A DNA stretch of 64,000 bases from Acidimicrobiia bacterium (GCA_018057765.1 JAGPDB010000004.1:12691-76690), one strand, 5' to 3'. Shown: positions 1-64,000, counted from the stretch's first letter. The notes: a model not told the origin generated them from the letters alone. Translations and numbers: made by a program.

Positions 1-1420
1 TTGAATTGGAAAGTACTTTCATCGTGGATTCATTCATCCCATTTTTTCCCATACTTGTAAAAAGTGAAGATAATTTCATGTCTTTATCTAGGGCATTTTG
101 ATAATAACTAGAAAAAATAGATCCGGTAATAGCTAAACCAAGTGCTCCACCAATCATACGTGTAGTATCGTTCATCGCCGAACCAACACCTGCCTTTTCC
201 CTCGGCACAGAATTCATGATTGCGGAAGTAGCCGGAGCCATTGTAAGACCCGTACCAAGAGACATTAAGACCATCATCCAAACAACATGCAAATAGGTTC
301 CTCCAACCTCAAGAGTGGTCATTGAGAATAATGCAACTGAGACTAAAGATAAACCAATTAATACAGTGGATTTGGTTCCAATTTTTGCACTGACTTTCGC
401 ACTTGATGGTGCTGTTATTATCATTCCTAGCGCGAATGGTATAAATCCAACTCCACTTTTTAGAGCTGAGTATCCCAATACACTTTGTAAGTATTGGCTC
501 AATAAGAAGCTCATCCCAAACATAGCGAAAAATAGTAGTGTAATCGAAAGCGCTCCAGATGAAAATCTTTTATCTTTAAAGAAATGTAATTCCAACATTG
601 CATGGTCGACTTTTGACTCCCAGATAAAGAATGAGATTATTGATATAAAGGCAATTACAAATGCAATTAACACATTAGATTCTTTAAAGCTAGTATCAGC
701 ACCAAATATAATTCCGTATAATAATGACGATAGTCCAACAATGGATAGTGCCGCGCCAATAATATCTAATTTAGTAGCATCTTCATGTTTTGACTCTGGA
801 ACCATCATCGAGTTTGCGATTATTCCACCAACAACAAATGGAACATTTACCATAAATACTGAACCCCACCAAAAATGTTCGATTAAAAAACCACCAGTTA
901 GAGGACCAATAGCTACTCCTACACCAGCAAATGCCGCCCAAATGCCAATTGCTTTTCCGCGCTCTTTTGGTGGAAATACATTTGTGATAATCGAAAGTGT
1001 AGCTGGCATGATTAATGCGCCACCTATACCCATAACTGCTCTACCTATTGTCAACTGCATCGGATTTTGTGCAAATGAAGATAAAAAAGACGCTGTACCA
1101 AAAATAAATAAACCAGTTTGTAAAGCCAGTCGACGACCAAACTTATCTCCAATAGTTCCACAAGTTAATAATAAACCAGCAAAAATTATTGTATATGCAT
1201 CTATGATCCATATCAAATCTGTATCTTTTGTCTTTAATTTATCGCTAATAGTCGGTATTGCAACATTAAGGATTGAATTATCTAAAACAATTACAACAAG
1301 TGACAAACACATGACCGCCAATATCGCGTTTCTTTTAGGATGACCAACCATAGGGTCATATGATGCGTTTATTGTCTTGCTTGATTGATCTTCAGTAGTA
1401 TTTTCTTCGGTATTTGTCAT
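1..1420 (-). CDS. MFS drug/H+ antiporter, DHA2 (EmrB/QacA-like) family; 3' end runs off the window
   Basis: Absent from the ORF track because there is no stop in the window. Reverse-strand translation from ATG 1420 reads MTNTEENTTEDQSSKTINASYDPMVGHPKRNAILAVMCLSLVVIVLDNSILNVAIPTI...GTIGDKFGRR (MFS motif A). It stays open to base 1 through many hydrophobic helices. The listed + ORF 315..1343 is its antisense shadow. Confidence 0.8.
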   Translation of the reverse strand, partial: MTNTEENTTEDQSSKTINASYDPMVGHPKRNAILAVMCLSLVVIVLDNSILNVAIPTISDKLKTKDTDLIWIIDAYTIIFAGLLLTCGTIGDKFGRRLALQTGLFIFGTASFLSSFAQNPMQLTIGRAVMGIGGALIMPATLSIITNVFPPKERGKAIGIWAAFAGVGVAIGPLTGGFLIEHFWWGSVFMVNVPFVVGGIIANSMMVPESKHEDATKLDIIGAALSIVGLSSLLYGIIFGADTSFKESNVLIAFVIAFISIISFFIWESKVDHAMLELHFFKDKRFSSGALSITLLFFAMFGMSFLLSQYLQSVLGYSALKSGVGFIPFALGMIITAPSSAKVSAKIGTKSTVLIGLSLVSVALFSMTTLEVGGTYLHVVWMMVLMSLGTGLTMAPATSAIMNSVPREKAGVGSAMNDTTRMIGGALGLAITGSIFSSYYQNALDKDMKLSSLFTSMGKNGMNESTMKVLSNS

Positions 1421-1471
1421 TTTTCGATTTTAGTTCAAATTAAAACAAAATCAAGTTGTGTGGAGATAAAA

Positions 1472-2413
1472 TTATAGCGAGGGTTTTTTTTCATTATGAG
1501 TAAATCTAGATACTAATTCTCCACCAAAACACGCCACTAATACCCATGTTATTGAGGTTATCGTACACCATGTAGCAACAGTCATAGCTACACCAATTGA
1601 ATTGAATCCTTCCCAGCTATTAAGTAACAGTGGAATTGTAGTTTTCATAATAATAGGTAAAATCATTGAGTCGACAATCGCGCCAGCGAGACCTATTGTC
1701 ATTAAGAATTTTATACCTACAATGCCGTCCCTAACTAGTAGTGCTGGCGTGAAAATCCAAAATAGGTATACCGCTAGAAATTTAACTACAAAATGAACAA
1801 TATGTAATAGGTTTGAAGAATTTTCTGGTAGGAAGTTTGATAAGACTAATGTGATTAAAAATAAATTAAACCAAATAATGCCTCGAGTGATTTCTGAACC
1901 GAGACTAAAGCGGCGAGAATCATATGACGCTGCGAAAACACGTCCAACTTGTATGGCCATTGGAATACCCCAAATGAGAAAGCTTAATAGACCAAAAAAA
2001 GTATAGAAAGATTTTAAATCGGCTCCTGATGGAAATGCACTATGTACTGTTCTTGCTGATTCTCCAACTAGACCAAGTCTGGTGATAACTGCATCGCCAA
2101 TATTAAATCTTTTGTTAAAACCACTTATGCCACTTGCGCCTAAAATGATTATCGGTATTAATGTAGTGAAAAATTCGAGTGTTAGTAGTCCAGCTAGATC
2201 TAATCCATTAATTTTAAAAAACCGTTTTCCAGTTGAAACAAAAATTCCGACACTTTTTGTATTTTCGATTTTTTCTATAGAAACCGTTGTAGTCTCAGTC
2301 ACTTTTTCAATTACCGAACTAGTAGCCTCTTGTGTTTTTTCAACAACAACCTCAGCTATTTTCTTAGCATTGTGGTGATGCGATATAAAACTAAAACCTT
2401 TGGTAATTTTCAT
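1472..2413 (-). CDS. Polytopic membrane protein, possibly YihY/BrkB family
   Basis: 313 aa. A hydrophilic N-terminus is followed by about 6 TM helices. The segment KRFFKINGLDLAGLLTLEFFTTLIPIIILG resembles the YihY N-terminal signature. It lies 6 nt downstream of the 665-aa gene, so the two are probably an operon. Confidence 0.4.
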   Translation of the reverse strand: MKITKGFSFISHHHNAKKIAEVVVEKTQEATSSVIEKVTETTTVSIEKIENTKSVGIFVSTGKRFFKINGLDLAGLLTLEFFTTLIPIIILGASGISGFNKRFNIGDAVITRLGLVGESARTVHSAFPSGADLKSFYTFFGLLSFLIWGIPMAIQVGRVFAASYDSRRFSLGSEITRGIIWFNLFLITLVLSNFLPENSSNLLHIVHFVVKFLAVYLFWIFTPALLVRDGIVGIKFLMTIGLAGAIVDSMILPIIMKTTIPLLLNSWEGFNSIGVAMTVATWCTITSITWVLVACFGGELVSRFTHNEKKPSL

Positions 2414-2419
2414 GTACTT

Positions 2420-4417
2420 TTAGATTAACATCTTCTTAGATCTAATAGAATCATTCGTAGACATTAGATAAGAAAATCCCAAAATTAATACAGTAGCGCC
2501 AACTAAGATTCCAGCGTCATTTAAAAAAGTTCCGAAAAAAGCAAGTATATATAATGATATGTATACGTTGTTATTAATATACAAATATCTTCTTAATATC
2601 AATATCGCCGTAATAAACAGTAATGTTACTAATAGCCATGTAGAACCAAAAGTATAAAGCATCCCTGAGAATTTTCTTATAATTACATCGGCTAAACTGT
2701 GGAATCCTTTGACTTTTATGTCATTAAATAATCTTCCAAGATGAGTTCTTTTATTTGATGGCCTTAAATAGTCTATGTATCCAACAATAATTATTAGAGA
2801 ACTACAAATCAAGCCAGCTAATAGAGTGAAAAGAATATTTATCTTTATTTTTGTTATATATAAATATGTGGCTATAAATGCAGGAATGCTAGAAAGTGCA
2901 CCACCTACATCAGCACCTAATTTAGGATAGCCAATAATAAATAATCCAAACAATAATATTAAAGCATTTAATATTTTGCTTATTTTATTTATTTTGGAAA
3001 ATCTTTTATTAAAACCAATCATTAATACAATTAATGATATTGAAAATGCGGCCGATGCAAAATTTGAGAAACCGTATGAACGTGAATTCGCAATAAAAGA
3101 ATAACCTAATGCTGAATTTGATTGGAAAATATTATTTGTAAATAGATCAACTATTAACATAATTATGAAAAAAGAAAACAAAAAATAAGATTTATTGTTT
3201 ATTTTTTTTAACGGCCATATAGAAATTATAATTCCAATAGAGCTGACGCCTATTAGCCCAATAAACCATTCGAGTAAATTATCTGGATTAATTATATTTA
3301 CAAAAAAAGTTGATAGAAACATCCAGGAAGTGAATAAAGAGAAATAACTAATAATTTTAAGAATTATAGGCCGATATTTTTTAAGTGATCTCAATAATAT
3401 ACTTAAACAAAGTAAAATTGAACCAATTACCACAAATAGTTTTGAAGTAATACTGGATATTTTACTTCTAAATAGTCCTGAATTATTCTCATCAATTCGA
3501 TCTCTTATTAATTTAGAAATAGAATCATGGCTTTTATTTAATGTAACAGCATTTCCTTCAATGTTGGCTATATCGCCTAAACAGAATTGATCAAGAATAC
3601 TAGGAGTTATATCGGAAATTTCTATTAGCCCATCACGTTGTCTTGTACCGCTTAACATTGTTCCTGTTTGGTTATTTACATTTAATGATGCAACACGAAG
3701 TTCGTCTTTCCCTACAAAAGAGTGAGACCCTAATATCAATACCTCTGTTTTGTCATTAGAAAATTTGTCAATAATACTATTAAACTCTGTATCACTACTT
3801 CTTAATGAAATGGAACTTAAATGCACAAATAAAACAGATCTCTTAGTTTTATTTAAAATATTATTTATTTCAGGATCCAGATCCTTGTATACATTTTTTG
3901 CGATGCCCTTTGAATCAGACACCATCATATATGAGTTTTGAATATCGCCCTTTTCTATAAGCGCATAGCTAATATCATTTACTTTTAATGTGTGGCCCAA
4001 AGTTCCAATGGACGCCCCATAAGTACCTTTAATATTATCAGCATATAGTTTTTTTAAATTTAAGTCATATTTATGCTCACCTATTTTTGTTGGAAAAGTA
4101 TTCTCTCCGTGATCAAAAGTTCTGGTACCCGCACTAAATGTTGAATAAAAATTGATTGGTGAACGTACCTTGTTAATTCGGCCAGGAGAGAGCGATGCTA
4201 TATAGCTCTTTGATATATTTTTTTTTAAATTCGGCGTTTCATTTCCAATATCGGACCATTTCAAATTATCAATCACAAAAACAATCATTCTTTTATTTTT
4301 ACAAGTATCTTTTTTAGAAATATTTGAATTAGAAGCAGTATTCGAGCCAAATAAGGATGAAGATAATATCAAAGTAGAAAGTAAAATCTTATAAGCGTAA
4401 GTAAATACTTGTTGCAT
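2420..4417 (-). CDS. Large membrane protein: signal peptide + ~300-aa extracytoplasmic domain (tentatively alkaline-phosphatase-superfamily-like) + ~10 TM helices
   Basis: 665 aa. The N-terminus KILLSTLILSSSLFG looks like a signal peptide. MIVFVIDNLKWSDIG resembles the metal-ligand strand of AlkP/ENPP-type enzymes. The C-terminal half is highly hydrophobic. Confidence 0.4.
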   Translation of the reverse strand: MQQVFTYAYKILLSTLILSSSLFGSNTASNSNISKKDTCKNKRMIVFVIDNLKWSDIGNETPNLKKNISKSYIASLSPGRINKVRSPINFYSTFSAGTRTFDHGENTFPTKIGEHKYDLNLKKLYADNIKGTYGASIGTLGHTLKVNDISYALIEKGDIQNSYMMVSDSKGIAKNVYKDLDPEINNILNKTKRSVLFVHLSSISLRSSDTEFNSIIDKFSNDKTEVLILGSHSFVGKDELRVASLNVNNQTGTMLSGTRQRDGLIEISDITPSILDQFCLGDIANIEGNAVTLNKSHDSISKLIRDRIDENNSGLFRSKISSITSKLFVVIGSILLCLSILLRSLKKYRPIILKIISYFSLFTSWMFLSTFFVNIINPDNLLEWFIGLIGVSSIGIIISIWPLKKINNKSYFLFSFFIIMLIVDLFTNNIFQSNSALGYSFIANSRSYGFSNFASAAFSISLIVLMIGFNKRFSKINKISKILNALILLFGLFIIGYPKLGADVGGALSSIPAFIATYLYITKIKINILFTLLAGLICSSLIIIVGYIDYLRPSNKRTHLGRLFNDIKVKGFHSLADVIIRKFSGMLYTFGSTWLLVTLLFITAILILRRYLYINNNVYISLYILAFFGTFLNDAGILVGATVLILGFSYLMSTNDSIRSKKMLI

Positions 4418-4418
4418 G

Positions 4419-4493
4419 TGGAGCGGGTGACGGGAATCGAACCCGCATCACCAGCTTGGAAGGCTGGTGCTCTAGCCATTGAGCTACACCCGC
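4419..4493 (-). tRNA. tRNA-Gly (anticodon UCC), CCA encoded
   Basis: The reverse complement GCGGGTGTAGCTCAATGGCTAGAGCACCAGCCTTCCAAGCTGGTGATGCGGGTTCGATTCCCGTCACCCGCTCCA folds as a cloverleaf with anticodon loop CTTCCAA. Confidence 0.93.
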
Positions 4494-4545
4494 AACTCTT
4501 AAACATATTTGCATATGTCCGTTCACTTAAGTATTACCACTTAAG

Positions 4546-4623
4546 TGGTCGGGATGCAGGGATTCGAACCCTGGGCCTCCTGGTCCCAAACCAGGCGCGC
4601 TAACCAAGCTGCGCCACATCCCG
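4546..4623 (-). tRNA. tRNA-Pro (anticodon UGG), CCA encoded
   Basis: The reverse complement CGGGATGTGGCGCAGCTTGGTTAGCGCGCCTGGTTTGGGACCAGGAGGCCCAGGGTTCGAATCCCTGCATCCCGACCA has anticodon loop TTTGGGA and T-loop TTCGAAT. Confidence 0.93.
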
Positions 4624-4671
4624 AAGATGAAGAGTTTAATACATTGAGAATGTCTAACTTGGATCATTGTC

Positions 4672-5394
4672 TTATCCTGCTGCTATACCCAGTAATGATG
4701 AAACTGCGAAAGCGCTTATTCCTCCGAGCATAATCCTTGTAAGTGCGGGTTTTATTGGTGCCCCACCTAGTCGAGCGCTGAAGTATCCTAAAAATGCGAG
4801 AGAGATAATTCCTACAAAAATAACTGGGCTGATCAACTCAATCACATTATTATCTAATAACTTTCTTGATATTAGACTAAATATGAAAGGGGTAGCTCCT
4901 CCTAAAGCGAAGGCTATAAACGAAACATAAGCGGCTTGGATCGGATTTGCTTTCGCAAATTCGGTAATACCAAGTTCATCTCTCAAATGAGCCTCTAAAG
5001 CATTGTGAGCTGTTAATTCTTTTGCTACCTCTAATGCTAGATCTTTTGATAGACCTCTATGGCGATAGATTCCTGTTAGTTCAGCTAATTCATCGTCGGG
5101 TTCCGTTTCTAGCTCATAGGTTTCTTTGTCGATATTTGCTTGCTCTATATCTTTTTGTGATGCTACTGAAACATATTCGCCAATTGCCATCGAGAATGCA
5201 CCTGCCACTATTGCGCTAAGTCCTGTTAGCCATAATGTGTTGAACGTTACTTTTGCAGCCAACAAACCTAATAACAATGCAGTCATAGAGACCACGCCAT
5301 CGCTCGTTCCAAGCACTCCTGCTCTAATCCAATTGTGCCTATCTAGCTTATGGGGCTCTAGATGGTTTGGTCTGGTTTTTTTGGATTTTTGCAT
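4672..5394 (-). CDS. VIT1/CCC1-family iron/manganese transporter
   Basis: 240 aa. It carries NWIRAGVLGTSDGVVSMTALLLG and GEYVSVASQKD, followed by an acidic cytoplasmic helix region and C-terminal TM helices. This layout is typical of the VIT family. Confidence 0.8.
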   Translation of the reverse strand: MQKSKKTRPNHLEPHKLDRHNWIRAGVLGTSDGVVSMTALLLGLLAAKVTFNTLWLTGLSAIVAGAFSMAIGEYVSVASQKDIEQANIDKETYELETEPDDELAELTGIYRHRGLSKDLALEVAKELTAHNALEAHLRDELGITEFAKANPIQAAYVSFIAFALGGATPFIFSLISRKLLDNNVIELISPVIFVGIISLAFLGYFSARLGGAPIKPALTRIMLGGISAFAVSSLLGIAAG

Positions 5395-5480
5395 TTGACC
5401 ATACTAACACTTAGATATTGTTGTCCTATTAGATTTGCGATAGTGAATTATCGTTAAAATTATCCTAGAATATAAGGCTT

Positions 5481-6929
5481 ATGCAGACAAAAATTGAACA
5501 CCTAGTTGAAAACTCTATCAGACTTACTATTACAGTACCTGAGGAAGAATTTGAAAAATCTATTGACCAAGCTTTTAAGACAATAGCTAAGCAAGTTAGA
5601 CTTCCTGGGTTTCGTCCCGGTAAAGCACCTCGTAAAATTCTAGAACAACAAGTTGGTAAAGAAGCTGGTAGAGAGCAAGCATTAAATGATTCACTAGGCG
5701 AATACTACATAGTCGCTATAGACGAAAATGATATTGATCCTATTGACTATCCGGAAATTAAATTGACTTCTGGACAAGAGCAAGGCGATGTTATATTTGA
5801 GGCAGTTGTTGATGTGCGGCCTGTAATTGAAGTAACTGGATATGACAAATTAGAAGTTCAAGTTGACGTACCTAGTATTGATGAAGACGGAGTGAATAAA
5901 CAACTTGATTTATTGCGAGATCGTTTCGCTGAACTAGAAAATGTTGACGGGGAAATACAAGATGGTCATTTTGTGACTATCGATCTTAAAGGCTCAATCG
6001 ATGGAGAAGAACAAGACGGATTAAGCGCTGATGATTATTTATATGAAGTTGGTACTGCTCTTATTAGTCCTGCAATGGATGTTGCTTTACGAGGAAAAAA
6101 AGTTGGTGATGAAGTAACATTCTCAGATGAACTTTCAGAAAACTTTGGAGCGCTAGCTACTCAAGAAGCAGAATTTACTATCAATATTAAAGAAGTTCAG
6201 AAAAAGAATCTACCTGAAGCAAGCGATGAGTGGATAAAAGAAAATACTGAATTCGAAACGCGTGAAACGTATGATGCAGATGTAAAAAAGCGTCTAGAGA
6301 ATTTACGCTCGTTCCAAGCGCAAATGCAATTGAAACAAAATGTAATGAATTCATTAGCTGAAATTGTTACAACAGAGCTTCCTGAGAAATTTGTTAAACG
6401 TGAAATAGATGCACGTATAGATCAAATGGCACAAGAATCAAAGATCTCTAGAGATCAAATAGCTCAAGTGATGGAAACTTGGCCAGCAGATGAACGCGAT
6501 GAATTTATGGCAAACGTACAAAAAGATGCAGAAAGTGCTATTAAATCAGACCTTGCAATTCGAGCAATAATGATTCAGGAAGCTATCGAAGCATCTGATA
6601 GCGACGTAGAAGATGAAATACTTAAATATTCTCAAAGTTCTGGCGAAAAAATTAATAAAGTAAGGAATAGACTTGCAAAACCTGGTGTTGAGAAACAGAT
6701 ACGCCAAGATATCGCACGCAATAAAGCAGTAGAGTTTGTTCTTGAAAATGCTGTCGCTAAAGATAAAAATGGTGAAATAATAGACATAAAGAAAACCGAT
6801 CTAAGTGGCGATGAAGATACAGTGTTAAATAACGTTATGGAGATGATCTCCGCTAGCGCTACTGAACATTCTGGACACGATCACGATCATGCAGATCATG
6901 ACCATTCAGATCCTAACCACGTTCACTAG
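5481..6929 (+). CDS. tig: Trigger factor (ribosome-associated chaperone/PPIase) with His-rich C-terminal tail
   Basis: 482 aa. The ribosome-binding motif GFRPGKAPRKILEQ is present. The gene sits upstream of clpP-clpX. The tail reads EHSGHDHDHADHDHSDPNHVH. Confidence 0.92.
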   Translation: MQTKIEHLVENSIRLTITVPEEEFEKSIDQAFKTIAKQVRLPGFRPGKAPRKILEQQVGKEAGREQALNDSLGEYYIVAIDENDIDPIDYPEIKLTSGQEQGDVIFEAVVDVRPVIEVTGYDKLEVQVDVPSIDEDGVNKQLDLLRDRFAELENVDGEIQDGHFVTIDLKGSIDGEEQDGLSADDYLYEVGTALISPAMDVALRGKKVGDEVTFSDELSENFGALATQEAEFTINIKEVQKKNLPEASDEWIKENTEFETRETYDADVKKRLENLRSFQAQMQLKQNVMNSLAEIVTTELPEKFVKREIDARIDQMAQESKISRDQIAQVMETWPADERDEFMANVQKDAESAIKSDLAIRAIMIQEAIEASDSDVEDEILKYSQSSGEKINKVRNRLAKPGVEKQIRQDIARNKAVEFVLENAVAKDKNGEIIDIKKTDLSGDEDTVLNNVMEMISASATEHSGHDHDHADHDHSDPNHVH

Positions 6930-7025
6930 GACTTATAGATTTAATTTAAAAAGTGTAAGCAAAGTTAAAATCTGTAAGCTAAAGTGTTCAATAGAAAATA
7001 GTTAAATTTAAACAAGGAGCCCTAA

Positions 7026-7661
7026 GTGAGCGATTTTTACATTCCAAACCCATCAGTTGTATATAAGAACAACCGTGGACAAGAAGTTTCAATGGATGTA
7101 TGGTCACGTCTTTTACAAGACCGAATTATATATCTAGGAACTCCAATTAATGATTCTGTTGCAAACATGATCATTGCACAATTACTACATCTTGAAAGCG
7201 AAGATCCAGATAAAGATATTTCAATTTATATCAACTCACCTGGTGGAGAAATCACTGGTCTATTTGCAATATATGACACTATGCAATTCATTAAATGTGA
7301 TGTTGCAACAATATGTATTGGTCAATGTGCATCTGCTGCAGCTGTTCTGCTTGCTGCAGGTACTAAAGGTAAAAGATTTGCACTTCCAAATGCACGTATA
7401 TTAATTCACCAACCACTTGGTGGAGCACAAGGACAAGCTACAGAAATAGAAATTCAAGCTAAAGAGATTTTAAGAATTCGTGCCGCACTTGATGATTTGC
7501 TAAGTGAAAAAACTGGACAAACTGCAGAAAAAATTCATGCTGATACTGATCGTGATTATATTATGAGTGCAGAAGAAGCAAAAGAATACGGAATGATCGA
7601 TGCTGTTATGACATCGCGTGATCTTTCAAGTGCTGCATTAGTTGCTGCGAGTTCAAACTAG
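7026..7661 (+). CDS. clpP: ATP-dependent Clp protease proteolytic subunit
   Basis: 211 aa with a GTG start after AAGGAG. Contains [22 protein letters not shown] (Ser), ILIHQP (His) and DTDRD (Asp). Only one clpP copy is present here. Confidence 0.93.
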
Positions 7662-7678
7662 TAAAGAGGTAAGTAATA

Positions 7679-8938
7679 GTGGCAAAGTTTGGTGACAGCG
7701 GAGATCTTTTAAAATGTTCTTTTTGTGGAAAATCACAAAAGCAGGTTAAAAAATTAATAGCTGGTCCTGGTGTCTATATTTGTGATGAATGTATAGAACT
7801 TTGTAATGAAATAATCGAAGAAGAGCTTCATGGTCGTATTGATTCTGAGGCAGTAAATCTTGATGAATTACCAAAACCAGCAGAAATTTTAGATTACCTA
7901 AATGGTTATATAATTGGCCAAGAACGTGCTAAAAAAGTTATGTCGGTAGCGGTCTATAACCACTATAAACGAGTTCGTTTAGGGACTTTTGGCGACGAAG
8001 AGGTTGAATTACAAAAATCTAATATTTTGATGCTCGGGCCTACTGGTTGCGGAAAAACTTTGCTTGCACAAACTTTAGCAAGAATGCTAAATGTTCCTTT
8101 TGCCATTGCTGATGCAACAGCATTAACTGAAGCTGGTTATGTTGGTGAAGATGTTGAAAATATTTTATTAAAACTTATTCAAGCAGCTGATTACGATGTT
8201 AAAAAAGCAGAAACTGGTATTATCTATATTGATGAGATTGATAAAATAACTCGTAAAGCAGAGAATCCTTCAATAACAAGAGATGTTTCTGGTGAAGGAG
8301 TTCAACAAGCATTATTAAAGATTCTTGAAGGTACCATTGCTAGTGTTCCGCCTCAAGGTGGTCGTAAACATCCTCATCAAGAATTTCTACAATTAGACAC
8401 TTCAAATATATTATTTATTTGTGGTGGTGCTTTTCCAGGTTTAGAAAAAATTGTTGAGTCTCGTCTTGGTGGAAGTGGTCTTGGTTTTGGTGCCGATCTT
8501 AAAAAGACAGCTGAAAAAAACCTTAGTGAGATTATGAGTAATATTCTTCCTGAAGATTTAATGGCTTATGGTTTAATACCAGAATTTATTGGGCGACTTC
8601 CAGTTGTTGCTACAGTGAATCATTTAGACGAAGAAGCATTAATTTCAATTTTAACTGAACCGAAAAATGCACTTGTTAAACAATACGAAAAATTCTTTAG
8701 CTACGATAATGTAGAACTCGAATTTAGTGAATCTGCATTACATGCAATTGCTTCACAAGCATTAACGCGTAAAACTGGTGCTCGTGGTTTGCGCGCGATC
8801 ATGGAAGAAGTCTTACTAGAGACTATGTATGAACTTCCTTCTCGAACTGATGTTAAAAAATGTGTAGTTGATGAAAATGTTATTTTAGAACGAAGTGCGC
8901 CAAAATTAATTCTTCAAGGTAACCGAAAGTCTGCATAA
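7679..8938 (+). CDS. clpX: ATP-dependent Clp protease ATP-binding subunit ClpX
   Basis: 419 aa. Zn-finger CSFCGK...CDEC, Walker A GPTGCGKT, Walker [10 protein letters not shown], and GARGLR. Confidence 0.95.
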
Positions 8939-9050
8939 AATTTTTCTGTGGATGATTTAGCTGAAAAGTATAAATCTTGTCACGCTAATTGATTCGTTTA
9001 ATTCGCAAAAATTCTCGTATATATATTAATTATAATGTAAACCTTTTGGT

Positions 9051-11564
9051 ATGAAATGCCGACAATATACTGTGGTTATTAGTAGATTAAAGATTCTATT
9101 GAGCATATTATTATGCAGTGTATTATATCTCGGCGTCTCAGTTCCTTCGTATGGAACTGATCAAGCAATTAAAGCTGATGTTAATGTTTCGCAAAAAGTT
9201 GAAATTGCAATTACAAAATCTGGTTCTGACAAGATTTCTGTAATTTTAGAATTAAATGATTACACCAATTCAGATTTAAAAAATTCTAGTGATCGTCGTG
9301 AATTAAAGAACGATCAAAATGACATTATCGATGATATAAATCTAGATGCTGATCTCACAACTAAATTTTCTCGTTTTCCACTTGTTGCGACAGAGATAAC
9401 TTCTGATCAGTTAGACCAATTAAAAAATGACTCAAGAATAAAATCTATCTCATTGCAAGAACGCTACACAATTGATGATTTAAAAACACAAGCAACTCTT
9501 GCCCCAATGGGAGTTCAAATTCCATCTGATATTTTAAATGCAAAGGATGCTTGGAACCATTCGCCGTCCTATACAGGTATAGGACAAAAAATTGTAATAC
9601 TCGATAGTGGAATTGACAAAAACCACCCATATCTAGATGGTGCTGTTGTACACGAAGAATGTTTTGCATCTGGGCCAATGCCAAGGACTCAAGGAGTTGG
9701 GTCTTGTCCTGACGGTACACCTGCACAATCTGGAAACGATTCAGCATTACCTTGTGACAGTTCTATTCCTGGTTGTTACCATGGTACACATGTTGCAGGT
9801 ATTGCAGCTGGTCGACAAAATGTTCTTGGGGCACCATCACAAGCTGCGGGTGGTGTTGCTCCTGGTGCTTCTATAATAGCTATTAGAGTTTTTGGTGTAT
9901 ATTCATCTGCTCCATATTCAACTGGTCAAGATTGTGGAAATAATAGTACCGGCATTCTAAAGAAGTGTATTTTGGCAGAAAATGTTGATATTCTTCTGGC
10001 ACTACAGTGGATTATTGCAAATCCTACTGGTGTGGCCTCAGTTAATATGTCTTTAGGTGGCATAGGTGTGACCAATAATGCCTGTGATGGTGTTTATGAT
10101 TACTATACAATTGAACAAGGTGGTGCTCCTGGTTTAGGTAATGCTGTTACATCATTGAAAAACGATTACAAAATTGCAACAGTAGTCGCATCTGGAAATG
10201 GTGGATCTAAAAATGGAATCTCAGCACCAGCATGTGTCACAGATGCTATTGCAGTAGGTTCAACCCAGACAGGAAATAGTGTTGTTAGTACTTCGAATAC
10301 AGGAGTTCTTTTATCGCTTTTTGCACCTGGAGATAATATTCTATCTAGTATTCCCGATGATGGATATGCCTATTCGGGTGGTACTTCAATGGCAGCCCCT
10401 GCTATTGCTGGAGCATTTGCTTTGATCAAACAAGCTGTTCCCTCTGGAACTGTTTCATCTTGGCTAACAAGATTCCAAAATTCAGGTACTAATATAATCG
10501 ATGGTTCACCAAGTATAACTCGCAAATTACCAAATATTTTAGATGCAATTAATAATGTTGCATCTTCGGTGCCGACTGCTCCTGGTTATGTCAATGCGAG
10601 TACTGGATATGGATATGCTTATTTAACCTGGTCTAGTGTCGTTGGTGCTAACTCATATCGGATAATCAATAGTAGTGGCAACACAATTGCAGATGTATCA
10701 TCTGGAACTACGGCATATAATGTTGCAACCATACCATATACAAATAATTATTTTGCAGTAAGGGCATCTAATAGTTCTGGTTCATCAGTGTATAAATATT
10801 CAAATAATATTGTTGGACTACCTAACACCTCTCAAGTTGGTTATACATTTTTTGCATCGAATGGAGCTACAGTTGGTTTTGGATCAGCTAGCCTAAGCAC
10901 ACATAGCAACTTAGGAATTAATAATGTAGTTGGTGGAAGTTCAAATCGTTATAGCACTGGTGCTTGGGGTGTATCATCAGCAGGAGACGTTTATTCATAT
11001 GGCTCCGCAGGATTTTATGGTTCTATGGGTGGACAGCGTTTGAATAAGCCCATGATTTCTATTGCCTCAACTGCAACTAGTAATGGTTATTGGATGGTTG
11101 CTAGTGATGGTGGTATCTTTAGTTTTGGTGATGCTCAATTTTATGGTTCGACTGGTTCAATCAGATTGAATAAACCTGTAGTCGGGATGGCACCTACTCC
11201 GAGTGGTAATGGTTATTGGATGGTTGCTAGTGATGGTGGTATCTTTAGTTTTGGTGATGCTCAATTTTATGGTTCGACTGGTTCAATCAATTTGAATCGA
11301 CCTATTGTTGGGATGACTCCTACTCCGAGTGGTAATGGTTATTGGTTGGTTGCTAGTGATGGTGGTATCTTTGCTTTTGGTGATGCTCAATTTGCTGGTT
11401 CTCTTGGGGGCCTAAATGTTAACGATGCTATTGGTATGAAACGTAATGATTCTGGAACAGGCTATTGGATCTTTAGATCTGACGGTAGTGTCTATAGTTT
11501 TGGATCGGCACCATTTCTAGGCCATGGTGCTGGACGAGGGCTTTCTTACGTCCAAGCTGGCTAA
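9051..11564 (+). CDS. Secreted subtilisin-like (S8) serine protease with FN3-like domain and C-terminal ~42-aa propeller-like repeats
   Basis: 837 aa with an N-terminal signal/TM. The catalytic triad is visible: VILDSGID (Asp), HGTHVAGI (His), GGTSMAAP (Ser). The FN3-like segment is AYLTWSSVVGANSYRI. There are 5-6 repeats of the form GYWMVASDGGIFSFGDAQFYGS. Confidence 0.85.
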   Translation: MKCRQYTVVISRLKILLSILLCSVLYLGVSVPSYGTDQAIKADVNVSQKVEIAITKSGSDKISVILELNDYTNSDLKNSSDRRELKNDQNDIIDDINLDADLTTKFSRFPLVATEITSDQLDQLKNDSRIKSISLQERYTIDDLKTQATLAPMGVQIPSDILNAKDAWNHSPSYTGIGQKIVILDSGIDKNHPYLDGAVVHEECFASGPMPRTQGVGSCPDGTPAQSGNDSALPCDSSIPGCYHGTHVAGIAAGRQNVLGAPSQAAGGVAPGASIIAIRVFGVYSSAPYSTGQDCGNNSTGILKKCILAENVDILLALQWIIANPTGVASVNMSLGGIGVTNNACDGVYDYYTIEQGGAPGLGNAVTSLKNDYKIATVVASGNGGSKNGISAPACVTDAIAVGSTQTGNSVVSTSNTGVLLSLFAPGDNILSSIPDDGYAYSGGTSMAAPAIAGAFALIKQAVPSGTVSSWLTRFQNSGTNIIDGSPSITRKLPNILDAINNVASSVPTAPGYVNASTGYGYAYLTWSSVVGANSYRIINSSGNTIADVSSGTTAYNVATIPYTNNYFAVRASNSSGSSVYKYSNNIVGLPNTSQVGYTFFASNGATVGFGSASLSTHSNLGINNVVGGSSNRYSTGAWGVSSAGDVYSYGSAGFYGSMGGQRLNKPMISIASTATSNGYWMVASDGGIFSFGDAQFYGSTGSIRLNKPVVGMAPTPSGNGYWMVASDGGIFSFGDAQFYGSTGSINLNRPIVGMTPTPSGNGYWLVASDGGIFAFGDAQFAGSLGGLNVNDAIGMKRNDSGTGYWIFRSDGSVYSFGSAPFLGHGAGRGLSYVQAG
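11079..11456 (+). repeat. Three tandem 126-bp (42-aa) coding repeats, units 1 and 2 nearly identical at nucleotide level
   Basis: TAATGGTTATTGG recurs at 11081, 11207 and 11333, giving a 126-bp period. A stretch of about 85 nt (ggttattggatggttgctagtgatggtggtatctttagttttggtgatgctcaattttatggttcgactggttcaatc) is identical between units 1 and 2. Confidence 0.9.
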
Positions 11565-11612
11565 AAAGTGAATAGCTTCGCGGGTTGAACCTTGGAAAGC
11601 TAAGATATATAA

Positions 11613-12143
11613 ATGGTTTCAGAATCCGAAAAGTGGCAAGCATTAAATGACTTATACATTGAACATGCCGAATCCCTAGATAAAGACCATTTAGTGGTTT
11701 CGGCGGTTATTGCTAGTGGTAGAAAAATTTTAGTTATTAGACGATCTAAAAAAGATACATACCCTGGAATGTGGGAATTTCCAGGTGGTGGGGTAGACAA
11801 GGGCGAAAACGTCATTCAAGCGATTAAAAGAGAAATTAAAGAAGAAACAAATCTAGACGTTGGCGAATTTCCTGTTTCAGAACTGATGACCCATCCAACT
11901 CGTACTGCATTAAGAATCATTATGGAATTTAATTGTCAAAATGTTGATGATCTTATTTTATCTAGTGAACATGATATGTGCTATTGGTTAGATATTGACC
12001 AATTAGCTCGACCTGACACCATGAATGATATGGCTAGAGAAATTTATGCGACTATGCGTGATGAAAATAAATCTGTATTAGATATGATGATTACCCGATT
12101 CATAGATCTGAGGTTTCCAGATGACGATCATAATATTTGGTGA
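11613..12143 (+). CDS. NUDIX hydrolase (MutT-like)
   Basis: 176 aa. The Nudix box GMWEFPGGGVDKGENVIQAIKREIKEETNL is present. Confidence 0.85.
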   Translation: MVSESEKWQALNDLYIEHAESLDKDHLVVSAVIASGRKILVIRRSKKDTYPGMWEFPGGGVDKGENVIQAIKREIKEETNLDVGEFPVSELMTHPTRTALRIIMEFNCQNVDDLILSSEHDMCYWLDIDQLARPDTMNDMAREIYATMRDENKSVLDMMITRFIDLRFPDDDHNIW

Positions 12144-12789
12144 TTCAATTACTAATCGTGCTGATGACCAAACTGGTGGAGGCTGGACGTCACGATTGTG
12201 GTCGAAAATATATTCCGATTTTTCACAGAAATATGCTGAAGGTGTTGTTTTGAGTAAACACTCAGTTTTAGAACTTGGTATTGGTGGAGATGATATTTTA
12301 GGGATCGAAAATAGGTGGGAATCCGAATACCATACCCGAGTAAATAATGTAGATAATATAGAAGAAATAATTGTAGGTATCGCAGTCGGCATTAATGATT
12401 CTCGTTTAGAACTAGATACTGGTAAAAATCATATTTCAATAGAAGATTTTACAAATGCTTATATTCGTGTTTTAGACAAAATGAAAATATTAAAATTAAA
12501 AGTTTTTATAGTAGGTTTGACTCCAGTAGACGAAAATAAGGTAAATCCTTGTTTATGGATTGACCCTCCAACAAGTTATCAAAACGATATTATTTTAAAA
12601 TATAATGAAGTATTAGTAGGTTTGGCTAAAAAATATAAGCATAACTTTGTTGATGTGTATAGTATCCTTCAACAACAAATTGAAGAAAATGAGCCAATTA
12701 GCATATTGAGTGATGGCTTGCATCCGAATGCTGATGGCCATGAATTAATAGCACAGCAAGCATATAGATCAATTAAGTCAATGTTGTAG
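12121..12789 (+). CDS. SGNH/GDSL-family hydrolase (esterase/lipase-like)
   Basis: 222 aa. Block I is IIIFGDSIT, block III is GINDS, block V is DGLHPN. It overlaps the NUDIX gene by 23 nt. Confidence 0.8.
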   Translation: MTIIIFGDSITNRADDQTGGGWTSRLWSKIYSDFSQKYAEGVVLSKHSVLELGIGGDDILGIENRWESEYHTRVNNVDNIEEIIVGIAVGINDSRLELDTGKNHISIEDFTNAYIRVLDKMKILKLKVFIVGLTPVDENKVNPCLWIDPPTSYQNDIILKYNEVLVGLAKKYKHNFVDVYSILQQQIEENEPISILSDGLHPNADGHELIAQQAYRSIKSML

Positions 12790-12835
12790 CCAAGATTTGG
12801 GGTGAATATTTGACTTTAGCCTAGAATATATCTCC

Positions 12836-15463
12836 ATGAGTTTTAAAGTACCAGACAAAGTTAATCCAGATGGACTTGAAGATAAATGGTCTATTGTTTG
12901 GGACAAGAAACAGATTTATAAATTTGATCGTACCCGTGCCCGCGACGAAATCTTTTCGATTGATACACCTCCGCCAACTGTAAGTGGCTCACTTCATATT
13001 GGTCACGTATTTTCATATACTCACACCGATGCAATTGCGCGCTATAAAAGAATGTCTGGAAAACATGTTTTTTATCCTATGGGTTGGGATGATAACGGTT
13101 TACCAACAGAACGCCGTGTCCAAAATTATTTTGGTGTTACTTGTGATCCAAGTATTGCCTATGATGAAAATTTTGATCCACCACAAGAGCCATTTGATCC
13201 ACCACAAGCAATCTCAAGGAGAAACTTTGTTGAACTTTGCTCATTGCTAGTTGGAGAAGATGAAGAAAAGTTCGAAGAATTGTGGCGCCATATGGGGCTT
13301 AGCATTGATTGGTCTATGACTTATACCACTATAGGTACTGTGTCTCAACAGATTTCTCAAAACGGTTTTCTCCAGATGGTCAATAGAGGTGCGGCATATT
13401 TAAGTGATGCTCCTACAATGTGGGATGTTGATTTTAAAACTGCTGTTGCCCAAGCGGAAATTGAAGACCGTGAAAAAGGTGGTAAATTTTTTAAACTAAA
13501 ATTTCACTTTCTAGATGAAGCCACTAACAAGGCATCAGAAGAATATCTAACTATCGAAACAACTCGTCCTGAACTTATTGCAGCCGATGTCGCTATAGTT
13601 GTAAATCCAGAAGATGAAAATCTAAAGCATCTTATTGGGAGAAAAGTACTTACCCCTATTTTTAGTATTCCGCTTGAGATTTTTCCACATCATTTGGCTG
13701 ACCCCAAAAAAGGTTCAGGTGCAGCTATGGTTTCTACTTGGGGCGATATTACCGATGTTATTTGGTGGAGAGAACTTGATCTCCCTGTTCATTGCATTAT
13801 CGGTCGCGATGGCCGAGTGCTTGATATTGAAGGTGGACTAGCAAAGTTTGGTTCTATAGATCCAGAAAACGCTGATAAAAATTTTGCTCGCATTATTGGT
13901 AAATTTATGAATCAAGCCCGTAATGAGATGGCGGTCATGCTTGAAGAATCAGGTGATATTTTAGAGGATCCTCGCGAGATAATGCATCCTGTTAAATTTT
14001 TTGAAAAAGGTGATCGCCCATTAGAAATTGTTTCGTCTCGTCAGTGGTATTTTAAAAATGGAGGCAGAGATGATGATCTAAAAGTTGAATTAAAAAAACT
14101 TGGATCTGAAATAAAATGGCATCCAGAATTTATGGAGTCTCGTTATCAAAACTGGATTGATGGTCTAAATGGGGATTGGCTAGTTTCTCGTCAACGTTAC
14201 TTTGGCGTTCCGATACCTCTTTGGTACGCTATAGATGCTGATGGTGATATTGATTTTAACAATATTTTAAAGCCATTGCTTGAACAATTACCCATTGATC
14301 CTTCTAGCGATGTACCTAATGGTTATAGCGAATCTCAACGTGGTATTCCTGGTGGTTTTACAGGAGATCCTGATGTTATGGATACTTGGGCTACTTCATC
14401 GCTGACACCTCAAATTGCTGGACTTTGGTCTATAGATGATGACCTATTTAGAAGAATTTTTCCAATGGATTTGCGTCCACAGGCACATGAGATTATTCGG
14501 ACTTGGTTGTTTTCGACGGTTGTACGTTCATATTTTGAAGAAGGCACCATTCCATTTAAAAATACGATTTTATCCGGATGGGTATTAGATCCAGATAGAA
14601 AGAAAATGTCTAAATCGAAAGGCAATGTAGTTACACCAATGGCGATGTTACAAGAATACGGCTCCGACGCAGTGCGATATTGGGCTTGTAATGGAAGACC
14701 TGGTGTTGATACTGCTGTGGATGTTGGTGTGATGAAAAATGGTCGTCGATTAGTAACAAAAATGTTGAATGCTTCTAAATTTGTTCTTACTATTCTTAAT
14801 GAGATCGGTGTTGATTCTGAATATTTAGATGAAGTTGAAATTACAAATAAAGTAGATCAATCATTTTTGCTTTCATTAAATGATATGGTTACACGTGCAA
14901 CGAACTCATTTGAAGATTTAGATTACGCTCGCTCATTAGAAGTAACCGAAGCTAGTTTTTGGGATTTCTGTGATAACTATGTCGAGATTGTTAAGTCGCG
15001 TGCTTATGGCTCACAGGGTAAAGATTTAGCGCTACAAGCAGGTGCAACACTAAAAATAGCTTTAAATGTATATACGAAACTACTCGCACCAATAACTCCT
15101 TTTACCAGCGAAGAGATATATTCGTGGATAAGTGGAGAGTCAATACATATACAGAGCTGGCCATCTCAAGATGAAATTATTAGATTTAGTTTAGACTTAG
15201 ATAATAATCAAATCGAAATAGATGAATTAAAATCTGTTTATCGATATTTAAGTGAACTATCTGTCCATCCACGCGGGTTTAAAACTACACAGAAGGTATC
15301 TTTAAAAACGGAATTGGCATTTTTTAATATTAATGATGTTCCAGGTAATATCAGTTTCAAGGATATGATAGAGCCAGATCTAAAAGATGTATCTAAAGCT
15401 GATGCAATTAATTGGTCTGAATCAAATGAATTCAGTTTTCAGATAGGTCTTAAAAATGATTGA
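12836..15463 (+). CDS. valS: Valyl-tRNA synthetase
   Basis: 875 aa. The HIGH motif is GSLHIGHVFSY and the KMSKS motif is KKMSKSKGN. A class Ia editing-domain-sized insertion is present. Confidence 0.93.
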   Translation: MSFKVPDKVNPDGLEDKWSIVWDKKQIYKFDRTRARDEIFSIDTPPPTVSGSLHIGHVFSYTHTDAIARYKRMSGKHVFYPMGWDDNGLPTERRVQNYFGVTCDPSIAYDENFDPPQEPFDPPQAISRRNFVELCSLLVGEDEEKFEELWRHMGLSIDWSMTYTTIGTVSQQISQNGFLQMVNRGAAYLSDAPTMWDVDFKTAVAQAEIEDREKGGKFFKLKFHFLDEATNKASEEYLTIETTRPELIAADVAIVVNPEDENLKHLIGRKVLTPIFSIPLEIFPHHLADPKKGSGAAMVSTWGDITDVIWWRELDLPVHCIIGRDGRVLDIEGGLAKFGSIDPENADKNFARIIGKFMNQARNEMAVMLEESGDILEDPREIMHPVKFFEKGDRPLEIVSSRQWYFKNGGRDDDLKVELKKLGSEIKWHPEFMESRYQNWIDGLNGDWLVSRQRYFGVPIPLWYAIDADGDIDFNNILKPLLEQLPIDPSSDVPNGYSESQRGIPGGFTGDPDVMDTWATSSLTPQIAGLWSIDDDLFRRIFPMDLRPQAHEIIRTWLFSTVVRSYFEEGTIPFKNTILSGWVLDPDRKKMSKSKGNVVTPMAMLQEYGSDAVRYWACNGRPGVDTAVDVGVMKNGRRLVTKMLNASKFVLTILNEIGVDSEYLDEVEITNKVDQSFLLSLNDMVTRATNSFEDLDYARSLEVTEASFWDFCDNYVEIVKSRAYGSQGKDLALQAGATLKIALNVYTKLLAPITPFTSEEIYSWISGESIHIQSWPSQDEIIRFSLDLDNNQIEIDELKSVYRYLSELSVHPRGFKTTQKVSLKTELAFFNINDVPGNISFKDMIEPDLKDVSKADAINWSESNEFSFQIGLKND

Positions 15464-16778
15464 TCCAGAATTAGAACAATGGCTTGAAAATCGACCTAAT
15501 ATGGAGAAAGATAACCCAAGTGGGTTATCTCGCAGAGCGTCGCGTCCTACTCTAGAGCGTATGAAATTGCTATGTAAATATCTAGGCGATCCACAGCTTG
15601 GTATAGATGCAATTCATATAACTGGAACAAATGGCAAAACATCCACTTGTAGAATTACCGAATCTTTGATGTCTATAAAAGGTTTCTCAACAGGACTACT
15701 TTCGTCTCCTCATTTAGGAAAATTAAATGAACGTGTTTCAATTAATTCTGAGCCTATTTCGGATTTTGAGCTTGAAAATTCATTAAATGTAATCAAAAAA
15801 TTAGAGTCCGAGATCGATGTTATAAGTGCCGATTCTCCATCATATTTTGAAATCATGGTTGCTGCTGGATTTTATGAAATGGATTCACAAGCTAGTGACG
15901 TGGGGATAATTGAAGTTGGTATGGGAGGTCTTTATGATGCAACTAATATTTGTGAGAGTAAAGTTAGCGTAATTACTAATGTTGGTTTAGATCATATGGC
16001 ATATCTAGGTGATAATGTTCACGATATTGCTTTAGAAAAAAGTGGGATTATCAAAGAAAATACAACAGTAGTTATTGGAGAAAAAGACGAAGAACTAGTC
16101 TCGTTGCTCAAAAGTATTGCATTAGAAAAAAATTGTCGTATTTATGTTGTGGATGAAGATTTTAAACTATTGAAAAATGATCAAGCAGTTGGTGGACGAT
16201 TACTTACAATGCAAACACCTTATGGTTATTATGAAGATGTTTTTTTGCCTCTGCTTGGTTTTCATCAAGGTGAAAATGCATTACTTGCACTAGTTGCTTG
16301 TGAAAGCTTTGTCGATGATTGTTTTGGTGATGAAATCATTCGTGAAGGATTTGATAAAGCTACTTCTCCGGGCCGTATGGAAATTATCTCTCGTCAACCT
16401 TTAATTATGTTAGATGGTGCTCACAATGTTCCTGGAGCGCAAGCATTGGCTTCTGCGTTAAGCGAAGAATTTGTTGCCCCTAGAAGGATATTTGTCATAG
16501 GTTTAACAAAAGAAAAAGATGCAAATGCAATGATCGATTCTTTAGGTATTGAAGACGAGGATATAATTATAGCATGTGCAGCTGATTCGGAAAAGGCGAT
16601 GGAACCTGGGGAAATAGTAGAGATTGGCAAATCTATGGGATTAGAAAATATCTCTATGAAAAATTCTCCTATAGAAGCTATTGAATTTGCACAAAGTATT
16701 GCTTTCGATGATGATCATATAATAGTTACTGGTAGTTTGTATGTTGTTGGTGAAATAAGGGATTTTATTCTTTCCTGA
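15456..16778 (+). CDS. folC: Folylpolyglutamate synthase / dihydrofolate synthase
   Basis: 440 aa. Mur-ligase P-loop ITGTNGKTST, plus DGAHN. It overlaps valS by 8 nt. The valS-folC pairing is conserved in Actinobacteria. Confidence 0.88.
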   Translation: MIDPELEQWLENRPNMEKDNPSGLSRRASRPTLERMKLLCKYLGDPQLGIDAIHITGTNGKTSTCRITESLMSIKGFSTGLLSSPHLGKLNERVSINSEPISDFELENSLNVIKKLESEIDVISADSPSYFEIMVAAGFYEMDSQASDVGIIEVGMGGLYDATNICESKVSVITNVGLDHMAYLGDNVHDIALEKSGIIKENTTVVIGEKDEELVSLLKSIALEKNCRIYVVDEDFKLLKNDQAVGGRLLTMQTPYGYYEDVFLPLLGFHQGENALLALVACESFVDDCFGDEIIREGFDKATSPGRMEIISRQPLIMLDGAHNVPGAQALASALSEEFVAPRRIFVIGLTKEKDANAMIDSLGIEDEDIIIACAADSEKAMEPGEIVEIGKSMGLENISMKNSPIEAIEFAQSIAFDDDHIIVTGSLYVVGEIRDFILS

Positions 16779-16842
16779 GTTTGACTATTATCCCGATGTT
16801 AGGCTAACCTAACTTTCGATATATCTAATCAGAAGGTGAAAT

Positions 16843-17700
16843 ATGCTTGCAACATTCTTAATAATGCTCCGCGAAGGTCTTGAAGCTGCTCTAATCATTG
16901 CAATCATTGCAATATTTTTAGCGAAAATGAATCGTCAGGATTTATTTAAATACCTATATATAGGGATTGCTTTAGCGGCAGTTATTTGTGTTGGAGTGGG
17001 TACATTTTTTCATTTTGCACAAAGGGAATTCCCGCAACGCGACCAAGAGCTTATTGAGGGTTATATAGGAATAGCAGCGGTTTGTGTTTTAATTTGGATG
17101 GTATTTTGGATGCGTAAAGCAGGACGTAAAATTAAAGGTGAATTAGAGGAAAAGCTTTCAGTAGTAATGAAAAGTGACGATAGTGCACAAACTAAGATTT
17201 TGATATCTATGGCATTCTTTGCTGTACTTCGTGAAGGTGTCGAAAGCGTACTGTTCTTATTTGCAGCAACTGAATCAGCTAGCATCCTCAGTTTTCTCGG
17301 AGCGGCATTAGGTCTTATAGTTGCAATAATAATTGGTGTTCTAATTTACAAAAGATCATCAAAAATTAACATTGCTAAATTTTTCCACTTCACCTCTATT
17401 GCAATAATCATATTTGCCTCTGGGTTGGCTGCTACTTCTACTAGAAAATTTGCAGAGGCTGGCGTTATTTCATCCTTGCAACAATCGGCGTATGACATAC
17501 ATAGTGTATTGCCAAACAATTCAATTTTTGGAGCAATATTTGGCTCATTTTTTGGATATAGCGATTCACCAGCTGTAGCTGAAGTACTTGTATTCTTCGC
17601 AGTGCTTATTGTCACATTGTTTGCATTTTATACATTCAAACCATCAAATTCTAAAATTCAAAAATTAAAAACCGAAAAAGTTTTACAAGTCACTAAATAA
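16843..17700 (+). CDS. efeU: FTR1/EfeU-type iron permease
   Basis: 285 aa and polytopic. Two REXXE motifs are present: REGLEAALI and REGVESVLF. Confidence 0.85.
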   Translation: MLATFLIMLREGLEAALIIAIIAIFLAKMNRQDLFKYLYIGIALAAVICVGVGTFFHFAQREFPQRDQELIEGYIGIAAVCVLIWMVFWMRKAGRKIKGELEEKLSVVMKSDDSAQTKILISMAFFAVLREGVESVLFLFAATESASILSFLGAALGLIVAIIIGVLIYKRSSKINIAKFFHFTSIAIIIFASGLAATSTRKFAEAGVISSLQQSAYDIHSVLPNNSIFGAIFGSFFGYSDSPAVAEVLVFFAVLIVTLFAFYTFKPSNSKIQKLKTEKVLQVTK

Positions 17701-17707
17701 GGAAAAA

Positions 17708-18829
17708 ATGAAAAAGATAGTTGTCGTTTCAATTTTAATATTGTCTATATTTCTAGTTGGATGCTCAGATACAAAGACCTCGTCGGGTTCAAATACGATT
17801 TCGATAGGCTTTGATGCGGACAAAGGTTGCACACAAGATAAATATGTTGCGCTTTCAGGTTCAATTGAGGTAACCGCAAAGAATGAGGGCAGTGATGTCG
17901 GAGAACTCGAAATACTTGATGGTGATCGAATTAAAGGTGAAGCAGAAAACATTATTTCTGGTGTTGCAAAAAAATTCACAGTTAAATTAGACGAAGGTGA
18001 ATATGTTATTTACTGTGGTCGAAAACAGGCCAAGAGAGCAACATTAACTGTAGAGAAAAATAGTAACGCAACAGATTCAAAAGCTAGTGAAGATATTATA
18101 AAAGCAACTGCTCAATATAAAGATTATGTTATCGCGCAGACAGTTCTGCTAGAAACCAGCGTTAAAGCTTTAACTGATGCAGTACGTGCTGGCGAAATAG
18201 AAGCAGCAAAACAAGCATTTGGACCATCGCGAGAGCCATGGGAAAGAATTGAACCTATTGCAGAATTATTTGCTAAATATGATGGTGTCATAGATTCAAG
18301 AGTAGATGATTTCTTGAGTGAAACAGACCCAGAATTTACAGGGTTCCACCGAATTGAATATAGCATATTTGAATTAAATACTACTGATGGGATATCACAA
18401 ATAGCAGATAAATTAGATGGGGACATATTGGCTCTAACAATAGAAATAAAAGCGTTAGATATTGATCCATTCGATATGGCTAAAGGTCCTCAAATTTTAA
18501 TGGAGGAAATTGCTAATGGAAAAATTACAGGAGAAGAAGATCGGTATAGTGGAACAGATTTATTCGATTTCAATGCAAATATTGAAGGCAGCAAAGCAAT
18601 AGTAGACTTTTTGAGGCCAGCACTGCTAGATGTAAAATCAGATTTAGCTAAGAGGTATGATGAATTAAATACTAAAATCGTTGACCGTCTAAATAAGTAT
18701 CGAAATACTGATGGAACATACCAGAATTATAAAATGTTAACTGAACAAGATAAAAACCAATTCAAAGCAGATGTTGCTTCTGCAAGTGAATTGCTTGCAG
18801 AATTACCAGGCGTTTTAGGGCTAAAGTAA
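17708..18829 (+). CDS. efeO: EfeO-like lipoprotein (cupredoxin-like N-domain + imelysin/M75-like domain)
   Basis: 373 aa. The lipobox is FLVGCSD. The N-domain ends in EYVIYCG. An HxxE motif occurs in GFHRIEY. The gene lies between efeU and efeB. Confidence 0.75.
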   Translation: MKKIVVVSILILSIFLVGCSDTKTSSGSNTISIGFDADKGCTQDKYVALSGSIEVTAKNEGSDVGELEILDGDRIKGEAENIISGVAKKFTVKLDEGEYVIYCGRKQAKRATLTVEKNSNATDSKASEDIIKATAQYKDYVIAQTVLLETSVKALTDAVRAGEIEAAKQAFGPSREPWERIEPIAELFAKYDGVIDSRVDDFLSETDPEFTGFHRIEYSIFELNTTDGISQIADKLDGDILALTIEIKALDIDPFDMAKGPQILMEEIANGKITGEEDRYSGTDLFDFNANIEGSKAIVDFLRPALLDVKSDLAKRYDELNTKIVDRLNKYRNTDGTYQNYKMLTEQDKNQFKADVASASELLAELPGVLGLK

Positions 18830-20095
18830 TTGTCAAAAGATAATAAAAACTCGAAAGATTTTTCGCGCAGAAAATTTATAGGAACAATTGCAGCTGTGGC
18901 AGGAGCTGGTGTTGCTGGTGCTGCTATAGGTGTAAATATTGAAAGCGCCCATGGTGAATCTATAGGAGTTGACAAGCTCTCAAATAAGATAATTCCGTTT
19001 TATGGAAAAAATCAGAGTGGTATCCTCAACGATGCGCCTGCCTCTGCAATTGTGTGTTCATTCGATATTGTAACAACTGGAAAACAGTCGCTACAAGATA
19101 TATTTAAAATCCTATCTTTAGAAATTGAAGCTCTAACTCAAGGTAAAAATATTGAAGAAGTTGATAGAAAGTATCCACCTATCGATAATTTAGTTAATGG
19201 TGAATCTCCTGATGTTGACGAGCTTACAATAACGCTTGGTGTCGGTGCATCAATATTTGACGACCGTTTTGGTATTAGTGAAAAAAAACCTAAAGAATTA
19301 ATAGAAATGCAGAACTTTCCGAATGATCGTTTAGATAAAAAAAGAATTAATGGTGATCTTGTAATACAAATATGTGCACAGCATAGTGAAACATGTCTAC
19401 GTGCTCTGAGAATAGTAATGAGAAAGACAAGAAATTCATTAGTGTTAAAATGGTTAGAACAAGGTTTTGTTCAACCAAATACTCTTGAATCTGGTAAAAC
19501 TAGTACAAGGAATTTGCTCGGATTTAAAGACGGTACTTCGAATCCAAACCCTAAAGACTCAAAAACAATGAATAATTTGGTATGGGTAGACGACTCAAGT
19601 GATGAGCCCACATGGGCTGCTGGTGGAAGCTATATGGCCGTAAGATCGATAAGAATGTTCGTCGAGCACTGGGATAGAACAAGCCTTGATGAACAAGAAG
19701 TAATAATGGGTAGACATAAACATACTGGCGCACCAATAGGTAAAAAAAATGAAGATGATATACCAGTATTTCACAAGAATCCACATAGTAATCAAATTTC
19801 AGTTGATGCGCATATACGTCTTGCTAATCCTAGGACAAAAGAAACAGAGAAAAATATAATTTTACGTCGCGGTTATAATTATTCTAGAGGTTTCGATAGT
19901 GCTGGGCATCTAGATCAAGGGTTGCTATTTATTAGTTTTCAAAAAAGTCTTAATGACGGTTTCTTGGCAGTTCAAAAACGTTTGAATGGAGAATTGTTAG
20001 AAGAATATATTCAGCCAAACGGTGGAGGATTCTATTTTGTTTTGCCAGGAATAGAAAAAGACTCATTTCTTGGTGAGAAGCTTTTTGCAAGTTAA
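18830..20095 (+). CDS. efeB: Dyp-type peroxidase EfeB with Tat signal
   Basis: 421 aa with a TTG start abutting the efeO stop. The twin-arginine signal is SRRKFIGTIAAVAGAGVAGAA. The Dyp motif is LLGFKDGTSNP. Confidence 0.85.
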   Translation: MSKDNKNSKDFSRRKFIGTIAAVAGAGVAGAAIGVNIESAHGESIGVDKLSNKIIPFYGKNQSGILNDAPASAIVCSFDIVTTGKQSLQDIFKILSLEIEALTQGKNIEEVDRKYPPIDNLVNGESPDVDELTITLGVGASIFDDRFGISEKKPKELIEMQNFPNDRLDKKRINGDLVIQICAQHSETCLRALRIVMRKTRNSLVLKWLEQGFVQPNTLESGKTSTRNLLGFKDGTSNPNPKDSKTMNNLVWVDDSSDEPTWAAGGSYMAVRSIRMFVEHWDRTSLDEQEVIMGRHKHTGAPIGKKNEDDIPVFHKNPHSNQISVDAHIRLANPRTKETEKNIILRRGYNYSRGFDSAGHLDQGLLFISFQKSLNDGFLAVQKRLNGELLEEYIQPNGGGFYFVLPGIEKDSFLGEKLFAS

Positions 20096-20155
20096 AATCT
20101 ACATATCACTCGCTCGGTGTGTGAGCTAAAGAGTCTTTCCTCTAGGATAAATACT

Positions 20156-20557
20156 ATGACAGATAAAACTTTTTTAATATTAAAACCAGATGCAGTTAAG
20201 CGTAAATTGACAGGTGAAATTATCACTCGTATAGAACGAAAAAACCTAAGCATAACGAAAATGGAAATGCGGGTATTAGATCACGAAACTCTTGAAGAAC
20301 ACTATGTTGAACATAAAGGGAAACCATTTTTTGAAGGAATGGTTGACTTTATGGCGAGTGGTCCCGTTGTTATACTTCAAGTTGAGGGACGAGAAGCTCA
20401 AAAAGTTATGCGTACACTCATAGGAACAACAGATCCAGCAGGAGCAGAACCAGGAACAATTAGAGGTGATCTTGGTATAGAATTTTCAGAAAATCTAATT
20501 CATGGATCAGACTCGCCTGAATCTGCTGAACGCGAAATAGGCATTTTCTTCAAATAG
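20156..20557 (+). CDS. ndk: Nucleoside diphosphate kinase
   Basis: MTDKTFLILKPDAVKR...NLIHGSDS (active-site His). I prefer ATG 20156, preceded by AGGA, over the GTG 20117 given in the ORF track. Confidence 0.9.
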   Translation: MTDKTFLILKPDAVKRKLTGEIITRIERKNLSITKMEMRVLDHETLEEHYVEHKGKPFFEGMVDFMASGPVVILQVEGREAQKVMRTLIGTTDPAGAEPGTIRGDLGIEFSENLIHGSDSPESAEREIGIFFK

Positions 20558-20642
20558 ATCTTGACTATATAGGCAAAACAGTTCTCGTTTGGACGAATAC
20601 TCACTATTTAGCCTAATCTTGTAGGTTAAAGGAGTTCTTAAA

Positions 20643-21680
20643 TTGTCTGAATCTATTCTATCTACTATCGTCGGTCGAGACATGGCTGTTGATTTAGGCA
20701 CGGCAAATACACTTGTTTACGTTCGTGGTCGTGGAGTAGTGCTAAACGAGCCAAGTGTTGTTGCAATAAATACTCGAGATGGCAGACCTTTAGCAGTTGG
20801 TTCTGAAGCAAAAAGAATGATTGGTAGAACACCAGGACATATTCAAGCTATACGTCCACTAAAAGATGGTGTGATTGCCGATTTTGATGTTTGTGAAAAG
20901 ATGCTTCGCTACTTTATTCAGCGAGTTCACCAGCGTCGTTGGGCAAAACCAAGAATGGTAATTTGTGTACCAAGTGGAATTACAGGTGTTGAACAACGTG
21001 CTGTTCAAGAAGCTGCAGAATATGCTGGAGCAAGAAAGCCTGCATACATAATTGAAGAGCCGATGGCTGCAGCAATTGGTGCAGGACTTCCTGTTCATGA
21101 GCCTACAGGAAATATGATTGTTGATATAGGCGGCGGTACAACTGAAGTTGCTGTTATTTCATTAGGCGGAATTGTTTCTAGCGAATCAGTACGTGTGGGT
21201 GGCGATGAATTAGATGAAGCAATTATTACCTATATTAAAAAAGAGTATTCTTTAGCTATTGGTGAACGTACTTCTGAAGAAATAAAAATGCGATTAGCTA
21301 GTGCCTATCCACTTGACGAAGAACAGTATGCTGAAATTCGCGGTCGTGATTTAGTAACTGGGCTTCCAAAAACTATTGTTTGCTCGACTGTAGAAATTAG
21401 AGAAGCTATAGAGGAACCGGTTAGCGCTATTGTTGATGCATTGAAAGTAACTCTAGACAAGACACCGCCGGAATTAGCAGCAGATATCATGGAAAAAGGC
21501 ATAGTAATCACTGGCGGTGGTGCATTATTACATGGTTTAGATAGGCGACTAGCCGATGAAACCGGAATGCCCATAATAATTGCTAAAAACCCACTTTTTA
21601 GTGTCGTTGTGGGCTCTGGACAATGTCTCGAAGAGTTTGATGTACTCAAGTCTGTATTAATTTCGTCTAACTTACATTAA
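20643..21680 (+). CDS. mreB: Rod-shape-determining protein MreB
   Basis: 345 aa with a TTG start after AAAGGAG. Actin-fold motifs are DLGTANTLVY, VICVPSG, DIGGGTTEVAV and ITGGGALL. Confidence 0.93.
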   Translation: MSESILSTIVGRDMAVDLGTANTLVYVRGRGVVLNEPSVVAINTRDGRPLAVGSEAKRMIGRTPGHIQAIRPLKDGVIADFDVCEKMLRYFIQRVHQRRWAKPRMVICVPSGITGVEQRAVQEAAEYAGARKPAYIIEEPMAAAIGAGLPVHEPTGNMIVDIGGGTTEVAVISLGGIVSSESVRVGGDELDEAIITYIKKEYSLAIGERTSEEIKMRLASAYPLDEEQYAEIRGRDLVTGLPKTIVCSTVEIREAIEEPVSAIVDALKVTLDKTPPELAADIMEKGIVITGGGALLHGLDRRLADETGMPIIIAKNPLFSVVVGSGQCLEEFDVLKSVLISSNLH

Positions 21681-21748
21681 TCGTCCAAGTCGTATCGATC
21701 TTATTAATACTGTAAAATTAGTGTTTATATATGAAGGTATACTTATAA

Positions 21749-22564
21749 ATGGCATTGAAAAAAAGGCTCGTATTGCTTTTGTGCATAACTGCACTAACTC
21801 TAATCGCTGTAGACGTCACCGGATCTCAGCCTCTTAATTTCGTCCGTTCAACTATGAGAGAAATTTTTTCTCCTTTGCAAAAAGGAGTAGGAGTAATTAC
21901 TACCCCTATTGGAGATTTTTTTGATGGAATCACCAATGCGTCTGATCTAAAAGACGAGAATAGAAAATTGAAAAAAGATCTTTCAGAAGAAAAAACTAAA
22001 AATCAACAATATGTTGCCGCAGTTAGTGAGAATGAAAAATTAACTAAATTATTGAAATTAAATTCAATTGTTCGTGCAGATAAAACAACCGCTCGCGTCG
22101 TAACTGGTGCTCCTTCAAATTTCGAATTAACAATACAAATTGATAAAGGAAAAAATGATGGCATAGTAGTTGGTGATGCTGTTATTGAAGGTAACGGGTT
22201 AGTCGGACGTATCATTGAAACATCATCTTCTAGATCTACAGTGCTTCTTTTAGGAGATGCTTCTTCAGGTGTGGGTGTTAGAGATTCTCGATCATCTATT
22301 GTTGGAATTTTTCAAGGACATGCATCCAATAATGAACTAGATCTTAATTTTGTTGATCCAGATGCTGACATTAAAAAAGGCGATTTGTTAGTTACAAGTG
22401 GTTTGCAAGGTGGACGTTTTCCTGTTAATTTGCCTGTAGGTACAGTTAAATCTGTTGGAAAAGATCCTAGTGGTCTTGCTAATAAAATTGTAGTTACTCC
22501 GATAGTTGATTTATCTCAAGTAAGCGTTGTCTCCGTTCTTCATACATCAGATTCAAGAAAATGA
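21749..22564 (+). CDS. mreC: Rod-shape-determining protein MreC
   Basis: 271 aa. It has an N-terminal TM, a coiled coil (ENRKLKKDLSEEKTKNQQ) and a beta-rich C-terminus (GLVGRIIE, VTSGLQGGRFP). It sits between mreB and mreD. Confidence 0.85.
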   Translation: MALKKRLVLLLCITALTLIAVDVTGSQPLNFVRSTMREIFSPLQKGVGVITTPIGDFFDGITNASDLKDENRKLKKDLSEEKTKNQQYVAAVSENEKLTKLLKLNSIVRADKTTARVVTGAPSNFELTIQIDKGKNDGIVVGDAVIEGNGLVGRIIETSSSRSTVLLLGDASSGVGVRDSRSSIVGIFQGHASNNELDLNFVDPDADIKKGDLLVTSGLQGGRFPVNLPVGTVKSVGKDPSGLANKIVVTPIVDLSQVSVVSVLHTSDSRK

Positions 22565-22568
22565 TGAT

Positions 22569-23180
22569 ATGTCACGCCTAGATTTAATGACAAATTCCTC
22601 AAATGAAAGTCGAATAGGCAGAGCTAGAAAGAATTTTTCTATTGATCCTTTAGCTGCAGATATAAACACCGATCGTTCACCATTTTTTAGATGGCTTTCT
22701 ATAGGTATTCTCGTGGTATTAGGTTTATTATTAGAAACAACGGTATTTTCTTCTTGGAAGGTTTTCGACTCATCGCCGACATTTGGATATGTTGCTACAG
22801 CCGCTGTTGCATATTATTGTGGTGCAAATACTGGGATGGTCTTTGGTTTCTTTGCAGGTTTGGGAAGCGATTTCTTTTATTCGACACCAATTGGAATTAG
22901 TGCATTGTCTATGTTGATATGTGCAATTATTGTTGGAGTTGCACAAACCGGAATGATGAGACCAACACCTTTAGCTATCCCATTATTAACATTTATTATC
23001 TCTTTTACAGGTAATACTTTGTATGTCTTATTTTCAATAATGGTTGGCTTTGAAGAGTTATTTAGTTTACATAGTGCGTACTTGATTGTTGTAAGCTCAC
23101 TATTGAATGTTATTGCATCCCCATTTATTTTTGCTATTACAAAAAACTTTATTGGTGCTCCTGCTTGGAAAAATAGGTAG
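22569..23180 (+). CDS. mreD: Rod-shape-determining protein MreD (start uncertain: 22527 TTG or 22569 ATG)
   Basis: A polytopic small membrane protein directly after mreC and before mrdA. The assignment rests on position and topology. Confidence 0.65.
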   Translation: MSRLDLMTNSSNESRIGRARKNFSIDPLAADINTDRSPFFRWLSIGILVVLGLLLETTVFSSWKVFDSSPTFGYVATAAVAYYCGANTGMVFGFFAGLGSDFFYSTPIGISALSMLICAIIVGVAQTGMMRPTPLAIPLLTFIISFTGNTLYVLFSIMVGFEELFSLHSAYLIVVSSLLNVIASPFIFAITKNFIGAPAWKNR

Positions 23181-23193
23181 GTTGATTATATAA

Positions 23194-25134
23194 ATGACTG
23201 ATCAGATTAGAGATAAAAGAATAGGTATTGTAGGTGTTGTAATAATCGCAATATTTTTGACTTTAGTATCGAGGCTTTGGTATTTACAGATAGCCAATGG
23301 TGATGAATACAAACAAGTTGCATCAAAAAATCAATATAGAACAGTTCAAAGCGAAGCACCAAGGGGACGGATTCTAGATGTAAATGGTGTTGTTTTAGTT
23401 GACAACCGAATCTCACGATCAATAGTTGTCGAGCGTTTAGAACTTAAAGACAAAAAAACTAGAGCAAAAGTAATAGAGAAATTATCAATTGTTTTAAATG
23501 TGGATCGTAAAGATATTGAAAAACGCATAGCAGATCAAAGAATTTCTCAATACAAACCAGTTCCAGTTGCATATGACGTTGATATTGACAAAATACAATA
23601 TATTAAAGAACATCAAGAAGAATTTACTGGTGTTGATGCAGTGCCTCTTCCTATAAGACGCTATCCTCAAGGAAATGTTGCGCCTCATGTGATTGGCTAT
23701 GTAGGAGAAATAAATGATGTTGAATTAGGTAAAAGAAAAAATGGATACCAGCTGGGTGAAATTATAGGTAAATCTGGAATTGAATTAGCATATGAAAAAG
23801 AACTTAGAGGGACACCTGCTAAATCAAAAGTGCAAGTAGATAAAAATGGTTCCGTATTAAAAACGGTTTCTTATACTCCTCCAATTCCTGGTGATGACAT
23901 AATCTTATCGTTAGATGTCGATATACAAAAAAATGCAGAACAATCTTTGGCAGATCAAATTGATCTGACTAGAAAAGTACAAGATAAAAATACTAAAGAT
24001 AAATTTGAAACATTTAAAGCACCTAGTGGTTCAGTAACTTTAATAGATCCTAATACTGGAAAAGTTAAAGCTATGGCAAGCTATCCAACATATGATCCAT
24101 CTGCATTCGTAGGTGGTATTTCTACACAGGCATATCAAGAATTAACCGCACCGGACAGTGGGCTACCACTAAATAATTGGGCAACACAAGGCCAGTATGC
24201 ACCAGGTTCTACATTTAAACTCATTTCAGCTTTAGCGGGTTTAAAGTCTGGAATTATTACACCAACATCTTCATTTGATGATACAGGGTCATTAAAAGTT
24301 TCTGATGTAACATTTTATAATGCTGGAAAAGAATCCAATGGCACAATAAATCTACCTACAGCAATCACCGTTTCATCAGATACATATTTTTATAATATCG
24401 GTTCTAAATTATGGTCCATGCAATATAAAAAGGACCCTAAAGGTGATGCCATTCAAGATACTGCTAGAGAATTTGGATTTGGAAAAAAGACAGGTATCAC
24501 TATTGGTAACGAATCTATTGGACGTATTGCAGATCAAGAGTGGAAAGCTAAAGTTCATAAAGAAAATCCTGCTGCATTCCCTTATGCAGAATGGTTGCCA
24601 GGTGAAAATGTTTTTGCAGCCATTGGTCAAGGAGATAATTTAGCTACACCAATTCAACTTGCAACAGCTTACGGCGCTTTTTTAAATGATGGAAAGTTAT
24701 ATCAACCACAACTTGTTCAGGAGATCCGAAAGTTTGATAAGAATGGTAATTATAAATCCACCTTTCTTGCCTCAGTAAAAAATGGAACTATAGATTTAAA
24801 TCCTACTTATGTAGAATCTATCAAACAAGGATTTTTTGGAGCGGTTAATAATGAAAAGGGTACTGCGCACCAAGCATTTCTGGGTTGGCCAAACACCATA
24901 TCTGTTGGTGGTAAAACTGGTACAGCTGAAGTCCAAGGTAAACAAGATACCTCATTATTTGTAGGTTTTTCGCCAGTGGATAACCCTACGTTCGTTTGCG
25001 TTAGCATTGTAGAACAAGCAGGATTTGGTGCGTCAACCGCTGCTCCTATTGTTAGAAGAACATTAGAAGGAGCATACGCATTACCAATAAGCAATACTGG
25101 TTATGTAACTGTTGATGCTGGAGGATCAAGATAA
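23194..25134 (+). CDS. mrdA: Penicillin-binding protein 2 (elongasome transpeptidase)
   Basis: 646 aa with an N-terminal TM. The transpeptidase motifs are STFK (APGSTFKLISA), SSD (VSSDTYF) and KTGTA. Confidence 0.9.
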   Translation: MTDQIRDKRIGIVGVVIIAIFLTLVSRLWYLQIANGDEYKQVASKNQYRTVQSEAPRGRILDVNGVVLVDNRISRSIVVERLELKDKKTRAKVIEKLSIVLNVDRKDIEKRIADQRISQYKPVPVAYDVDIDKIQYIKEHQEEFTGVDAVPLPIRRYPQGNVAPHVIGYVGEINDVELGKRKNGYQLGEIIGKSGIELAYEKELRGTPAKSKVQVDKNGSVLKTVSYTPPIPGDDIILSLDVDIQKNAEQSLADQIDLTRKVQDKNTKDKFETFKAPSGSVTLIDPNTGKVKAMASYPTYDPSAFVGGISTQAYQELTAPDSGLPLNNWATQGQYAPGSTFKLISALAGLKSGIITPTSSFDDTGSLKVSDVTFYNAGKESNGTINLPTAITVSSDTYFYNIGSKLWSMQYKKDPKGDAIQDTAREFGFGKKTGITIGNESIGRIADQEWKAKVHKENPAAFPYAEWLPGENVFAAIGQGDNLATPIQLATAYGAFLNDGKLYQPQLVQEIRKFDKNGNYKSTFLASVKNGTIDLNPTYVESIKQGFFGAVNNEKGTAHQAFLGWPNTISVGGKTGTAEVQGKQDTSLFVGFSPVDNPTFVCVSIVEQAGFGASTAAPIVRRTLEGAYALPISNTGYVTVDAGGSR

Positions 25135-26303
25135 TGTCAACAATAGTTGGATCTTTTGCTAAAGCAAAAAAACAAATGATTTCTAAAGAATGGAAATATG
25201 TAGATCTATTATTATTAGGATCTGTCGGAGCCTTATCGATTTTGGGTTGCGTGATGGTATATTCTGCTTCGAAAGCTAGAGCACTTAGTCAAGGTCTAGA
25301 TTCTACATATTATTTAGAACGCCAAGTAGCATTTGTGATTCTTGGATCAATCTTGATGGTTCTTGTTATGTTATTCGACTATCGAAAATTAAGAGACATG
25401 TCTCCTTTATTATATATAGCAATTATTGGAGCTTTAGGGTTAGTGTTAGTACCAGGCATAGGTTCATCTTCTAATGGAACTCAAGGCTGGTTCGCTTTAC
25501 CTGGCGGTTTCCAACTTCAACCCAGCGAGTTCTCTAAATTCTTTCTAATTATTGCATTGGGTAGTTATATTTCTCAACATGAACAATTTCATTTTAGTGC
25601 GCTGATAAAAACAATGATTGTAGGTCTTCTTCCTGTGGGCTTAGTTTTAATGCAACCTGACTTAGGTACAGCAATGGTAATGGTAGTCGTGCTTATTGGT
25701 ATGTTATGTGTCGCTGGCACAAGGGGTAGATTCTTAGTACTGATGGCTTTTATAGGTTTTATTGGTGTTGTCGGTGTATTACAATTAGGCGTTCTTAAAC
25801 AATACCAAATTAATCGACTTACTGTTTTCTTGGACCAAGGGAGTGGTGCCAATGCATCTCGTGAATCACAAGGGTCAGCCTATAATCTTGATCAGTCTAA
25901 AACCGCTATCGGTAATGGTGGATTTTTGGGACAAGGAATATTTCAAGGTGATCAGACAAAATTAAATTATGTCCCAGAACAACATACCGATTTTATTTTT
26001 ACTGCAATAGGCGAGGAACTAGGTTTCGTCGGATCTGTCAGTGTAATCTCCCTATTTGGGATAGTAGCTTGGCGGATTTGGCGTATCTCACGTGCTGCTC
26101 CAGATTCGGCTGGTACTTTTATTTGTATAGGGGTCGTGTCTATGTTTGTTTTTCATATATTTGAAAATATTGGTATGACAATGGGGATTATGCCTATTAC
26201 TGGTATACCTTTGCCATTTATTAGCTATGGTGGTTCGTCGATTCTGTTAATGTTTTTATCTATTGGCTTGGTTAATAATGTCTATATTCATAGATTTGAG
26301 TAG
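25134..26303 (+). CDS. rodA: SEDS-family peptidoglycan polymerase RodA
   Basis: 389 aa in the FtsW/RodA/SpoVE family (QPSEFSKF, PEQHTDFIF, GIPLPFISYGGSS). The junction with mrdA is a TAATG stop/start overlap. Confidence 0.9.
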   Translation: MSTIVGSFAKAKKQMISKEWKYVDLLLLGSVGALSILGCVMVYSASKARALSQGLDSTYYLERQVAFVILGSILMVLVMLFDYRKLRDMSPLLYIAIIGALGLVLVPGIGSSSNGTQGWFALPGGFQLQPSEFSKFFLIIALGSYISQHEQFHFSALIKTMIVGLLPVGLVLMQPDLGTAMVMVVVLIGMLCVAGTRGRFLVLMAFIGFIGVVGVLQLGVLKQYQINRLTVFLDQGSGANASRESQGSAYNLDQSKTAIGNGGFLGQGIFQGDQTKLNYVPEQHTDFIFTAIGEELGFVGSVSVISLFGIVAWRIWRISRAAPDSAGTFICIGVVSMFVFHIFENIGMTMGIMPITGIPLPFISYGGSSILLMFLSIGLVNNVYIHRFE

Positions 26304-26309
26304 ATAGCT

Positions 26310-27014
26310 ATGTGTGGTCGCTTGGTTATGTCGTCTACGCCTGCTGACTTTATTGACTATCTGCAATCAACTGGAGCGTTAGGCGATATATCTATAAAGA
26401 ATGCTTTTAAAAACAGTTTCATCCCTCGTTATAATGTTGCTCCTGGTGCAAACATTTTTGCTATAACTAATTCGCGAGATGAAGAAGGTCTAGAGATCAA
26501 TATGTTTAAATGGGGGTTGGTCCCTCATTGGGCAAAAGATGATTCTTTCGGTGCTAAATGTTTTAATGCTCGTGGAGAAACTATGACTACTAAACCTACT
26601 TTTCGCGAAGCTTTTAAGAAATCAAGATGTATTGTATTAGCAGATGGATATTATGAGTGGAAACAGTCTGGATATGCAGGGACAACTATGAAAAAATATC
26701 CATATTTCATTCATAATTCTAATTCTTCGCCTATGTTTTTAGCTGGACTATATGAGCTACAAACCAACTCAAGTGCTATTATCACTATAGAAGCAGATTC
26801 TAAAATGCGTGAAATTCATCATAGGAGACCAGCTTTTATTGATGTTGATTCTGCTCTAAATTGGCTTAAACCAGAAGCAAGCCAAGATGATCTACTCTCA
26901 ATAATTCAAAGATCAAGTGACAAAAATATTGAAGCATATACAGTGTCAACATTGGTAAATAAGTCATACTTAGAAGGAGCAAGTCTTATTGAGAAAACTG
27001 ATTCTCTGTTTTAA
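26310..27014 (+). CDS. SOS-response-associated peptidase (SRAP/YedK-like abasic-site DNA crosslinking protein)
   Basis: 234 aa. It begins MCGR (Cys2 nucleophile) and carries NARGET, DGYYEW and HHRRP motifs. Confidence 0.85.
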   Translation: MCGRLVMSSTPADFIDYLQSTGALGDISIKNAFKNSFIPRYNVAPGANIFAITNSRDEEGLEINMFKWGLVPHWAKDDSFGAKCFNARGETMTTKPTFREAFKKSRCIVLADGYYEWKQSGYAGTTMKKYPYFIHNSNSSPMFLAGLYELQTNSSAIITIEADSKMREIHHRRPAFIDVDSALNWLKPEASQDDLLSIIQRSSDKNIEAYTVSTLVNKSYLEGASLIEKTDSLF

Positions 27015-27053
27015 TATATGGAAGATATCTTTGCATTCGTTTAAACTAGATTA

Positions 27054-28865
27054 ATGAGTAGATCGAATAATGTTGATAAAAGAAAATTAGAAGTTGCATC
27101 AAAAGCCCAAAGGGCATTTATATTTAAACTTTTTTTAGAGAATTCTAAAGAAAAACGCTCATTTTTTTGGACAGCGGTAGTATTACAAATTTTTGCTATT
27201 GCAATGCAACAATTGGCTTATCTTTTTATAATTGCTAAAATTTTAAAAGATATTTCAAAACGTAAAGAAATAGAAACAATTGATCCTTATGTAAAACTAA
27301 TTATTTTATTGGCTATTCTTGAGCTGATTGCTTTAATTGCAAGAAGAATTGCTACATACCTAGAGGAGAGATTTGATGCCATTTCGCGCAGGGCATTAAT
27401 TAAGGAAATATATAATCGCCTTTTAGAGCAACCAGCTTATTTCCATCAATCTAAATTTGTTGGTGTTACTATAAATCTGATTTCTAAATGTTCTGACTGT
27501 TTTGGTAGGACTAGCGGAATATTCGTTTTTCCTATTTTATCTAATATTGTTGTTTTTATTGGAACAGGTATAATTCTTATCCCTATAATGCCTATTTATT
27601 TTTTAGCTATGGTAATTATTGGAGCTATATATTTAACTCTATATTTAAACTTTTTACCTCATCAAATGGCATTGAGCGCCGATGCATCTGATGCCTCGTC
27701 GAAACTATACGGTGCAATTGCAGATGGTATAAGTAATATTGCAGCAGTCAAGGCTGAATCAAATGAAGATATTGAACAAAGCAATGTGAGTTCTTTAGGA
27801 GACAAATGGGTATTACTTAATAAGAAGTTTGCTAAAAGGGTACTTATTGTTGATGCTCTAATAATCAATTCTATAAATCGATCTTTAAGAATACTAAGCA
27901 TATTATTTGCTGTGATTTTAGCAATTGGTAATGTTAGTGGTGCGACGAATATATTTTTAGCTACAACTTTGACACTTGCATTCACTGAAGGCCTTTGGAG
28001 TATGGGTGATGCCATATATGAGCTAACTGTTGCTTTTGGTGAAGCTGCTCCCATGGTGCCAATATTGCAAGAGAAAATTGCAGTTGCAGATAAATCTAAT
28101 GCTCATGACATCGGTATTATTAATGGTGAGATAGTTCTAAAAGATATTACTTTTAAATATCCGAATGCTAATAACGATGTTTTTGATGAATTAAATATTG
28201 TTATATCAAAAGGTGAGCGTGTTGGATTTGTAGGAAAATCTGGTGCAGGGAAATCTACATTAGTTAAATTAATTATGCGTTTTATCGATCCAATCTCAGG
28301 CGATATTCTGATAGATGGTAAAAGTATTTACGGTATTACTCAAGAATCATTAAGAAGAAATATTTCTTACGTTGCTCAAGAACCAATGCTATTTCACAGA
28401 ACTGTATTCGAAAATATTACCTATAGTTGTGAGCAAGTTAGTAATGATCTGATAAATCAAGTGCTCATACGTTCGCACTGTAAAGAATTCATTGATGATT
28501 TACCCTTGGGCTTGAATTCAATTGTTGGTGAGCGAGGTGTAAATTTGTCTGGTGGTCAACGCCAAAGAATTGCTATAGCTCGCGCCATGCTAAAAAATGC
28601 TCCTATTTTAATTTTAGATGAAGCTACATCAGCTCTGGATTCAGAATCTGAATATTTTGTGCAAGAAGCATTCGCTAATTTAATGTCGTCAAGAACCACA
28701 ATTGTAGTTGCACACCGATTGAGTACATTGCTAAATATGAATCGTATAGTTGTTCTTGACGGTGGAAAAATTGCAGAACAAGGCACTCATGTCGAATTAG
28801 TAGGCAATAATGGTATATATTCTTCTCTTTGGGAGCATCAACGTGGTGGCTTTATAACAGAATAA
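27054..28865 (+). CDS. ABC exporter, fused permease/ATPase (MsbA-like type I exporter)
   Basis: 603 aa with 6 N-terminal TM helices. Walker A is GKSGAGKST, the signature is LSGGQRQR, and Walker B is ILILDEATS. Confidence 0.88.
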   Translation: MSRSNNVDKRKLEVASKAQRAFIFKLFLENSKEKRSFFWTAVVLQIFAIAMQQLAYLFIIAKILKDISKRKEIETIDPYVKLIILLAILELIALIARRIATYLEERFDAISRRALIKEIYNRLLEQPAYFHQSKFVGVTINLISKCSDCFGRTSGIFVFPILSNIVVFIGTGIILIPIMPIYFLAMVIIGAIYLTLYLNFLPHQMALSADASDASSKLYGAIADGISNIAAVKAESNEDIEQSNVSSLGDKWVLLNKKFAKRVLIVDALIINSINRSLRILSILFAVILAIGNVSGATNIFLATTLTLAFTEGLWSMGDAIYELTVAFGEAAPMVPILQEKIAVADKSNAHDIGIINGEIVLKDITFKYPNANNDVFDELNIVISKGERVGFVGKSGAGKSTLVKLIMRFIDPISGDILIDGKSIYGITQESLRRNISYVAQEPMLFHRTVFENITYSCEQVSNDLINQVLIRSHCKEFIDDLPLGLNSIVGERGVNLSGGQRQRIAIARAMLKNAPILILDEATSALDSESEYFVQEAFANLMSSRTTIVVAHRLSTLLNMNRIVVLDGGKIAEQGTHVELVGNNGIYSSLWEHQRGGFITE

Positions 28866-28891
28866 TAGGAGCACTATTTGTTTAATGGGTA

Positions 28892-29479
28892 TTAAGTGCT
28901 TCCCCAGAGTTTTTTGCAGATTTCCAACTTTGTTTTATCCTTAGATGAGAACGCAATGTCTCCAAAACGTATAGTTGTTGATCCAAGTTTGAGTATTTTA
29001 TCTAAATATTCATCCACTCGATATATCTTGCTCGGTAATTCTAAATTTGTTGTAATTAATAACCCTGAATTATTCAGAAGTTCAATATAATCATCCACTT
29101 CATCAGGGTTTGGGCTGAACCCGTCGAAAAAAATGATATCGTATTTCTTGTTATCAATTTTTAAATCTTTTATTATTTTTCCTGAAACACCAAATAGGAT
29201 CTCTACCTGATCGATAACATTGTTTTCTTTAAAGTTTTTTGTAGCTAGTTCACAATGTGTTTTATCTTTGTCTATTGTTGTTATTTTTACAGTGTCAAAA
29301 GCTCGTGCAAAACAATTTGTCGAATACCCAATTGATGTGCCTATCTCTAAAATATTTTCTGATCTTAACTCTTGAACTATATCAGTTAAAAATTGTCCAT
29401 TTTCGAAAGGATATCCGCCACACTTATGTTGATTGCGGTGTTCAATAGTTAGCTCATAGTATTCGTTGTTTGAAATCAT
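28892..29479 (-). CDS. Class I SAM-dependent O-methyltransferase (family 3-like)
   Basis: 195 aa. The SAM motif I is ILEIGTSIGYST, followed by TTIDKD and IIFFDG. It lies 12 nt downstream of the desaturase gene on the same strand. Confidence 0.75.
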   Translation of the reverse strand: MISNNEYYELTIEHRNQHKCGGYPFENGQFLTDIVQELRSENILEIGTSIGYSTNCFARAFDTVKITTIDKDKTHCELATKNFKENNVIDQVEILFGVSGKIIKDLKIDNKKYDIIFFDGFSPNPDEVDDYIELLNNSGLLITTNLELPSKIYRVDEYLDKILKLGSTTIRFGDIAFSSKDKTKLEICKKLWGST

Positions 29480-29491
29480 TTCTATTTAAAT

Positions 29492-30667
29492 TTAACCAGT
29501 TATTTTTCCATCATAATTATGCCAAGTGTGATTCTCGAAATCATAAAGCTTACATTTAGAAGTTGTAGAGAAATAATCGTTAAATTTAAGTTTTCTCGAT
29601 TTTATGTCTGGGTATAATTCAACTAAAGCATCACCTGCTTGTGGTAAATGATAACAAGGTATTCTCATATCAACATGGTGAGGTACATGAACAAAAATGT
29701 TATGAAAAAATAACCAATTAACCAGTGGCTGACATTTAAGTATCGTGGTTCCTTCAACTTGTCCTTTAAAGCTATCCCATTCACTTCTTGGCCACCATTT
29801 AATATCTGGTGCAATATGTTGTACATAAACAGTCCATCCAATAATTGACATAAATCCAAACCACGGAATTGCGATAATTTTAGTTAGCATCCAAATTGCT
29901 CCTAATATTGACCCATAGTGGAAAAATCCATATGTTATAAGTGTGAATACGGAAATCGTACCAAAAATTCCAACAAGACGAACATCTTTTTGAATGCGTA
30001 ATTTATATCTTTCTGGGGGAGTGAACGAAATCATTTTATTCCACCAGACGTTTCTAATATAATAAAAACCTGATCCTAAAAAACTCCATTCAATGCGATG
30101 CTGAAATTTCTTATACTTATTCATTTGTGAATATTCTTCTATTGTTGAAGGCATCCATACAAAATCCATTTGTTCACGCACAGTGTGACCATGGTGAATT
30201 CTGTTGTGACCTAATAGCCAAGCTTCATAAGAGTGCAGTTCTGGCAAAAAGAGTAGCCGTCCAATAATTTTATTAGCTTTTTTTGAGTTCAAAAGAGAGT
30301 TGTGAGCACAATCATGACCAACGACGAACATTCCAGCAAGTGTAAATGAGCTGAAAACAAGACTTGGCAAAAGTATAAAGATATTATCACTAGAAAATAG
30401 GATTACTAAAGATACTAACCATAGAACTAAAGCTCGTATGACAATCAATGAACCTTTAAGGTTTGATCGTTCAAAACATTCTTTTGGTATTGCATTTATA
30501 GCTGGCTTAAGTGTTCCAACTTTTCGTGTGCCTACGCCTTTGAATTCACTTGAGATTGATTTTGTGTCGTTTATCATGACTGACCTTCCGTTAGGTAGGG
30601 AGAATATACATATATCATACTTATCTATATTAGATATGTCCACTAGTGTGCTTATTTTTGTGTGCAA
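29492..30667 (-). CDS. Membrane fatty-acid desaturase, Delta12/omega-6-like
   Basis: 391 aa. The three His boxes are HDCAH, HNRIHHGH and HVPHH. The segment IPKECFERS is typical of DesA/FAD2-type enzymes. Confidence 0.8.
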   Translation of the reverse strand: MHTKISTLVDISNIDKYDICIFSLPNGRSVMINDTKSISSEFKGVGTRKVGTLKPAINAIPKECFERSNLKGSLIVIRALVLWLVSLVILFSSDNIFILLPSLVFSSFTLAGMFVVGHDCAHNSLLNSKKANKIIGRLLFLPELHSYEAWLLGHNRIHHGHTVREQMDFVWMPSTIEEYSQMNKYKKFQHRIEWSFLGSGFYYIRNVWWNKMISFTPPERYKLRIQKDVRLVGIFGTISVFTLITYGFFHYGSILGAIWMLTKIIAIPWFGFMSIIGWTVYVQHIAPDIKWWPRSEWDSFKGQVEGTTILKCQPLVNWLFFHNIFVHVPHHVDMRIPCYHLPQAGDALVELYPDIKSRKLKFNDYFSTTSKCKLYDFENHTWHNYDGKITG

Positions 30668-30787
30668 TAATCAACTTTTTGTATCTATAGTATAAATAAG
30701 GCAATTCTATACTGATCTTTTGTTTTATAGGTTTTATCTATATAAAATTTAAGATGCTATGGTCTTTATTGTTTAAGGAGAAAATAC

Positions 30788-32503
30788 TTGAAATTCAAGT
30801 CAAAGGTAAGTTCACCAATTATTGCATCTGTGATTATTTTTATTTTAGGATTAACAGCTACATATGTCACCTGGAATGAATCTCGGGATAAAACTTTTCA
30901 AAGAACAGAGACTCAACAAAAAGAAATAACAAATTCTCTTGAGTCTGGAATTAGAACAAAAACTACAGCAATAGAAGAAATATTGCATGGCACGATGTCT
31001 TTTACATCTAACTATGATTTTAATTCGGACAGATTCTCAAAATATTTGGATTCATTAAAGATCTCTCAAAGATATTCAAGTATTGATTCAATAGGTTATA
31101 TTGCTTTGATTGATAGTGAAGAATTAGAGCCAATACTAGCGATAATGAGACAAACGATTGATCCAAATTTTACAATTTACCCTTCAAGTAAACAAGAAAA
31201 ATATGCACCCGTATTATTCATAAAATCAATTGCCGATAAGTATAAGCGCTCTAATATTCTAGGTTTAAATTTATTCTCTGACAAAAAATTCTCAGAATTA
31301 TTAGAAAAAGCAAATAAAGAATCAAAACCAACTTTTTCAGGTTTAACATCTTTTACTGGATATAAAGATAACGACTCCCAGTCGAGTATTGTTTATATTT
31401 CTCCAATATATTCTTCAAGCAATCAAATATCTGCAAATATTACAGGCTATGTTTTTGCAACAATACGAGCATCTTCGATGATAAGAAATGTTGTAGCTGC
31501 TATCGATCCTAATATAAATGTAAGTGTTTATGACAGTAAAATTATCGATAAATCAAAATTACTCTATGGCATATATGATAAAAATACTACTGATGATTAT
31601 CTCAAAACATTTAATATTGGCGGACGCTCGTGGCTAATAGATTTAAGAGCTAACACGAATACTAGTTCCAATTCTAATAATCAATCGGGTACCCTGTTGA
31701 TTCTTGGTTTTGTACTCTCGCTTTTGATTTCACTATTTTTATTATTTGTCATTAAGTCTAAATCAAGAGAAATTGAATTAGAAAAACAATTAGATATTGA
31801 TTCAGCAAAAGAAGACCTGATATCGCTTGCATCACATCAACTGAGAACACCAGCAACCAGCGTTAAGCAGTATTTAGGGCTCGTGCTAGAAGGTTATGTA
31901 GGAGATATAACTAAAGAACAGGAAATGATGTTGACAAAGGCAAATGAATCCAATGAACGACAATTAGCTGTAGTAAATCAAATTTTAAACTTATCAAAAC
32001 TTGATAATAATAGTGTTACATTAAAGAAAATACAGGTCGATTTAATATCTTTGGCAAATGACGTTATATTAGATCAAACCCTTTTACTCTCAGACATGGA
32101 TGTAACAGTAAAACCAAAAGAGTCAAAAATATTCGCAGATGTAGATCCATTATATATGAGGATGGTCATAGAAAATTTAGTTACAAATGCAGCTAAATAT
32201 TCATCTACCAGCACAAATATTGACATAGAAATATCGGAATCACAAGAAGAGTTTTGTGTTGCAATAAGGGACTATGGAATAGGTATCGAAAGCGAAGACC
32301 TTGATAATCTGTTTGTATTATTTAATAGAATTGATAATGATTTAACTACTAACATAAGTGGCACAGGGATTGGTTTGTATATTAGCAAATTGATCGTCAA
32401 CCTTCACGGTGGAACAATTGAAGTAGAATCTGTTATTGGTGAAGGATCGACATTTAAAGTATGTTTACCTAAAGAAGCCGATGGGACAACAAATGCTAGT
32501 TGA
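30788..32503 (+). CDS. Sensor histidine kinase with large extracytoplasmic (CHASE-like) domain
   Basis: 571 aa with a TTG start after AAGGAG. Two TM helices flank a ~270-aa loop whose pattern (YAPVLFIKS, ILGLNLFSD, VYISPIY, GYVFATIRA) is CHASE-like. The H-box is SHQLRTP, the N-box is LVTNAAKYS, and the G-boxes are DYGIGI and GTGIGL. Confidence 0.8.
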   Translation: MKFKSKVSSPIIASVIIFILGLTATYVTWNESRDKTFQRTETQQKEITNSLESGIRTKTTAIEEILHGTMSFTSNYDFNSDRFSKYLDSLKISQRYSSIDSIGYIALIDSEELEPILAIMRQTIDPNFTIYPSSKQEKYAPVLFIKSIADKYKRSNILGLNLFSDKKFSELLEKANKESKPTFSGLTSFTGYKDNDSQSSIVYISPIYSSSNQISANITGYVFATIRASSMIRNVVAAIDPNINVSVYDSKIIDKSKLLYGIYDKNTTDDYLKTFNIGGRSWLIDLRANTNTSSNSNNQSGTLLILGFVLSLLISLFLLFVIKSKSREIELEKQLDIDSAKEDLISLASHQLRTPATSVKQYLGLVLEGYVGDITKEQEMMLTKANESNERQLAVVNQILNLSKLDNNSVTLKKIQVDLISLANDVILDQTLLLSDMDVTVKPKESKIFADVDPLYMRMVIENLVTNAAKYSSTSTNIDIEISESQEEFCVAIRDYGIGIESEDLDNLFVLFNRIDNDLTTNISGTGIGLYISKLIVNLHGGTIEVESVIGEGSTFKVCLPKEADGTTNAS

Positions 32504-32888
32504 TAGTTCAAATAAAAAAATTCTAGTAGTCGAAGATGATGTCGATTTAAACAATACCTATAGTATTGTTTTAAGGAAAGAGGGCTTAGATGTGTCTTCT
32601 GCAAAAGATGGACTAGAAGCTATCAAATTGTTAGATAAATTTACCCCTGATCTAGTTCTACTAGATTTGCGAATGGCAAAGATGGGTGGAGTGGAATTTT
32701 TAAAAGAATCCAATATTGCTAACAATCTTCCGAATACTAAAATAATAATATTTACAAATTTTGATTTAAATGATGAAATACAAGAAGCATTTGAATTAGG
32801 TGCGAGTCGGTATGTGCTTAAAGCAATGTTGTCGCCTAAACAGCTTGTTAAATTAGTAGAAGAAGAATTGGATATAGAAGTAAGTTAA
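32493..32888 (+). CDS. Stand-alone receiver (CheY-like) response regulator; alternative start at 32481
   Basis: It carries ILVVEDD, LVLLDLRM (phospho-Asp), IIIFTN and YVLKA, with no output domain. It overlaps the kinase stop. Confidence 0.85.
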   Translation: MLVDSSNKKILVVEDDVDLNNTYSIVLRKEGLDVSSAKDGLEAIKLLDKFTPDLVLLDLRMAKMGGVEFLKESNIANNLPNTKIIIFTNFDLNDEIQEAFELGASRYVLKAMLSPKQLVKLVEEELDIEVS

Positions 32889-33559
32889 GAGATCTCAATA
32901 TCTTTCCATTCCTCAGTTCCTATTAAGTCCGATAGTGCTTTTATATCAACGGTATAGTGGAATGAATCGTATTCAATAATATTTAGTTTTTTTAATTTCC
33001 CCAATTCAGTTGCAGCTGTTTCTCTTGCTACTCCTACCATATTTGCAATGTCATGTTGCTTGAGCCGAAGCACAATAAGCCAATTACCAGCTTTATTTTT
33101 TTCGCCAAATCTCAAAACTAAGTATTGCAGGATCCTCAGTATTTTATCTTGTGCGCGTGTCTGTTCTAAGGCCTGTATATGAATTTTTGCACCTACATAT
33201 TGTGTAGCTATGCTATCTAATATAATGTTAGATAATTTTATATTGTTATTAAATTCTTTTCTAAGAATTTCTGTTGGTATTACTGCAATTTCTACGTCGC
33301 TCGTTGCTTCGTAGTAATGAAGACAAGAAGTATTTTTTTCAAAAACTACTTCAACAGGGAATATGTTACCTGTTGAAATGAATGAGATATTACTTTCATC
33401 TCCACGTGTATTTAATGAATAGATCCTTACCGTTCCATTTACAACTATATAAGAAGATCTAGGTATTTCACCCTGATAAATAATTGTACGACCTCGCGCA
33501 ACCTTCTTTAAAGGAAAAGAAGAAATCATCTCTTCTAAAACTGGGTCTAAATTCGGCAT
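32885..33559 (-). CDS. Crp/Fnr-family transcriptional regulator
   Basis: 224 aa. The cNMP-binding-like beta-roll includes IIYQGEIPRSSYIVVNGTVRIY. The C-terminal HTH is IANMVGVARETAATELGKLKK. Confidence 0.85.
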   Translation of the reverse strand: MPNLDPVLEEMISSFPLKKVARGRTIIYQGEIPRSSYIVVNGTVRIYSLNTRGDESNISFISTGNIFPVEVVFEKNTSCLHYYEATSDVEIAVIPTEILRKEFNNNIKLSNIILDSIATQYVGAKIHIQALEQTRAQDKILRILQYLVLRFGEKNKAGNWLIVLRLKQHDIANMVGVARETAATELGKLKKLNIIEYDSFHYTVDIKALSDLIGTEEWKDIEIS

Positions 33560-33649
33560 TTATATATGCTAACTCTTGATAAGTTTATTTTCAGCAATAT
33601 ATAGCAGATTTAATCTGTGTTTTAAGTGGAGCTATTTATATAAATCTAA

Positions 33650-33979
33650 TCAGCTATTTTTGAATTTAGTTATTTTGTCAACTAATTCCTTTTTTAAATC
33701 TTTGTTTTTAGAGGTGAAATCTTTTGTGATCAATTTTCCTTTAGTCTCGATTTCATCAGCTTTTCCTACTACTTCATCCAATTTATCAAACGATTTATGA
33801 GCTCCACTCTTAGCCAAGTCTTTCGCAACTTCAGCTTTTTCGTCAATTAACTCGTCAATTTTATTGCGAGACTCTTTTGTATTGATTTTTTTCGCAAGTA
33901 AAAGTCCCCATCTTGTTAGAGCTGCAATGATCGCAGTTTTAAATAAAAACTTAAAAAATCTTGATATTATCTTTGTCAT
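33650..33979 (-). CDS. Small membrane-anchored, Lys/Glu-rich helical protein (YtxH-like stress protein, tentative)
   Basis: 109 aa. One N-terminal TM (AIIAALTRWGLLLA) is followed by a charged helical region. Confidence 0.45.
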   Translation of the reverse strand: MTKIISRFFKFLFKTAIIAALTRWGLLLAKKINTKESRNKIDELIDEKAEVAKDLAKSGAHKSFDKLDEVVGKADEIETKGKLITKDFTSKNKDLKKELVDKITKFKNS

Positions 33980-34124
33980 AAGTTGTTCCTCTGTATTTCT
34001 GTTTGTTTTAATCTTATCTTAATGATGATCTTTTTCTGTAATATTCTTAACAATTAGATGTAAATTAACCAATATCTTAACTAAATCTTAATATGTATAT
34101 AAAAGCTGGGTTTACCAATAAGTA

Positions 34125-34168
34125 GTGGGTCTATCTATCTTAGAAGTATTTAAGATAGATAGACCCAC
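34125..34168 (-). terminator. Perfect 18-bp-stem hairpin (8-nt loop) downstream of the 47-aa ORF
   Basis: gtgggtctatctatctta-gaagtatt-taagatagatagacccac. On the minus strand it begins 18 nt after the stop at 34186. Confidence 0.6.
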
Positions 34169-34185
34169 AATATCTACTTATCTAT

Positions 34186-34329
34186 CTACTTGTCTTTATT
34201 TTCTTCAGCTTCCTCTTCGAGGTGACGTTTCTCATTTTTAATTTCACCTTTCATTTCGTGTAATTTGTCGTCTACCTTATCTTTTGCATCATCATATGCT
34301 GATTTGGCTTTATCTATTACCTCTCCCAT
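34186..34329 (-). CDS. 47-aa highly charged hydrophilic protein (stress/LEA-like small protein, tentative); not in ORF track
   Basis: Hand translation gives MGEVIDKAKSAYDDAKDKVDDKLHEMKGEIKNEKRHLEEEAEENKDK*. An AAAGG lies 7 nt upstream of the ATG, and the strong hairpin follows the ORF. Confidence 0.45.
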   Translation of the reverse strand: MGEVIDKAKSAYDDAKDKVDDKLHEMKGEIKNEKRHLEEEAEENKDK

Positions 34330-34582
34330 TGAGAACCTTTCTGTATGTTTATTGACAGTACTATTAGAACATGTTCATATAACTTTTAAAGTTATATTTC
34401 TAACAATTTTCACTTTAAGTAGTTACTTTTTATTAAATGATTTAATCTTCAATAAGCCCTGGTATGAAATAATATATAGCCACAAACTATGTAAGGATAT
34501 TGTGTTTTGAATGAAGAACATTTATTGTAATATATAGTGAAGTTGAGATTGCACTTCCTGTAAATCATAGAGATGAGTATGT

Positions 34583-35350
34583 TTAAACTTGGCTTCTAGC
34601 CTTAGTCAATCTAAAGAATAGTTGTTCTTGTTCTAAAAATATATTTCTGTATTCAAATCCGATAGGTATATCTATATTGAGGCCATCAAAAAGTCGTTTA
34701 CCATTTCCGCCAACAATCTTTGGTGTTATCGTCAAACATAATTCATCTATTAAATCCTCATTTAATAAACTTGTGTTTAAAGAAGGGCCTCCCTCACATA
34801 AAATATTTTTGTGACCTAACTTCACTAGCGTATCTACTGCAATATTTAGGTCAACTTCTACTTTGCCGCAGACATAAATATCAGCGAGACTATTTGCTTT
34901 TAATGCAGATTTAGATCCAATTTCTGTAGTTAATAATATAGGTTTAGTAATTGCCTTGGTGAAAAAGTCTGTTTCAAAATTAAACTTACCGCTATTAGAT
35001 ATTACAGCAATTGGTGGTATAGAAATTTGCTTACTTTCTCTTCTGTTTATAATCTCTTTTTTAGTCAGGGAAACTGGTCCGTATTTTTCTGTTCGCATAG
35101 TACCTGCACCTACCAGAATAACATCGGACAAGCTTCTCAGTATATGGAAAACTTTCCTATCAATATCACTACTTAATCCTCTTGCTGTACCACTTAGCGA
35201 AATAGCTCCGTCAATACTAGTAACCATATTTAAACGTAGAAATTTTTTGACAGCATCTGATACATTTATCGCAAATGCAGTTTCTATATCTATTGATTCA
35301 ATACTATTTGGAAATATTTGTCTTAGTGCATTAACTGATTCTGTAGTCAT
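34583..35350 (-). CDS. RibD C-terminal-domain / dihydrofolate-reductase-like pyrimidine reductase family protein
   Basis: 255 aa with LRLNMVTSIDGAISL, ILVGAGT and CEGGPSLNTSLLNEDLIDELCLTITPKIVGG. Confidence 0.75.
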   Translation of the reverse strand: MTTESVNALRQIFPNSIESIDIETAFAINVSDAVKKFLRLNMVTSIDGAISLSGTARGLSSDIDRKVFHILRSLSDVILVGAGTMRTEKYGPVSLTKKEIINRRESKQISIPPIAVISNSGKFNFETDFFTKAITKPILLTTEIGSKSALKANSLADIYVCGKVEVDLNIAVDTLVKLGHKNILCEGGPSLNTSLLNEDLIDELCLTITPKIVGGNGKRLFDGLNIDIPIGFEYRNIFLEQEQLFFRLTKARSQV

Positions 35351-35417
35351 ATTAATTGTATATTAGCCAATAATTTTTTAAATGCAGAAATATTAATAAA
35401 TAATTCGGGATCTACCA

Positions 35418-35454
35418 TATGGATTGTTAAGATTATATATCTTAACAATCCATA
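35418..35454. promoter_or_regulatory. 16-bp perfect inverted repeat (5-nt spacer) overlapping the copCD start codon
   Basis: tatggattgttaagat-tatat-atcttaacaatccata. The TTG start at 35424 lies inside the left arm. Confidence 0.5.
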
Positions 35455-37115
35455 AGCATCGCTCAATTTCAATCTATCTAAGCACTATTGTATTTTTTTG
35501 CATAATAGTGGTTCAGTCCATTCCTGCTTATGCACATAGCGAATTCACATCTAGCAATCCTACTAACGGTGCTGTATTAAAAGAATCACCAAAGAACATT
35601 GAAATATCATTTAGCGACAAAATAAATTTAAGTTTTGACTCATTTAGGTTATTAGATAGCGATTCAAAACAAATCAAAACGAAAATGCCAAAAGTAGAGA
35701 AAACTGGAAATTCAATGATTGTCGAAATTCCGAAACTCAAAGATGGTCATTATGTTGTTGTCTATTCAATAGTTTCAGAAGATTCACATGTTATCAAAGG
35801 TGCAATATCATTTTCAGTGGGAAAAAAAGTGATACAAAATGTTGATGATAATCAGATTTCAAAATTATTAGAATCTAAAAAAACACCAACATATTTGGAT
35901 TTTACAAGAAATATCCTGCAATTTATTCTATATATATCGATTGCACTGACCATTTTTTTAATTGTATTTCGAGTTTTTATTTTTGATGATATAAAAAATA
36001 AGCAGCTAAATATTCTGTTCTATTTAGCAACTATTTTTGGGATAACATCATCAATCTTGAGCATTGGAATTCAAGCAGCCGCCGAGGGCAGTTTTTCTAT
36101 TAGTAAAGTATTCTCATCAACTATAATTTTCCAAGAAATAGATACGCGTATAGGAACACTTTATGCAATACGTGCTGTTCTATTCATTTTGCTCGCAGTT
36201 TTATGGAAATTGAATATCAAAATATTTACAAAATTTATTTTACCAATATTGGCCTTATCTATATTGTTAACAATCGCACTAGCAGGCCATGCTTCGTCAG
36301 GTGAATACCAACAGATTGCTTTTATATTCGACATTATTCATGTCTTAGCTGCCAGCATATGGTTTGGCGGATTATTGGCGTTGCCTATATTATTAAAGAA
36401 GGCGAATTATAAAGAAATACTTCGAAAATTTTCAACAATTGCATTGTATTGCGTTATTGCAATATTAGTTACTGGTATTTTTGCTGCTTGGAGACAAATA
36501 GGAAATGTTGAAGTTGCAATAAATACATTTTATGGAAAATTAGTTTTAGCTAAAATGGCCATGTATATATTGTTAATATTAACCGCGGTTTATACTAGAA
36601 AGTTCACGAGAATGATTCTGAAACAAGAGGCCAACATATCAGATGATACAAGAATAAAGAAACGGATTCTTAAATATATTTATTTTGAATGTTTAGTTTT
36701 AATATTTGTGATGTCTACGACTTCTGTATTGGTAAATGCTGTGCCAGCAAGAATCTCTTATAATGCTTCTGTAACAAAACAAGTGGTGACAAAAAAATCT
36801 ATTATTGAAATTACAGTCGACCAAACAAAATTTGGTCCTAACGAAATTCATGTTTATGTTTTAAACAAAAATGGTACGCCTAAACAGGTAGGGGTAGGCA
36901 TTAATACGTTGCAAGAAAAAATTGCGGTACTATCGTGGTCTAATCCGGACGCGAAAATAGACAAATTGCCTGTAGATTTAAGATTTTTGGGATTGAATCA
37001 CTTTATATCAACAAATTCTTTTATACCTTCACCAGGAAATTGGGAATTACAAGTACGAATTAACATTGACGATTTTAATTCTGAATATGCTTCTATAAAA
37101 ATTAATTTTAATTAA
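35424..37115 (+). CDS. Copper-resistance CopC-CopD fusion protein with C-terminal Ig-like (YtkA-like) domain
   Basis: 563 aa. The signal peptide ends PAYA|HSEF, so the mature N-terminal His is as in CopC. The CopC beta-sandwich includes SNPTNGAVLKESPKNIEISFS. About 8 CopD-like TM helices follow, then a soluble tail. Confidence 0.8.
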   Translation: MLRLYILTIHKHRSISIYLSTIVFFCIIVVQSIPAYAHSEFTSSNPTNGAVLKESPKNIEISFSDKINLSFDSFRLLDSDSKQIKTKMPKVEKTGNSMIVEIPKLKDGHYVVVYSIVSEDSHVIKGAISFSVGKKVIQNVDDNQISKLLESKKTPTYLDFTRNILQFILYISIALTIFLIVFRVFIFDDIKNKQLNILFYLATIFGITSSILSIGIQAAAEGSFSISKVFSSTIIFQEIDTRIGTLYAIRAVLFILLAVLWKLNIKIFTKFILPILALSILLTIALAGHASSGEYQQIAFIFDIIHVLAASIWFGGLLALPILLKKANYKEILRKFSTIALYCVIAILVTGIFAAWRQIGNVEVAINTFYGKLVLAKMAMYILLILTAVYTRKFTRMILKQEANISDDTRIKKRILKYIYFECLVLIFVMSTTSVLVNAVPARISYNASVTKQVVTKKSIIEITVDQTKFGPNEIHVYVLNKNGTPKQVGVGINTLQEKIAVLSWSNPDAKIDKLPVDLRFLGLNHFISTNSFIPSPGNWELQVRINIDDFNSEYASIKINFN

Positions 37116-37544
37116 AGTTTAATAAACTTGTGTTGGAATTTTCACTCCAATTCTATCTATATCGTCTGTTTTCGACCAAACCTTTAGAAAAAATTTTAAT
37201 TTCTAAATACCGCCATTATACAGGGATAATAGCTTTTTGTTTAGCTAAAACAAGACCTAAACTTTAGTCCTGCGTATCGACTGTCGAGTAATATGGTTAA
37301 TAGCTCGCTTATGAAAGCCATTTGTGTTTTAGTCGAAAAATTGAGACAGCACTATAAATCAGCTCTTATAAAATGAACTACGAAAGATAAACACCATGAA
37401 CATAGCAAATATAACATTTTTATTGATAATAATTGCCTCATTATGTTTATGTATAGATCACTTTTTTAAAATTCAAAATCAAGTTGCAAAATTGCAACGC
37501 CACTATGCAAATGCAAAAGTGGAAAATCAAATTAAAGGTTTAAA

Positions 37545-39545
37545 ATGTCCGACAATATACAATCCGGTGACGCAGAATTTAACTCACCAAATACAACAAC
37601 AGAGAAAATATTAGAAACTCAAGTACCTAGACGACGTCGCAGAACAACACTCACAACGAGCGAAGATGACAACGACAGAGCTTTTACCAATGAAGATATA
37701 GCTGCTGAAGCAAAAATAGAAGCAATAGATGAATCAATTGCTGGTTCAGAGCCGCAAGCTCAATCAAAGGCTAAAAGTACTGAGGCTAAAATATCAAGAA
37801 GAAGACGTACATCAGCGCCAGATACAGCTACTGAATCGGAAGAAATAAAGCCGAAAGTAATTCCAAAGCCAACAATAGGTTCAAGTATTCCACCGTCTTT
37901 CGTTAACCAAGTTAATGCTGATATAAAAGATCGTGAAACTAAGAAAAATTCTGCAAACGAGAAAACATCTCGTAAAAGAACACAAAAAGATGTTACGAAA
38001 AAGGAATCTTCGAGATCTCACAAAAAATTGCGGTCAGATTCCCCAAGAAGTGAATCAAATTTATCTTATATTGAAGCTGATTTAGGCGATGATGATGCAG
38101 TAAAACTAGATAAAAAAACTCTAAAAGCTCGCCGTGGGCAATCTCGTAAGGGTAAACCAACGGGACGTTATACAATGTATGCTCATGTTGACAAAAAAGG
38201 TAATACACAATTAGCTATAACCGAAGGAAGAATTCTTACCGAGCACTATGTAGCTAGACCTGATATTGACGAAACTACATCAATTGATGGAAACATATAT
38301 TTAGGAAAGGTACAAAATGTTTTACCTGGAATGGAAGCTGCCTTTGTAGATATTGGTACCCCAAAAAATGCAGTACTTTATCGTGCGGATTTAGTATTAG
38401 ATGAAGAACATGGTGGCGATTCTGATGGCGAACAGCATTCAAGAGGTCGTTCACATTCAAGATCGAATAATTCTTCAATTCGTATAGAAAATATCTTAAA
38501 AAATAATCAGATGACTATGGTTCAAGTAACGAAGAACCCTATTATGCATAAAGGAGCAAGGTTAACTCAAGAAGTTTCATTAGCTGGTAGATTCGTTGTA
38601 CTTATACCCAACCAGCCAACAACATATGGAATTTCAAAACGATTGCCTGACGATGAAAGAAGAAGGCTTCGAAGAATATTAGATGCTATTCGTCCAGATG
38701 ATGCTGGTTTAATTGTGCGAACAGCTGCAGAAGGCGCGACTGACGATGAACTTCGACGTGACATGCTGAGATTAGTTGATCAATGGTCACAAATTAAAGA
38801 ATTAAGTGTACGCGCTGCTAAATCAAAAAAACCTACTTTATTATATAAAGAACCTGATTTAGTTATGCGAATGATACGTGAAGAATTCAATCGTGAATAT
38901 CGAGCAATAGTTGTTGATAATGAAGAATTACACAATGAAATTAAAAAATATGTTGAAGCAATTATGCCTGAGCTTACAGAACGAGTCGAATTTTATCAAG
39001 ACAAAAAGAAATTAGAATTATTTGAACGATATCATATAACTGAACAATTGGTAAAAGGTCTTGATCGTAAGGTTTGGTTACCAAGTGGTGGCTCATTAAT
39101 CATTGAACGCACAGAGGCTCTTACAGTAATCGATGTTAATACCGGAAAAAATGTTGGTACTACCAATCTAGAAGAAACCGTATTTGATAATAATATTGAA
39201 GCGGCACATGAGATCGCTCATCAATTAAGACTCAGAGACATCGGCGGAATCATAGTAATTGACTTCATCGATATGGAGATAGAAAAAAATCGAATTAAAT
39301 TGACTGAAACTTTACGTGAAGCATTAGCAAGAGATAAGACACGTACTCAAGTCTTTGAAGTTACAGAACTTGGGTTAGTTCAAATGACTCGCAAGCGTTT
39401 AAGCGAAGGTATGGTAGAAAGTTTTACCTATGAGTGTCAAACTTGTGGTGGTCGTGGTTTCGTTATTGAAGACGAGATGGTTGGTGGGTACTCACCCGAG
39501 CAACTACTTTTAGATAGTAAATCAATGGCTCAACCTAAAGCCTAG
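37545..39545 (+). CDS. rne: Ribonuclease E/G family endoribonuclease with Arg/Lys/Ser-rich disordered N-terminal extension
   Basis: 666 aa. The extension has Arg-rich segments (PRRRRRT, SRRRRTS). The S1 domain includes IYLGKVQNVLPGMEAAFVDIG. The catalytic motifs are VIDVNTGK and IIVIDFIDM, and the Zn-link is CQTCGGRG. Confidence 0.9.
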   Translation: MSDNIQSGDAEFNSPNTTTEKILETQVPRRRRRTTLTTSEDDNDRAFTNEDIAAEAKIEAIDESIAGSEPQAQSKAKSTEAKISRRRRTSAPDTATESEEIKPKVIPKPTIGSSIPPSFVNQVNADIKDRETKKNSANEKTSRKRTQKDVTKKESSRSHKKLRSDSPRSESNLSYIEADLGDDDAVKLDKKTLKARRGQSRKGKPTGRYTMYAHVDKKGNTQLAITEGRILTEHYVARPDIDETTSIDGNIYLGKVQNVLPGMEAAFVDIGTPKNAVLYRADLVLDEEHGGDSDGEQHSRGRSHSRSNNSSIRIENILKNNQMTMVQVTKNPIMHKGARLTQEVSLAGRFVVLIPNQPTTYGISKRLPDDERRRLRRILDAIRPDDAGLIVRTAAEGATDDELRRDMLRLVDQWSQIKELSVRAAKSKKPTLLYKEPDLVMRMIREEFNREYRAIVVDNEELHNEIKKYVEAIMPELTERVEFYQDKKKLELFERYHITEQLVKGLDRKVWLPSGGSLIIERTEALTVIDVNTGKNVGTTNLEETVFDNNIEAAHEIAHQLRLRDIGGIIVIDFIDMEIEKNRIKLTETLREALARDKTRTQVFEVTELGLVQMTRKRLSEGMVESFTYECQTCGGRGFVIEDEMVGGYSPEQLLLDSKSMAQPKA

Positions 39546-39697
39546 AATCACACAAATTAATATTTGGACAACTTTGGACAATGTATTCTGTCCATATTGC
39601 CTTAAATGCGTAATTTATAGACAATTTCTTCATATTTTTACTTGAGTTTCACTCAAATTGTTTCGATAACCTATAGATCAATAATCGGAGGTAATCA

Positions 39698-41632
39698 ATG
39701 TATAAAATTAAAAAACTAGGTGCTGTACTGACTGTATTAAGTGCAATCGCATATATTGTTTTTAGAGCTAGTACTCTTACTTCGTCTGGATCATTATTTA
39801 ATGTAGTCTCTTTCGCGATAGAAACTACCTGTGCTTTAGCATTCGCAACTGAAGCAATTTTGCTTAGCGTAATAATGCCAACTAAGAAATTTCATTCAAG
39901 CGAAGACGAAATTATGCAGTCAGCATCTAGATTATTGTCGTCAAACACAACTGCGTCTAATTCAATTATAGGTGGTACTTCGGACACAAAAATTGGTGTG
40001 ACACAAGAGACTACAATTTCAAAATATATTGAGGAAGCTGATGTAGTTGTTTTTGTAGAGACAGCAACACCAGCTGATCTAAGAAGAAATTTCTTATCCT
40101 TAGAAGGTATTGAAGGTATTCATTCTGTTTTCGTAATTGATCCAACTCAATCAAGTTCCACAAAAGAATTATGTAAAGAATTTAGCCATGAGCTAATAAC
40201 AAATTTTTCTCAAACTGCAATTAATACTTCAACATATTTAGTATGTCGAGGTGTCGATATAATTTATCCAGATGTTCTGAACATCGCAAGACATTATGAT
40301 TTTAAAGGTAAGGCATGGCTTGAATTGCGAAGTGTTTATTCTGACGAACACGTATTTGGTGGTAAGAGTGAAGTAGTTATTGATGATAAGAGACAAATGA
40401 TCCGTGAATCTTTAAGTTCACGCTCACTAGCTCCATGGTCTACAGGTCCAGCCATAGTTGGAGTCGACAAGCTGGAATCATTTTCAAAAGTAACTCGTGC
40501 TCAAGATTTTTTCAACATTTGTGAAAAGAATTCGATTCATGGTGTAATTACTGAAGAAATCGCTTCTGAAGAACTATCACATGAACAAACATTCTCTGAG
40601 ATTTTGTGGAGAAACCTCGAAATGTCATATTTAGTAAAATCTTTTGGCGCTAAATATTCAAAATCTTCACAAAGAATATTAGGTACATTTATAAAAATAT
40701 TTTCATTCTTTTCGGTTACAAGTATTTTAAGGCGCCTTGCTTTATTAAGTGCAACTATTTATATTGTGCTTGTACCAAAAACAATTGAATATGTGGATTC
40801 GACATATGTCGCAATCTCTGCTGTTCTACTATGTCTTGCAGTCTTTGGTTCTTATATGGCTGGTGATAGAAGACCTTTCGTATTTAGAGTTAGAGAATTT
40901 TATTTTGATATCGAGGCAGTACTTTGGAATTTTTATAAAAAAACAATATTGAAAATGGATTACAAGAAAATGGTTAACCTGACAAAAAGAATGCCGGCAG
41001 TGTCCACATTGTTAATAGCAGCAGACGCAGCAATTGTGTATAGGGTTTATAGAGAATCAAATTTATTGCCAGGTGCTGGAGTGACAACCATTTCAAGAAA
41101 TATAACTATGATTGCTGGGTATGCGCTTATTGTCTCTCTACTTTTTGGACTCTCAATGGTTGTTGTTACTCAAATGCGAAAATCGATACGTCGTGAAGTT
41201 TCGCGAGGAGCTGTAGTAAACGAAGAGCCTGTTTCAATGGTAGACCTATCACCAGGAGGGGCTGGCATCATTTCTTCTGTGGCCTATAAAGTCGGAGAAC
41301 ATGTTAAATTTAAATCAAAATTATCTTCTCTAAATAATGAGCCGCTTGAATGCTCTGCAACAGTTCGGTCATGCTTTGAGAAAACTGGTAATTATAGAGT
41401 TGGTATAGAGTTTGATGAATTGATACAAGACCAAATTGATGAGTTAGAGACCTATTGCTTGGTGACGTATCCGCATTCATTGGCTCGCAATACTGATGGA
41501 GTCAGGGAAAGAAACGATTCATCTACCTCTAAAGTTGTTGGTAAGTCACAACGTAGAGCACTTGCATATGCATGTTCATTTGTTGCTTTAGGATCAGTGT
41601 TTTACTCGAATATCAGCCATTGGATTAAATAG
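39698..41632 (+). CDS. BcsA-like membrane protein: TMs + degenerate GT2-like cytoplasmic domain + TMs + C-terminal PilZ domain
   Basis: 644 aa. The PilZ signatures are intact right after a TM helix: RKSIR (RxxxR) and DLSPGG (DxSxxG), then GNYRVGIEFDEL. The central domain keeps GT2-like spacing (VVVFVETATP, VFVIDP, ITEE, ILWRN) but lacks clear DxD, TED and QxxRW motifs. Confidence 0.6.
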   Translation: MYKIKKLGAVLTVLSAIAYIVFRASTLTSSGSLFNVVSFAIETTCALAFATEAILLSVIMPTKKFHSSEDEIMQSASRLLSSNTTASNSIIGGTSDTKIGVTQETTISKYIEEADVVVFVETATPADLRRNFLSLEGIEGIHSVFVIDPTQSSSTKELCKEFSHELITNFSQTAINTSTYLVCRGVDIIYPDVLNIARHYDFKGKAWLELRSVYSDEHVFGGKSEVVIDDKRQMIRESLSSRSLAPWSTGPAIVGVDKLESFSKVTRAQDFFNICEKNSIHGVITEEIASEELSHEQTFSEILWRNLEMSYLVKSFGAKYSKSSQRILGTFIKIFSFFSVTSILRRLALLSATIYIVLVPKTIEYVDSTYVAISAVLLCLAVFGSYMAGDRRPFVFRVREFYFDIEAVLWNFYKKTILKMDYKKMVNLTKRMPAVSTLLIAADAAIVYRVYRESNLLPGAGVTTISRNITMIAGYALIVSLLFGLSMVVVTQMRKSIRREVSRGAVVNEEPVSMVDLSPGGAGIISSVAYKVGEHVKFKSKLSSLNNEPLECSATVRSCFEKTGNYRVGIEFDELIQDQIDELETYCLVTYPHSLARNTDGVRERNDSSTSKVVGKSQRRALAYACSFVALGSVFYSNISHWIK

Positions 41633-41733
41633 AATACTTATATTTCATAACATTCCAAAGCTAAGTGCCTCTTCATTTGGAATTCCACCTTTGATTTCTA
41701 GTAGTATTTATAGTTCCTCGGAGGAGATTTTTA

Positions 41734-42033
41734 ATGTATGCAATCATAAATACTGGCGGTAAGCAATATAAGGTAGAACAAGGCGATGAAATCGTTGTTG
41801 AGCGAATCCATAATGAAGAAAACGCTGTAAGACCAATAATGATAGTTGACGGAAAAACAGTAATCAGTGCTAAATCAGCGCTTGAAAAAGCAAAAATTGG
41901 CTTTTCTATTATTGGTGATACAACTGGAAAAAAGATCGATGGTTTTAACTATAAGTCAAAAGCCAACCAACGTAAACGATATGGCCATCGCCAAAAGTAT
42001 CACGTTATTAAAATCGATAAGATCACTGCATAA
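41734..42033 (+). CDS. rplU: 50S ribosomal protein L21
   Basis: Begins MYAIINTGGKQYKVEQGD. 99 aa, upstream of rpmA. Confidence 0.93.
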   Translation: MYAIINTGGKQYKVEQGDEIVVERIHNEENAVRPIMIVDGKTVISAKSALEKAKIGFSIIGDTTGKKIDGFNYKSKANQRKRYGHRQKYHVIKIDKITA

Positions 42034-42068
42034 CAGTAGATTCAACAAATTTATAGTCTGGAGAGATA

Positions 42069-42368
42069 ATGTCAAAGAAAAAAGGTGCTGGTTCCGTTAA
42101 GAACGGTCGCGATTCGAATGCACAACGATTAGGTGTAAAACTTTTTGGTGGAATGTTAGCTAAGGGTGGATCTATAATTGTCCGTCAACGTGGAACTAAG
42201 TTTCATCCTGGTCGTAATGTTGGTATTGGTAAAGACGATACTTTGTTTGCAAAAGCTGAAGGATTGGTTAGCTTTACAGAACGTAAAGGTAAAAAGACTG
42301 TAGACGTTATTCTTGTTGAAGATAATTCGGATGTAAAAACCAAAGCAAAATCTGACGCAAACGCATAA
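42069..42368 (+). CDS. rpmA: 50S ribosomal protein L27
   Basis: Begins [24 protein letters not shown]. 99 aa with a short charged C-terminal extension. Confidence 0.93.
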
Positions 42369-42374
42369 ATAATC

Positions 42375-43613
42375 TTGAGCGAGTTTGTTGATAGCGTTCA
42401 GCTAAATGTCCATGCCGGAAAAGGTGGCAATGGCGCTATGTCATTTCGTCGAGAAGCACATGTCCCTGAAGGTGGTCCTGACGGTGGCGATGGTGGTAAT
42501 GGTGGCAGTATAATAATCCAGGCCGATCACGGATGTGTTTCACTTTTTCCATATAGAGATCATCCTCATGTTAAAGCAAAAAATGGTGGTAATGGTGCCG
42601 GCAAAAAAATGCACGGTAAAACTGGCGAAGATACAATTGTTAAAGTTCCACAAGGTTCAATTGTTACCACTTTTGAAGGTGAACCTCTTGCTGACCTGAT
42701 CAATCATGGCGATAAAATTATTATTGCTAGGGGTGGTCGAGGTGGTAAAGGTAATGCACGGTTTAAAAATAACACCACTAAGGCTCCCGCTTTTTCGGAA
42801 AAAGGAGAAGATGGCGATGAGTTCTGGTTAAATCTTGAATTAAAATTAATGGCAGATGTAGCCCTAGTTGGTTTTCCTAATTCTGGAAAGTCGACTTTAA
42901 TTTCTAGTATATCTGCGGCTAAACCAAAAATAGCCGATTATCCTTTCACGACTTTGGTGCCTAATCTCGGAGTAGTCAAACATGGTAGCCATAATTTTAT
43001 TGTTGCAGACATTCCTGGTCTTATTGAAGGTGCCAGCGAGGGCAAAGGTTTAGGCTTTCAATTTCTAAAACATATAGAGCGTGCGCGCATTTTAGTTATA
43101 CTTCTAGATTTAGCAGCTGTTGATGGAGTTGAACCACTAGAGCAAGAAGAAAAATTGCTTTTTGAGTTAGAGAATTATCGTCCAGAACTACTTGAACGAC
43201 CTCGACTTGTAATCGGCTCAAAATCTGATGTTGCTGGGTTTGATTATGATGGTATTAAAATTTCGGGTGTAACTCGTGATGGACTAGATAATTTTCTAAA
43301 TATTTTGGGTTCCATGGTTGAAAAAGCACGTGAAGATGTACCTATTAGTGAAAGTTATGTTGTACACACACCAGTAGCACAGGGTTTTCGGGTTGAACGT
43401 GAGGGTGATAAAGAATTTCGGATAGTTGGCAAATCTATTGAAAGAATTATTTCTATGCATGATTTGTCAAATGAAGAAGCATTGAGTTACATACAACAAA
43501 AATTTGTTAAAATGGGAGTTGAGAAAGCAATACGACGGGCAGGTGTCGGAATCGGTGATATTGTTCGTGTTGGAAATTTTGAATTTGAGTACTCCGAAGG
43601 GGAACTTTTGTGA
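42375..43613 (+). CDS. obg: GTPase Obg/CgtA
   Basis: 412 aa with a TTG start. The Gly-rich Obg fold includes FVDSVQLNVHAGKGGNGAMSFRRE. G1 is GFPNSGKST and G3 is DIPGLIEGA. Confidence 0.92.
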   Translation: MSEFVDSVQLNVHAGKGGNGAMSFRREAHVPEGGPDGGDGGNGGSIIIQADHGCVSLFPYRDHPHVKAKNGGNGAGKKMHGKTGEDTIVKVPQGSIVTTFEGEPLADLINHGDKIIIARGGRGGKGNARFKNNTTKAPAFSEKGEDGDEFWLNLELKLMADVALVGFPNSGKSTLISSISAAKPKIADYPFTTLVPNLGVVKHGSHNFIVADIPGLIEGASEGKGLGFQFLKHIERARILVILLDLAAVDGVEPLEQEEKLLFELENYRPELLERPRLVIGSKSDVAGFDYDGIKISGVTRDGLDNFLNILGSMVEKAREDVPISESYVVHTPVAQGFRVEREGDKEFRIVGKSIERIISMHDLSNEEALSYIQQKFVKMGVEKAIRRAGVGIGDIVRVGNFEFEYSEGELL

Positions 43614-44518
43614 ACGAACTAGAAAAGCCACTTATCGTCATTAAAATTGGTTCTTCTTCGATAGTCAAACACGAGGGTAACAATACTGATATTGATTTAA
43701 ATAAAATTTCTGGATTGTGTAAATCTATTAATGAATTGAGAGATAGTGGTCACAGAGTCATATTGGTTTCATCTGGAGCCGTAGCTGCTGGTACTCACAT
43801 AGTTGGAATAGAAAGACCCAAGAGTAATGATTTAAAAGGTTTGGCTGCCTGTGCTGCTATAGGTCAACCACAACTGATGACTTTATATTCTAAATTCGCT
43901 AAAGAATTAGGCTTTATCTTTGCGCAAGTTTTATTAACAAGATCCGATTTTCATGACCAGGATGCTCTTGACTATTTGGAAAGAACTTTTGAATCACTTT
44001 TTGAACTCGGTGTTGTCCCACTGGTAAATGAGAATGATGTCGTTAGCAATAGAGAGTTAAATTTTGGTGATAATGATGGTATTTCTGCATTAATCACAAT
44101 CTTGTTAAAAGCAGATAAATTCGTTTTATTAACTGACCAGGAAGGTCTGTTAGATAAAGACCCGAACGAACATGATGATGCAAAATTAATTGAAGATATA
44201 GACGTTTATCTGCCTTCAATGGTTGATCAACATGCTTCGATGAGCGAGTATGGCAGTGGTGGTCACGGTACTAAAGTTGCAGCAAGCGATTTGGCAACTT
44301 ACGCTTGTGCGGATTTAGTGGCCCATATTGCAAATTCAAAAAAAGCAGATTCGATAGTAAATATTCTTAATAGCACCGAAAAGTCTACACGTATTAAAGC
44401 GAAAAATACTGGATTATTATCACCTATTGAGGCATATGAAATATTTGGTGAACTTGAAAAAGGCCGACAAGAAGGTCGCCCATATATTTCTGTTGCTGAT
44501 TTAGTTAATCAAAAGTGA
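43610..44518 (+). CDS. proB: Glutamate 5-kinase, short form (no recognisable PUA domain)
   Basis: 302 aa with IVIKIGSSSIV, VILVSSGAVAAG and GDNDGISA. It overlaps obg by 4 nt. Only about 40 aa follow the kinase domain. Confidence 0.85.
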   Translation: MNELEKPLIVIKIGSSSIVKHEGNNTDIDLNKISGLCKSINELRDSGHRVILVSSGAVAAGTHIVGIERPKSNDLKGLAACAAIGQPQLMTLYSKFAKELGFIFAQVLLTRSDFHDQDALDYLERTFESLFELGVVPLVNENDVVSNRELNFGDNDGISALITILLKADKFVLLTDQEGLLDKDPNEHDDAKLIEDIDVYLPSMVDQHASMSEYGSGGHGTKVAASDLATYACADLVAHIANSKKADSIVNILNSTEKSTRIKAKNTGLLSPIEAYEIFGELEKGRQEGRPYISVADLVNQK

Positions 44519-44692
44519 TAGTCGCGATAAGTTTGATAGTCGTCATTTTGAGTTTATTCGGAGTCATAGTGACCGAAGTCAAAGGGTGTTCAACAAATTA
44601 TATTTCGAAATACTTGCAATTAGCCAGAATCTCTACAATGATGCGAGTAGAATTTTTTCTAATATAATATTTAATAACAGGAGATATATAAA

Positions 44693-44947
44693 ATGCCAAA
44701 ATACGATCGGACAACTTTACTCAAAGATCTAACTTCTGATTCTCCAGCCGCTGTAAAAAAATTGCTTCGTACTAGCGATATCGCATTATTGTTCCAAGTA
44801 TCCGAAAGAACAGTTGCGGAGTGGGCAAGACGTGGAAGAATACCTAGTGTTCGTACACCTGGAGGCCATCGTCGTTATCCTAGTGAACAAATTGTTAGTT
44901 TGCTTCGTGAGGCTGAATTAGCTGGAGAAGGTTCTTCAAATAACTAA
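44693..44947 (+). CDS. Small MerR/excisionase-type HTH DNA-binding protein, BldC-like
   Basis: 84 aa. LLRTSDIALLFQVSERTVAEWARRGRIPSVRTPGGHRRYP closely parallels the Streptomyces BldC core (TV..WA..G.L....T.GGHRRY). Confidence 0.7.
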   Translation: MPKYDRTTLLKDLTSDSPAAVKKLLRTSDIALLFQVSERTVAEWARRGRIPSVRTPGGHRRYPSEQIVSLLREAELAGEGSSNN

Positions 44948-45101
44948 TTCAAAAATAATTTATTACATGAATGCCTAAATATAAATATAAATTCTTCCTA
45001 TTCGTATTATTCGTTTAAAAGAAATTTTTCTTTCTCTAAACTGAAAAAGATGCTTTACGCTACCATTTTTATAGCCGATAATAATATGGAGAGGAGTTTT
45101 C

Positions 45102-45689
45102 ATGAAGAGAATTTTTAGTAAATTATTTGGTGTAGGTGTAATTGTCCTTGGACTTTTTACAGCAGTTTTTGTGTGGAAAAAAAATACTGAATCAAGTGAA
45201 GTCAATTTCGTAGATGAGCTAGTTTCTAGTGTTTCGGGTTTACGTGAATGGAATAGTGCGTTATCTCGAGAAATTGTACGATCTCATAGAGATGCAAGAG
45301 ATGTGTGCGTAGCTGTTGTAAGTGTTGAGTCCTCTGTTGAAAGAATAAATAGTGAATGGTTAAGAGATGTTGAAGTTGAATTCGTGAAATCAGTCCGTGG
45401 ATCAGATCTACTCGCACATAATAGCAATGGTGAATTCTATTTATTATTTCCTGAAGCAGGCTTAGATGAAGGTTATGAAGCTATCGAGCGCATGAAAGGG
45501 TCTTTACCACAAGACACCATCATTAATGCTTCAGTGGCAGTTTGGGATCATTGTGAAACTGCTAGTGAATTAATGTCAAGATCTATAAATACTCTGCAGT
45601 CGGAAAAAAAGAATGTTTCTTCAAAGATTATTGTTAGTGAAGCACCTGTTAATGTAGCTCCGGTCACAGTTAAATCAAAAATCATGTAA
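45102..45689 (+). CDS. Membrane-anchored degenerate GGDEF-domain protein (A-site SNGEF, I-site RGSD retained)
   Basis: 195 aa. It has an N-terminal TM (LFGVGVIVLGLFTAVFVW). The pattern GLREWNSALSREI...VCVAVVSVES...VRGSDLLAHNSNGEFYLLFPE aligns with the GGDEF fold, with RxxD exactly 5 residues before the GGDEF position. Confidence 0.6.
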   Translation: MKRIFSKLFGVGVIVLGLFTAVFVWKKNTESSEVNFVDELVSSVSGLREWNSALSREIVRSHRDARDVCVAVVSVESSVERINSEWLRDVEVEFVKSVRGSDLLAHNSNGEFYLLFPEAGLDEGYEAIERMKGSLPQDTIINASVAVWDHCETASELMSRSINTLQSEKKNVSSKIIVSEAPVNVAPVTVKSKIM

Positions 45690-45699
45690 TAATATATAG

Positions 45700-46974
45700 A
45701 TGAATTTAGAAAAGAAGTTTGAATCTGCTAAAAATGCATCTTTAGTGATGCGTAGTATCGATTCTTTAAAAAAGATTGAGTTGATTAAATCAGTCGTTGA
45801 CCACGTCGGCAAACATTCAGATAAAATTATTTCTACTAATCGAATTGAATGTGAGAATGCTAAAAAAAATGGTTTAACAGACTCACAAATAGACAGACTA
45901 TTTCTTGACCAGCAAAGAATTGATGCAATGATGCTAGCAGGTAGGAATGTTGCAGAATTAGATGATCCAGTTGGAGAAGTTTTAGAAACATTTTTTGGTG
46001 CTAAAAATATTGAGATAAAAAAAGTTCGAGTGCCTATGGGTCTTGTTGCAGTAATTTATGAAAATCGACCTAATGTCACATTAGATGCCGTGTGTATTGC
46101 TTTAAAAAGTTCAAATGCGGTTATTCTAAGAGGATCTTCTAGTGCACATGAAACAAATACAGAAATAATTCTTGCAATTAAAGAAGGTATCAGTGCTATT
46201 GGTTTAGATGAAAATATTGTTTCATTTATCGACGACCCTTCTCATGAGAGTGCGATTGCATTAATGCAAGCAAAGGGTTATGTCGATGTACTTATACCCA
46301 GGGGCGGTCCTTCTCTGATTAACTCTATTGAAACTAATGCAACGGTACCTTACGTCATTGACGGTGCTGGTAATTGCCATGTATACGTCGATTCAAAAGC
46401 TGATATATCTATGGCATTAGATATTGTTATTAATTCAAAAACACAACGTACAAGCGTTTGTAATGCATGTGAATCTTTAGTCGTTCATAATGATATTGCA
46501 CAGGAATTTATTCCAATGATTGTCGATAATCTTTTTGAAGCTGGTGTATTGATCCATGGTGATAAAAAATCGTGCGATATTATTTCTGAATGTTCTGAAC
46601 AGGCTATGGGAGCTACAGGTTCATTGATATTAGCAACTGAAGAAGATTTTGCGAAAGAGTATTTGGGTTTAGAGATATCAATTATCGTTGTCGAAAGTCT
46701 CAGTGATGCAATCGAACATATAAACAAGAATTCAACTGGTCATACAGAATCTATTGTTACAAGTGATTTATCAAATGCACAACAGTTTATGAATGGTATT
46801 GAATCTGCTGTGGTAATGCATAATACCTCAACACGTTTTACCGATGGTGAACGTTTTGGTTTTGGTGCAGAGATAGGAAATTCAACTCAAAAACTACATG
46901 CTCGTGGACCTATGGCTTTAAAAGAATTAACTACTTATCAATATAGAGTTAGTTCTAATGGTGAAACGGTATAA
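45700..46974 (+). CDS. proA: Gamma-glutamyl phosphate reductase
   Basis: 424 aa in the aldehyde-dehydrogenase fold. Contains VIYENRPNVT, RGSS, the catalytic-Cys region QRTSVCNACESLVVH, and STRFTDG. Confidence 0.9.
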   Translation: MNLEKKFESAKNASLVMRSIDSLKKIELIKSVVDHVGKHSDKIISTNRIECENAKKNGLTDSQIDRLFLDQQRIDAMMLAGRNVAELDDPVGEVLETFFGAKNIEIKKVRVPMGLVAVIYENRPNVTLDAVCIALKSSNAVILRGSSSAHETNTEIILAIKEGISAIGLDENIVSFIDDPSHESAIALMQAKGYVDVLIPRGGPSLINSIETNATVPYVIDGAGNCHVYVDSKADISMALDIVINSKTQRTSVCNACESLVVHNDIAQEFIPMIVDNLFEAGVLIHGDKKSCDIISECSEQAMGATGSLILATEEDFAKEYLGLEISIIVVESLSDAIEHINKNSTGHTESIVTSDLSNAQQFMNGIESAVVMHNTSTRFTDGERFGFGAEIGNSTQKLHARGPMALKELTTYQYRVSSNGETV

Positions 46975-47063
46975 AGGTGATTTTGACCAATCCATAGAAA
47001 TATCAATGTTATCAGCATTTAAATTGGTTAGCCAATAATTTGATTAAGAACTAGAATTAGTTT

Positions 47064-47588
47064 ATGAGAATTGGTATATATGGAGGTACTTTCGATCCTA
47101 TACATTTTGCTCACCTACATGCAATCGCTTATGCGTTCGAAAACGCAAAACTAGATTTATGTCGTGTGATCGTGGCGCGGGACCCTTGGCAGAAACCAGA
47201 AGTCAAAGCTGACGCACAAAAACGATTCAGATGGACTCAACTTGGTGTCGAAGAATTTTTTCCCGATAATAAAAATATTATTGTTGATGATTGTGAAATA
47301 AAAAGAGATGGGAATACATACACAATAGATACAATAAATGAATTGAAACATAAGTATCCTAATGACGATTTAGTTTTAATTGTTGGTGATGATATTCCAG
47401 AAAATTTTAATACTTGGAAGGATCATGACCAGATAATAAAATTGTGTGAATTATTTATAGTGTCAAAATCTATAATGCCAATTTCTTCAACTTATATAAG
47501 AAAACAATTATTAGAAGGCAAGACAGTACGCGCTTTAATACCTAAGAGCATAGAAAATGATATTATATTAAATAATTTCTACACATAA
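47064..47588 (+). CDS. nadD: Nicotinate-nucleotide adenylyltransferase (short form)
   Basis: 174 aa. Begins MRIGIYGGTFDPIHFAHL (HxGH-type nucleotidyltransferase motif) and carries ISSTYIR near the C-terminus. Confidence 0.85.
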   Translation: MRIGIYGGTFDPIHFAHLHAIAYAFENAKLDLCRVIVARDPWQKPEVKADAQKRFRWTQLGVEEFFPDNKNIIVDDCEIKRDGNTYTIDTINELKHKYPNDDLVLIVGDDIPENFNTWKDHDQIIKLCELFIVSKSIMPISSTYIRKQLLEGKTVRALIPKSIENDIILNNFYT

Positions 47589-47645
47589 GTATTCAAGTAG
47601 CCGATAATATTGATATATTAGTTACAAATTTTAGAGGAGTAAATA

Positions 47646-48056
47646 ATAGATAATTTTGAAGGTATATTAAAAGCTGATCGTGATTTAATCGAGATCATTG
47701 TTAGTGCTGCCCAAGATAAAAAAGCCCAAAGTATTCAAGTATATGACGTAGGTAATATTATTGGTATTGCTCAGTACTTTGTTGTTTGTTCTGCAAATAA
47801 TGACCGTTTAGTATCAACAATTGTAGATTCAATTTTGCGTAAAGCTCGTGAAGGTTCGTATCATAGTGTCGGCCTTGAAGGTGACAAACAAAAAGAGTGG
47901 GTTCTAATCGATTTCGGCTCCATAGTTGTTCATGTTTTTCTTAATGATATTCGCGAATACTATCGTATAGAACGATTGTTCAAAGATTGTAAAAAGTATA
48001 GTTTCGAATCTGAGCAAATACAAAAAGGTGATGAAGAATCTATAGTTGCATATTAG
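47646..48056 (+). CDS. rsfS: Ribosomal silencing factor RsfS (Iojap-like); apparent non-canonical (ATA) start
   Basis: The ORF track starts at TTG 47835 (73 aa). The same frame is open back to stop TAA 47640 and encodes the conserved RsfS N-half (AAQDKKAQSIQVYDVGNIIGIAQYFVVCSANNDRLVSTIVDSI). GAGGAG at 47634-47639 precedes ATA ATA at 47643/47646. Confidence 0.7.
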   Translation: MDNFEGILKADRDLIEIIVSAAQDKKAQSIQVYDVGNIIGIAQYFVVCSANNDRLVSTIVDSILRKAREGSYHSVGLEGDKQKEWVLIDFGSIVVHVFLNDIREYYRIERLFKDCKKYSFESEQIQKGDEESIVAY

Positions 48057-48184
48057 AAAATTTGTAGCTTCCACTATATACCTATTAACAAAAAAATGTT
48101 GCAGTATCTTGCAAGCACGCAACGAATATTATTTGCTTTTATATAGAGTTGTGTCGATAATAAAGATAACCGAAGGAGGTTATC

Positions 48185-48400
48185 ATGAAAACAGATATGT
48201 TAAACAAACTTGTTACATTACTGTTGGTTATCGGCGGACTTAACGTGGGTATAACTCAAGTTACGAAAACCAATTACTTAGAAAAACTATTAGGAGGAGG
48301 CACAACATTACCAGGTGTGCTCTATGTCATAATTGGCGTAGCTGCATTACTGGGCTTGTACCATTTGCTTGATGAAACAATGCATCACAGCACCCACTAA
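48185..48400 (+). CDS. DUF378-family small membrane protein
   Basis: 71 aa with two TM helices. LLVIGGLNVGI and YVIIGVAALLGLY fit the DUF378 pattern. A strong SD (GAAGGAGG) precedes it. Confidence 0.65.
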   Translation: MKTDMLNKLVTLLLVIGGLNVGITQVTKTNYLEKLLGGGTTLPGVLYVIIGVAALLGLYHLLDETMHHSTH

Positions 48401-48420
48401 TAGATACCATCCATTCAATT

Positions 48421-48451
48421 ATGACCTCGAGAAATCGGGGTCATTTTTTAT
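48421..48451 (+). terminator. Rho-independent terminator after the DUF378 gene
   Basis: atgacctcg-agaaat-cggggtcat forms a 9-bp stem (one G-U pair) followed by TTTTTTA. Confidence 0.7.
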
Positions 48452-48479
48452 GCTTATTATTTTATATTAGACTCAGAAA

Positions 48480-49601
48480 ATGGAAAAATTGCGGATAGGA
48501 ATTATTGGAACTGGAATAGGTCTGCGACAAATTGCGCCGGGTTTTTTAAAAACTGGTCAAGTGGAAATTACTGCAGTTAGCGGAAGTAGCATCGATCGTA
48601 CACTTCTACATGTTCAAGAAAGTGCTATTGCTGGAAACAATGGTGTTGAATCAAATGATCTTTTAGTCACAGACGATTTTAAAAAAGTTTGTGATAGTAA
48701 CGATGTAGATCTAATATGTGTAACGACACCTAATGAATTCCATATTGAACAAATGGCGTATGCCTTAAATACTGACAAGCATATTCTCTTAGAAAAGCCA
48801 GTAGGTATGACTAAGCGAGAAACTGAAGACTTGGTAAAATTGCAAGGTAGCAAAAATCGTTTAGTAGTGGTCGATCATCAACTCCGTTTTAATCCTTATT
48901 TTGTGAAAATAAAGAAGCTAATAGAACACGGCAATATAGGGAAACCATATTATATTTCTATAAACCATGCTTCTCCCTGGATCATGGATAATAAACATGA
49001 TTATTTATGGTCATTAGATAAAGAACTTGGTGGGGGTGTGAGACTTGCTTTGGGTATTCATCTCATAGATCTGGTTCGGTTTTTTCTTGGGTGTGAACCA
49101 TATGCTGTTAGCGCAACATTGAATAATATTTTTTATACATACAATCCTATAGGATCAAAAGAATTTAATTCCCAGGTTTCTCTTTATTTTTCTGCTAATT
49201 TAAATTTTCCAGAATGTGATGTTGTTCTATCTAATAGTGCTGTCTCGCATAGCGGTTATCAATTCGATATGATGATCCGCGGAGATCAGGGTGAGATTGG
49301 CTTTAATCTAAAAGATAATGCCATATTTTATAAAAATAATAAAGACGGAGAAAAAATTATTAGTGATGATGCGACAAAAGAATATGACTTGCTCGGTGGA
49401 AATACAATATTCTGGAACTCATTCACATATTACGCACAAATTATTGTTGATGCTATACAAAATGGCGATAATAAAATAGTAAATGCTTCAGGCTTGGATG
49501 ATGCAATTAAAAATATGACAGTACTTGATGCAATGATGACATCTAGCCAAAATGGTACTCGCGAACTATTAGGTGAATGGCCAAAAAATCAATATTCTTA
49601 A
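48480..49601 (+). CDS. Gfo/Idh/MocA-family NAD(P)-dependent oxidoreductase
   Basis: 373 aa. The N-terminal Rossmann motif is LRIGIIGTGIGLRQ, and LLEKPV is the EKP motif. Confidence 0.8.
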   Translation: MEKLRIGIIGTGIGLRQIAPGFLKTGQVEITAVSGSSIDRTLLHVQESAIAGNNGVESNDLLVTDDFKKVCDSNDVDLICVTTPNEFHIEQMAYALNTDKHILLEKPVGMTKRETEDLVKLQGSKNRLVVVDHQLRFNPYFVKIKKLIEHGNIGKPYYISINHASPWIMDNKHDYLWSLDKELGGGVRLALGIHLIDLVRFFLGCEPYAVSATLNNIFYTYNPIGSKEFNSQVSLYFSANLNFPECDVVLSNSAVSHSGYQFDMMIRGDQGEIGFNLKDNAIFYKNNKDGEKIISDDATKEYDLLGGNTIFWNSFTYYAQIIVDAIQNGDNKIVNASGLDDAIKNMTVLDAMMTSSQNGTRELLGEWPKNQYS

Positions 49602-49859
49602 AATATTAGTGAATAGATTTATTCTTTGTGCTTTTAAAAGTTATTAAAAGAGAAGTATAAATAATCGATGCCACCATGCCCAAAATAAAACTTAAAATTG
49701 AATTGATATTGGTTAAAGTTTCATAAATGATAGTTAAAAAGAAAAGTGAACCAAACTATGCCAGAAACATATGTTCTTTCAATGAAGAAAGGTAGTAGTA
49801 AATTTATAACAAAATTCACAATGTGATTCTAATTTAATTTATGGATAACTTAATAAGCT

Positions 49860-50108
49860 CTAGAAACCTATTCCAATTGTAGCTGGTGGCGGAACCGATG
49901 TTGTTATAGTTGTCATTTGTGGTTCATCTAATGGCTGACCAATGGTTGGTGAGCTCATAGTGACAGCTGGTGTATTAGGTTGGCGGCCTATCGGTGTTGG
50001 TGCCTCAGATGTTTGACCACCTAATACAAAAAATCCGCTACAACCACCTAATAACATGCTCAAAGCGGTTGGAGCTACTCTTTGCAAATTTTTCTTTAAC
50101 TTAGACAT
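49860..50108 (-). CDS. Small putative lipoprotein, Pro/Thr-rich
   Basis: 82 aa. MSKLKKNLQRVAPTALSMLLGGCSG is a lipobox-like LLGGC. The mature part is P/T/G-rich. I recognise no family. Confidence 0.45.
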   Translation of the reverse strand: MSKLKKNLQRVAPTALSMLLGGCSGFFVLGGQTSEAPTPIGRQPNTPAVTMSSPTIGQPLDEPQMTTITTSVPPPATIGIGF

Positions 50109-50184
50109 ATAATACCTCTCTTAGAAACACCCTTATTAGTGCAATTATGGACAAATAGCAAATAGCGGATATAGACGCTTTTTG

Positions 50185-50193
50185 TGTTATAAT
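50185..50193 (+). promoter_or_regulatory. Extended -10 promoter element (TGtTATAAT) upstream of the 155-aa ORF
   Basis: tgttataat lies 35 nt upstream of ATG 50228, with AAGGAGA as the RBS at 50214-50220. Confidence 0.4.
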
Positions 50194-50227
50194 TCATGTA
50201 TAAATAAATCGTTAAGGAGAATATTTT

Positions 50228-50695
50228 ATGACTGATAATAAAGATAATTCTGATGTAGCTGACATTGATTCATCTAATGACTATCGTGATCTATTCAAAA
50301 AGTACCCTGCTTTGCACGATATGTATCTTGAATTATTGTGCAATGTTCCTCTTGATGACAAACTCTTGGATTTTATAGATAATGTATTCTTGACACTACA
50401 GTCTCGTTTAAACTTTGATCCTGGTGATTATCAGGGAGCTACCCCTGATGATCTAACGAATGCTATAAAACCTGAATACATCTATTTGTGTAAACACCTT
50501 TTGACCGTGGATAAATCAGTTATTGGTGAATTTGTAAAATCTGGATTATTAGATCTTAATGGTATCTATAAAGAAATAACAGGGGATGATTCAAATCCAG
50601 ACGATATCCAAAAAGCAATAACTAATCTAGGCGAGGAGCGCGGTATCTCTGCACTCATTAATCCTGTGCCAGGTAGCCCAGGACTAGGTATATAA
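50228..50695 (+). CDS. Hypothetical small acidic cytoplasmic protein
   Basis: 155 aa, very Asp/Glu-rich, with no TM helix. It carries helix-cap motifs ATPDDLTNAI and SNPDDIQKAI. It converges on the 1029-aa gene with a 19-nt gap. Confidence 0.5.
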   Translation: MTDNKDNSDVADIDSSNDYRDLFKKYPALHDMYLELLCNVPLDDKLLDFIDNVFLTLQSRLNFDPGDYQGATPDDLTNAIKPEYIYLCKHLLTVDKSVIGEFVKSGLLDLNGIYKEITGDDSNPDDIQKAITNLGEERGISALINPVPGSPGLGI

Positions 50696-50714
50696 GGATT
50701 TTTTAGTTCTTAAT

Positions 50715-53700
50715 TTAGCAACCGACCGAATTAAGTAATGCGCTACTTTTAGGGCTAGTGGGAGTTCTTAGGAAACTTGCAGTTTCATTTCCTGGCCTGT
50801 TGAGAAAATCGGTAAGAGGACTTTCAAGAGGAGTTTCTCCATTTTTGTAACCTGCTAACGCCCTTCTTGATGTTCTGGTTAATCTACATGCATTGCCATT
50901 GGCAGTTGACACTGCCAATAGTGGAGCTTGTGTCTCTGGTAATCCCACGCTGTTCGCACCTGGTATTTGTCCACCAGTTATTAGTTCTGAGAAAGTTGTA
51001 CTAGTACCTATAAATGTACTGTTTCCTATAAACGAGGCACCGGGTTGTTTCGATTTGCCAACAACGTCCGGGCCACCTTGGTCTGATGGAAATAAATCAG
51101 CCTTTGAGCCATCAGGGTTGGTACAAGTATCATTTATGACATAGGCAGTTCTTATTTCAAACCATTGTTCTTCTCCATCATTTCTTCCACCTCCATTGGC
51201 AGTTGCCTGTACATTACATTCTGCTGTAATAACCTTTTCAGTCATTACAGGGCTAGGATCATTTGAGTATTCATGGAAAGTTAATTCTAACCTAAAATTT
51301 GTATTGTTAATATTTTCATCTTGAGCTATAGGTTTACTATTTATTATATCTCTAATGGCTGACATAGCTTTGTGCATATTTTGCTTCGCGTAGCCAGGAT
51401 TAGATTCATCAAGAAATGCGGTGTGGCCAGGATATTGGTAACGTCCTTGGCTAGCAAGCCTTGCATCCTTTTTATTTCCCTTGGCTATATGCCTAGCACT
51501 CCAATCGGTAAAATATGTACGACAGACCTTAAGCTTTCCGTTTGATGTTCGTTTGCCCTTTTTAGCTTCCACGCTTTGATAGATCGTAACTCCAACTAAT
51601 TTTGGTGGATTTCTACACGCATCAGGAGAATCGTCATCTTTCTCATTCTCAGGTTTCCAGTCTGTTTCCGCCGCTGGTTTAGTCCGAGGAGGTGTTTCTG
51701 TTATTACGGGAGGATTAGGATTTTCTATGGGTGGTGGCGTGGGGTATGGTTCTGGTTCTGGTTTTGGTTCTGGATCAGGTTTTGGGGTAGGATCAGGTTT
51801 TGGGGTAGGATCAGGAGTAGTGTCTATTCCGCCTTCGCCGTAAACGTCGTAAGTTGGATTATTTTTAGGTGGCGCTGGTGCTGGTTTTACTCTAGGTTTC
51901 TTCTTTACTTTAGGTTCTTGTTCCTTTTGTCGCGCCCGTTCTAAAGTGTCAATTTGTTCAGGGGTTGTACCCAGCCATGCGCTAGTTACTTTACCAACAT
52001 CACCATCTACTTTTATTCCAACTTTTTCTTGGAAGCCTTTAATAGCATCGATTGCTTCAACGCCTTCAGTGATTGGGAAACCATGTACGGCTAGTCTTCG
52101 ATTGATATATTCATTTTGAATATCTTCTGGAGGTCTGTCCAGCTGGGCGCGAGTTTTAGGGCCGATATCGCCATCTGGTTCTAGTCCAGCTTTTTCTTGG
52201 AAACCTTTAATAGCATCGACGTCTGGCGATCCATTACTTCCTGTCGGAAAACCTTGATCCCCAAGCCGTGCTACATCAATTTCTGCTCTAGTGGGAGGTG
52301 GTGGTATTTGTGGCGCAGGTTGGGCTGTTCTTGGTTGAGCTGTTTGTGGTTGAGCGATAGATGTTCCATCTCGACCCGATGGGCCTTCTGCTAGTTTCGC
52401 TCGAGTCTGAGGGCCAGCCTTACCGTCTACTTGCAGTCTGTGGTTTCTTTGGAAAAATTTTATTGATCGTGTATATGCTGCTAAATCATTTCCTCCACCC
52501 AAAATATTAAAATCGCCGAGTTTCCATTGGACCCATGGGTCGATCCCAGTACCGTTTGCAGCAGGAGCTTGTGATGAAGTTGTTGCACTACTAGCTGCTT
52601 TGGCTTGATCAAGTGCTGCTTGAGTATTTTGGCCAACTATACCGTCTTGTGGTAGTCCAGCATCTTCTTGGAATCTTTTTACTATATCAACTTCTTCTTG
52701 AGTGGGTGGTGTACCAGGTGTAGCTGACGGCTTAGAAGCTGGAGCAGGAGCAGGAGCTGGAGCATCAGTATTAGCAGCTGCAGCTTCAGCAGCTTGAACC
52801 CTTGCAGCACCGGCCTGTCTAATTAACGTTTCTAAAGCTTGTACAGTTTGAGGGTTAGGGTTTGGTGCACTCTGTGAAGGTACTAATTGTCCCTCAGGTG
52901 GAATGACATTACTAACCCGATTTGAGACATTTTGCAAATCCCCCAAGGTGCGGGCACCCGTATCAAGTTCTTGACCGCCACTATCTTTTGCCAATTTGTA
53001 TAGTCTGTCTACTTCCTCTCGGTCAATTCTGGCGTTACCGTTTTTCGGAAGACAAACAGCGCTAGCTTGACTGGCGCATTCTTGACTGGCTAAGGCTTCT
53101 GATGACGGACCAGGAGGTCCTTGGTCAAAAACAGTTTGTGCATCAGCAAGCATAGCGCCAGTTAAAACAAGCGGCGCGGCAAGAGCTGTTGCTCCAGCCG
53201 CTGGTGCAGCAGCTACTACTGGTGCGGCACCAACAATTGTTTCAGTGAGTCCTGGCACAGCCGCTGGTGATCCCTCGAATCCCTTATCCGGGTGGTTCGC
53301 TTCATAACTACTTGGATCCACTAAGGGATAAGGCGTTTCGGTTTCGTGATAACTTCCTGGGTCTTCAGGAGGATCAATTACTAGGCCACCTGTGACTGGC
53401 TTATTTCCAGTGTCCTGAGGTATTGTTCCTGTATATGGTCCTTTGTGGCCAAGCGCCGCATTTGTTTCCTCTACTGTTTGTGGAGCTCCATCGGATTCAT
53501 AAACCATAATTGTCTCAGCATTAGGTTTAGGGTTTGGATTAGGGTTTCCAGCGCTAGCTACCGGTGGGCCTTGTTGTGTTACAGATTCTAGAGATGTTTC
53601 GGATGCGCTAGCTGGGGAAGCTGTTACTGTATTGACACCAGCTAAACCTGAGGCAACAACGGTAACTGCTGTTACTGTTTTGCCTGCAGTATCCGCTAGC

Positions 53701-53804
53701 TTTCCAGTTCGTAATCCGGAAGCTGCAACCGCTGAAGTAATACCGTCACCTTGTGCTAAATCTTTTAATGCGCTTCTTTTCAATTTCCTTGTATGTTTAG
53801 ACAT
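50715..53804 (-). CDS. Giant envelope protein: N-terminal signal/anchor, Pro/Ala-rich low-complexity region, 4 PG_binding_1-like modules, Pro/Thr linker, ~315-aa Cys-containing C-terminal domain of unknown function
   Basis: 1029 aa. The hydrophobic N-region is VTAVTVVASGLAGVNTVTASPASA. The PG-binding-like repeats are VKRFQEDAGLPQDGIVGQNTQAAL, IKFFQRNHRLQVDGKAGPQTRAKL, IKGFQEKAGLEPDGDIGPKTRAQL and IKGFQEKVGIKVDGDVGKVTSAWL. The linker is PDPTPKPDPTPKPDPEPKPEPEP. Confidence 0.7.
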   Translation of the reverse strand: MSKHTRKLKRSALKDLAQGDGITSAVAASGLRTGKLADTAGKTVTAVTVVASGLAGVNTVTASPASASETSLESVTQQGPPVASAGNPNPNPKPNAETIMVYESDGAPQTVEETNAALGHKGPYTGTIPQDTGNKPVTGGLVIDPPEDPGSYHETETPYPLVDPSSYEANHPDKGFEGSPAAVPGLTETIVGAAPVVAAAPAAGATALAAPLVLTGAMLADAQTVFDQGPPGPSSEALASQECASQASAVCLPKNGNARIDREEVDRLYKLAKDSGGQELDTGARTLGDLQNVSNRVSNVIPPEGQLVPSQSAPNPNPQTVQALETLIRQAGAARVQAAEAAAANTDAPAPAPAPASKPSATPGTPPTQEEVDIVKRFQEDAGLPQDGIVGQNTQAALDQAKAASSATTSSQAPAANGTGIDPWVQWKLGDFNILGGGNDLAAYTRSIKFFQRNHRLQVDGKAGPQTRAKLAEGPSGRDGTSIAQPQTAQPRTAQPAPQIPPPPTRAEIDVARLGDQGFPTGSNGSPDVDAIKGFQEKAGLEPDGDIGPKTRAQLDRPPEDIQNEYINRRLAVHGFPITEGVEAIDAIKGFQEKVGIKVDGDVGKVTSAWLGTTPEQIDTLERARQKEQEPKVKKKPRVKPAPAPPKNNPTYDVYGEGGIDTTPDPTPKPDPTPKPDPEPKPEPEPYPTPPPIENPNPPVITETPPRTKPAAETDWKPENEKDDDSPDACRNPPKLVGVTIYQSVEAKKGKRTSNGKLKVCRTYFTDWSARHIAKGNKKDARLASQGRYQYPGHTAFLDESNPGYAKQNMHKAMSAIRDIINSKPIAQDENINNTNFRLELTFHEYSNDPSPVMTEKVITAECNVQATANGGGRNDGEEQWFEIRTAYVINDTCTNPDGSKADLFPSDQGGPDVVGKSKQPGASFIGNSTFIGTSTTFSELITGGQIPGANSVGLPETQAPLLAVSTANGNACRLTRTSRRALAGYKNGETPLESPLTDFLNRPGNETASFLRTPTSPKSSALLNSVGC
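51772..51815 (-). repeat. 18-bp tandem repeat (about 2.4 copies) encoding the PDPTPK linker
   Basis: ggatcaggttttggggta occurs at 51772 and 51790, with a partial third copy at 51808. Confidence 0.85.
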
Positions 53805-53912
53805 GGTGAATAAGTTACTAAATATATATGTAATTAGTCAAATCACGTTGAAAGCAACATTGACCACAAATAGTATTTATAGTACGATAGTGTATTCAAG
53901 GATGAGGCTTAT

Positions 53913-55004
53913 ATGACATATACAGATAGAAATCGATATTCAAGATTATTTGAGTGTGCTCCAGAACTTAAACGTGCCTCTAATTTTGTGGCAGATAATA
54001 AAGAACAAATACCACTAGAAGTACAGAAAGCATTTCAAGAATTATTAATTAAACTTGATTCTCTTCTAACCGAGAAAAATAACTTAAAAGAACCTATTAA
54101 TGACTGTAATATAGCATATAGCTCATTGTTAGCAGAAATAATTAAAGCACAGCCACACGACAAATCAGGTATTTTAAATGGTTTTAAGGATGCCGGAATT
54201 TACCCTAGCCTGCGATCGGATTCACTGCAAAAAATAAAAGGTATACGCTTTTCTTTTAGAAATAGACGCTTAGCAAAAACTGCTCAAGCACAATCGTGGC
54301 AATCAAATATTCTTTCAGGATTATATCCCGGAAGATTATTGGCAAAAGATATAAAAGACAGAGGAATAAACGGCAATGTTCCAGTTACTGTAGGAGTTGC
54401 TACAGTTGTGATAGCAGCAACATTACTCTACCCGCACGCAGGTAACACTCCTGGCGTTAATACGGGTAGGGTAGCAGCTGAACAATTAGATGATGCCCGC
54501 GTAGCTGTTGGAGATCAAATTGAAACTGTTAACTCAAAAGCAACTATAGATCGTACGGAACTTGAAGCATTTAATGCTGACCTAAAAGAGGCCGATGAGA
54601 GAGCAAAGACCGATGCTTTAATTGACAAACTAATTGCTGAAAAACTTGCTGCAGAAGAATCTGCTAAAAGAGCTCATGATCAAAAAGTTAGGGCAGAAGA
54701 ATCTGCTAGAAAAGCTAATGCTGAAAAACTTGCTGCAGAAAGTAGCCCTATACCTGTGAATGTTCCGACTGCTAAAGCGAACACTCCAAGTAGAAGTGGT
54801 GGTGCCTGTGCCAATTTGCCACCTGGTGTTAGAGAGTCATTAGAAGCTTGGTCCAAAAATGGTAAACTTCTAACTCCAGCGGAACAACGAAATGCAATAA
54901 ATGCTTTCGAAAAAAATGGCACACCAAGACTTGCAAAAGCTCTAGGTGCTGGTGGAAGTCAAGTTAATCCTCAGCTAGTTCTAGCTTGCCTAAGCGTTAA
55001 CTAA
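53913..55004 (+). CDS. Bitopic membrane protein with extracytoplasmic coiled coil (hypothetical)
   Basis: 363 aa. A ~150-aa N-domain is followed by one TM (VPVTVGVATVVIAATLLY). The charged coiled coil is AEKLAAEESAKRAHDQKVRAEESARKANAEKLAAE. The C-terminal ~70 aa contain two Cys. It is divergent from the 1029-aa gene. Confidence 0.55.
   Translation: MTYTDRNRYSRLFECAPELKRASNFVADNKEQIPLEVQKAFQELLIKLDSLLTEKNNLKEPINDCNIAYSSLLAEIIKAQPHDKSGILNGFKDAGIYPSLRSDSLQKIKGIRFSFRNRRLAKTAQAQSWQSNILSGLYPGRLLAKDIKDRGINGNVPVTVGVATVVIAATLLYPHAGNTPGVNTGRVAAEQLDDARVAVGDQIETVNSKATIDRTELEAFNADLKEADERAKTDALIDKLIAEKLAAEESAKRAHDQKVRAEESARKANAEKLAAESSPIPVNVPTAKANTPSRSGGACANLPPGVRESLEAWSKNGKLLTPAEQRNAINAFEKNGTPRLAKALGAGGSQVNPQLVLACLSVN
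54636..54740 (+). repeat. Direct 21-bp repeat (84-bp spacing) inside the coiled-coil coding region
   Basis: gctgaaaaacttgctgcagaa occurs at 54636-54656 and 54720-54740. gaagaatctgcta also occurs twice between them. Confidence 0.8.
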
Positions 55005-55041
55005 TTCTGTTTTTGCCCTGAACTCACTTTGTTAAGCAGTA

Positions 55042-56637
55042 TTGAATATGACTTTACTAGATAAATTAAGAAGAAAACCTAATAGTAAACCACATGGTGC
55101 TTTACTAGGAAACAACCCAAGTGAACAAGAATTATTAAATGAAATAAATTCTGAGAATCCTGATTTTCTAGCACTCAATGAATATTTTAGAAATGGTGGT
55201 GTTTTTACCGACCAGATAATTTTAGATTTGGCGAATGTTGATAACTTAAGAGATGGCTTCGGTTCTTATGCATTGCTTAACGACATTATTAAGATACGCT
55301 TTGTCATTGATCCAGTCGACGGCCTTAACCAAGAGTTAAAAAAATTAGCAAAACAACTAATACCAATTTTAGTTGAAAGAGGATATTCGACTTCTTTATT
55401 GCTTTTTTTAGATGGTGGAATTTTGCCAGATGATAATCAGATAATTACTTTGATTCAAAAAGACAAGATAAATCTTATTGTGCGCTATTTAGAAAAGACT
55501 TCTAAGCAACTTACACCAGACCAATTTGAAGCAGCTAAACAGAGTACATATTCTGAATTATACTTATCGACCAATGTAAAAAATGGCTATAGGTATACGC
55601 AAACACAATTAACTAGCTTTGTAGACCTTGCAGTTGAAAATAAGACGCGAGAATCTAGTCTGATCTTTGCACTTGGTAAATATCAGGCGGAAGATTTCAG
55701 CGCTCAAGCGCTAGCTACTTGTGTAAATAGTAACTCTGCTTGCCTTGTTTTTCTCGCAGTAAGAATCTTTGAAGCCGGTGCTTTGTGTAGCGACGAGATG
55801 AAAGTAAAATTACTTACAAATGCAAATGCAAATAAATTCAGTGCTCTAACTTCTGTTCTTAAATGCGATATTGTGCCACACGACCAAAAGCCAACATTTA
55901 GCGATGCTGAAATAGAACAACTTTTTGTTGACCTAAGTGATAGCAGCTCCGCGGGGAGCCTCTTAGCGCAAATTGCAATAAACCAAGATAGAAATAGAAA
56001 TGCAATAATTTCAAAATTAATTGCATGTAAAAAATTACATGGTGTAGAAGATAAAATTACAGGAAATTTAATAGATCCTAATACCGGCGACATATTAGTA
56101 AAACAAGGACGTCAATCATATAGAAGACTTGCCTATGTAGCACTAAATGAAATTGCTGCATTTAAACCAGAATGTTTATATCCATTCAAATCTGATTTAT
56201 TGAACCAACCATCAAGCAATACGGGAAATTTAAGGGTATTATCAACTGCTGTAGAGCACGGACTGATAATAACTGGTGATGAAAAAAAACTTATACAAAA
56301 TAAATTATCCAACTCTTTAAATATACTTTCAGTAAATGTATCAGAAAAACGGTTTGATGAGGCAGAATTCCCAGTTAATTATCCTTATTATTTGTGTCAG
56401 ATACTGGAAAACGCAGTTACCCAAAGTAACTTAACTTTCGATGACGCGGAAGTAGATTTGCTTTTGAAAAATTTTGCTCATGGACAAGTTAATTTACTCA
56501 AAGCACTTTGTACACGAGATCATCCTTTTACAGAGCCACAAATAAATATTATGAAAAGCAATTATCTTCTTCGAAGTTTCATGAGTTTACATGCGAATCT
56601 ACAGACCTCAGCAGTTACACCAGTTGTAGGTTTATAG
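55042..56637 (+). CDS. Hypothetical 531-aa soluble all-helical repeat protein
   Basis: It has no TM helix and no catalytic motif I recognise. Helix-cap motifs recur (LTPDQFEAAKQ, FSDAEIEQLF, FDDAEVDLLLKNF, FTEPQINIMK). It lies 37 nt after the 363-aa gene, so the two are a likely operon. Confidence 0.5.
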   Translation: MNMTLLDKLRRKPNSKPHGALLGNNPSEQELLNEINSENPDFLALNEYFRNGGVFTDQIILDLANVDNLRDGFGSYALLNDIIKIRFVIDPVDGLNQELKKLAKQLIPILVERGYSTSLLLFLDGGILPDDNQIITLIQKDKINLIVRYLEKTSKQLTPDQFEAAKQSTYSELYLSTNVKNGYRYTQTQLTSFVDLAVENKTRESSLIFALGKYQAEDFSAQALATCVNSNSACLVFLAVRIFEAGALCSDEMKVKLLTNANANKFSALTSVLKCDIVPHDQKPTFSDAEIEQLFVDLSDSSSAGSLLAQIAINQDRNRNAIISKLIACKKLHGVEDKITGNLIDPNTGDILVKQGRQSYRRLAYVALNEIAAFKPECLYPFKSDLLNQPSSNTGNLRVLSTAVEHGLIITGDEKKLIQNKLSNSLNILSVNVSEKRFDEAEFPVNYPYYLCQILENAVTQSNLTFDDAEVDLLLKNFAHGQVNLLKALCTRDHPFTEPQINIMKSNYLLRSFMSLHANLQTSAVTPVVGL

Positions 56638-56875
56638 AAAGCCAATAACTCCCAAAGCGTAAATCTTGACATTAATTATCAAAAGAACTAACATCTAAAA
56701 TATATTATGAATTCGAAAAATGACAGTTGCTTAACTATTAATAGCAATTTTTGTATGTCACAAAATATAAATATGCCCCGCTAATTGGGCATCTTACTTT
56801 CAAACTCACTTTTTATATCAATTTATTTTTTAAAGAATAATTCATTTCGAATTAAACCATTCAAGGAGAAAAACA

Positions 56876-58150
56876 ATGACAAACCATTTTGAAACAAAAG
56901 CAATACATTCTGGTTACGAGCCAGACAGCAATACACTTTCTAGAGCTGTACCAATATATAGAACTAATTCTTATGTATTTAACAACACAGAACACGCCGC
57001 CAATTTATTTAGCCTAAAAGAATTAGGCAATATTTATACTCGAATAATGAACCCGACCCAAGACGCATTAGAAAAGCGAATTGCTGATTTAGAAGGGGGA
57101 GCCGCAGCCTTAGCTTTGGCCTCTGGAACTTCAGCAATTTTCTATTCAATAATAAATATTTGTAAACATGGTGATGAAGTTGTTGCTGCAAGCAACCTAT
57201 ATGGTGGAACACACGTGCAGCTTAATAATATTTTGCCTCAGTTTGGGATAAATACAAAATTTGTAGATGTTAAAGACTTATCTAGTTTTGAAAATGCTAT
57301 TAACGAGAAAACCAGAGTGATCTTTATTGAAACAATTGGTAACCCTACTTTAGACGTTGCAGACATTGAAGGCATTAGCAAAATTGCTAAAAAGCATAAC
57401 TTGCCACTTGTTGTGGACTCTACTTTTACTACACCATATTTATTAAACCCTATTGAACATGGTGCAAATATTGTAATTCACTCGCTCACGAAATGGATTG
57501 GTGGACAGGGTACTGGTATTGGTGGAATTGTTGTCGATGCTGGTAATTTCGATTGGACTGACAAGAAATTCGAACTGTTTAATGAGCCTGAAGCTAGCTA
57601 TAATAATCTTCGTTTTGCTCACGATCTAGGACCCCTTAACCCGGTTGCATATATACTCAGGATGAGGCTAGTACCCCTAAGGAATTTAGGCGCCTGTATA
57701 GCACCAGATAATGCTTGGCTTTTCCTTCAAGGTTTAGAGACATTGGCTTTGAGAATGGAACGTCATTGTGAAAATACTTTGAAGGTTTCAAAGTGGTTAG
57801 AAAATCATCCTAAAGTTTCATGGGTAAAATATCCTGGTCTTGAAAGTGATCCTAACTTCGAGATCGCTAATAAGTATTTGCCAAAAGGTAAAGGTTCTGT
57901 AGTGGTATTTGGTCACAAGGATGGAAGAGATGGGGCAGAGAAGTTTATTAATAATTTGGAACTGTTCTCGCATGTTGCAAATGTTGGAGATGCAAAAAGT
58001 CTTGCTATTCATCCTGCCAGTACGACTCATAGCCAACTTTCGCAAGATACACAGCTAAGTTCAGGAGGATTAACTCCAGACCTAGTTAGGCTATCAATAG
58101 GTATTGAACATATCGATGACATACTCGCAGACTTAGAACAAGCTCTATAA
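56876..58150 (+). CDS. metY: O-acetylhomoserine sulfhydrylase (PLP-dependent Cys/Met-metabolism family)
   Basis: 424 aa with YTRIMNPT. HSLTKWIGGQGTGIGG carries the PLP lysine. GDAKSLAIHPASTTHSQL is also present. Confidence 0.88.
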   Translation: MTNHFETKAIHSGYEPDSNTLSRAVPIYRTNSYVFNNTEHAANLFSLKELGNIYTRIMNPTQDALEKRIADLEGGAAALALASGTSAIFYSIINICKHGDEVVAASNLYGGTHVQLNNILPQFGINTKFVDVKDLSSFENAINEKTRVIFIETIGNPTLDVADIEGISKIAKKHNLPLVVDSTFTTPYLLNPIEHGANIVIHSLTKWIGGQGTGIGGIVVDAGNFDWTDKKFELFNEPEASYNNLRFAHDLGPLNPVAYILRMRLVPLRNLGACIAPDNAWLFLQGLETLALRMERHCENTLKVSKWLENHPKVSWVKYPGLESDPNFEIANKYLPKGKGSVVVFGHKDGRDGAEKFINNLELFSHVANVGDAKSLAIHPASTTHSQLSQDTQLSSGGLTPDLVRLSIGIEHIDDILADLEQAL

Positions 58151-58173
58151 TTTCTATCGACTTTATTTGATAT

Positions 58174-58911
58174 TTGTCCGTTATGTGCTATAGTGGACAA
58201 ATGGGACTAGATAGATGGCATAGAACTAGAGTTTACGGAGTGGCATTCGCAACATTGTTCATAGGTAACTCGTTACAGTGTAAAAATGAAGCAAGTGTTA
58301 TACCGCCTGTTAATCAACCTGTATCTCGAGCTGCGAAAGCAGAAATAAAGGCTATTACAAATCAAAAAAAAAGTTTTTCGGATCTTGATAATTGGTCACA
58401 AATTGATCTTTTCGAAAGCATGGACAGTAAACAGATTCTCCAAACTATAGAAAACAACAATCTAAAATTTACAAGTGATACAAATTGGATGTTAGTAAAA
58501 GCAGCTCTAAACGGACTTCAGCCTGATGATATAAGACATTTACTTAAGAATGGTTACTTAACTATTGATGATAACACTCATCCTATTATCAAGAGAATGG
58601 CAATTAATAATACTGTTTTAGATTCTGATGAATTGCGCGACTTAATAAAAGAAGGAAAAATTTATGTGCCATTTGGAAGTACAAATAAAGGGCATGATTA
58701 TGACATAGATATAGGCATGGAAATGGAATTAAATCCTGAAGATATTGATGCTCTGAATAAAGCTGGTGTTATCGAAACCAACGATGTCAATAGCAAAACT
58801 TTCAATACTCCGCGGGATCCGTTTACAGCTAAAGAACTCAATGAAATGATTTGGGGAACTTATTCTGAAACAGAGCCACCACCCTCCCTATTTGGAGTTA
58901 GTTTTAATTAG
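58174..58911 (+). CDS. Hypothetical secreted protein with ~30-aa helical (ankyrin-like?) repeats; start may be ATG 58201
   Basis: The signal-like N-terminus is RTRVYGVAFATLFIGNSLQC. There are five spaced motifs: MDSKQILQTIENN, LQPDDIRHLLKNG, LDSDELRDLIKEG, LNPEDIDALNKAG and FTAKELNEMIWG. Its end overlaps the convergent ldcA-like gene by 4 nt. Confidence 0.5.
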   Translation: MSVMCYSGQMGLDRWHRTRVYGVAFATLFIGNSLQCKNEASVIPPVNQPVSRAAKAEIKAITNQKKSFSDLDNWSQIDLFESMDSKQILQTIENNNLKFTSDTNWMLVKAALNGLQPDDIRHLLKNGYLTIDDNTHPIIKRMAINNTVLDSDELRDLIKEGKIYVPFGSTNKGHDYDIDIGMEMELNPEDIDALNKAGVIETNDVNSKTFNTPRDPFTAKELNEMIWGTYSETEPPPSLFGVSFN

Positions 58912-59909
58912 ACAGCCCTCAAAACTGTTAAATTTGAATCGAACTCCATATCAATACCTAGTGGAAATAATATATTATTTGTTTCGTGACCAAACAGGTT
59001 TGTTTTTACAAGACCAATATTTTTGTCGTATTTCTTATTTGCAATATTTAGTATTTCTTCTAAAGCTTCGTATAGAGAAATATGGTCGACATGGGTTTTG
59101 CATTCATAGTTTTCTTCATCAAATTCACTGAAACCTAAAATTACTCCATTTACATTTTTAAATAAATCTAGTTCTAGCAAACCGTAAAGTAATTTCAAAG
59201 TGTGTTCATTGCTTAATGTTGTTTCTAAAAGCAATATCAGATCTTTATCAACAAAACATTTATGACCCATCAATGCTGGAGTAGAACCTAAATGTCCACC
59301 CATAAGCTTTCCTCTAAAAGTAACGTTGTTAGATCTAAAATTATTCATTAGTGTCTTATTTCTTAAATCTTTTAGCTTATGACCACTATCTAGTTTGAAA
59401 GAAAAATTGTATGGGTCAAATAGGACTTTTTTATGTTGATCAATCAACCAATTTGGAAATGATTTGTATTCACTAATGTGCCAAACAACATCTAGCCCAT
59501 GCATTGTAGGTAGTTTTGCTTTGCTAGAAACTAAGTTGATCAGTGCAGATGTATCCGAAAACCCTCCATACCATTTTGGATTTTCACAAATCAAGTCATA
59601 GTCAATATCGTACAACAACTGGTTAAAGTATGTCCCACCTCTTAAGGGCAAAACCAACTTTACATTTTCATCTAAAATTGCTTCGTGTAATGCTATGGCC
59701 CTATTCTGTATATTCTCAGCTGCACCTTTATAGTTAATCAAAAAATCTTGATTTGATTTAACTTCAAATCCAAGAATATTATAATACTGACTACCGCGTC
59801 TGATTCTTTCAAGTAATTCTGGTGTGTCTGTTGCATCAGAAAGTGAAACCAGACCAATTGTATCTCCGGGTTTTAAAGCTTGTATTTGCATATATCTATT
59901 TCCCTTCAT
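58908..59909 (-). CDS. LD-carboxypeptidase (peptidase S66, LdcA/MccF-like)
   Basis: 333 aa with GDTIGLVSLSD. GGFSDTSALIN carries the nucleophile Ser, and there is a C-terminal GHETNN-type His region. Confidence 0.8.
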   Translation of the reverse strand: MKGNRYMQIQALKPGDTIGLVSLSDATDTPELLERIRRGSQYYNILGFEVKSNQDFLINYKGAAENIQNRAIALHEAILDENVKLVLPLRGGTYFNQLLYDIDYDLICENPKWYGGFSDTSALINLVSSKAKLPTMHGLDVVWHISEYKSFPNWLIDQHKKVLFDPYNFSFKLDSGHKLKDLRNKTLMNNFRSNNVTFRGKLMGGHLGSTPALMGHKCFVDKDLILLLETTLSNEHTLKLLYGLLELDLFKNVNGVILGFSEFDEENYECKTHVDHISLYEALEEILNIANKKYDKNIGLVKTNLFGHETNNILFPLGIDMEFDSNLTVLRAV

Positions 59910-59920
59910 AAAAACCCAGA

Positions 59921-60130
59921 TTATAATTGTGCGAATAAATCAATTAGATATCCGTCTGGGTCTTTAATGATCGCGTACCGCTGGCCCCAAAAAGTATCCC
60001 ATGGTTTCTTCTCGATATCGTAACCTTCATCTTCGCTCCCGAGTTCAGGAAAAGTGAAACCTAATAAAGTATAGAATTCAATAGTCTTTTGGAGATCGGC
60101 ACTTTTTACACCAATGGCATCTACTCTCAT
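59921..60130 (-). CDS. Half-size VOC/glyoxalase-family protein (single beta-alpha-beta-beta-beta module) or gene remnant
   Basis: 69 aa. MRVDAIGVKSADLQKTIEFYTLLGF is the N-terminal VOC signature. It is joined directly to GQRYAIIKDPDGYLIDLFAQL, the typical VOC C-terminus. Confidence 0.5.
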   Translation of the reverse strand: MRVDAIGVKSADLQKTIEFYTLLGFTFPELGSEDEGYDIEKKPWDTFWGQRYAIIKDPDGYLIDLFAQL

Positions 60131-60166
60131 TTTATCTCCTTAAAGCTTTCATATAGTTTAACTAGA

Positions 60167-61393
60167 TTATATAGAATATTTTTTCCAAATTTTACTTATC
60201 ATTAAAACGCTAATAAATATAATTATTGCGAACCCTAGCCAACTATATTCTGGCTTGTTACTTGCAAAACTTAAACCAACTATAGGCGCACTAAACATAT
60301 AGAGAAATTTTGAAGAGAAACCAGACATTGACAGCATGGTTGCGCGGTTTGTTTCATTTGAAATATCACTAACTACTATTGTGAGATAGCTAACGAAAAG
60401 TGACGATGTAATAGTAAAAAGGCCTAGTACAATAACTATTGCACGTGGTGCCACAAAGTATATACCAGCACCTAAAAGAAGCATCACAACAGTTAGTATT
60501 CCATAATATTTAAATCCAAGATAGTTGCCTAATTTTTTGGCGACACTTGGTAGATAGTGATTAGAAATAATGCTTAATGTATAAATAACCGCAAAAAATA
60601 TACTTATCCCCAATGGTGTATAACCAGCACGCTCCATGGATCCTTGAGGGAAAATTCCCCAGTCTGAAATAAAAGCAATTCCAGATAACAGTAAAATTGC
60701 AGGTATTAAATACCTATTAGTTTTGGATGCAAAAATTTTGAAAGAATCTTTTGTGTGTGTAAGTATTTTTATTTCAATACTTTCGCCACGTTGCTGATGA
60801 TTAGTCAAAGTTAATGTCAACAGGAAGGCTACAAAACAAAATCCAGACATTAATAACCAACCTGCTTTATCGCTAAATCTGTATAAAACTCCTCCGACCA
60901 ATGGTGAAATTATTAATCCAAAGTTCACAATCATTCTACATCTCGAATATATGAGAGCAAATATTTCACCAACTTTAGATTTATCTTTTTCTATTGCATA
61001 AATAGTGTCGTATAGTACAGCTTCTTGCGCACCTGTAATAAAAGCAATGCCGGTCTGTGTGATCATTTCAAAAATAATCATTTGCCATATATTCGTAATG
61101 AAAGCAAATAGACCAATCCCGATACTGAAGAGTAATAAACCTATTGCTAAAAAATGTTTTCTACCAATTTTATCAGCCATGTAACCTGAAGGTATATCCA
61201 TAGAAATACCTATAATAAAACCAATAGTATGTACTAAAGCTATTTGCTCTGGTGCAACAATTTTTAAAAAATATACGTACCACATTCCCAACATGAACCA
61301 AAGCGAAGCAGCAAAATAGGTAAAGTATATGATTGAAATATTTTTGTTATGTAGATATGGCAAATGAAACATTGACTTTATGTAATTCTTCAT
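60167..61393 (-). CDS. MFS transporter (12 TM)
   Basis: 408 aa and highly hydrophobic. MFS motif A is GYMADKIGRKH. Confidence 0.8.
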   Translation of the reverse strand: MKNYIKSMFHLPYLHNKNISIIYFTYFAASLWFMLGMWYVYFLKIVAPEQIALVHTIGFIIGISMDIPSGYMADKIGRKHFLAIGLLLFSIGIGLFAFITNIWQMIIFEMITQTGIAFITGAQEAVLYDTIYAIEKDKSKVGEIFALIYSRCRMIVNFGLIISPLVGGVLYRFSDKAGWLLMSGFCFVAFLLTLTLTNHQQRGESIEIKILTHTKDSFKIFASKTNRYLIPAILLLSGIAFISDWGIFPQGSMERAGYTPLGISIFFAVIYTLSIISNHYLPSVAKKLGNYLGFKYYGILTVVMLLLGAGIYFVAPRAIVIVLGLFTITSSLFVSYLTIVVSDISNETNRATMLSMSGFSSKFLYMFSAPIVGLSFASNKPEYSWLGFAIIIFISVLMISKIWKKYSI

Positions 61394-61416
61394 TACCTGC
61401 CTCTATGATTATCTTG

Positions 61417-61490
61417 TGGAGCTGAAGGGATTTGAACCCTCGACTTCCGCCATGCCATGGCGGCACTCTAGCCAACTGAGTTACAGCCCC
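61417..61490 (-). tRNA. tRNA-Ala (anticodon GGC), CCA not encoded
   Basis: The reverse complement is GGGGCTGTAACTCAGTTGGCTAGAGTGCCGCCATGGCATGGCGGAAGTCGAGGGTTCAAATCCCTTCAGCTCCA. It has the G3:U70 identity pair and anticodon loop ATGGCAT. Confidence 0.9.
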
Positions 61491-61651
61491 AGGAATAATT
61501 CATTCTAGCATTCGTATAATTACTTATCTAATAAAGTCGACAATAGTAAAGCTTATGCTAACAACAGTTAAATAATGTGTAATAGCAATAATTTATGTTC
61601 AATCATCTACTTATTCAAGCAGATATTGTATGTTGAACTAATATATAGCAT

Positions 61652-64000
61652 ATGTCAGAAACCGAATCTAAAATATCAATTTCAGCAGAACCTAAATTTC
61701 GCTATAGTGCAAAACTAGCGAATGATATAGAGTTGAAATGGCAAAAATATTGGGAAGAATCTGATGCTTTTTATTCACCGAACCCAAGTGGTGAACTAGC
61801 CAATACCAATCCCGAAATCAACCGTCACGCTGAAATTAAACCAAAAATGTTTATTATGGATATGTTCCCTTATCCATCGGGGGCAGGTCTTCATGTTGGT
61901 CACCCTTTAGGTTTTATTGCTACTGATGTATACTCTCGCTTTAAACGTATGACGGGTTTTAACGTTCTTTACACTATGGGTATGGATGCTTTTGGTCTGC
62001 CTGCTGAACAGTATGCAATAGCAACTAATACTCATCCACGTATTACAACTGAAACCAATATTGCAAATATGAATCGCCAGCTTGGTCGAATAGGTTTGAG
62101 TCACGATAAGCGTCGGGCGGTATCTACTATTGATCCTAATTATTTTAAATGGACACAAAGTATTTTCTTAACTATTTATAACTCATATATGGATGAGAAA
62201 ACAAACAAAGCTGCACCGATAGAGAAGTTAATTTCTGAATATGAAAATGGAACTCGTAATGTTGAGGGCGCAAGTTTTAGCGATCTTTCTAAAAAAGAAA
62301 AAACAAAAATTATTGATGGTTTTAGGCTTGCTTATTTAGCCGACTCTATTGTCAATTGGTGTCCTGGACTAGGAACTGTTTTAGCTAATGAGGAAGTTAC
62401 TGCTGAAGGAAAATCTGAACGGGGCAATTTTGATGTTTTCAAAAAGCCAATGAAACAATGGATGATGCGTATAACTAAATATGCAGATCGACTCATTGAG
62501 GATCTTGATTTTATTGATTGGCCAGAATCTTTAAAACTAATGCAACGCAATTGGATAGGAAAATCTAAAGGTGCGATTTTAAGTTTCGATGTGAAAGATT
62601 CGAACGAAAAAATTGAAGTTTTTACCACACGTACAGACACTATTTTTTCAGCAGCTTTTATAGTTTTAGCTCCAGAGAATCCCTTGGTACAACAAATTAC
62701 TACCCCTGAACAAAAAAACTCCGTTGAAGCATATATCAAAGAGTCTTCTGCTAAAAATGATATTGAACGTACTGCTCAAGACAAAGAGAAGACCGGTGTT
62801 TTTACTGGTGCGCATGTTATTAATCCTGCAAATGATGAAGTGATTCCCATTTGGATAGGTGATTTCGTTCTAGCTAATTATGGAACTGGTGCGGTATTTG
62901 GTGATATTCATGATGAGCGTGACTTCGAGTTTTTGAAAAAGTTTGATATTCCAGCATGTATTGCGATAATTCCAGAAGACGAAGAGGAAGCAAAAAAAGT
63001 TATTGCAAAAGAATATCCTTTTACGGGAAATGGTATTTTGGTGGATTCTGGTGAATTTTCGGGTATGAAATCTGATATTGCTTTACCCGAGATGGTAGCT
63101 TGGCTAGCCGAAAAAGGTCATGCCAAAGTGACAACAAATTATCGTCTTCGTGATTGGCTATTTTCGCGCCAACGTTATTGGGGTGAACCTTTCCCTATTG
63201 TTTATGACAAAGAAGGTATTGCACATGATATTCCTACTTCAATGTTGCCTTTAGAACTTCCTTTATTGGAAAACTTTGCTCCTGAATCTAGTGATGATCC
63301 AGATGCAAAACCTAAACCTCCCTTAGGCAGGGTTTCTGATTGGGTTAATGTCGAACTCGATTTGGGTAGGGGAGAAGGTCTACAAAAATATACGCGCGAA
63401 ACAAATACTATGCCTAATTGGGCTGGTTCATGTTGGTATTATTTACGTTATTGTGACCCAGAAAATCAAGACGTACTTATTGATCCTGAGATTGAAAAAT
63501 ATTGGTCCGGTATAAAAACTAATCCTAATAAAGAAAAATCAGGTATGGTTGATTTATATGTTGGTGGGGTAGAACATGCTGTGCTTCACCTTTTATATGC
63601 GCGTTTTTGGCATAAAGTTTTATTTGATCGAGGTATTGTTTCTACCGAAGAGCCTTTCGCAAAACTTTTTAACCAAGGAATGATTCAGGCTCACGCTTAC
63701 ACTGATGAGCGTGGCGTATATGTTGAGGCGAGCAAAGTTACCGAATTTAATGGTCAGTATTTATATACTGATGATGAAAAGGGTGAGATAGAAGTAAGTC
63801 GTGAGTTCGGCAAAATGGGTAAGTCACTAAAAAATATTGTGACACCTGATGAAATGTGTGAGAGTTATGGAGCAGATACATTACGTCTTTACGAAATGTT
63901 TATGGGTCCACTTGATATGAGTCGCCCATGGTCTACTTCTGATGTGAGCGGTGTTTATCGTTTCTTGCAACGTATTTGGAGGAATATTGTTGATGAGGAA
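61652..64000 (+). CDS. leuS: Leucyl-tRNA synthetase, 3' end beyond window
   Basis: Absent from the ORF track because there is no stop in the window. From ATG 61652 it reads MSETESKISISAEPKFRYSAKLANDIELKWQKYW...MFPYPSGAGLHVGHPLGF (HIGH)...FGKMGKSLKN (KMSKS-like). The minus ORFs 61907..62158 and 62332..62739 are antisense shadows. Confidence 0.92.
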   Translation, partial: MSETESKISISAEPKFRYSAKLANDIELKWQKYWEESDAFYSPNPSGELANTNPEINRHAEIKPKMFIMDMFPYPSGAGLHVGHPLGFIATDVYSRFKRMTGFNVLYTMGMDAFGLPAEQYAIATNTHPRITTETNIANMNRQLGRIGLSHDKRRAVSTIDPNYFKWTQSIFLTIYNSYMDEKTNKAAPIEKLISEYENGTRNVEGASFSDLSKKEKTKIIDGFRLAYLADSIVNWCPGLGTVLANEEVTAEGKSERGNFDVFKKPMKQWMMRITKYADRLIEDLDFIDWPESLKLMQRNWIGKSKGAILSFDVKDSNEKIEVFTTRTDTIFSAAFIVLAPENPLVQQITTPEQKNSVEAYIKESSAKNDIERTAQDKEKTGVFTGAHVINPANDEVIPIWIGDFVLANYGTGAVFGDIHDERDFEFLKKFDIPACIAIIPEDEEEAKKVIAKEYPFTGNGILVDSGEFSGMKSDIALPEMVAWLAEKGHAKVTTNYRLRDWLFSRQRYWGEPFPIVYDKEGIAHDIPTSMLPLELPLLENFAPESSDDPDAKPKPPLGRVSDWVNVELDLGRGEGLQKYTRETNTMPNWAGSCWYYLRYCDPENQDVLIDPEIEKYWSGIKTNPNKEKSGMVDLYVGGVEHAVLHLLYARFWHKVLFDRGIVSTEEPFAKLFNQGMIQAHAYTDERGVYVEASKVTEFNGQYLYTDDEKGEIEVSREFGKMGKSLKNIVTPDEMCESYGADTLRLYEMFMGPLDMSRPWSTSDVSGVYRFLQRIWRNIVDEE

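Follow-up and report, generated by a model that had tools for sequence, protein, structure and literature searches.

The question raised by this locus is whether five neighbouring genes, grouped around one that encodes a 1029-aa protein with repeated wall-binding modules (the giant), form a single functional unit and, if they do, what such a unit might contribute to its carrier. The genes lie in the window, i.e. the whole 64,000-nt stretch of an Acidimicrobiia bacterium that was analysed, and the coordinates and strands of the five ORFs given by a sequence-only reading were reproduced exactly, as were the 19-nt convergent gap and the 108-nt divergent intergenic region (Table 1). The GC3 of the five ORFs (0.19-0.27) is the same as that of host genes, with GC1 well above GC3, and SD-like sites accompany four of the five (that of the lipoprotein gene being GAGAGG, 8 nt upstream), none being found before the ATG of the giant gene; together with the homologues in a second locus described below, the host-like GC3 and the SD-like sites indicate that these are native genes and more than chance ORFs. 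Gene callers start the helical gene at the ATG at 55048, which gives 529 aa. A foreign origin of the giant gene was rejected, since its raised GC (0.41-0.52) stems from amino-acid composition (GC1/GC2). One flank of the cluster holds DUF378 and a GFO/IDH/MocA oxidoreductase and the other, before leuS, a MetY-like enzyme, a 245-aa ORF, an LD-carboxypeptidase, a glyoxalase-like ORF, an MFS transporter and tRNA-Ala, so that the earlier placement directly between rsfS and leuS does not hold, other genes intervening on both sides; nor is the slot visibly variable, contrary to what had been said, for each of the 24 contigs read from the window species has the cluster there. The 19-nt gap showed no convincing terminator. 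At 50133, 50148 and 50164, within the 119-nt divergent region, the window differs from most other contigs of its species, and the 108-nt intergenic region is ~89% identical to that of the contig L007 and ~50% identical to that of the locus L018.

Table 1. Features of the five-gene cluster, in window coordinates
Feature	Position	Strand	Basis or remark
Lipoprotein candidate gene ("lipo"), small, 82 aa, Pro/Thr-rich	49860..50108	-	ORF
Divergent region between lipoprotein and acidic genes, 119 nt	50109..50227		carries AAGGAG site of the 155-aa gene
Acidic protein gene, 155 aa	50228..50695	+	ORF and strong SD
Gap between convergent stop codons, 19 nt	50696..50714		acidic versus giant genes
Giant gene, 1029 aa, predicted exported, disulfide-rich and wall-binding; recombination mosaic	50715..53804	-	ORF and Pfam
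Giant, Gly/Ser/Thr/Pro-rich tail, aa 936-1029	50718..50999	-	closed by C973...C1029 (terminal residue)
Giant, C-terminal domain core, aa 728-935	51000..51623	-	alpha+beta, without known family
Giant, Pro-rich spacer, aa 641-727	51624..51884	-	33% Pro, PDPTPKPDPTPKPDPEPKPEPEP
Giant, four PG_binding_1 repeats, aa ~366-614	51963..52709	-	PF01471
Giant, N-domain, aa 71-355	52740..53594	-	conserved Ala/Pro-rich hydrophobic segment aa 186-222; C243/C251 pair
Giant, N-region, aa 1-70	53595..53804	-	long basic stretch, then moderately hydrophobic segment ending ASPASA/SE
Divergent intergenic region, giant/363-aa genes, 108 nt	53805..53912
Predicted bitopic membrane protein gene, 363 aa	53913..55004	+	ORF, hydropathy
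Predicted all-helical cytoplasmic protein gene, 531 aa	55042..56637	+	ORF, AF2 model

The strongest indication that the five genes belong together comes from a related lineage, in whose contigs L018 and L019 each of the five has a homologue, with order and orientation unchanged, in a slot unlike that of the window, namely between yraN/Rv1322-like and dprA. The small proteins of the cluster share 30-42% amino-acid identity between the window and this second locus, and it is the existence of a whole-cluster second copy in another slot, with diverged proteins, that leads us to regard the five genes as one module; the earlier expectation that they co-occur, and are not unrelated, is borne out by the order kept there, which likewise contradicts the notion of a strain-specific junk island. 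The module is nevertheless dispensable and accessory, since some strains have deleted it, carry a nonsense codon in the helical gene (one in-frame stop codon in L018) or have lost the lipoprotein start (M1K in L015). Most contigs of the second lineage lack the cluster through a clean 5,989-bp deletion that corresponds to L018 4676-10664, with flanks 99% identical; one breakpoint falls within the lipoprotein gene and the other within the helical gene, which identifies the absence as a deletion, and no immunity gene is retained in the deletion variants. Searches among billions of proteins found the module restricted to a tiny clade. The source communities of these organisms are wastewater or activated sludge.

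Profile and structure searches placed no cluster protein in an unrelated characterised family, and the locations proposed at the outset (a giant that is exported or wall-bound, a lipoprotein, a bitopic protein and cytoplasmic ones) remain plausible predictions; a Pfam scan of the four proteins other than the giant gave nothing significant. The putative 82-aa lipoprotein matches a PS51257-type lipobox regular expression (…SMLLGG/C23), as does its 92-aa counterpart in L018 (…VAVTLG/C27), to which it is 35% identical over 55 aa, the sequence being of low complexity; in 6 of 14 cluster variants it is called from M18. The 155-aa protein, rightly described as very acidic (pI 4.2), has neither signal peptide nor TM segment and no family match in Pfam, NCBIfam, PHROGs, PADLOC or PDB; its homologue in L018 (153 aa, 30% identity) occupies the same convergent position with a 17-nt gap, and the C-terminal end of another is visible in L007. 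The one TM helix ascribed to the 363-aa protein corresponds to a single hydrophobic segment (aa 156-176, nt 54378-54440), after which come Ala/Glu/Lys-rich 14-aa tandem repeats (nt 54630-54740), the predicted layout being a cytoplasmic N-domain, the TM, the repeats and an extracytoplasmic C-domain (aa 291-363, nt 54783-55001). The latter is conserved, with two Cys and the motif GACANLPxGVRxSxxAWxKxGKLLTPA…ALGAGGxQxNPxLVxACL, and its dS is 0.2 as against 1.96 in the cytoplasmic part. Homologues of this protein are likewise encoded divergently from the giant gene in L007 (58% identity over 205 aa) and in L018 (42%), and no family or PDB match was found; weak PcsB and EspA-TPR matches fall on the low-complexity Ala/Glu/Lys repeats. 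The 531-aa protein lacks a clear TM segment, and a low-confidence AF2 model (pLDDT 48) renders it as entirely helical, in agreement with its description as soluble and helical; with this model Foldseek returned only generic ARM/HEAT/PUF solenoids (E>=5e-3), and HMMER, run in full against 1.84 billion representatives, yielded two homologous fragments only (37-38% identity), which led to the L018 locus. RavZ was rejected as a relative, the match being weak. Strongly conserved motifs of the cluster include DHPFTEPQ, LLAQIAINQ and GACANLP….

In the giant, the four PG_binding_1 repeats are indeed the only recognisable module (Pfam PF01471, E=7e-26, 4 stretches); NCBIfam and PHROG matches to SleB, L,D-transpeptidase and endolysins extend over their wall-binding parts alone, and SLH, CWB2 or sortase signals were not found. 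By sequence and hydropathy the first 70 residues may act as a signal peptide or signal anchor. The eight Cys argue for export; they make up four pairs, one of which involves the last residue, that are conserved between the window and L018. Searches retrieved only two relatives, the P0002/L007 and L018 proteins. The C-terminal domain core is 26-29% identical to the L007/L018 type, with a dN/dS of 1.22 between L007 and L018, had no match in PDB, Pfam, plasmid or phage searches, and gave an unusable AF2 model (pLDDT 37). Four Cys, D767, H772, PGH792-794, NPxxAxQN and AEC861-863 are kept despite this divergence, and His, Asp, Glu and Asn residues conserved at 26% identity possibly reflect an enzymatic domain. 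Both allele types of the tail have a Cys at the end and a second one ~50 residues upstream; in one contig, L033, the giant is truncated.

The giant gene is a recombination mosaic in which segments of 99-100% DNA identity adjoin segments of ~26-35% amino-acid identity. Its most conserved part across alleles is the PG_binding_1 block (100% DNA identity to L007, ~90% to L018); the N-domain DNA is 99-100% identical to L018 over ~600 nt and ~80% identical to L007, and a "Z" allele of this domain in the same species (L034/L035) has ~30-35% protein identity and no DNA similarity. When the window is compared with L007, a single Logan contig whose mosaic could be partly chimeric, ~850 nt of the wall-binding block are 100% DNA-identical and, from a breakpoint at ~aa 640-650, where the Pro-rich spacer starts, identity drops to ~45% in DNA and 26% in protein; L007 has the L018-type C-terminal domain and the L018-type acidic-gene end, yet its 5' half is window-like. 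From three alleles of these physically adjacent genes, the type of C-terminal domain appears to co-segregate with the type of acidic gene. The window species is otherwise near-clonal, and of 94 segregating sites over 19 kb as many as 50 are concentrated in 1.6 kb (binomial p=1e-28), a hotspot that spans the lipoprotein gene (28 sites per kb), the acidic gene (36 per kb) and the giant's C-terminal domain, whose tail is the densest region of the window (49 per kb; 9 nonsynonymous, 5 synonymous). The acidic gene holds 15 nonsynonymous and 2 synonymous sites, the neighbouring metY 1 and 8 (Fisher p=2e-4); the nonsynonymous excess in the acidic gene is not significant over neutral expectation (p=0.23), and its biallelic sites are seen in many combinations, which indicates that it recombines. 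Across the cluster dN/dS ranges from 0.4 to 1.5 with a mosaic dS, and is below 1 in most deep comparisons.

The explanation that we tentatively prefer, as possible and not yet probable, is that the cluster encodes a wall-tethered, bacteriocin-like polymorphic exoprotein together with a co-diversifying immunity partner. The giant would be exported by its N-terminal signal or anchor and held by the four PG_binding_1 repeats in the peptidoglycan of the producer, of the target or of both, the spacer presenting a disulfide-stabilised C-terminal domain that would bear the activity. The convergent acidic protein, a candidate cognate partner or immunity protein of that domain, would be its neutralising counterpart, itself cytoplasmic, and diversify along with it and the tail; the small lipoprotein might contribute to release or to protection on the outer side of the membrane, and the divergent 363-aa and 531-aa proteins might aid export, anchoring or control. 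What speaks, at the same tentative level, for this proposal is the modular and accessory nature of the cluster, the C-terminal breakpoint, the co-segregation, the hotspot, a colicin-like layout, the precedent of WapA, and the paired Cys and possibly enzymatic residues of the giant. Against it stand several observations: family and structure searches detected no toxin, immunity or trafficking family in the cluster; the candidate immunity gene lies on the opposite strand, its product lacking the TM segments of pore-former immunity proteins, and is not left behind in the deletion variants; its nonsynonymous excess does not significantly exceed neutrality; the N-domain is deeply polymorphic too (Z allele), as trafficking domains seldom are; the C-terminal domain comes in two types that are diverged homologues and not unrelated toxin folds; and no orphan C-terminal-domain/immunity cassettes occur in the window or the available flanks. 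The pI values of C-terminal domain and acidic protein are complementary in the window (8.6 vs 4.2) but not in L018 (4.4 vs 4.6).

Known systems offer partial parallels. Divergence at the toxin 3' end and in a neighbouring small gene is reportedly the classic immunity-region pattern of nuclease colicins, described by Riley in 1993. Pore-forming colicin clusters, too, evolve by domain shuffling, with divergence concentrated in the 3' end of the toxin gene and in its small neighbour, and the present cluster resembles them in this. Its layout consists of a large gene, a convergent small gene and then a lipoprotein gene on the strand of the large one, an arrangement that recalls their clusters of colicin gene, opposite-strand immunity gene and lysis lipoprotein gene (PMC4436062, PMC9517006). 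Unlike them, it is chromosomal in a monoderm actinobacterium, lacks sequence homology to colicins and an actinobacterial LexA-box-like site in the 108-nt intergenic region, and pairs the large gene with a soluble acidic protein instead of an integral membrane one; the signal-like N-terminus of the giant also means that lysis-dependent release is not obviously needed. WapA is a wall-associated, signal-peptide-bearing polymorphic toxin of monoderms (PMC4436062), and Bacillus subtilis WapA/WapI resembles the cluster in being built on a large exported multidomain wall protein whose C-terminal domain differs sharply among otherwise similar or identical proteins, with a recombination breakpoint just before that domain and a small adjacent gene that varies along with it (PMC4436062). 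In the giant, however, RHS/YD, LXG and other known trafficking or repeat modules are absent, as is any known toxin/immunity family; its partner gene is convergent and not same-strand downstream, the N-domain is polymorphic as well, orphan cassettes are missing and the block includes three more conserved genes. SleB, L,D-transpeptidases, phage endolysins and zinc D-Ala-D-Ala carboxypeptidase have PG_binding_1 repeats in common with the giant, which lacks the catalytic domain of any of these families. Variable S-layer or wall proteins with a conserved anchoring module are known from the slpA cassette types of Clostridioides difficile, and here too a conserved wall-binding module stands beside deeply divergent alleles of exposed domains, exchanged within the species by recombination, while the chromosomal position stays fixed and accessory genes lie close by; the anchor in our case is PG_binding_1 and not CWB2 or SLH, nothing points to lattice formation or high abundance of the giant, and the hypervariable cytoplasmic protein has no counterpart there.

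The main rival, which we consider somewhat unlikely, is a variable surface or wall protein locus (S-layer-, adhesin- or phage-receptor-like) in which the giant would display its N- and C-domains, divergent alleles being kept by pressure from phages, grazers or attachment partners, with the acidic protein as a dedicated cytoplasmic export chaperone and the lipoprotein, membrane and helical proteins as assembly or anchoring helpers. Its appeal lies in a wall-binding middle that is conserved above all other parts, the domains on either side falling into deep allelic classes within one species, in a hypervariable, Cys-closed C-terminal loop resembling an exposed epitope, and in an order (membrane-proximal N-terminus, PG-binding repeats, spacer, distal domain) suited to display; the failure to detect a toxin/immunity family and the lack of an orphan immunity gene after cluster loss also fit. 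Selection on surface exposure, however, would not predict variation in the acidic protein, and yet this signal-less cytoplasmic protein has the strongest nonsynonymous bias and a near-highest site density; judged by its conserved polar and His residues, the C-terminal domain resembles an enzyme more than an adhesin, and SLH, CWB2 or sortase signals are absent. A locus that would serve life in flocs through non-lethal self/non-self recognition or cell-cell adhesion, with the giant as an allele-specific cell-cell binder and its partners setting or transmitting identity, strikes us as improbable: two independently polymorphic giant domains shuffled by recombination within one species, the many haplotype combinations and the origin of the organisms in wastewater or activated-sludge communities suit it, but it has no homology to known recognition systems to draw on, its basis is the population pattern alone, and the acidic-protein variation goes unexplained unless that protein is an identity determinant.

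Only slightly less improbable is a housekeeping envelope module, essentially the sequence-only reading of a wall tether, wall-remodelling or secretion complex, in which the giant would serve as a peptidoglycan tether, or else as a wall hydrolase of a new kind, under transmembrane control by the coiled-coil and helical proteins, in the manner of coiled-coil wall-hydrolase regulators. The four repeats, the coiled-coil-like bitopic protein with its PcsB coiled-coil match (E=0.007, far below the cut-off) and the housekeeping neighbours on the chromosome are in keeping with such a role; a module that is dispensable, is often found in decay, occurs in a tiny clade alone and recombines, with the dN/dS range and mosaic dS given above and no recognised hydrolase domain, is a poor fit, and the PcsB and EspA-TPR matches sit on low-complexity repeats. 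That the ORFs are unrelated, or decaying strain-specific junk without joint function, is largely refuted and very improbable: the absence of known families, the stop codon in the L018 helical gene, the lost lipoprotein start and the L033 truncation would be expected of junk, but not a gene order kept in two slots despite divergence to 30-42% identity, coding-type codon-position GC with SD-like sites, dN/dS mostly below 1 with strongly conserved motifs, and retention in every contig of the window species that was read.

Segmental recombination and clustered nonsynonymous change thus mark this cluster as behaving like a conflict or variation locus, and the organisms that carry it, uncultured Actinomycetota of low GC from wastewater, form a small clade, in which a wall-tethered, bacteriocin-like exoprotein with a co-diversifying partner may be what the accessory module provides.

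The five genes of the cluster form a new, lineage-restricted and recombining accessory module whose parts have no known homologues. Re-reading of the open reading frames in the window returned all five with the coordinates and strands proposed in the sequence-only reading, together with the gap of 19 nt across which the gene of the 155-aa protein converges on that of the 1029-aa protein (the giant), and the 108-nt region from which the latter and the gene of the 363-aa protein diverge; the five ORFs behave as genes. A strong AAGGAG site belongs to the 155-aa gene and SD-like sites to the 82-aa and 363-aa genes, none being seen for the giant and the 531-aa gene. The same reading had placed the cluster between rsfS and leuS, but neither flanks it directly: further genes separate it from each, with DUF378 and a GFO/IDH/MocA oxidoreductase preceding it on the rsfS side, and a MetY-like enzyme, a 245-aa ORF, an LD-carboxypeptidase, a glyoxalase-like ORF, an MFS transporter and tRNA-Ala following it before leuS. 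The gene order of the window (tig-clpP-clpX, S8 protease, valS-folC, efeUOB, mreBCD-pbp2-rodA and, further on, rplU-rpmA-obg-proB-proA-nadD-rsfS) fits Actinomycetota; according to NCBI the source is a MAG, "Acidimicrobiia bacterium", and the samples are wastewater metagenomes.

Coordinates of the cluster genes, with their counterparts on contigs L018/L019 (identity to the window), and of the other features discussed
Feature	Sequence	Position (nt)	Strand	Remark
Lipoprotein gene, 82 aa	window	49860-50108	-	L018/L019: 92 aa, clear signal and lipobox, 35% aa identity
Acidic gene, 155 aa	window	50228-50695	+	L018/L019: 153 aa, convergent, 17 nt from giant, 30% identity
Giant gene, 1029 aa	window	50715-53804	-	L018/L019: 1053-aa PG_binding_1 protein, mosaic, 71% identical
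Membrane gene, 363 aa	window	53913-55004	+	L018/L019: bitopic, 358 aa, divergent, 42% identity
Helical gene, 531 aa	window	55042-56637	+	L018/L019: 37-38% identity
Segment absent from L022-L027	L018	4676-10664		5,989 bp
Two additional small genes	L018	4241-4592	-	between yraN and cluster
Substitutions creating giant stop	L033 (window)	1091-1111 (51543-51563)		six in 21 nt
Substitutions, lipoprotein/acidic divergent region	window	50133, 50148, 50164		three within 32 nt
GFO/IDH/MocA oxidoreductase	L030 (window)	606-1726 (48480-49601)		split 213 + 160 aa
735-aa ORF	L022	2234-4441	-	between ftsY and ffh
735-aa ORF, split	L025	2234-3649, 3782-4441		471 + 219 aa
342-aa ORF	window	315-1343	+	
313-aa ORF	window	1472-2413	-	
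665-aa ORF	window	2420-4417	-	GC 0.284
tRNA-Gly	window	4419-4493		
tRNA-Pro	window	4546-4623		
Peptidase_S8, 837 aa	window	9051-11564	+	
PilZ-domain protein, 644 aa	window	39698-41632		
195-aa ORF	window	45102-45689	+	between MerR-like gene and proA
rsfS	window	~47640-48056	+	
245-aa ORF	window	58174-58911	+	4-nt overlap with LD-carboxypeptidase gene end

The giant is built from several distinct parts. A long basic N-region and a moderately hydrophobic stretch ending in ASA, which on sequence and hydropathy would be a signal peptide or an anchor, lead into an N-domain, in which a conserved hydrophobic segment rich in Ala and Pro is accompanied by one Cys pair; the middle holds the four PG_binding_1 repeats that had been read there, which Pfam recovers in four stretches (PF01471, E=7e-26) and likewise in the giant of contig L018 (E=1e-23); a spacer with 33% Pro precedes a C-terminal domain with two Cys pairs, in which D767, H772, PGH792-794, NPxxAxQN and AEC861-863 are kept at 26% identity, and in both allele types the tail is closed by a Cys pair whose second Cys is the last residue. 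Because its cysteines are paired the giant is probably an exported protein, and the order of its domains suggests that the C-terminal domain would lie distal to the wall. Several features read from the smaller proteins also stand: acidity of the 155-aa protein is borne out by a pI of 4.2, sequence measures showing no hydrophobic segment in it, the single TM helix of the 363-aa protein corresponds to a TM-like segment at aa 156-176 followed by 14-aa Ala/Glu/Lys repeats, and the 82-aa putative lipoprotein matches the lipobox rule. The four proteins other than the giant had no significant Pfam match, and searches of NCBIfam, PHROGs, PADLOC and PDB sequences added matches only to SleB, L,D-transpeptidases and endolysins, in those parts of them that bind the wall.

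Attempts to assign the proteins by structure or by weak similarity led to a number of rejected leads. AlphaFold models of the 531-aa protein (pLDDT 48) and of the C-terminal domain of the giant (pLDDT 37) are both too poor for use because their alignments hold only one or two sequences, and Foldseek with the former returned generic alpha-solenoids only. A RavZ-like protease match of the 531-aa protein (E=0.017-0.056), in which the triad positions are Asp, Glu and Ser, was lost with a two-sequence profile (E>10) and, the model being all-helical, was judged due to chance; an anti-sigma factor or PcsB-type assignment of the 363-aa protein was backed only by low-complexity coiled-coil noise; and a link to ESX/T7SS was rejected, the TPR_23 (EspA-like) match on the Ala/Glu/Lys repeats being sub-threshold (E=0.017 and 0.18, cut-off 27 bits) and ESX genes being absent from the window. 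The Peptidase_S8 protein of the window has a T7SS mycosin as its nearest NCBIfam model (81 versus a 279-bit cut-off). No RNA family relevant to the cluster was found, nor any terminator or antisense structure above chance at the convergent junction in the window.

Several further features of the window were recorded. The 342-, 313- and 665-aa ORFs near its start, which match no Pfam or NCBIfam family and abut tRNA-Gly and tRNA-Pro, may constitute a small island or another set of orphans; no gene of the window is lower in GC than the 665-aa one. The 195-aa ORF has a hydrophobic segment at its N-terminus, its GGDEF/diguanylate-cyclase-like match (SiaD model, E=7e-5) is weak and far under the cut-off, and a PilZ-domain protein is also encoded. 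The frame of rsfS is open well 5' of the TTG chosen for it in ORF listing, and the protein is called as 73, 107 or 137 aa by assembly, differing start calls which point to an ambiguous or non-canonical start, not to a frameshift. Start calls also vary between assemblies (223-242 aa) for the acidic 245-aa ORF (pI 4.9, no family), which has no counterpart in the second locus and therefore lies outside the module.

That second locus provides the evidence that the five genes belong together. When 1.84 billion representative proteins were scanned in full by HMMER for relatives of the 531-aa protein, only two homologous fragments emerged (37-38% identity), both on contigs, L018 from JGI and L019 from ENA, that are identical over 12.2 kb and carry all five genes in the order and orientation of the window cluster. 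Their slot, between yraN/Rv1322-like and dprA and downstream of ffh-rpsP-rimM-trmD-rplS, is unlike that of the window; the housekeeping genes there have the same low GC3, so that the host is a related low-GC actinobacterium, and the L018 cluster belongs either to another species or to a second locus of the window's genome. Since the five-gene order is kept at 30-42% identity in two chromosomal slots, the genes are one module, as the sequence-only reading had proposed and as their synteny in L018/L019, a check by co-occurrence which that reading had called for, bears out. The two additional small genes of L018 encode a 78-aa Rv1322-like zinc-ribbon-type protein, which is retained in deletion variants and has no counterpart beside the window cluster, and a hydrophobic peptide of 37 aa that matches DUF6893 weakly.

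Beyond these copies the module is rare. With the 531-aa protein or the C-terminal domain of the giant as query, a word-indexed search among 5.8 billion proteins retrieved nothing but the query's cluster, and with the full giant one relative, P0002 (on the Logan contig L007); scans of GTDB species representatives gave no relative of the giant and no close relative of the neighbouring oxidoreductase either, and nothing was found in two scans each of JGI metagenome contigs and IMG/VR or by tblastn in phage and plasmid records. The reach of the module is limited, its carriers being no more than two or three closely related lineages. Carriage as mobile-element cargo was rejected, given that the cluster borders show no flanking repeats, integrase or tRNA, that PHROG and PADLOC match only the wall-binding repeats, and that IMG/VR, phage and plasmid records hold no tblastn matches. 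We likewise rejected horizontal acquisition as an explanation for the high GC of the giant gene (0.41-0.52): GC3 of the cluster ORFs is 0.19-0.27, like that of the surrounding housekeeping genes, and the excess falls in the first two codon positions, owing to the many Ala, Pro and Gly residues of the protein, and is therefore no sign of foreign DNA.

Within its carriers the module is dispensable. A remnant of it is carried by 24 contigs, and the six that were read (L022-L027), whose flanks are 99% identical to L018, lack a segment whose breakpoints fall within the lipoprotein gene on one side and, on the other, 91 nt into the second half of the helical gene, of which a 281-aa remnant stays; this state is a deletion, not an empty insertion site. 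The helical gene of L018, L019 and L020 has one in-frame stop, and the 93%-identical lineage of L021 has an additional deletion of ~300 nt. In the species of the window the cluster is present in 24/24 contigs read, and in some strains the start codon of the lipoprotein gene is lost (M1K), 6/14 variants being called from M18. One low-coverage contig of a single sample (L033, ERZ724520, 3.5x) has a stop at about codon 752 of the giant, which is thereby split into 751 aa and a 220-aa C-terminal ORF and could be a true truncation or an assembly error. In the second lineage, a 735-aa ORF without Pfam family, split in L025, is a further orphan and possibly variable gene within a housekeeping block.

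The giant gene is, in addition, a recombination mosaic, as becomes apparent when the window, L007 and L018 are compared at the DNA level.

DNA identity between three alleles, L007 being a single Logan contig that is possibly partly chimeric
Region	Window/L007	Window/L018	L007/L018
5' part of 363-aa gene, intergenic and signal region	~80%	~50%	~50%
Giant N-domain (~600 nt)	75-95%	99-100%	75-95%
PG-binding block	100% over ~850 nt	~90%	~90%
C-terminal domain	~45-50% (protein 26-29%)	~50% (protein 26-29%)	85-100%

Inside this one gene dS ranges from 0.005 to saturation, and the mosaic between window and L018 is carried by two assemblies and by private L018 differences (25 substitutions, aa 95-355). 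The 363-aa protein is a mosaic too, with dS of 0.2 in its extracytoplasmic C-domain versus 1.96 in its cytoplasmic domain. Two contigs of the window species (L034, L035), with flanks 99.8% identical to the window, hold a fourth N-domain allele, "Z", which is identical to the window over aa 1-64 and ~30-35% identical over the remainder, where DNA similarity is lost. Many window-species contigs end in the interior of the giant gene.

The window species is near-clonal, yet a comparison of 24 of its contigs with the window as reference revealed a hotspot of polymorphism that takes in the lipoprotein gene, the acidic gene and the C-terminal part of the giant. Housekeeping genes have 0-8 segregating sites per kb, mostly none; the corresponding figures, with nonsynonymous:synonymous counts, are 28 (4:3) for the lipoprotein gene, 36 (15:2) for the acidic gene, 49 (9:5) for the tail of the giant (aa 936-1029) and 19 (8:4) for the core of its C-terminal domain, such that 50/94 segregating sites fall within 1.6 of 19 kb (binomial p=1e-28). 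The 15:2 ratio of the acidic gene differs from the 1:8 of the adjacent metY (Fisher p=2e-4) and is not significantly above neutral expectation (p=0.23). Biallelic sites of this gene occur in many combinations, which points to recombination of old alleles, and the type of the C-terminal domain and that of the acidic gene travel together in all three alleles seen, L007 having an L018-type C-terminal domain with an L018-type acidic-gene end. The three substitutions in the lipoprotein/acidic divergent region set the window apart from nearly all contigs of the species, one of them otherwise identical over 23 kb. The oxidoreductase adjoining the cluster, which is split in one Logan contig, has 7 nonsynonymous and 2 synonymous sites across strains, above other flanking genes.

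Among known kinds, polymorphic toxin systems, including WapA of Bacillus, a wall-associated member (PMC4436062), and colicin clusters come closest; membership in either is not claimed. Polymorphic toxin systems pair a multidomain protein that is secreted, its N-terminal module serving trafficking or secretion and its variable C-terminal domain being a toxin, with a same-strand downstream immunity gene, orphan C-terminal-domain/immunity cassettes nearby being frequent but not obligatory (Zhang et al. 2012; Jamet & Nassif 2015, PMC4436062). The C-terminal domain of the giant similarly varies beyond a shared upstream region (window versus L007), whereas its next gene is convergent (19 nt away in the window, 17 nt in L018). 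Pfam recognises no known trafficking domain in the giant, whose N-terminus by sequence and hydropathy has the basic region, a moderately hydrophobic stretch and an ASA-type site; Pfam, NCBIfam, PADLOC and PDB give no match to its C-terminal domain as a candidate toxin, nor does a profile built from three sequences; the 155-aa protein matches no Imm or SUKH family; and tblastn with the C-terminal domains and the acidic proteins of both types, run on the window, L022, L029 and L018, returned cluster copies only. Colicin clusters of the pore-former type encode immunity on the strand opposite to the toxin and end with the gene of a small lysis lipoprotein (PMC4436062, PMC9517006), an arrangement which the giant, the 155-aa and the 82-aa lipobox genes share, in layout only; the immunity proteins of this type are integral membrane proteins, in contrast to the soluble 155-aa protein, Pfam finds no colicin domain in the cluster proteins, and the intergenic regions of the cluster hold no LexA-box-like site, leaving SOS control unsupported.

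Lineage restriction, presence and absence, domain shuffling with a sharp breakpoint before the C-terminal domain, and nonsynonymous change clustered over the 3' end of the large gene and the adjacent small genes are the behaviour of a conflict locus. Divergence concentrated in the 3' end of the toxin gene and in the immunity gene is reportedly the classic nuclease-colicin pattern, said to have been described by Riley in 1993. It is because of the conflict-locus pattern, the colicin-like layout and the divergence at the 3' end of the large gene that we rank first, tentatively, a reading in which the giant would be a wall-tethered, bacteriocin-like exoprotein and the acidic protein its co-diversifying immunity partner. 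Counting against such membership are the lack of any detectable toxin, immunity or trafficking family, of orphan cassettes and of a LexA-like site, the convergent partner gene with its soluble product, the polymorphism of the N-domain as well, a charge complementarity apparent in the window allele only, and the deletion variants, which keep no immunity gene. Its main rival, a variable surface protein anchored to the wall, in which the anchor is conserved and the exposed domains are polymorphic, and which has helpers dedicated to it, accounts for polymorphism at both ends of the giant but leaves a hypervariable cytoplasmic protein unexplained, and we place it on the unlikely side.

Although the giant shares PG_binding_1 repeats with peptidoglycan hydrolases, no catalytic domain (amidase, M15, lytic transglycosylase, NlpC/P60, L,D-transpeptidase) is recognised in it, and its matches to SleB, L,D-transpeptidase and endolysin models cover wall-binding regions only, none extending over the domains at either end. 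That the module is a housekeeping tether of the wall or a complex for its remodelling is improbable in view of its dispensability and rate of change, and the envelope-machine flavour of the sequence-only reading is for those reasons not supported. A doubtful but possible description is that of an undescribed actinobacterial antagonism or self-recognition system, its five parts without homology to any known system, in which a wall-tethered exoprotein with independently polymorphic N- and C-domains would act with a convergent, co-diversifying cytoplasmic partner, a lipoprotein and a membrane/cytoplasmic pair, in a block that recombines between loci or lineages and is gained and lost as a unit. 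On present inference the module works most like a polymorphic toxin or a variable wall-protein locus.

To our knowledge, large protein bacteriocins and contact-dependent toxins of Actinomycetota are poorly charted. If the bacteriocin-like reading is true, the module, which comes from abundant, uncultured wastewater bacteria, would represent a new weapon-and-antidote protein family of monoderm Actinomycetota, with a new wall-targeting delivery scaffold, effector domain and immunity fold, and its colicin-like layout would be of independent origin. If instead the surface-protein rival is true, the locus would still be a clean natural case in which balancing selection and segmental recombination act within a near-clonal population of the environment, and existing metagenome time series could serve to follow it.
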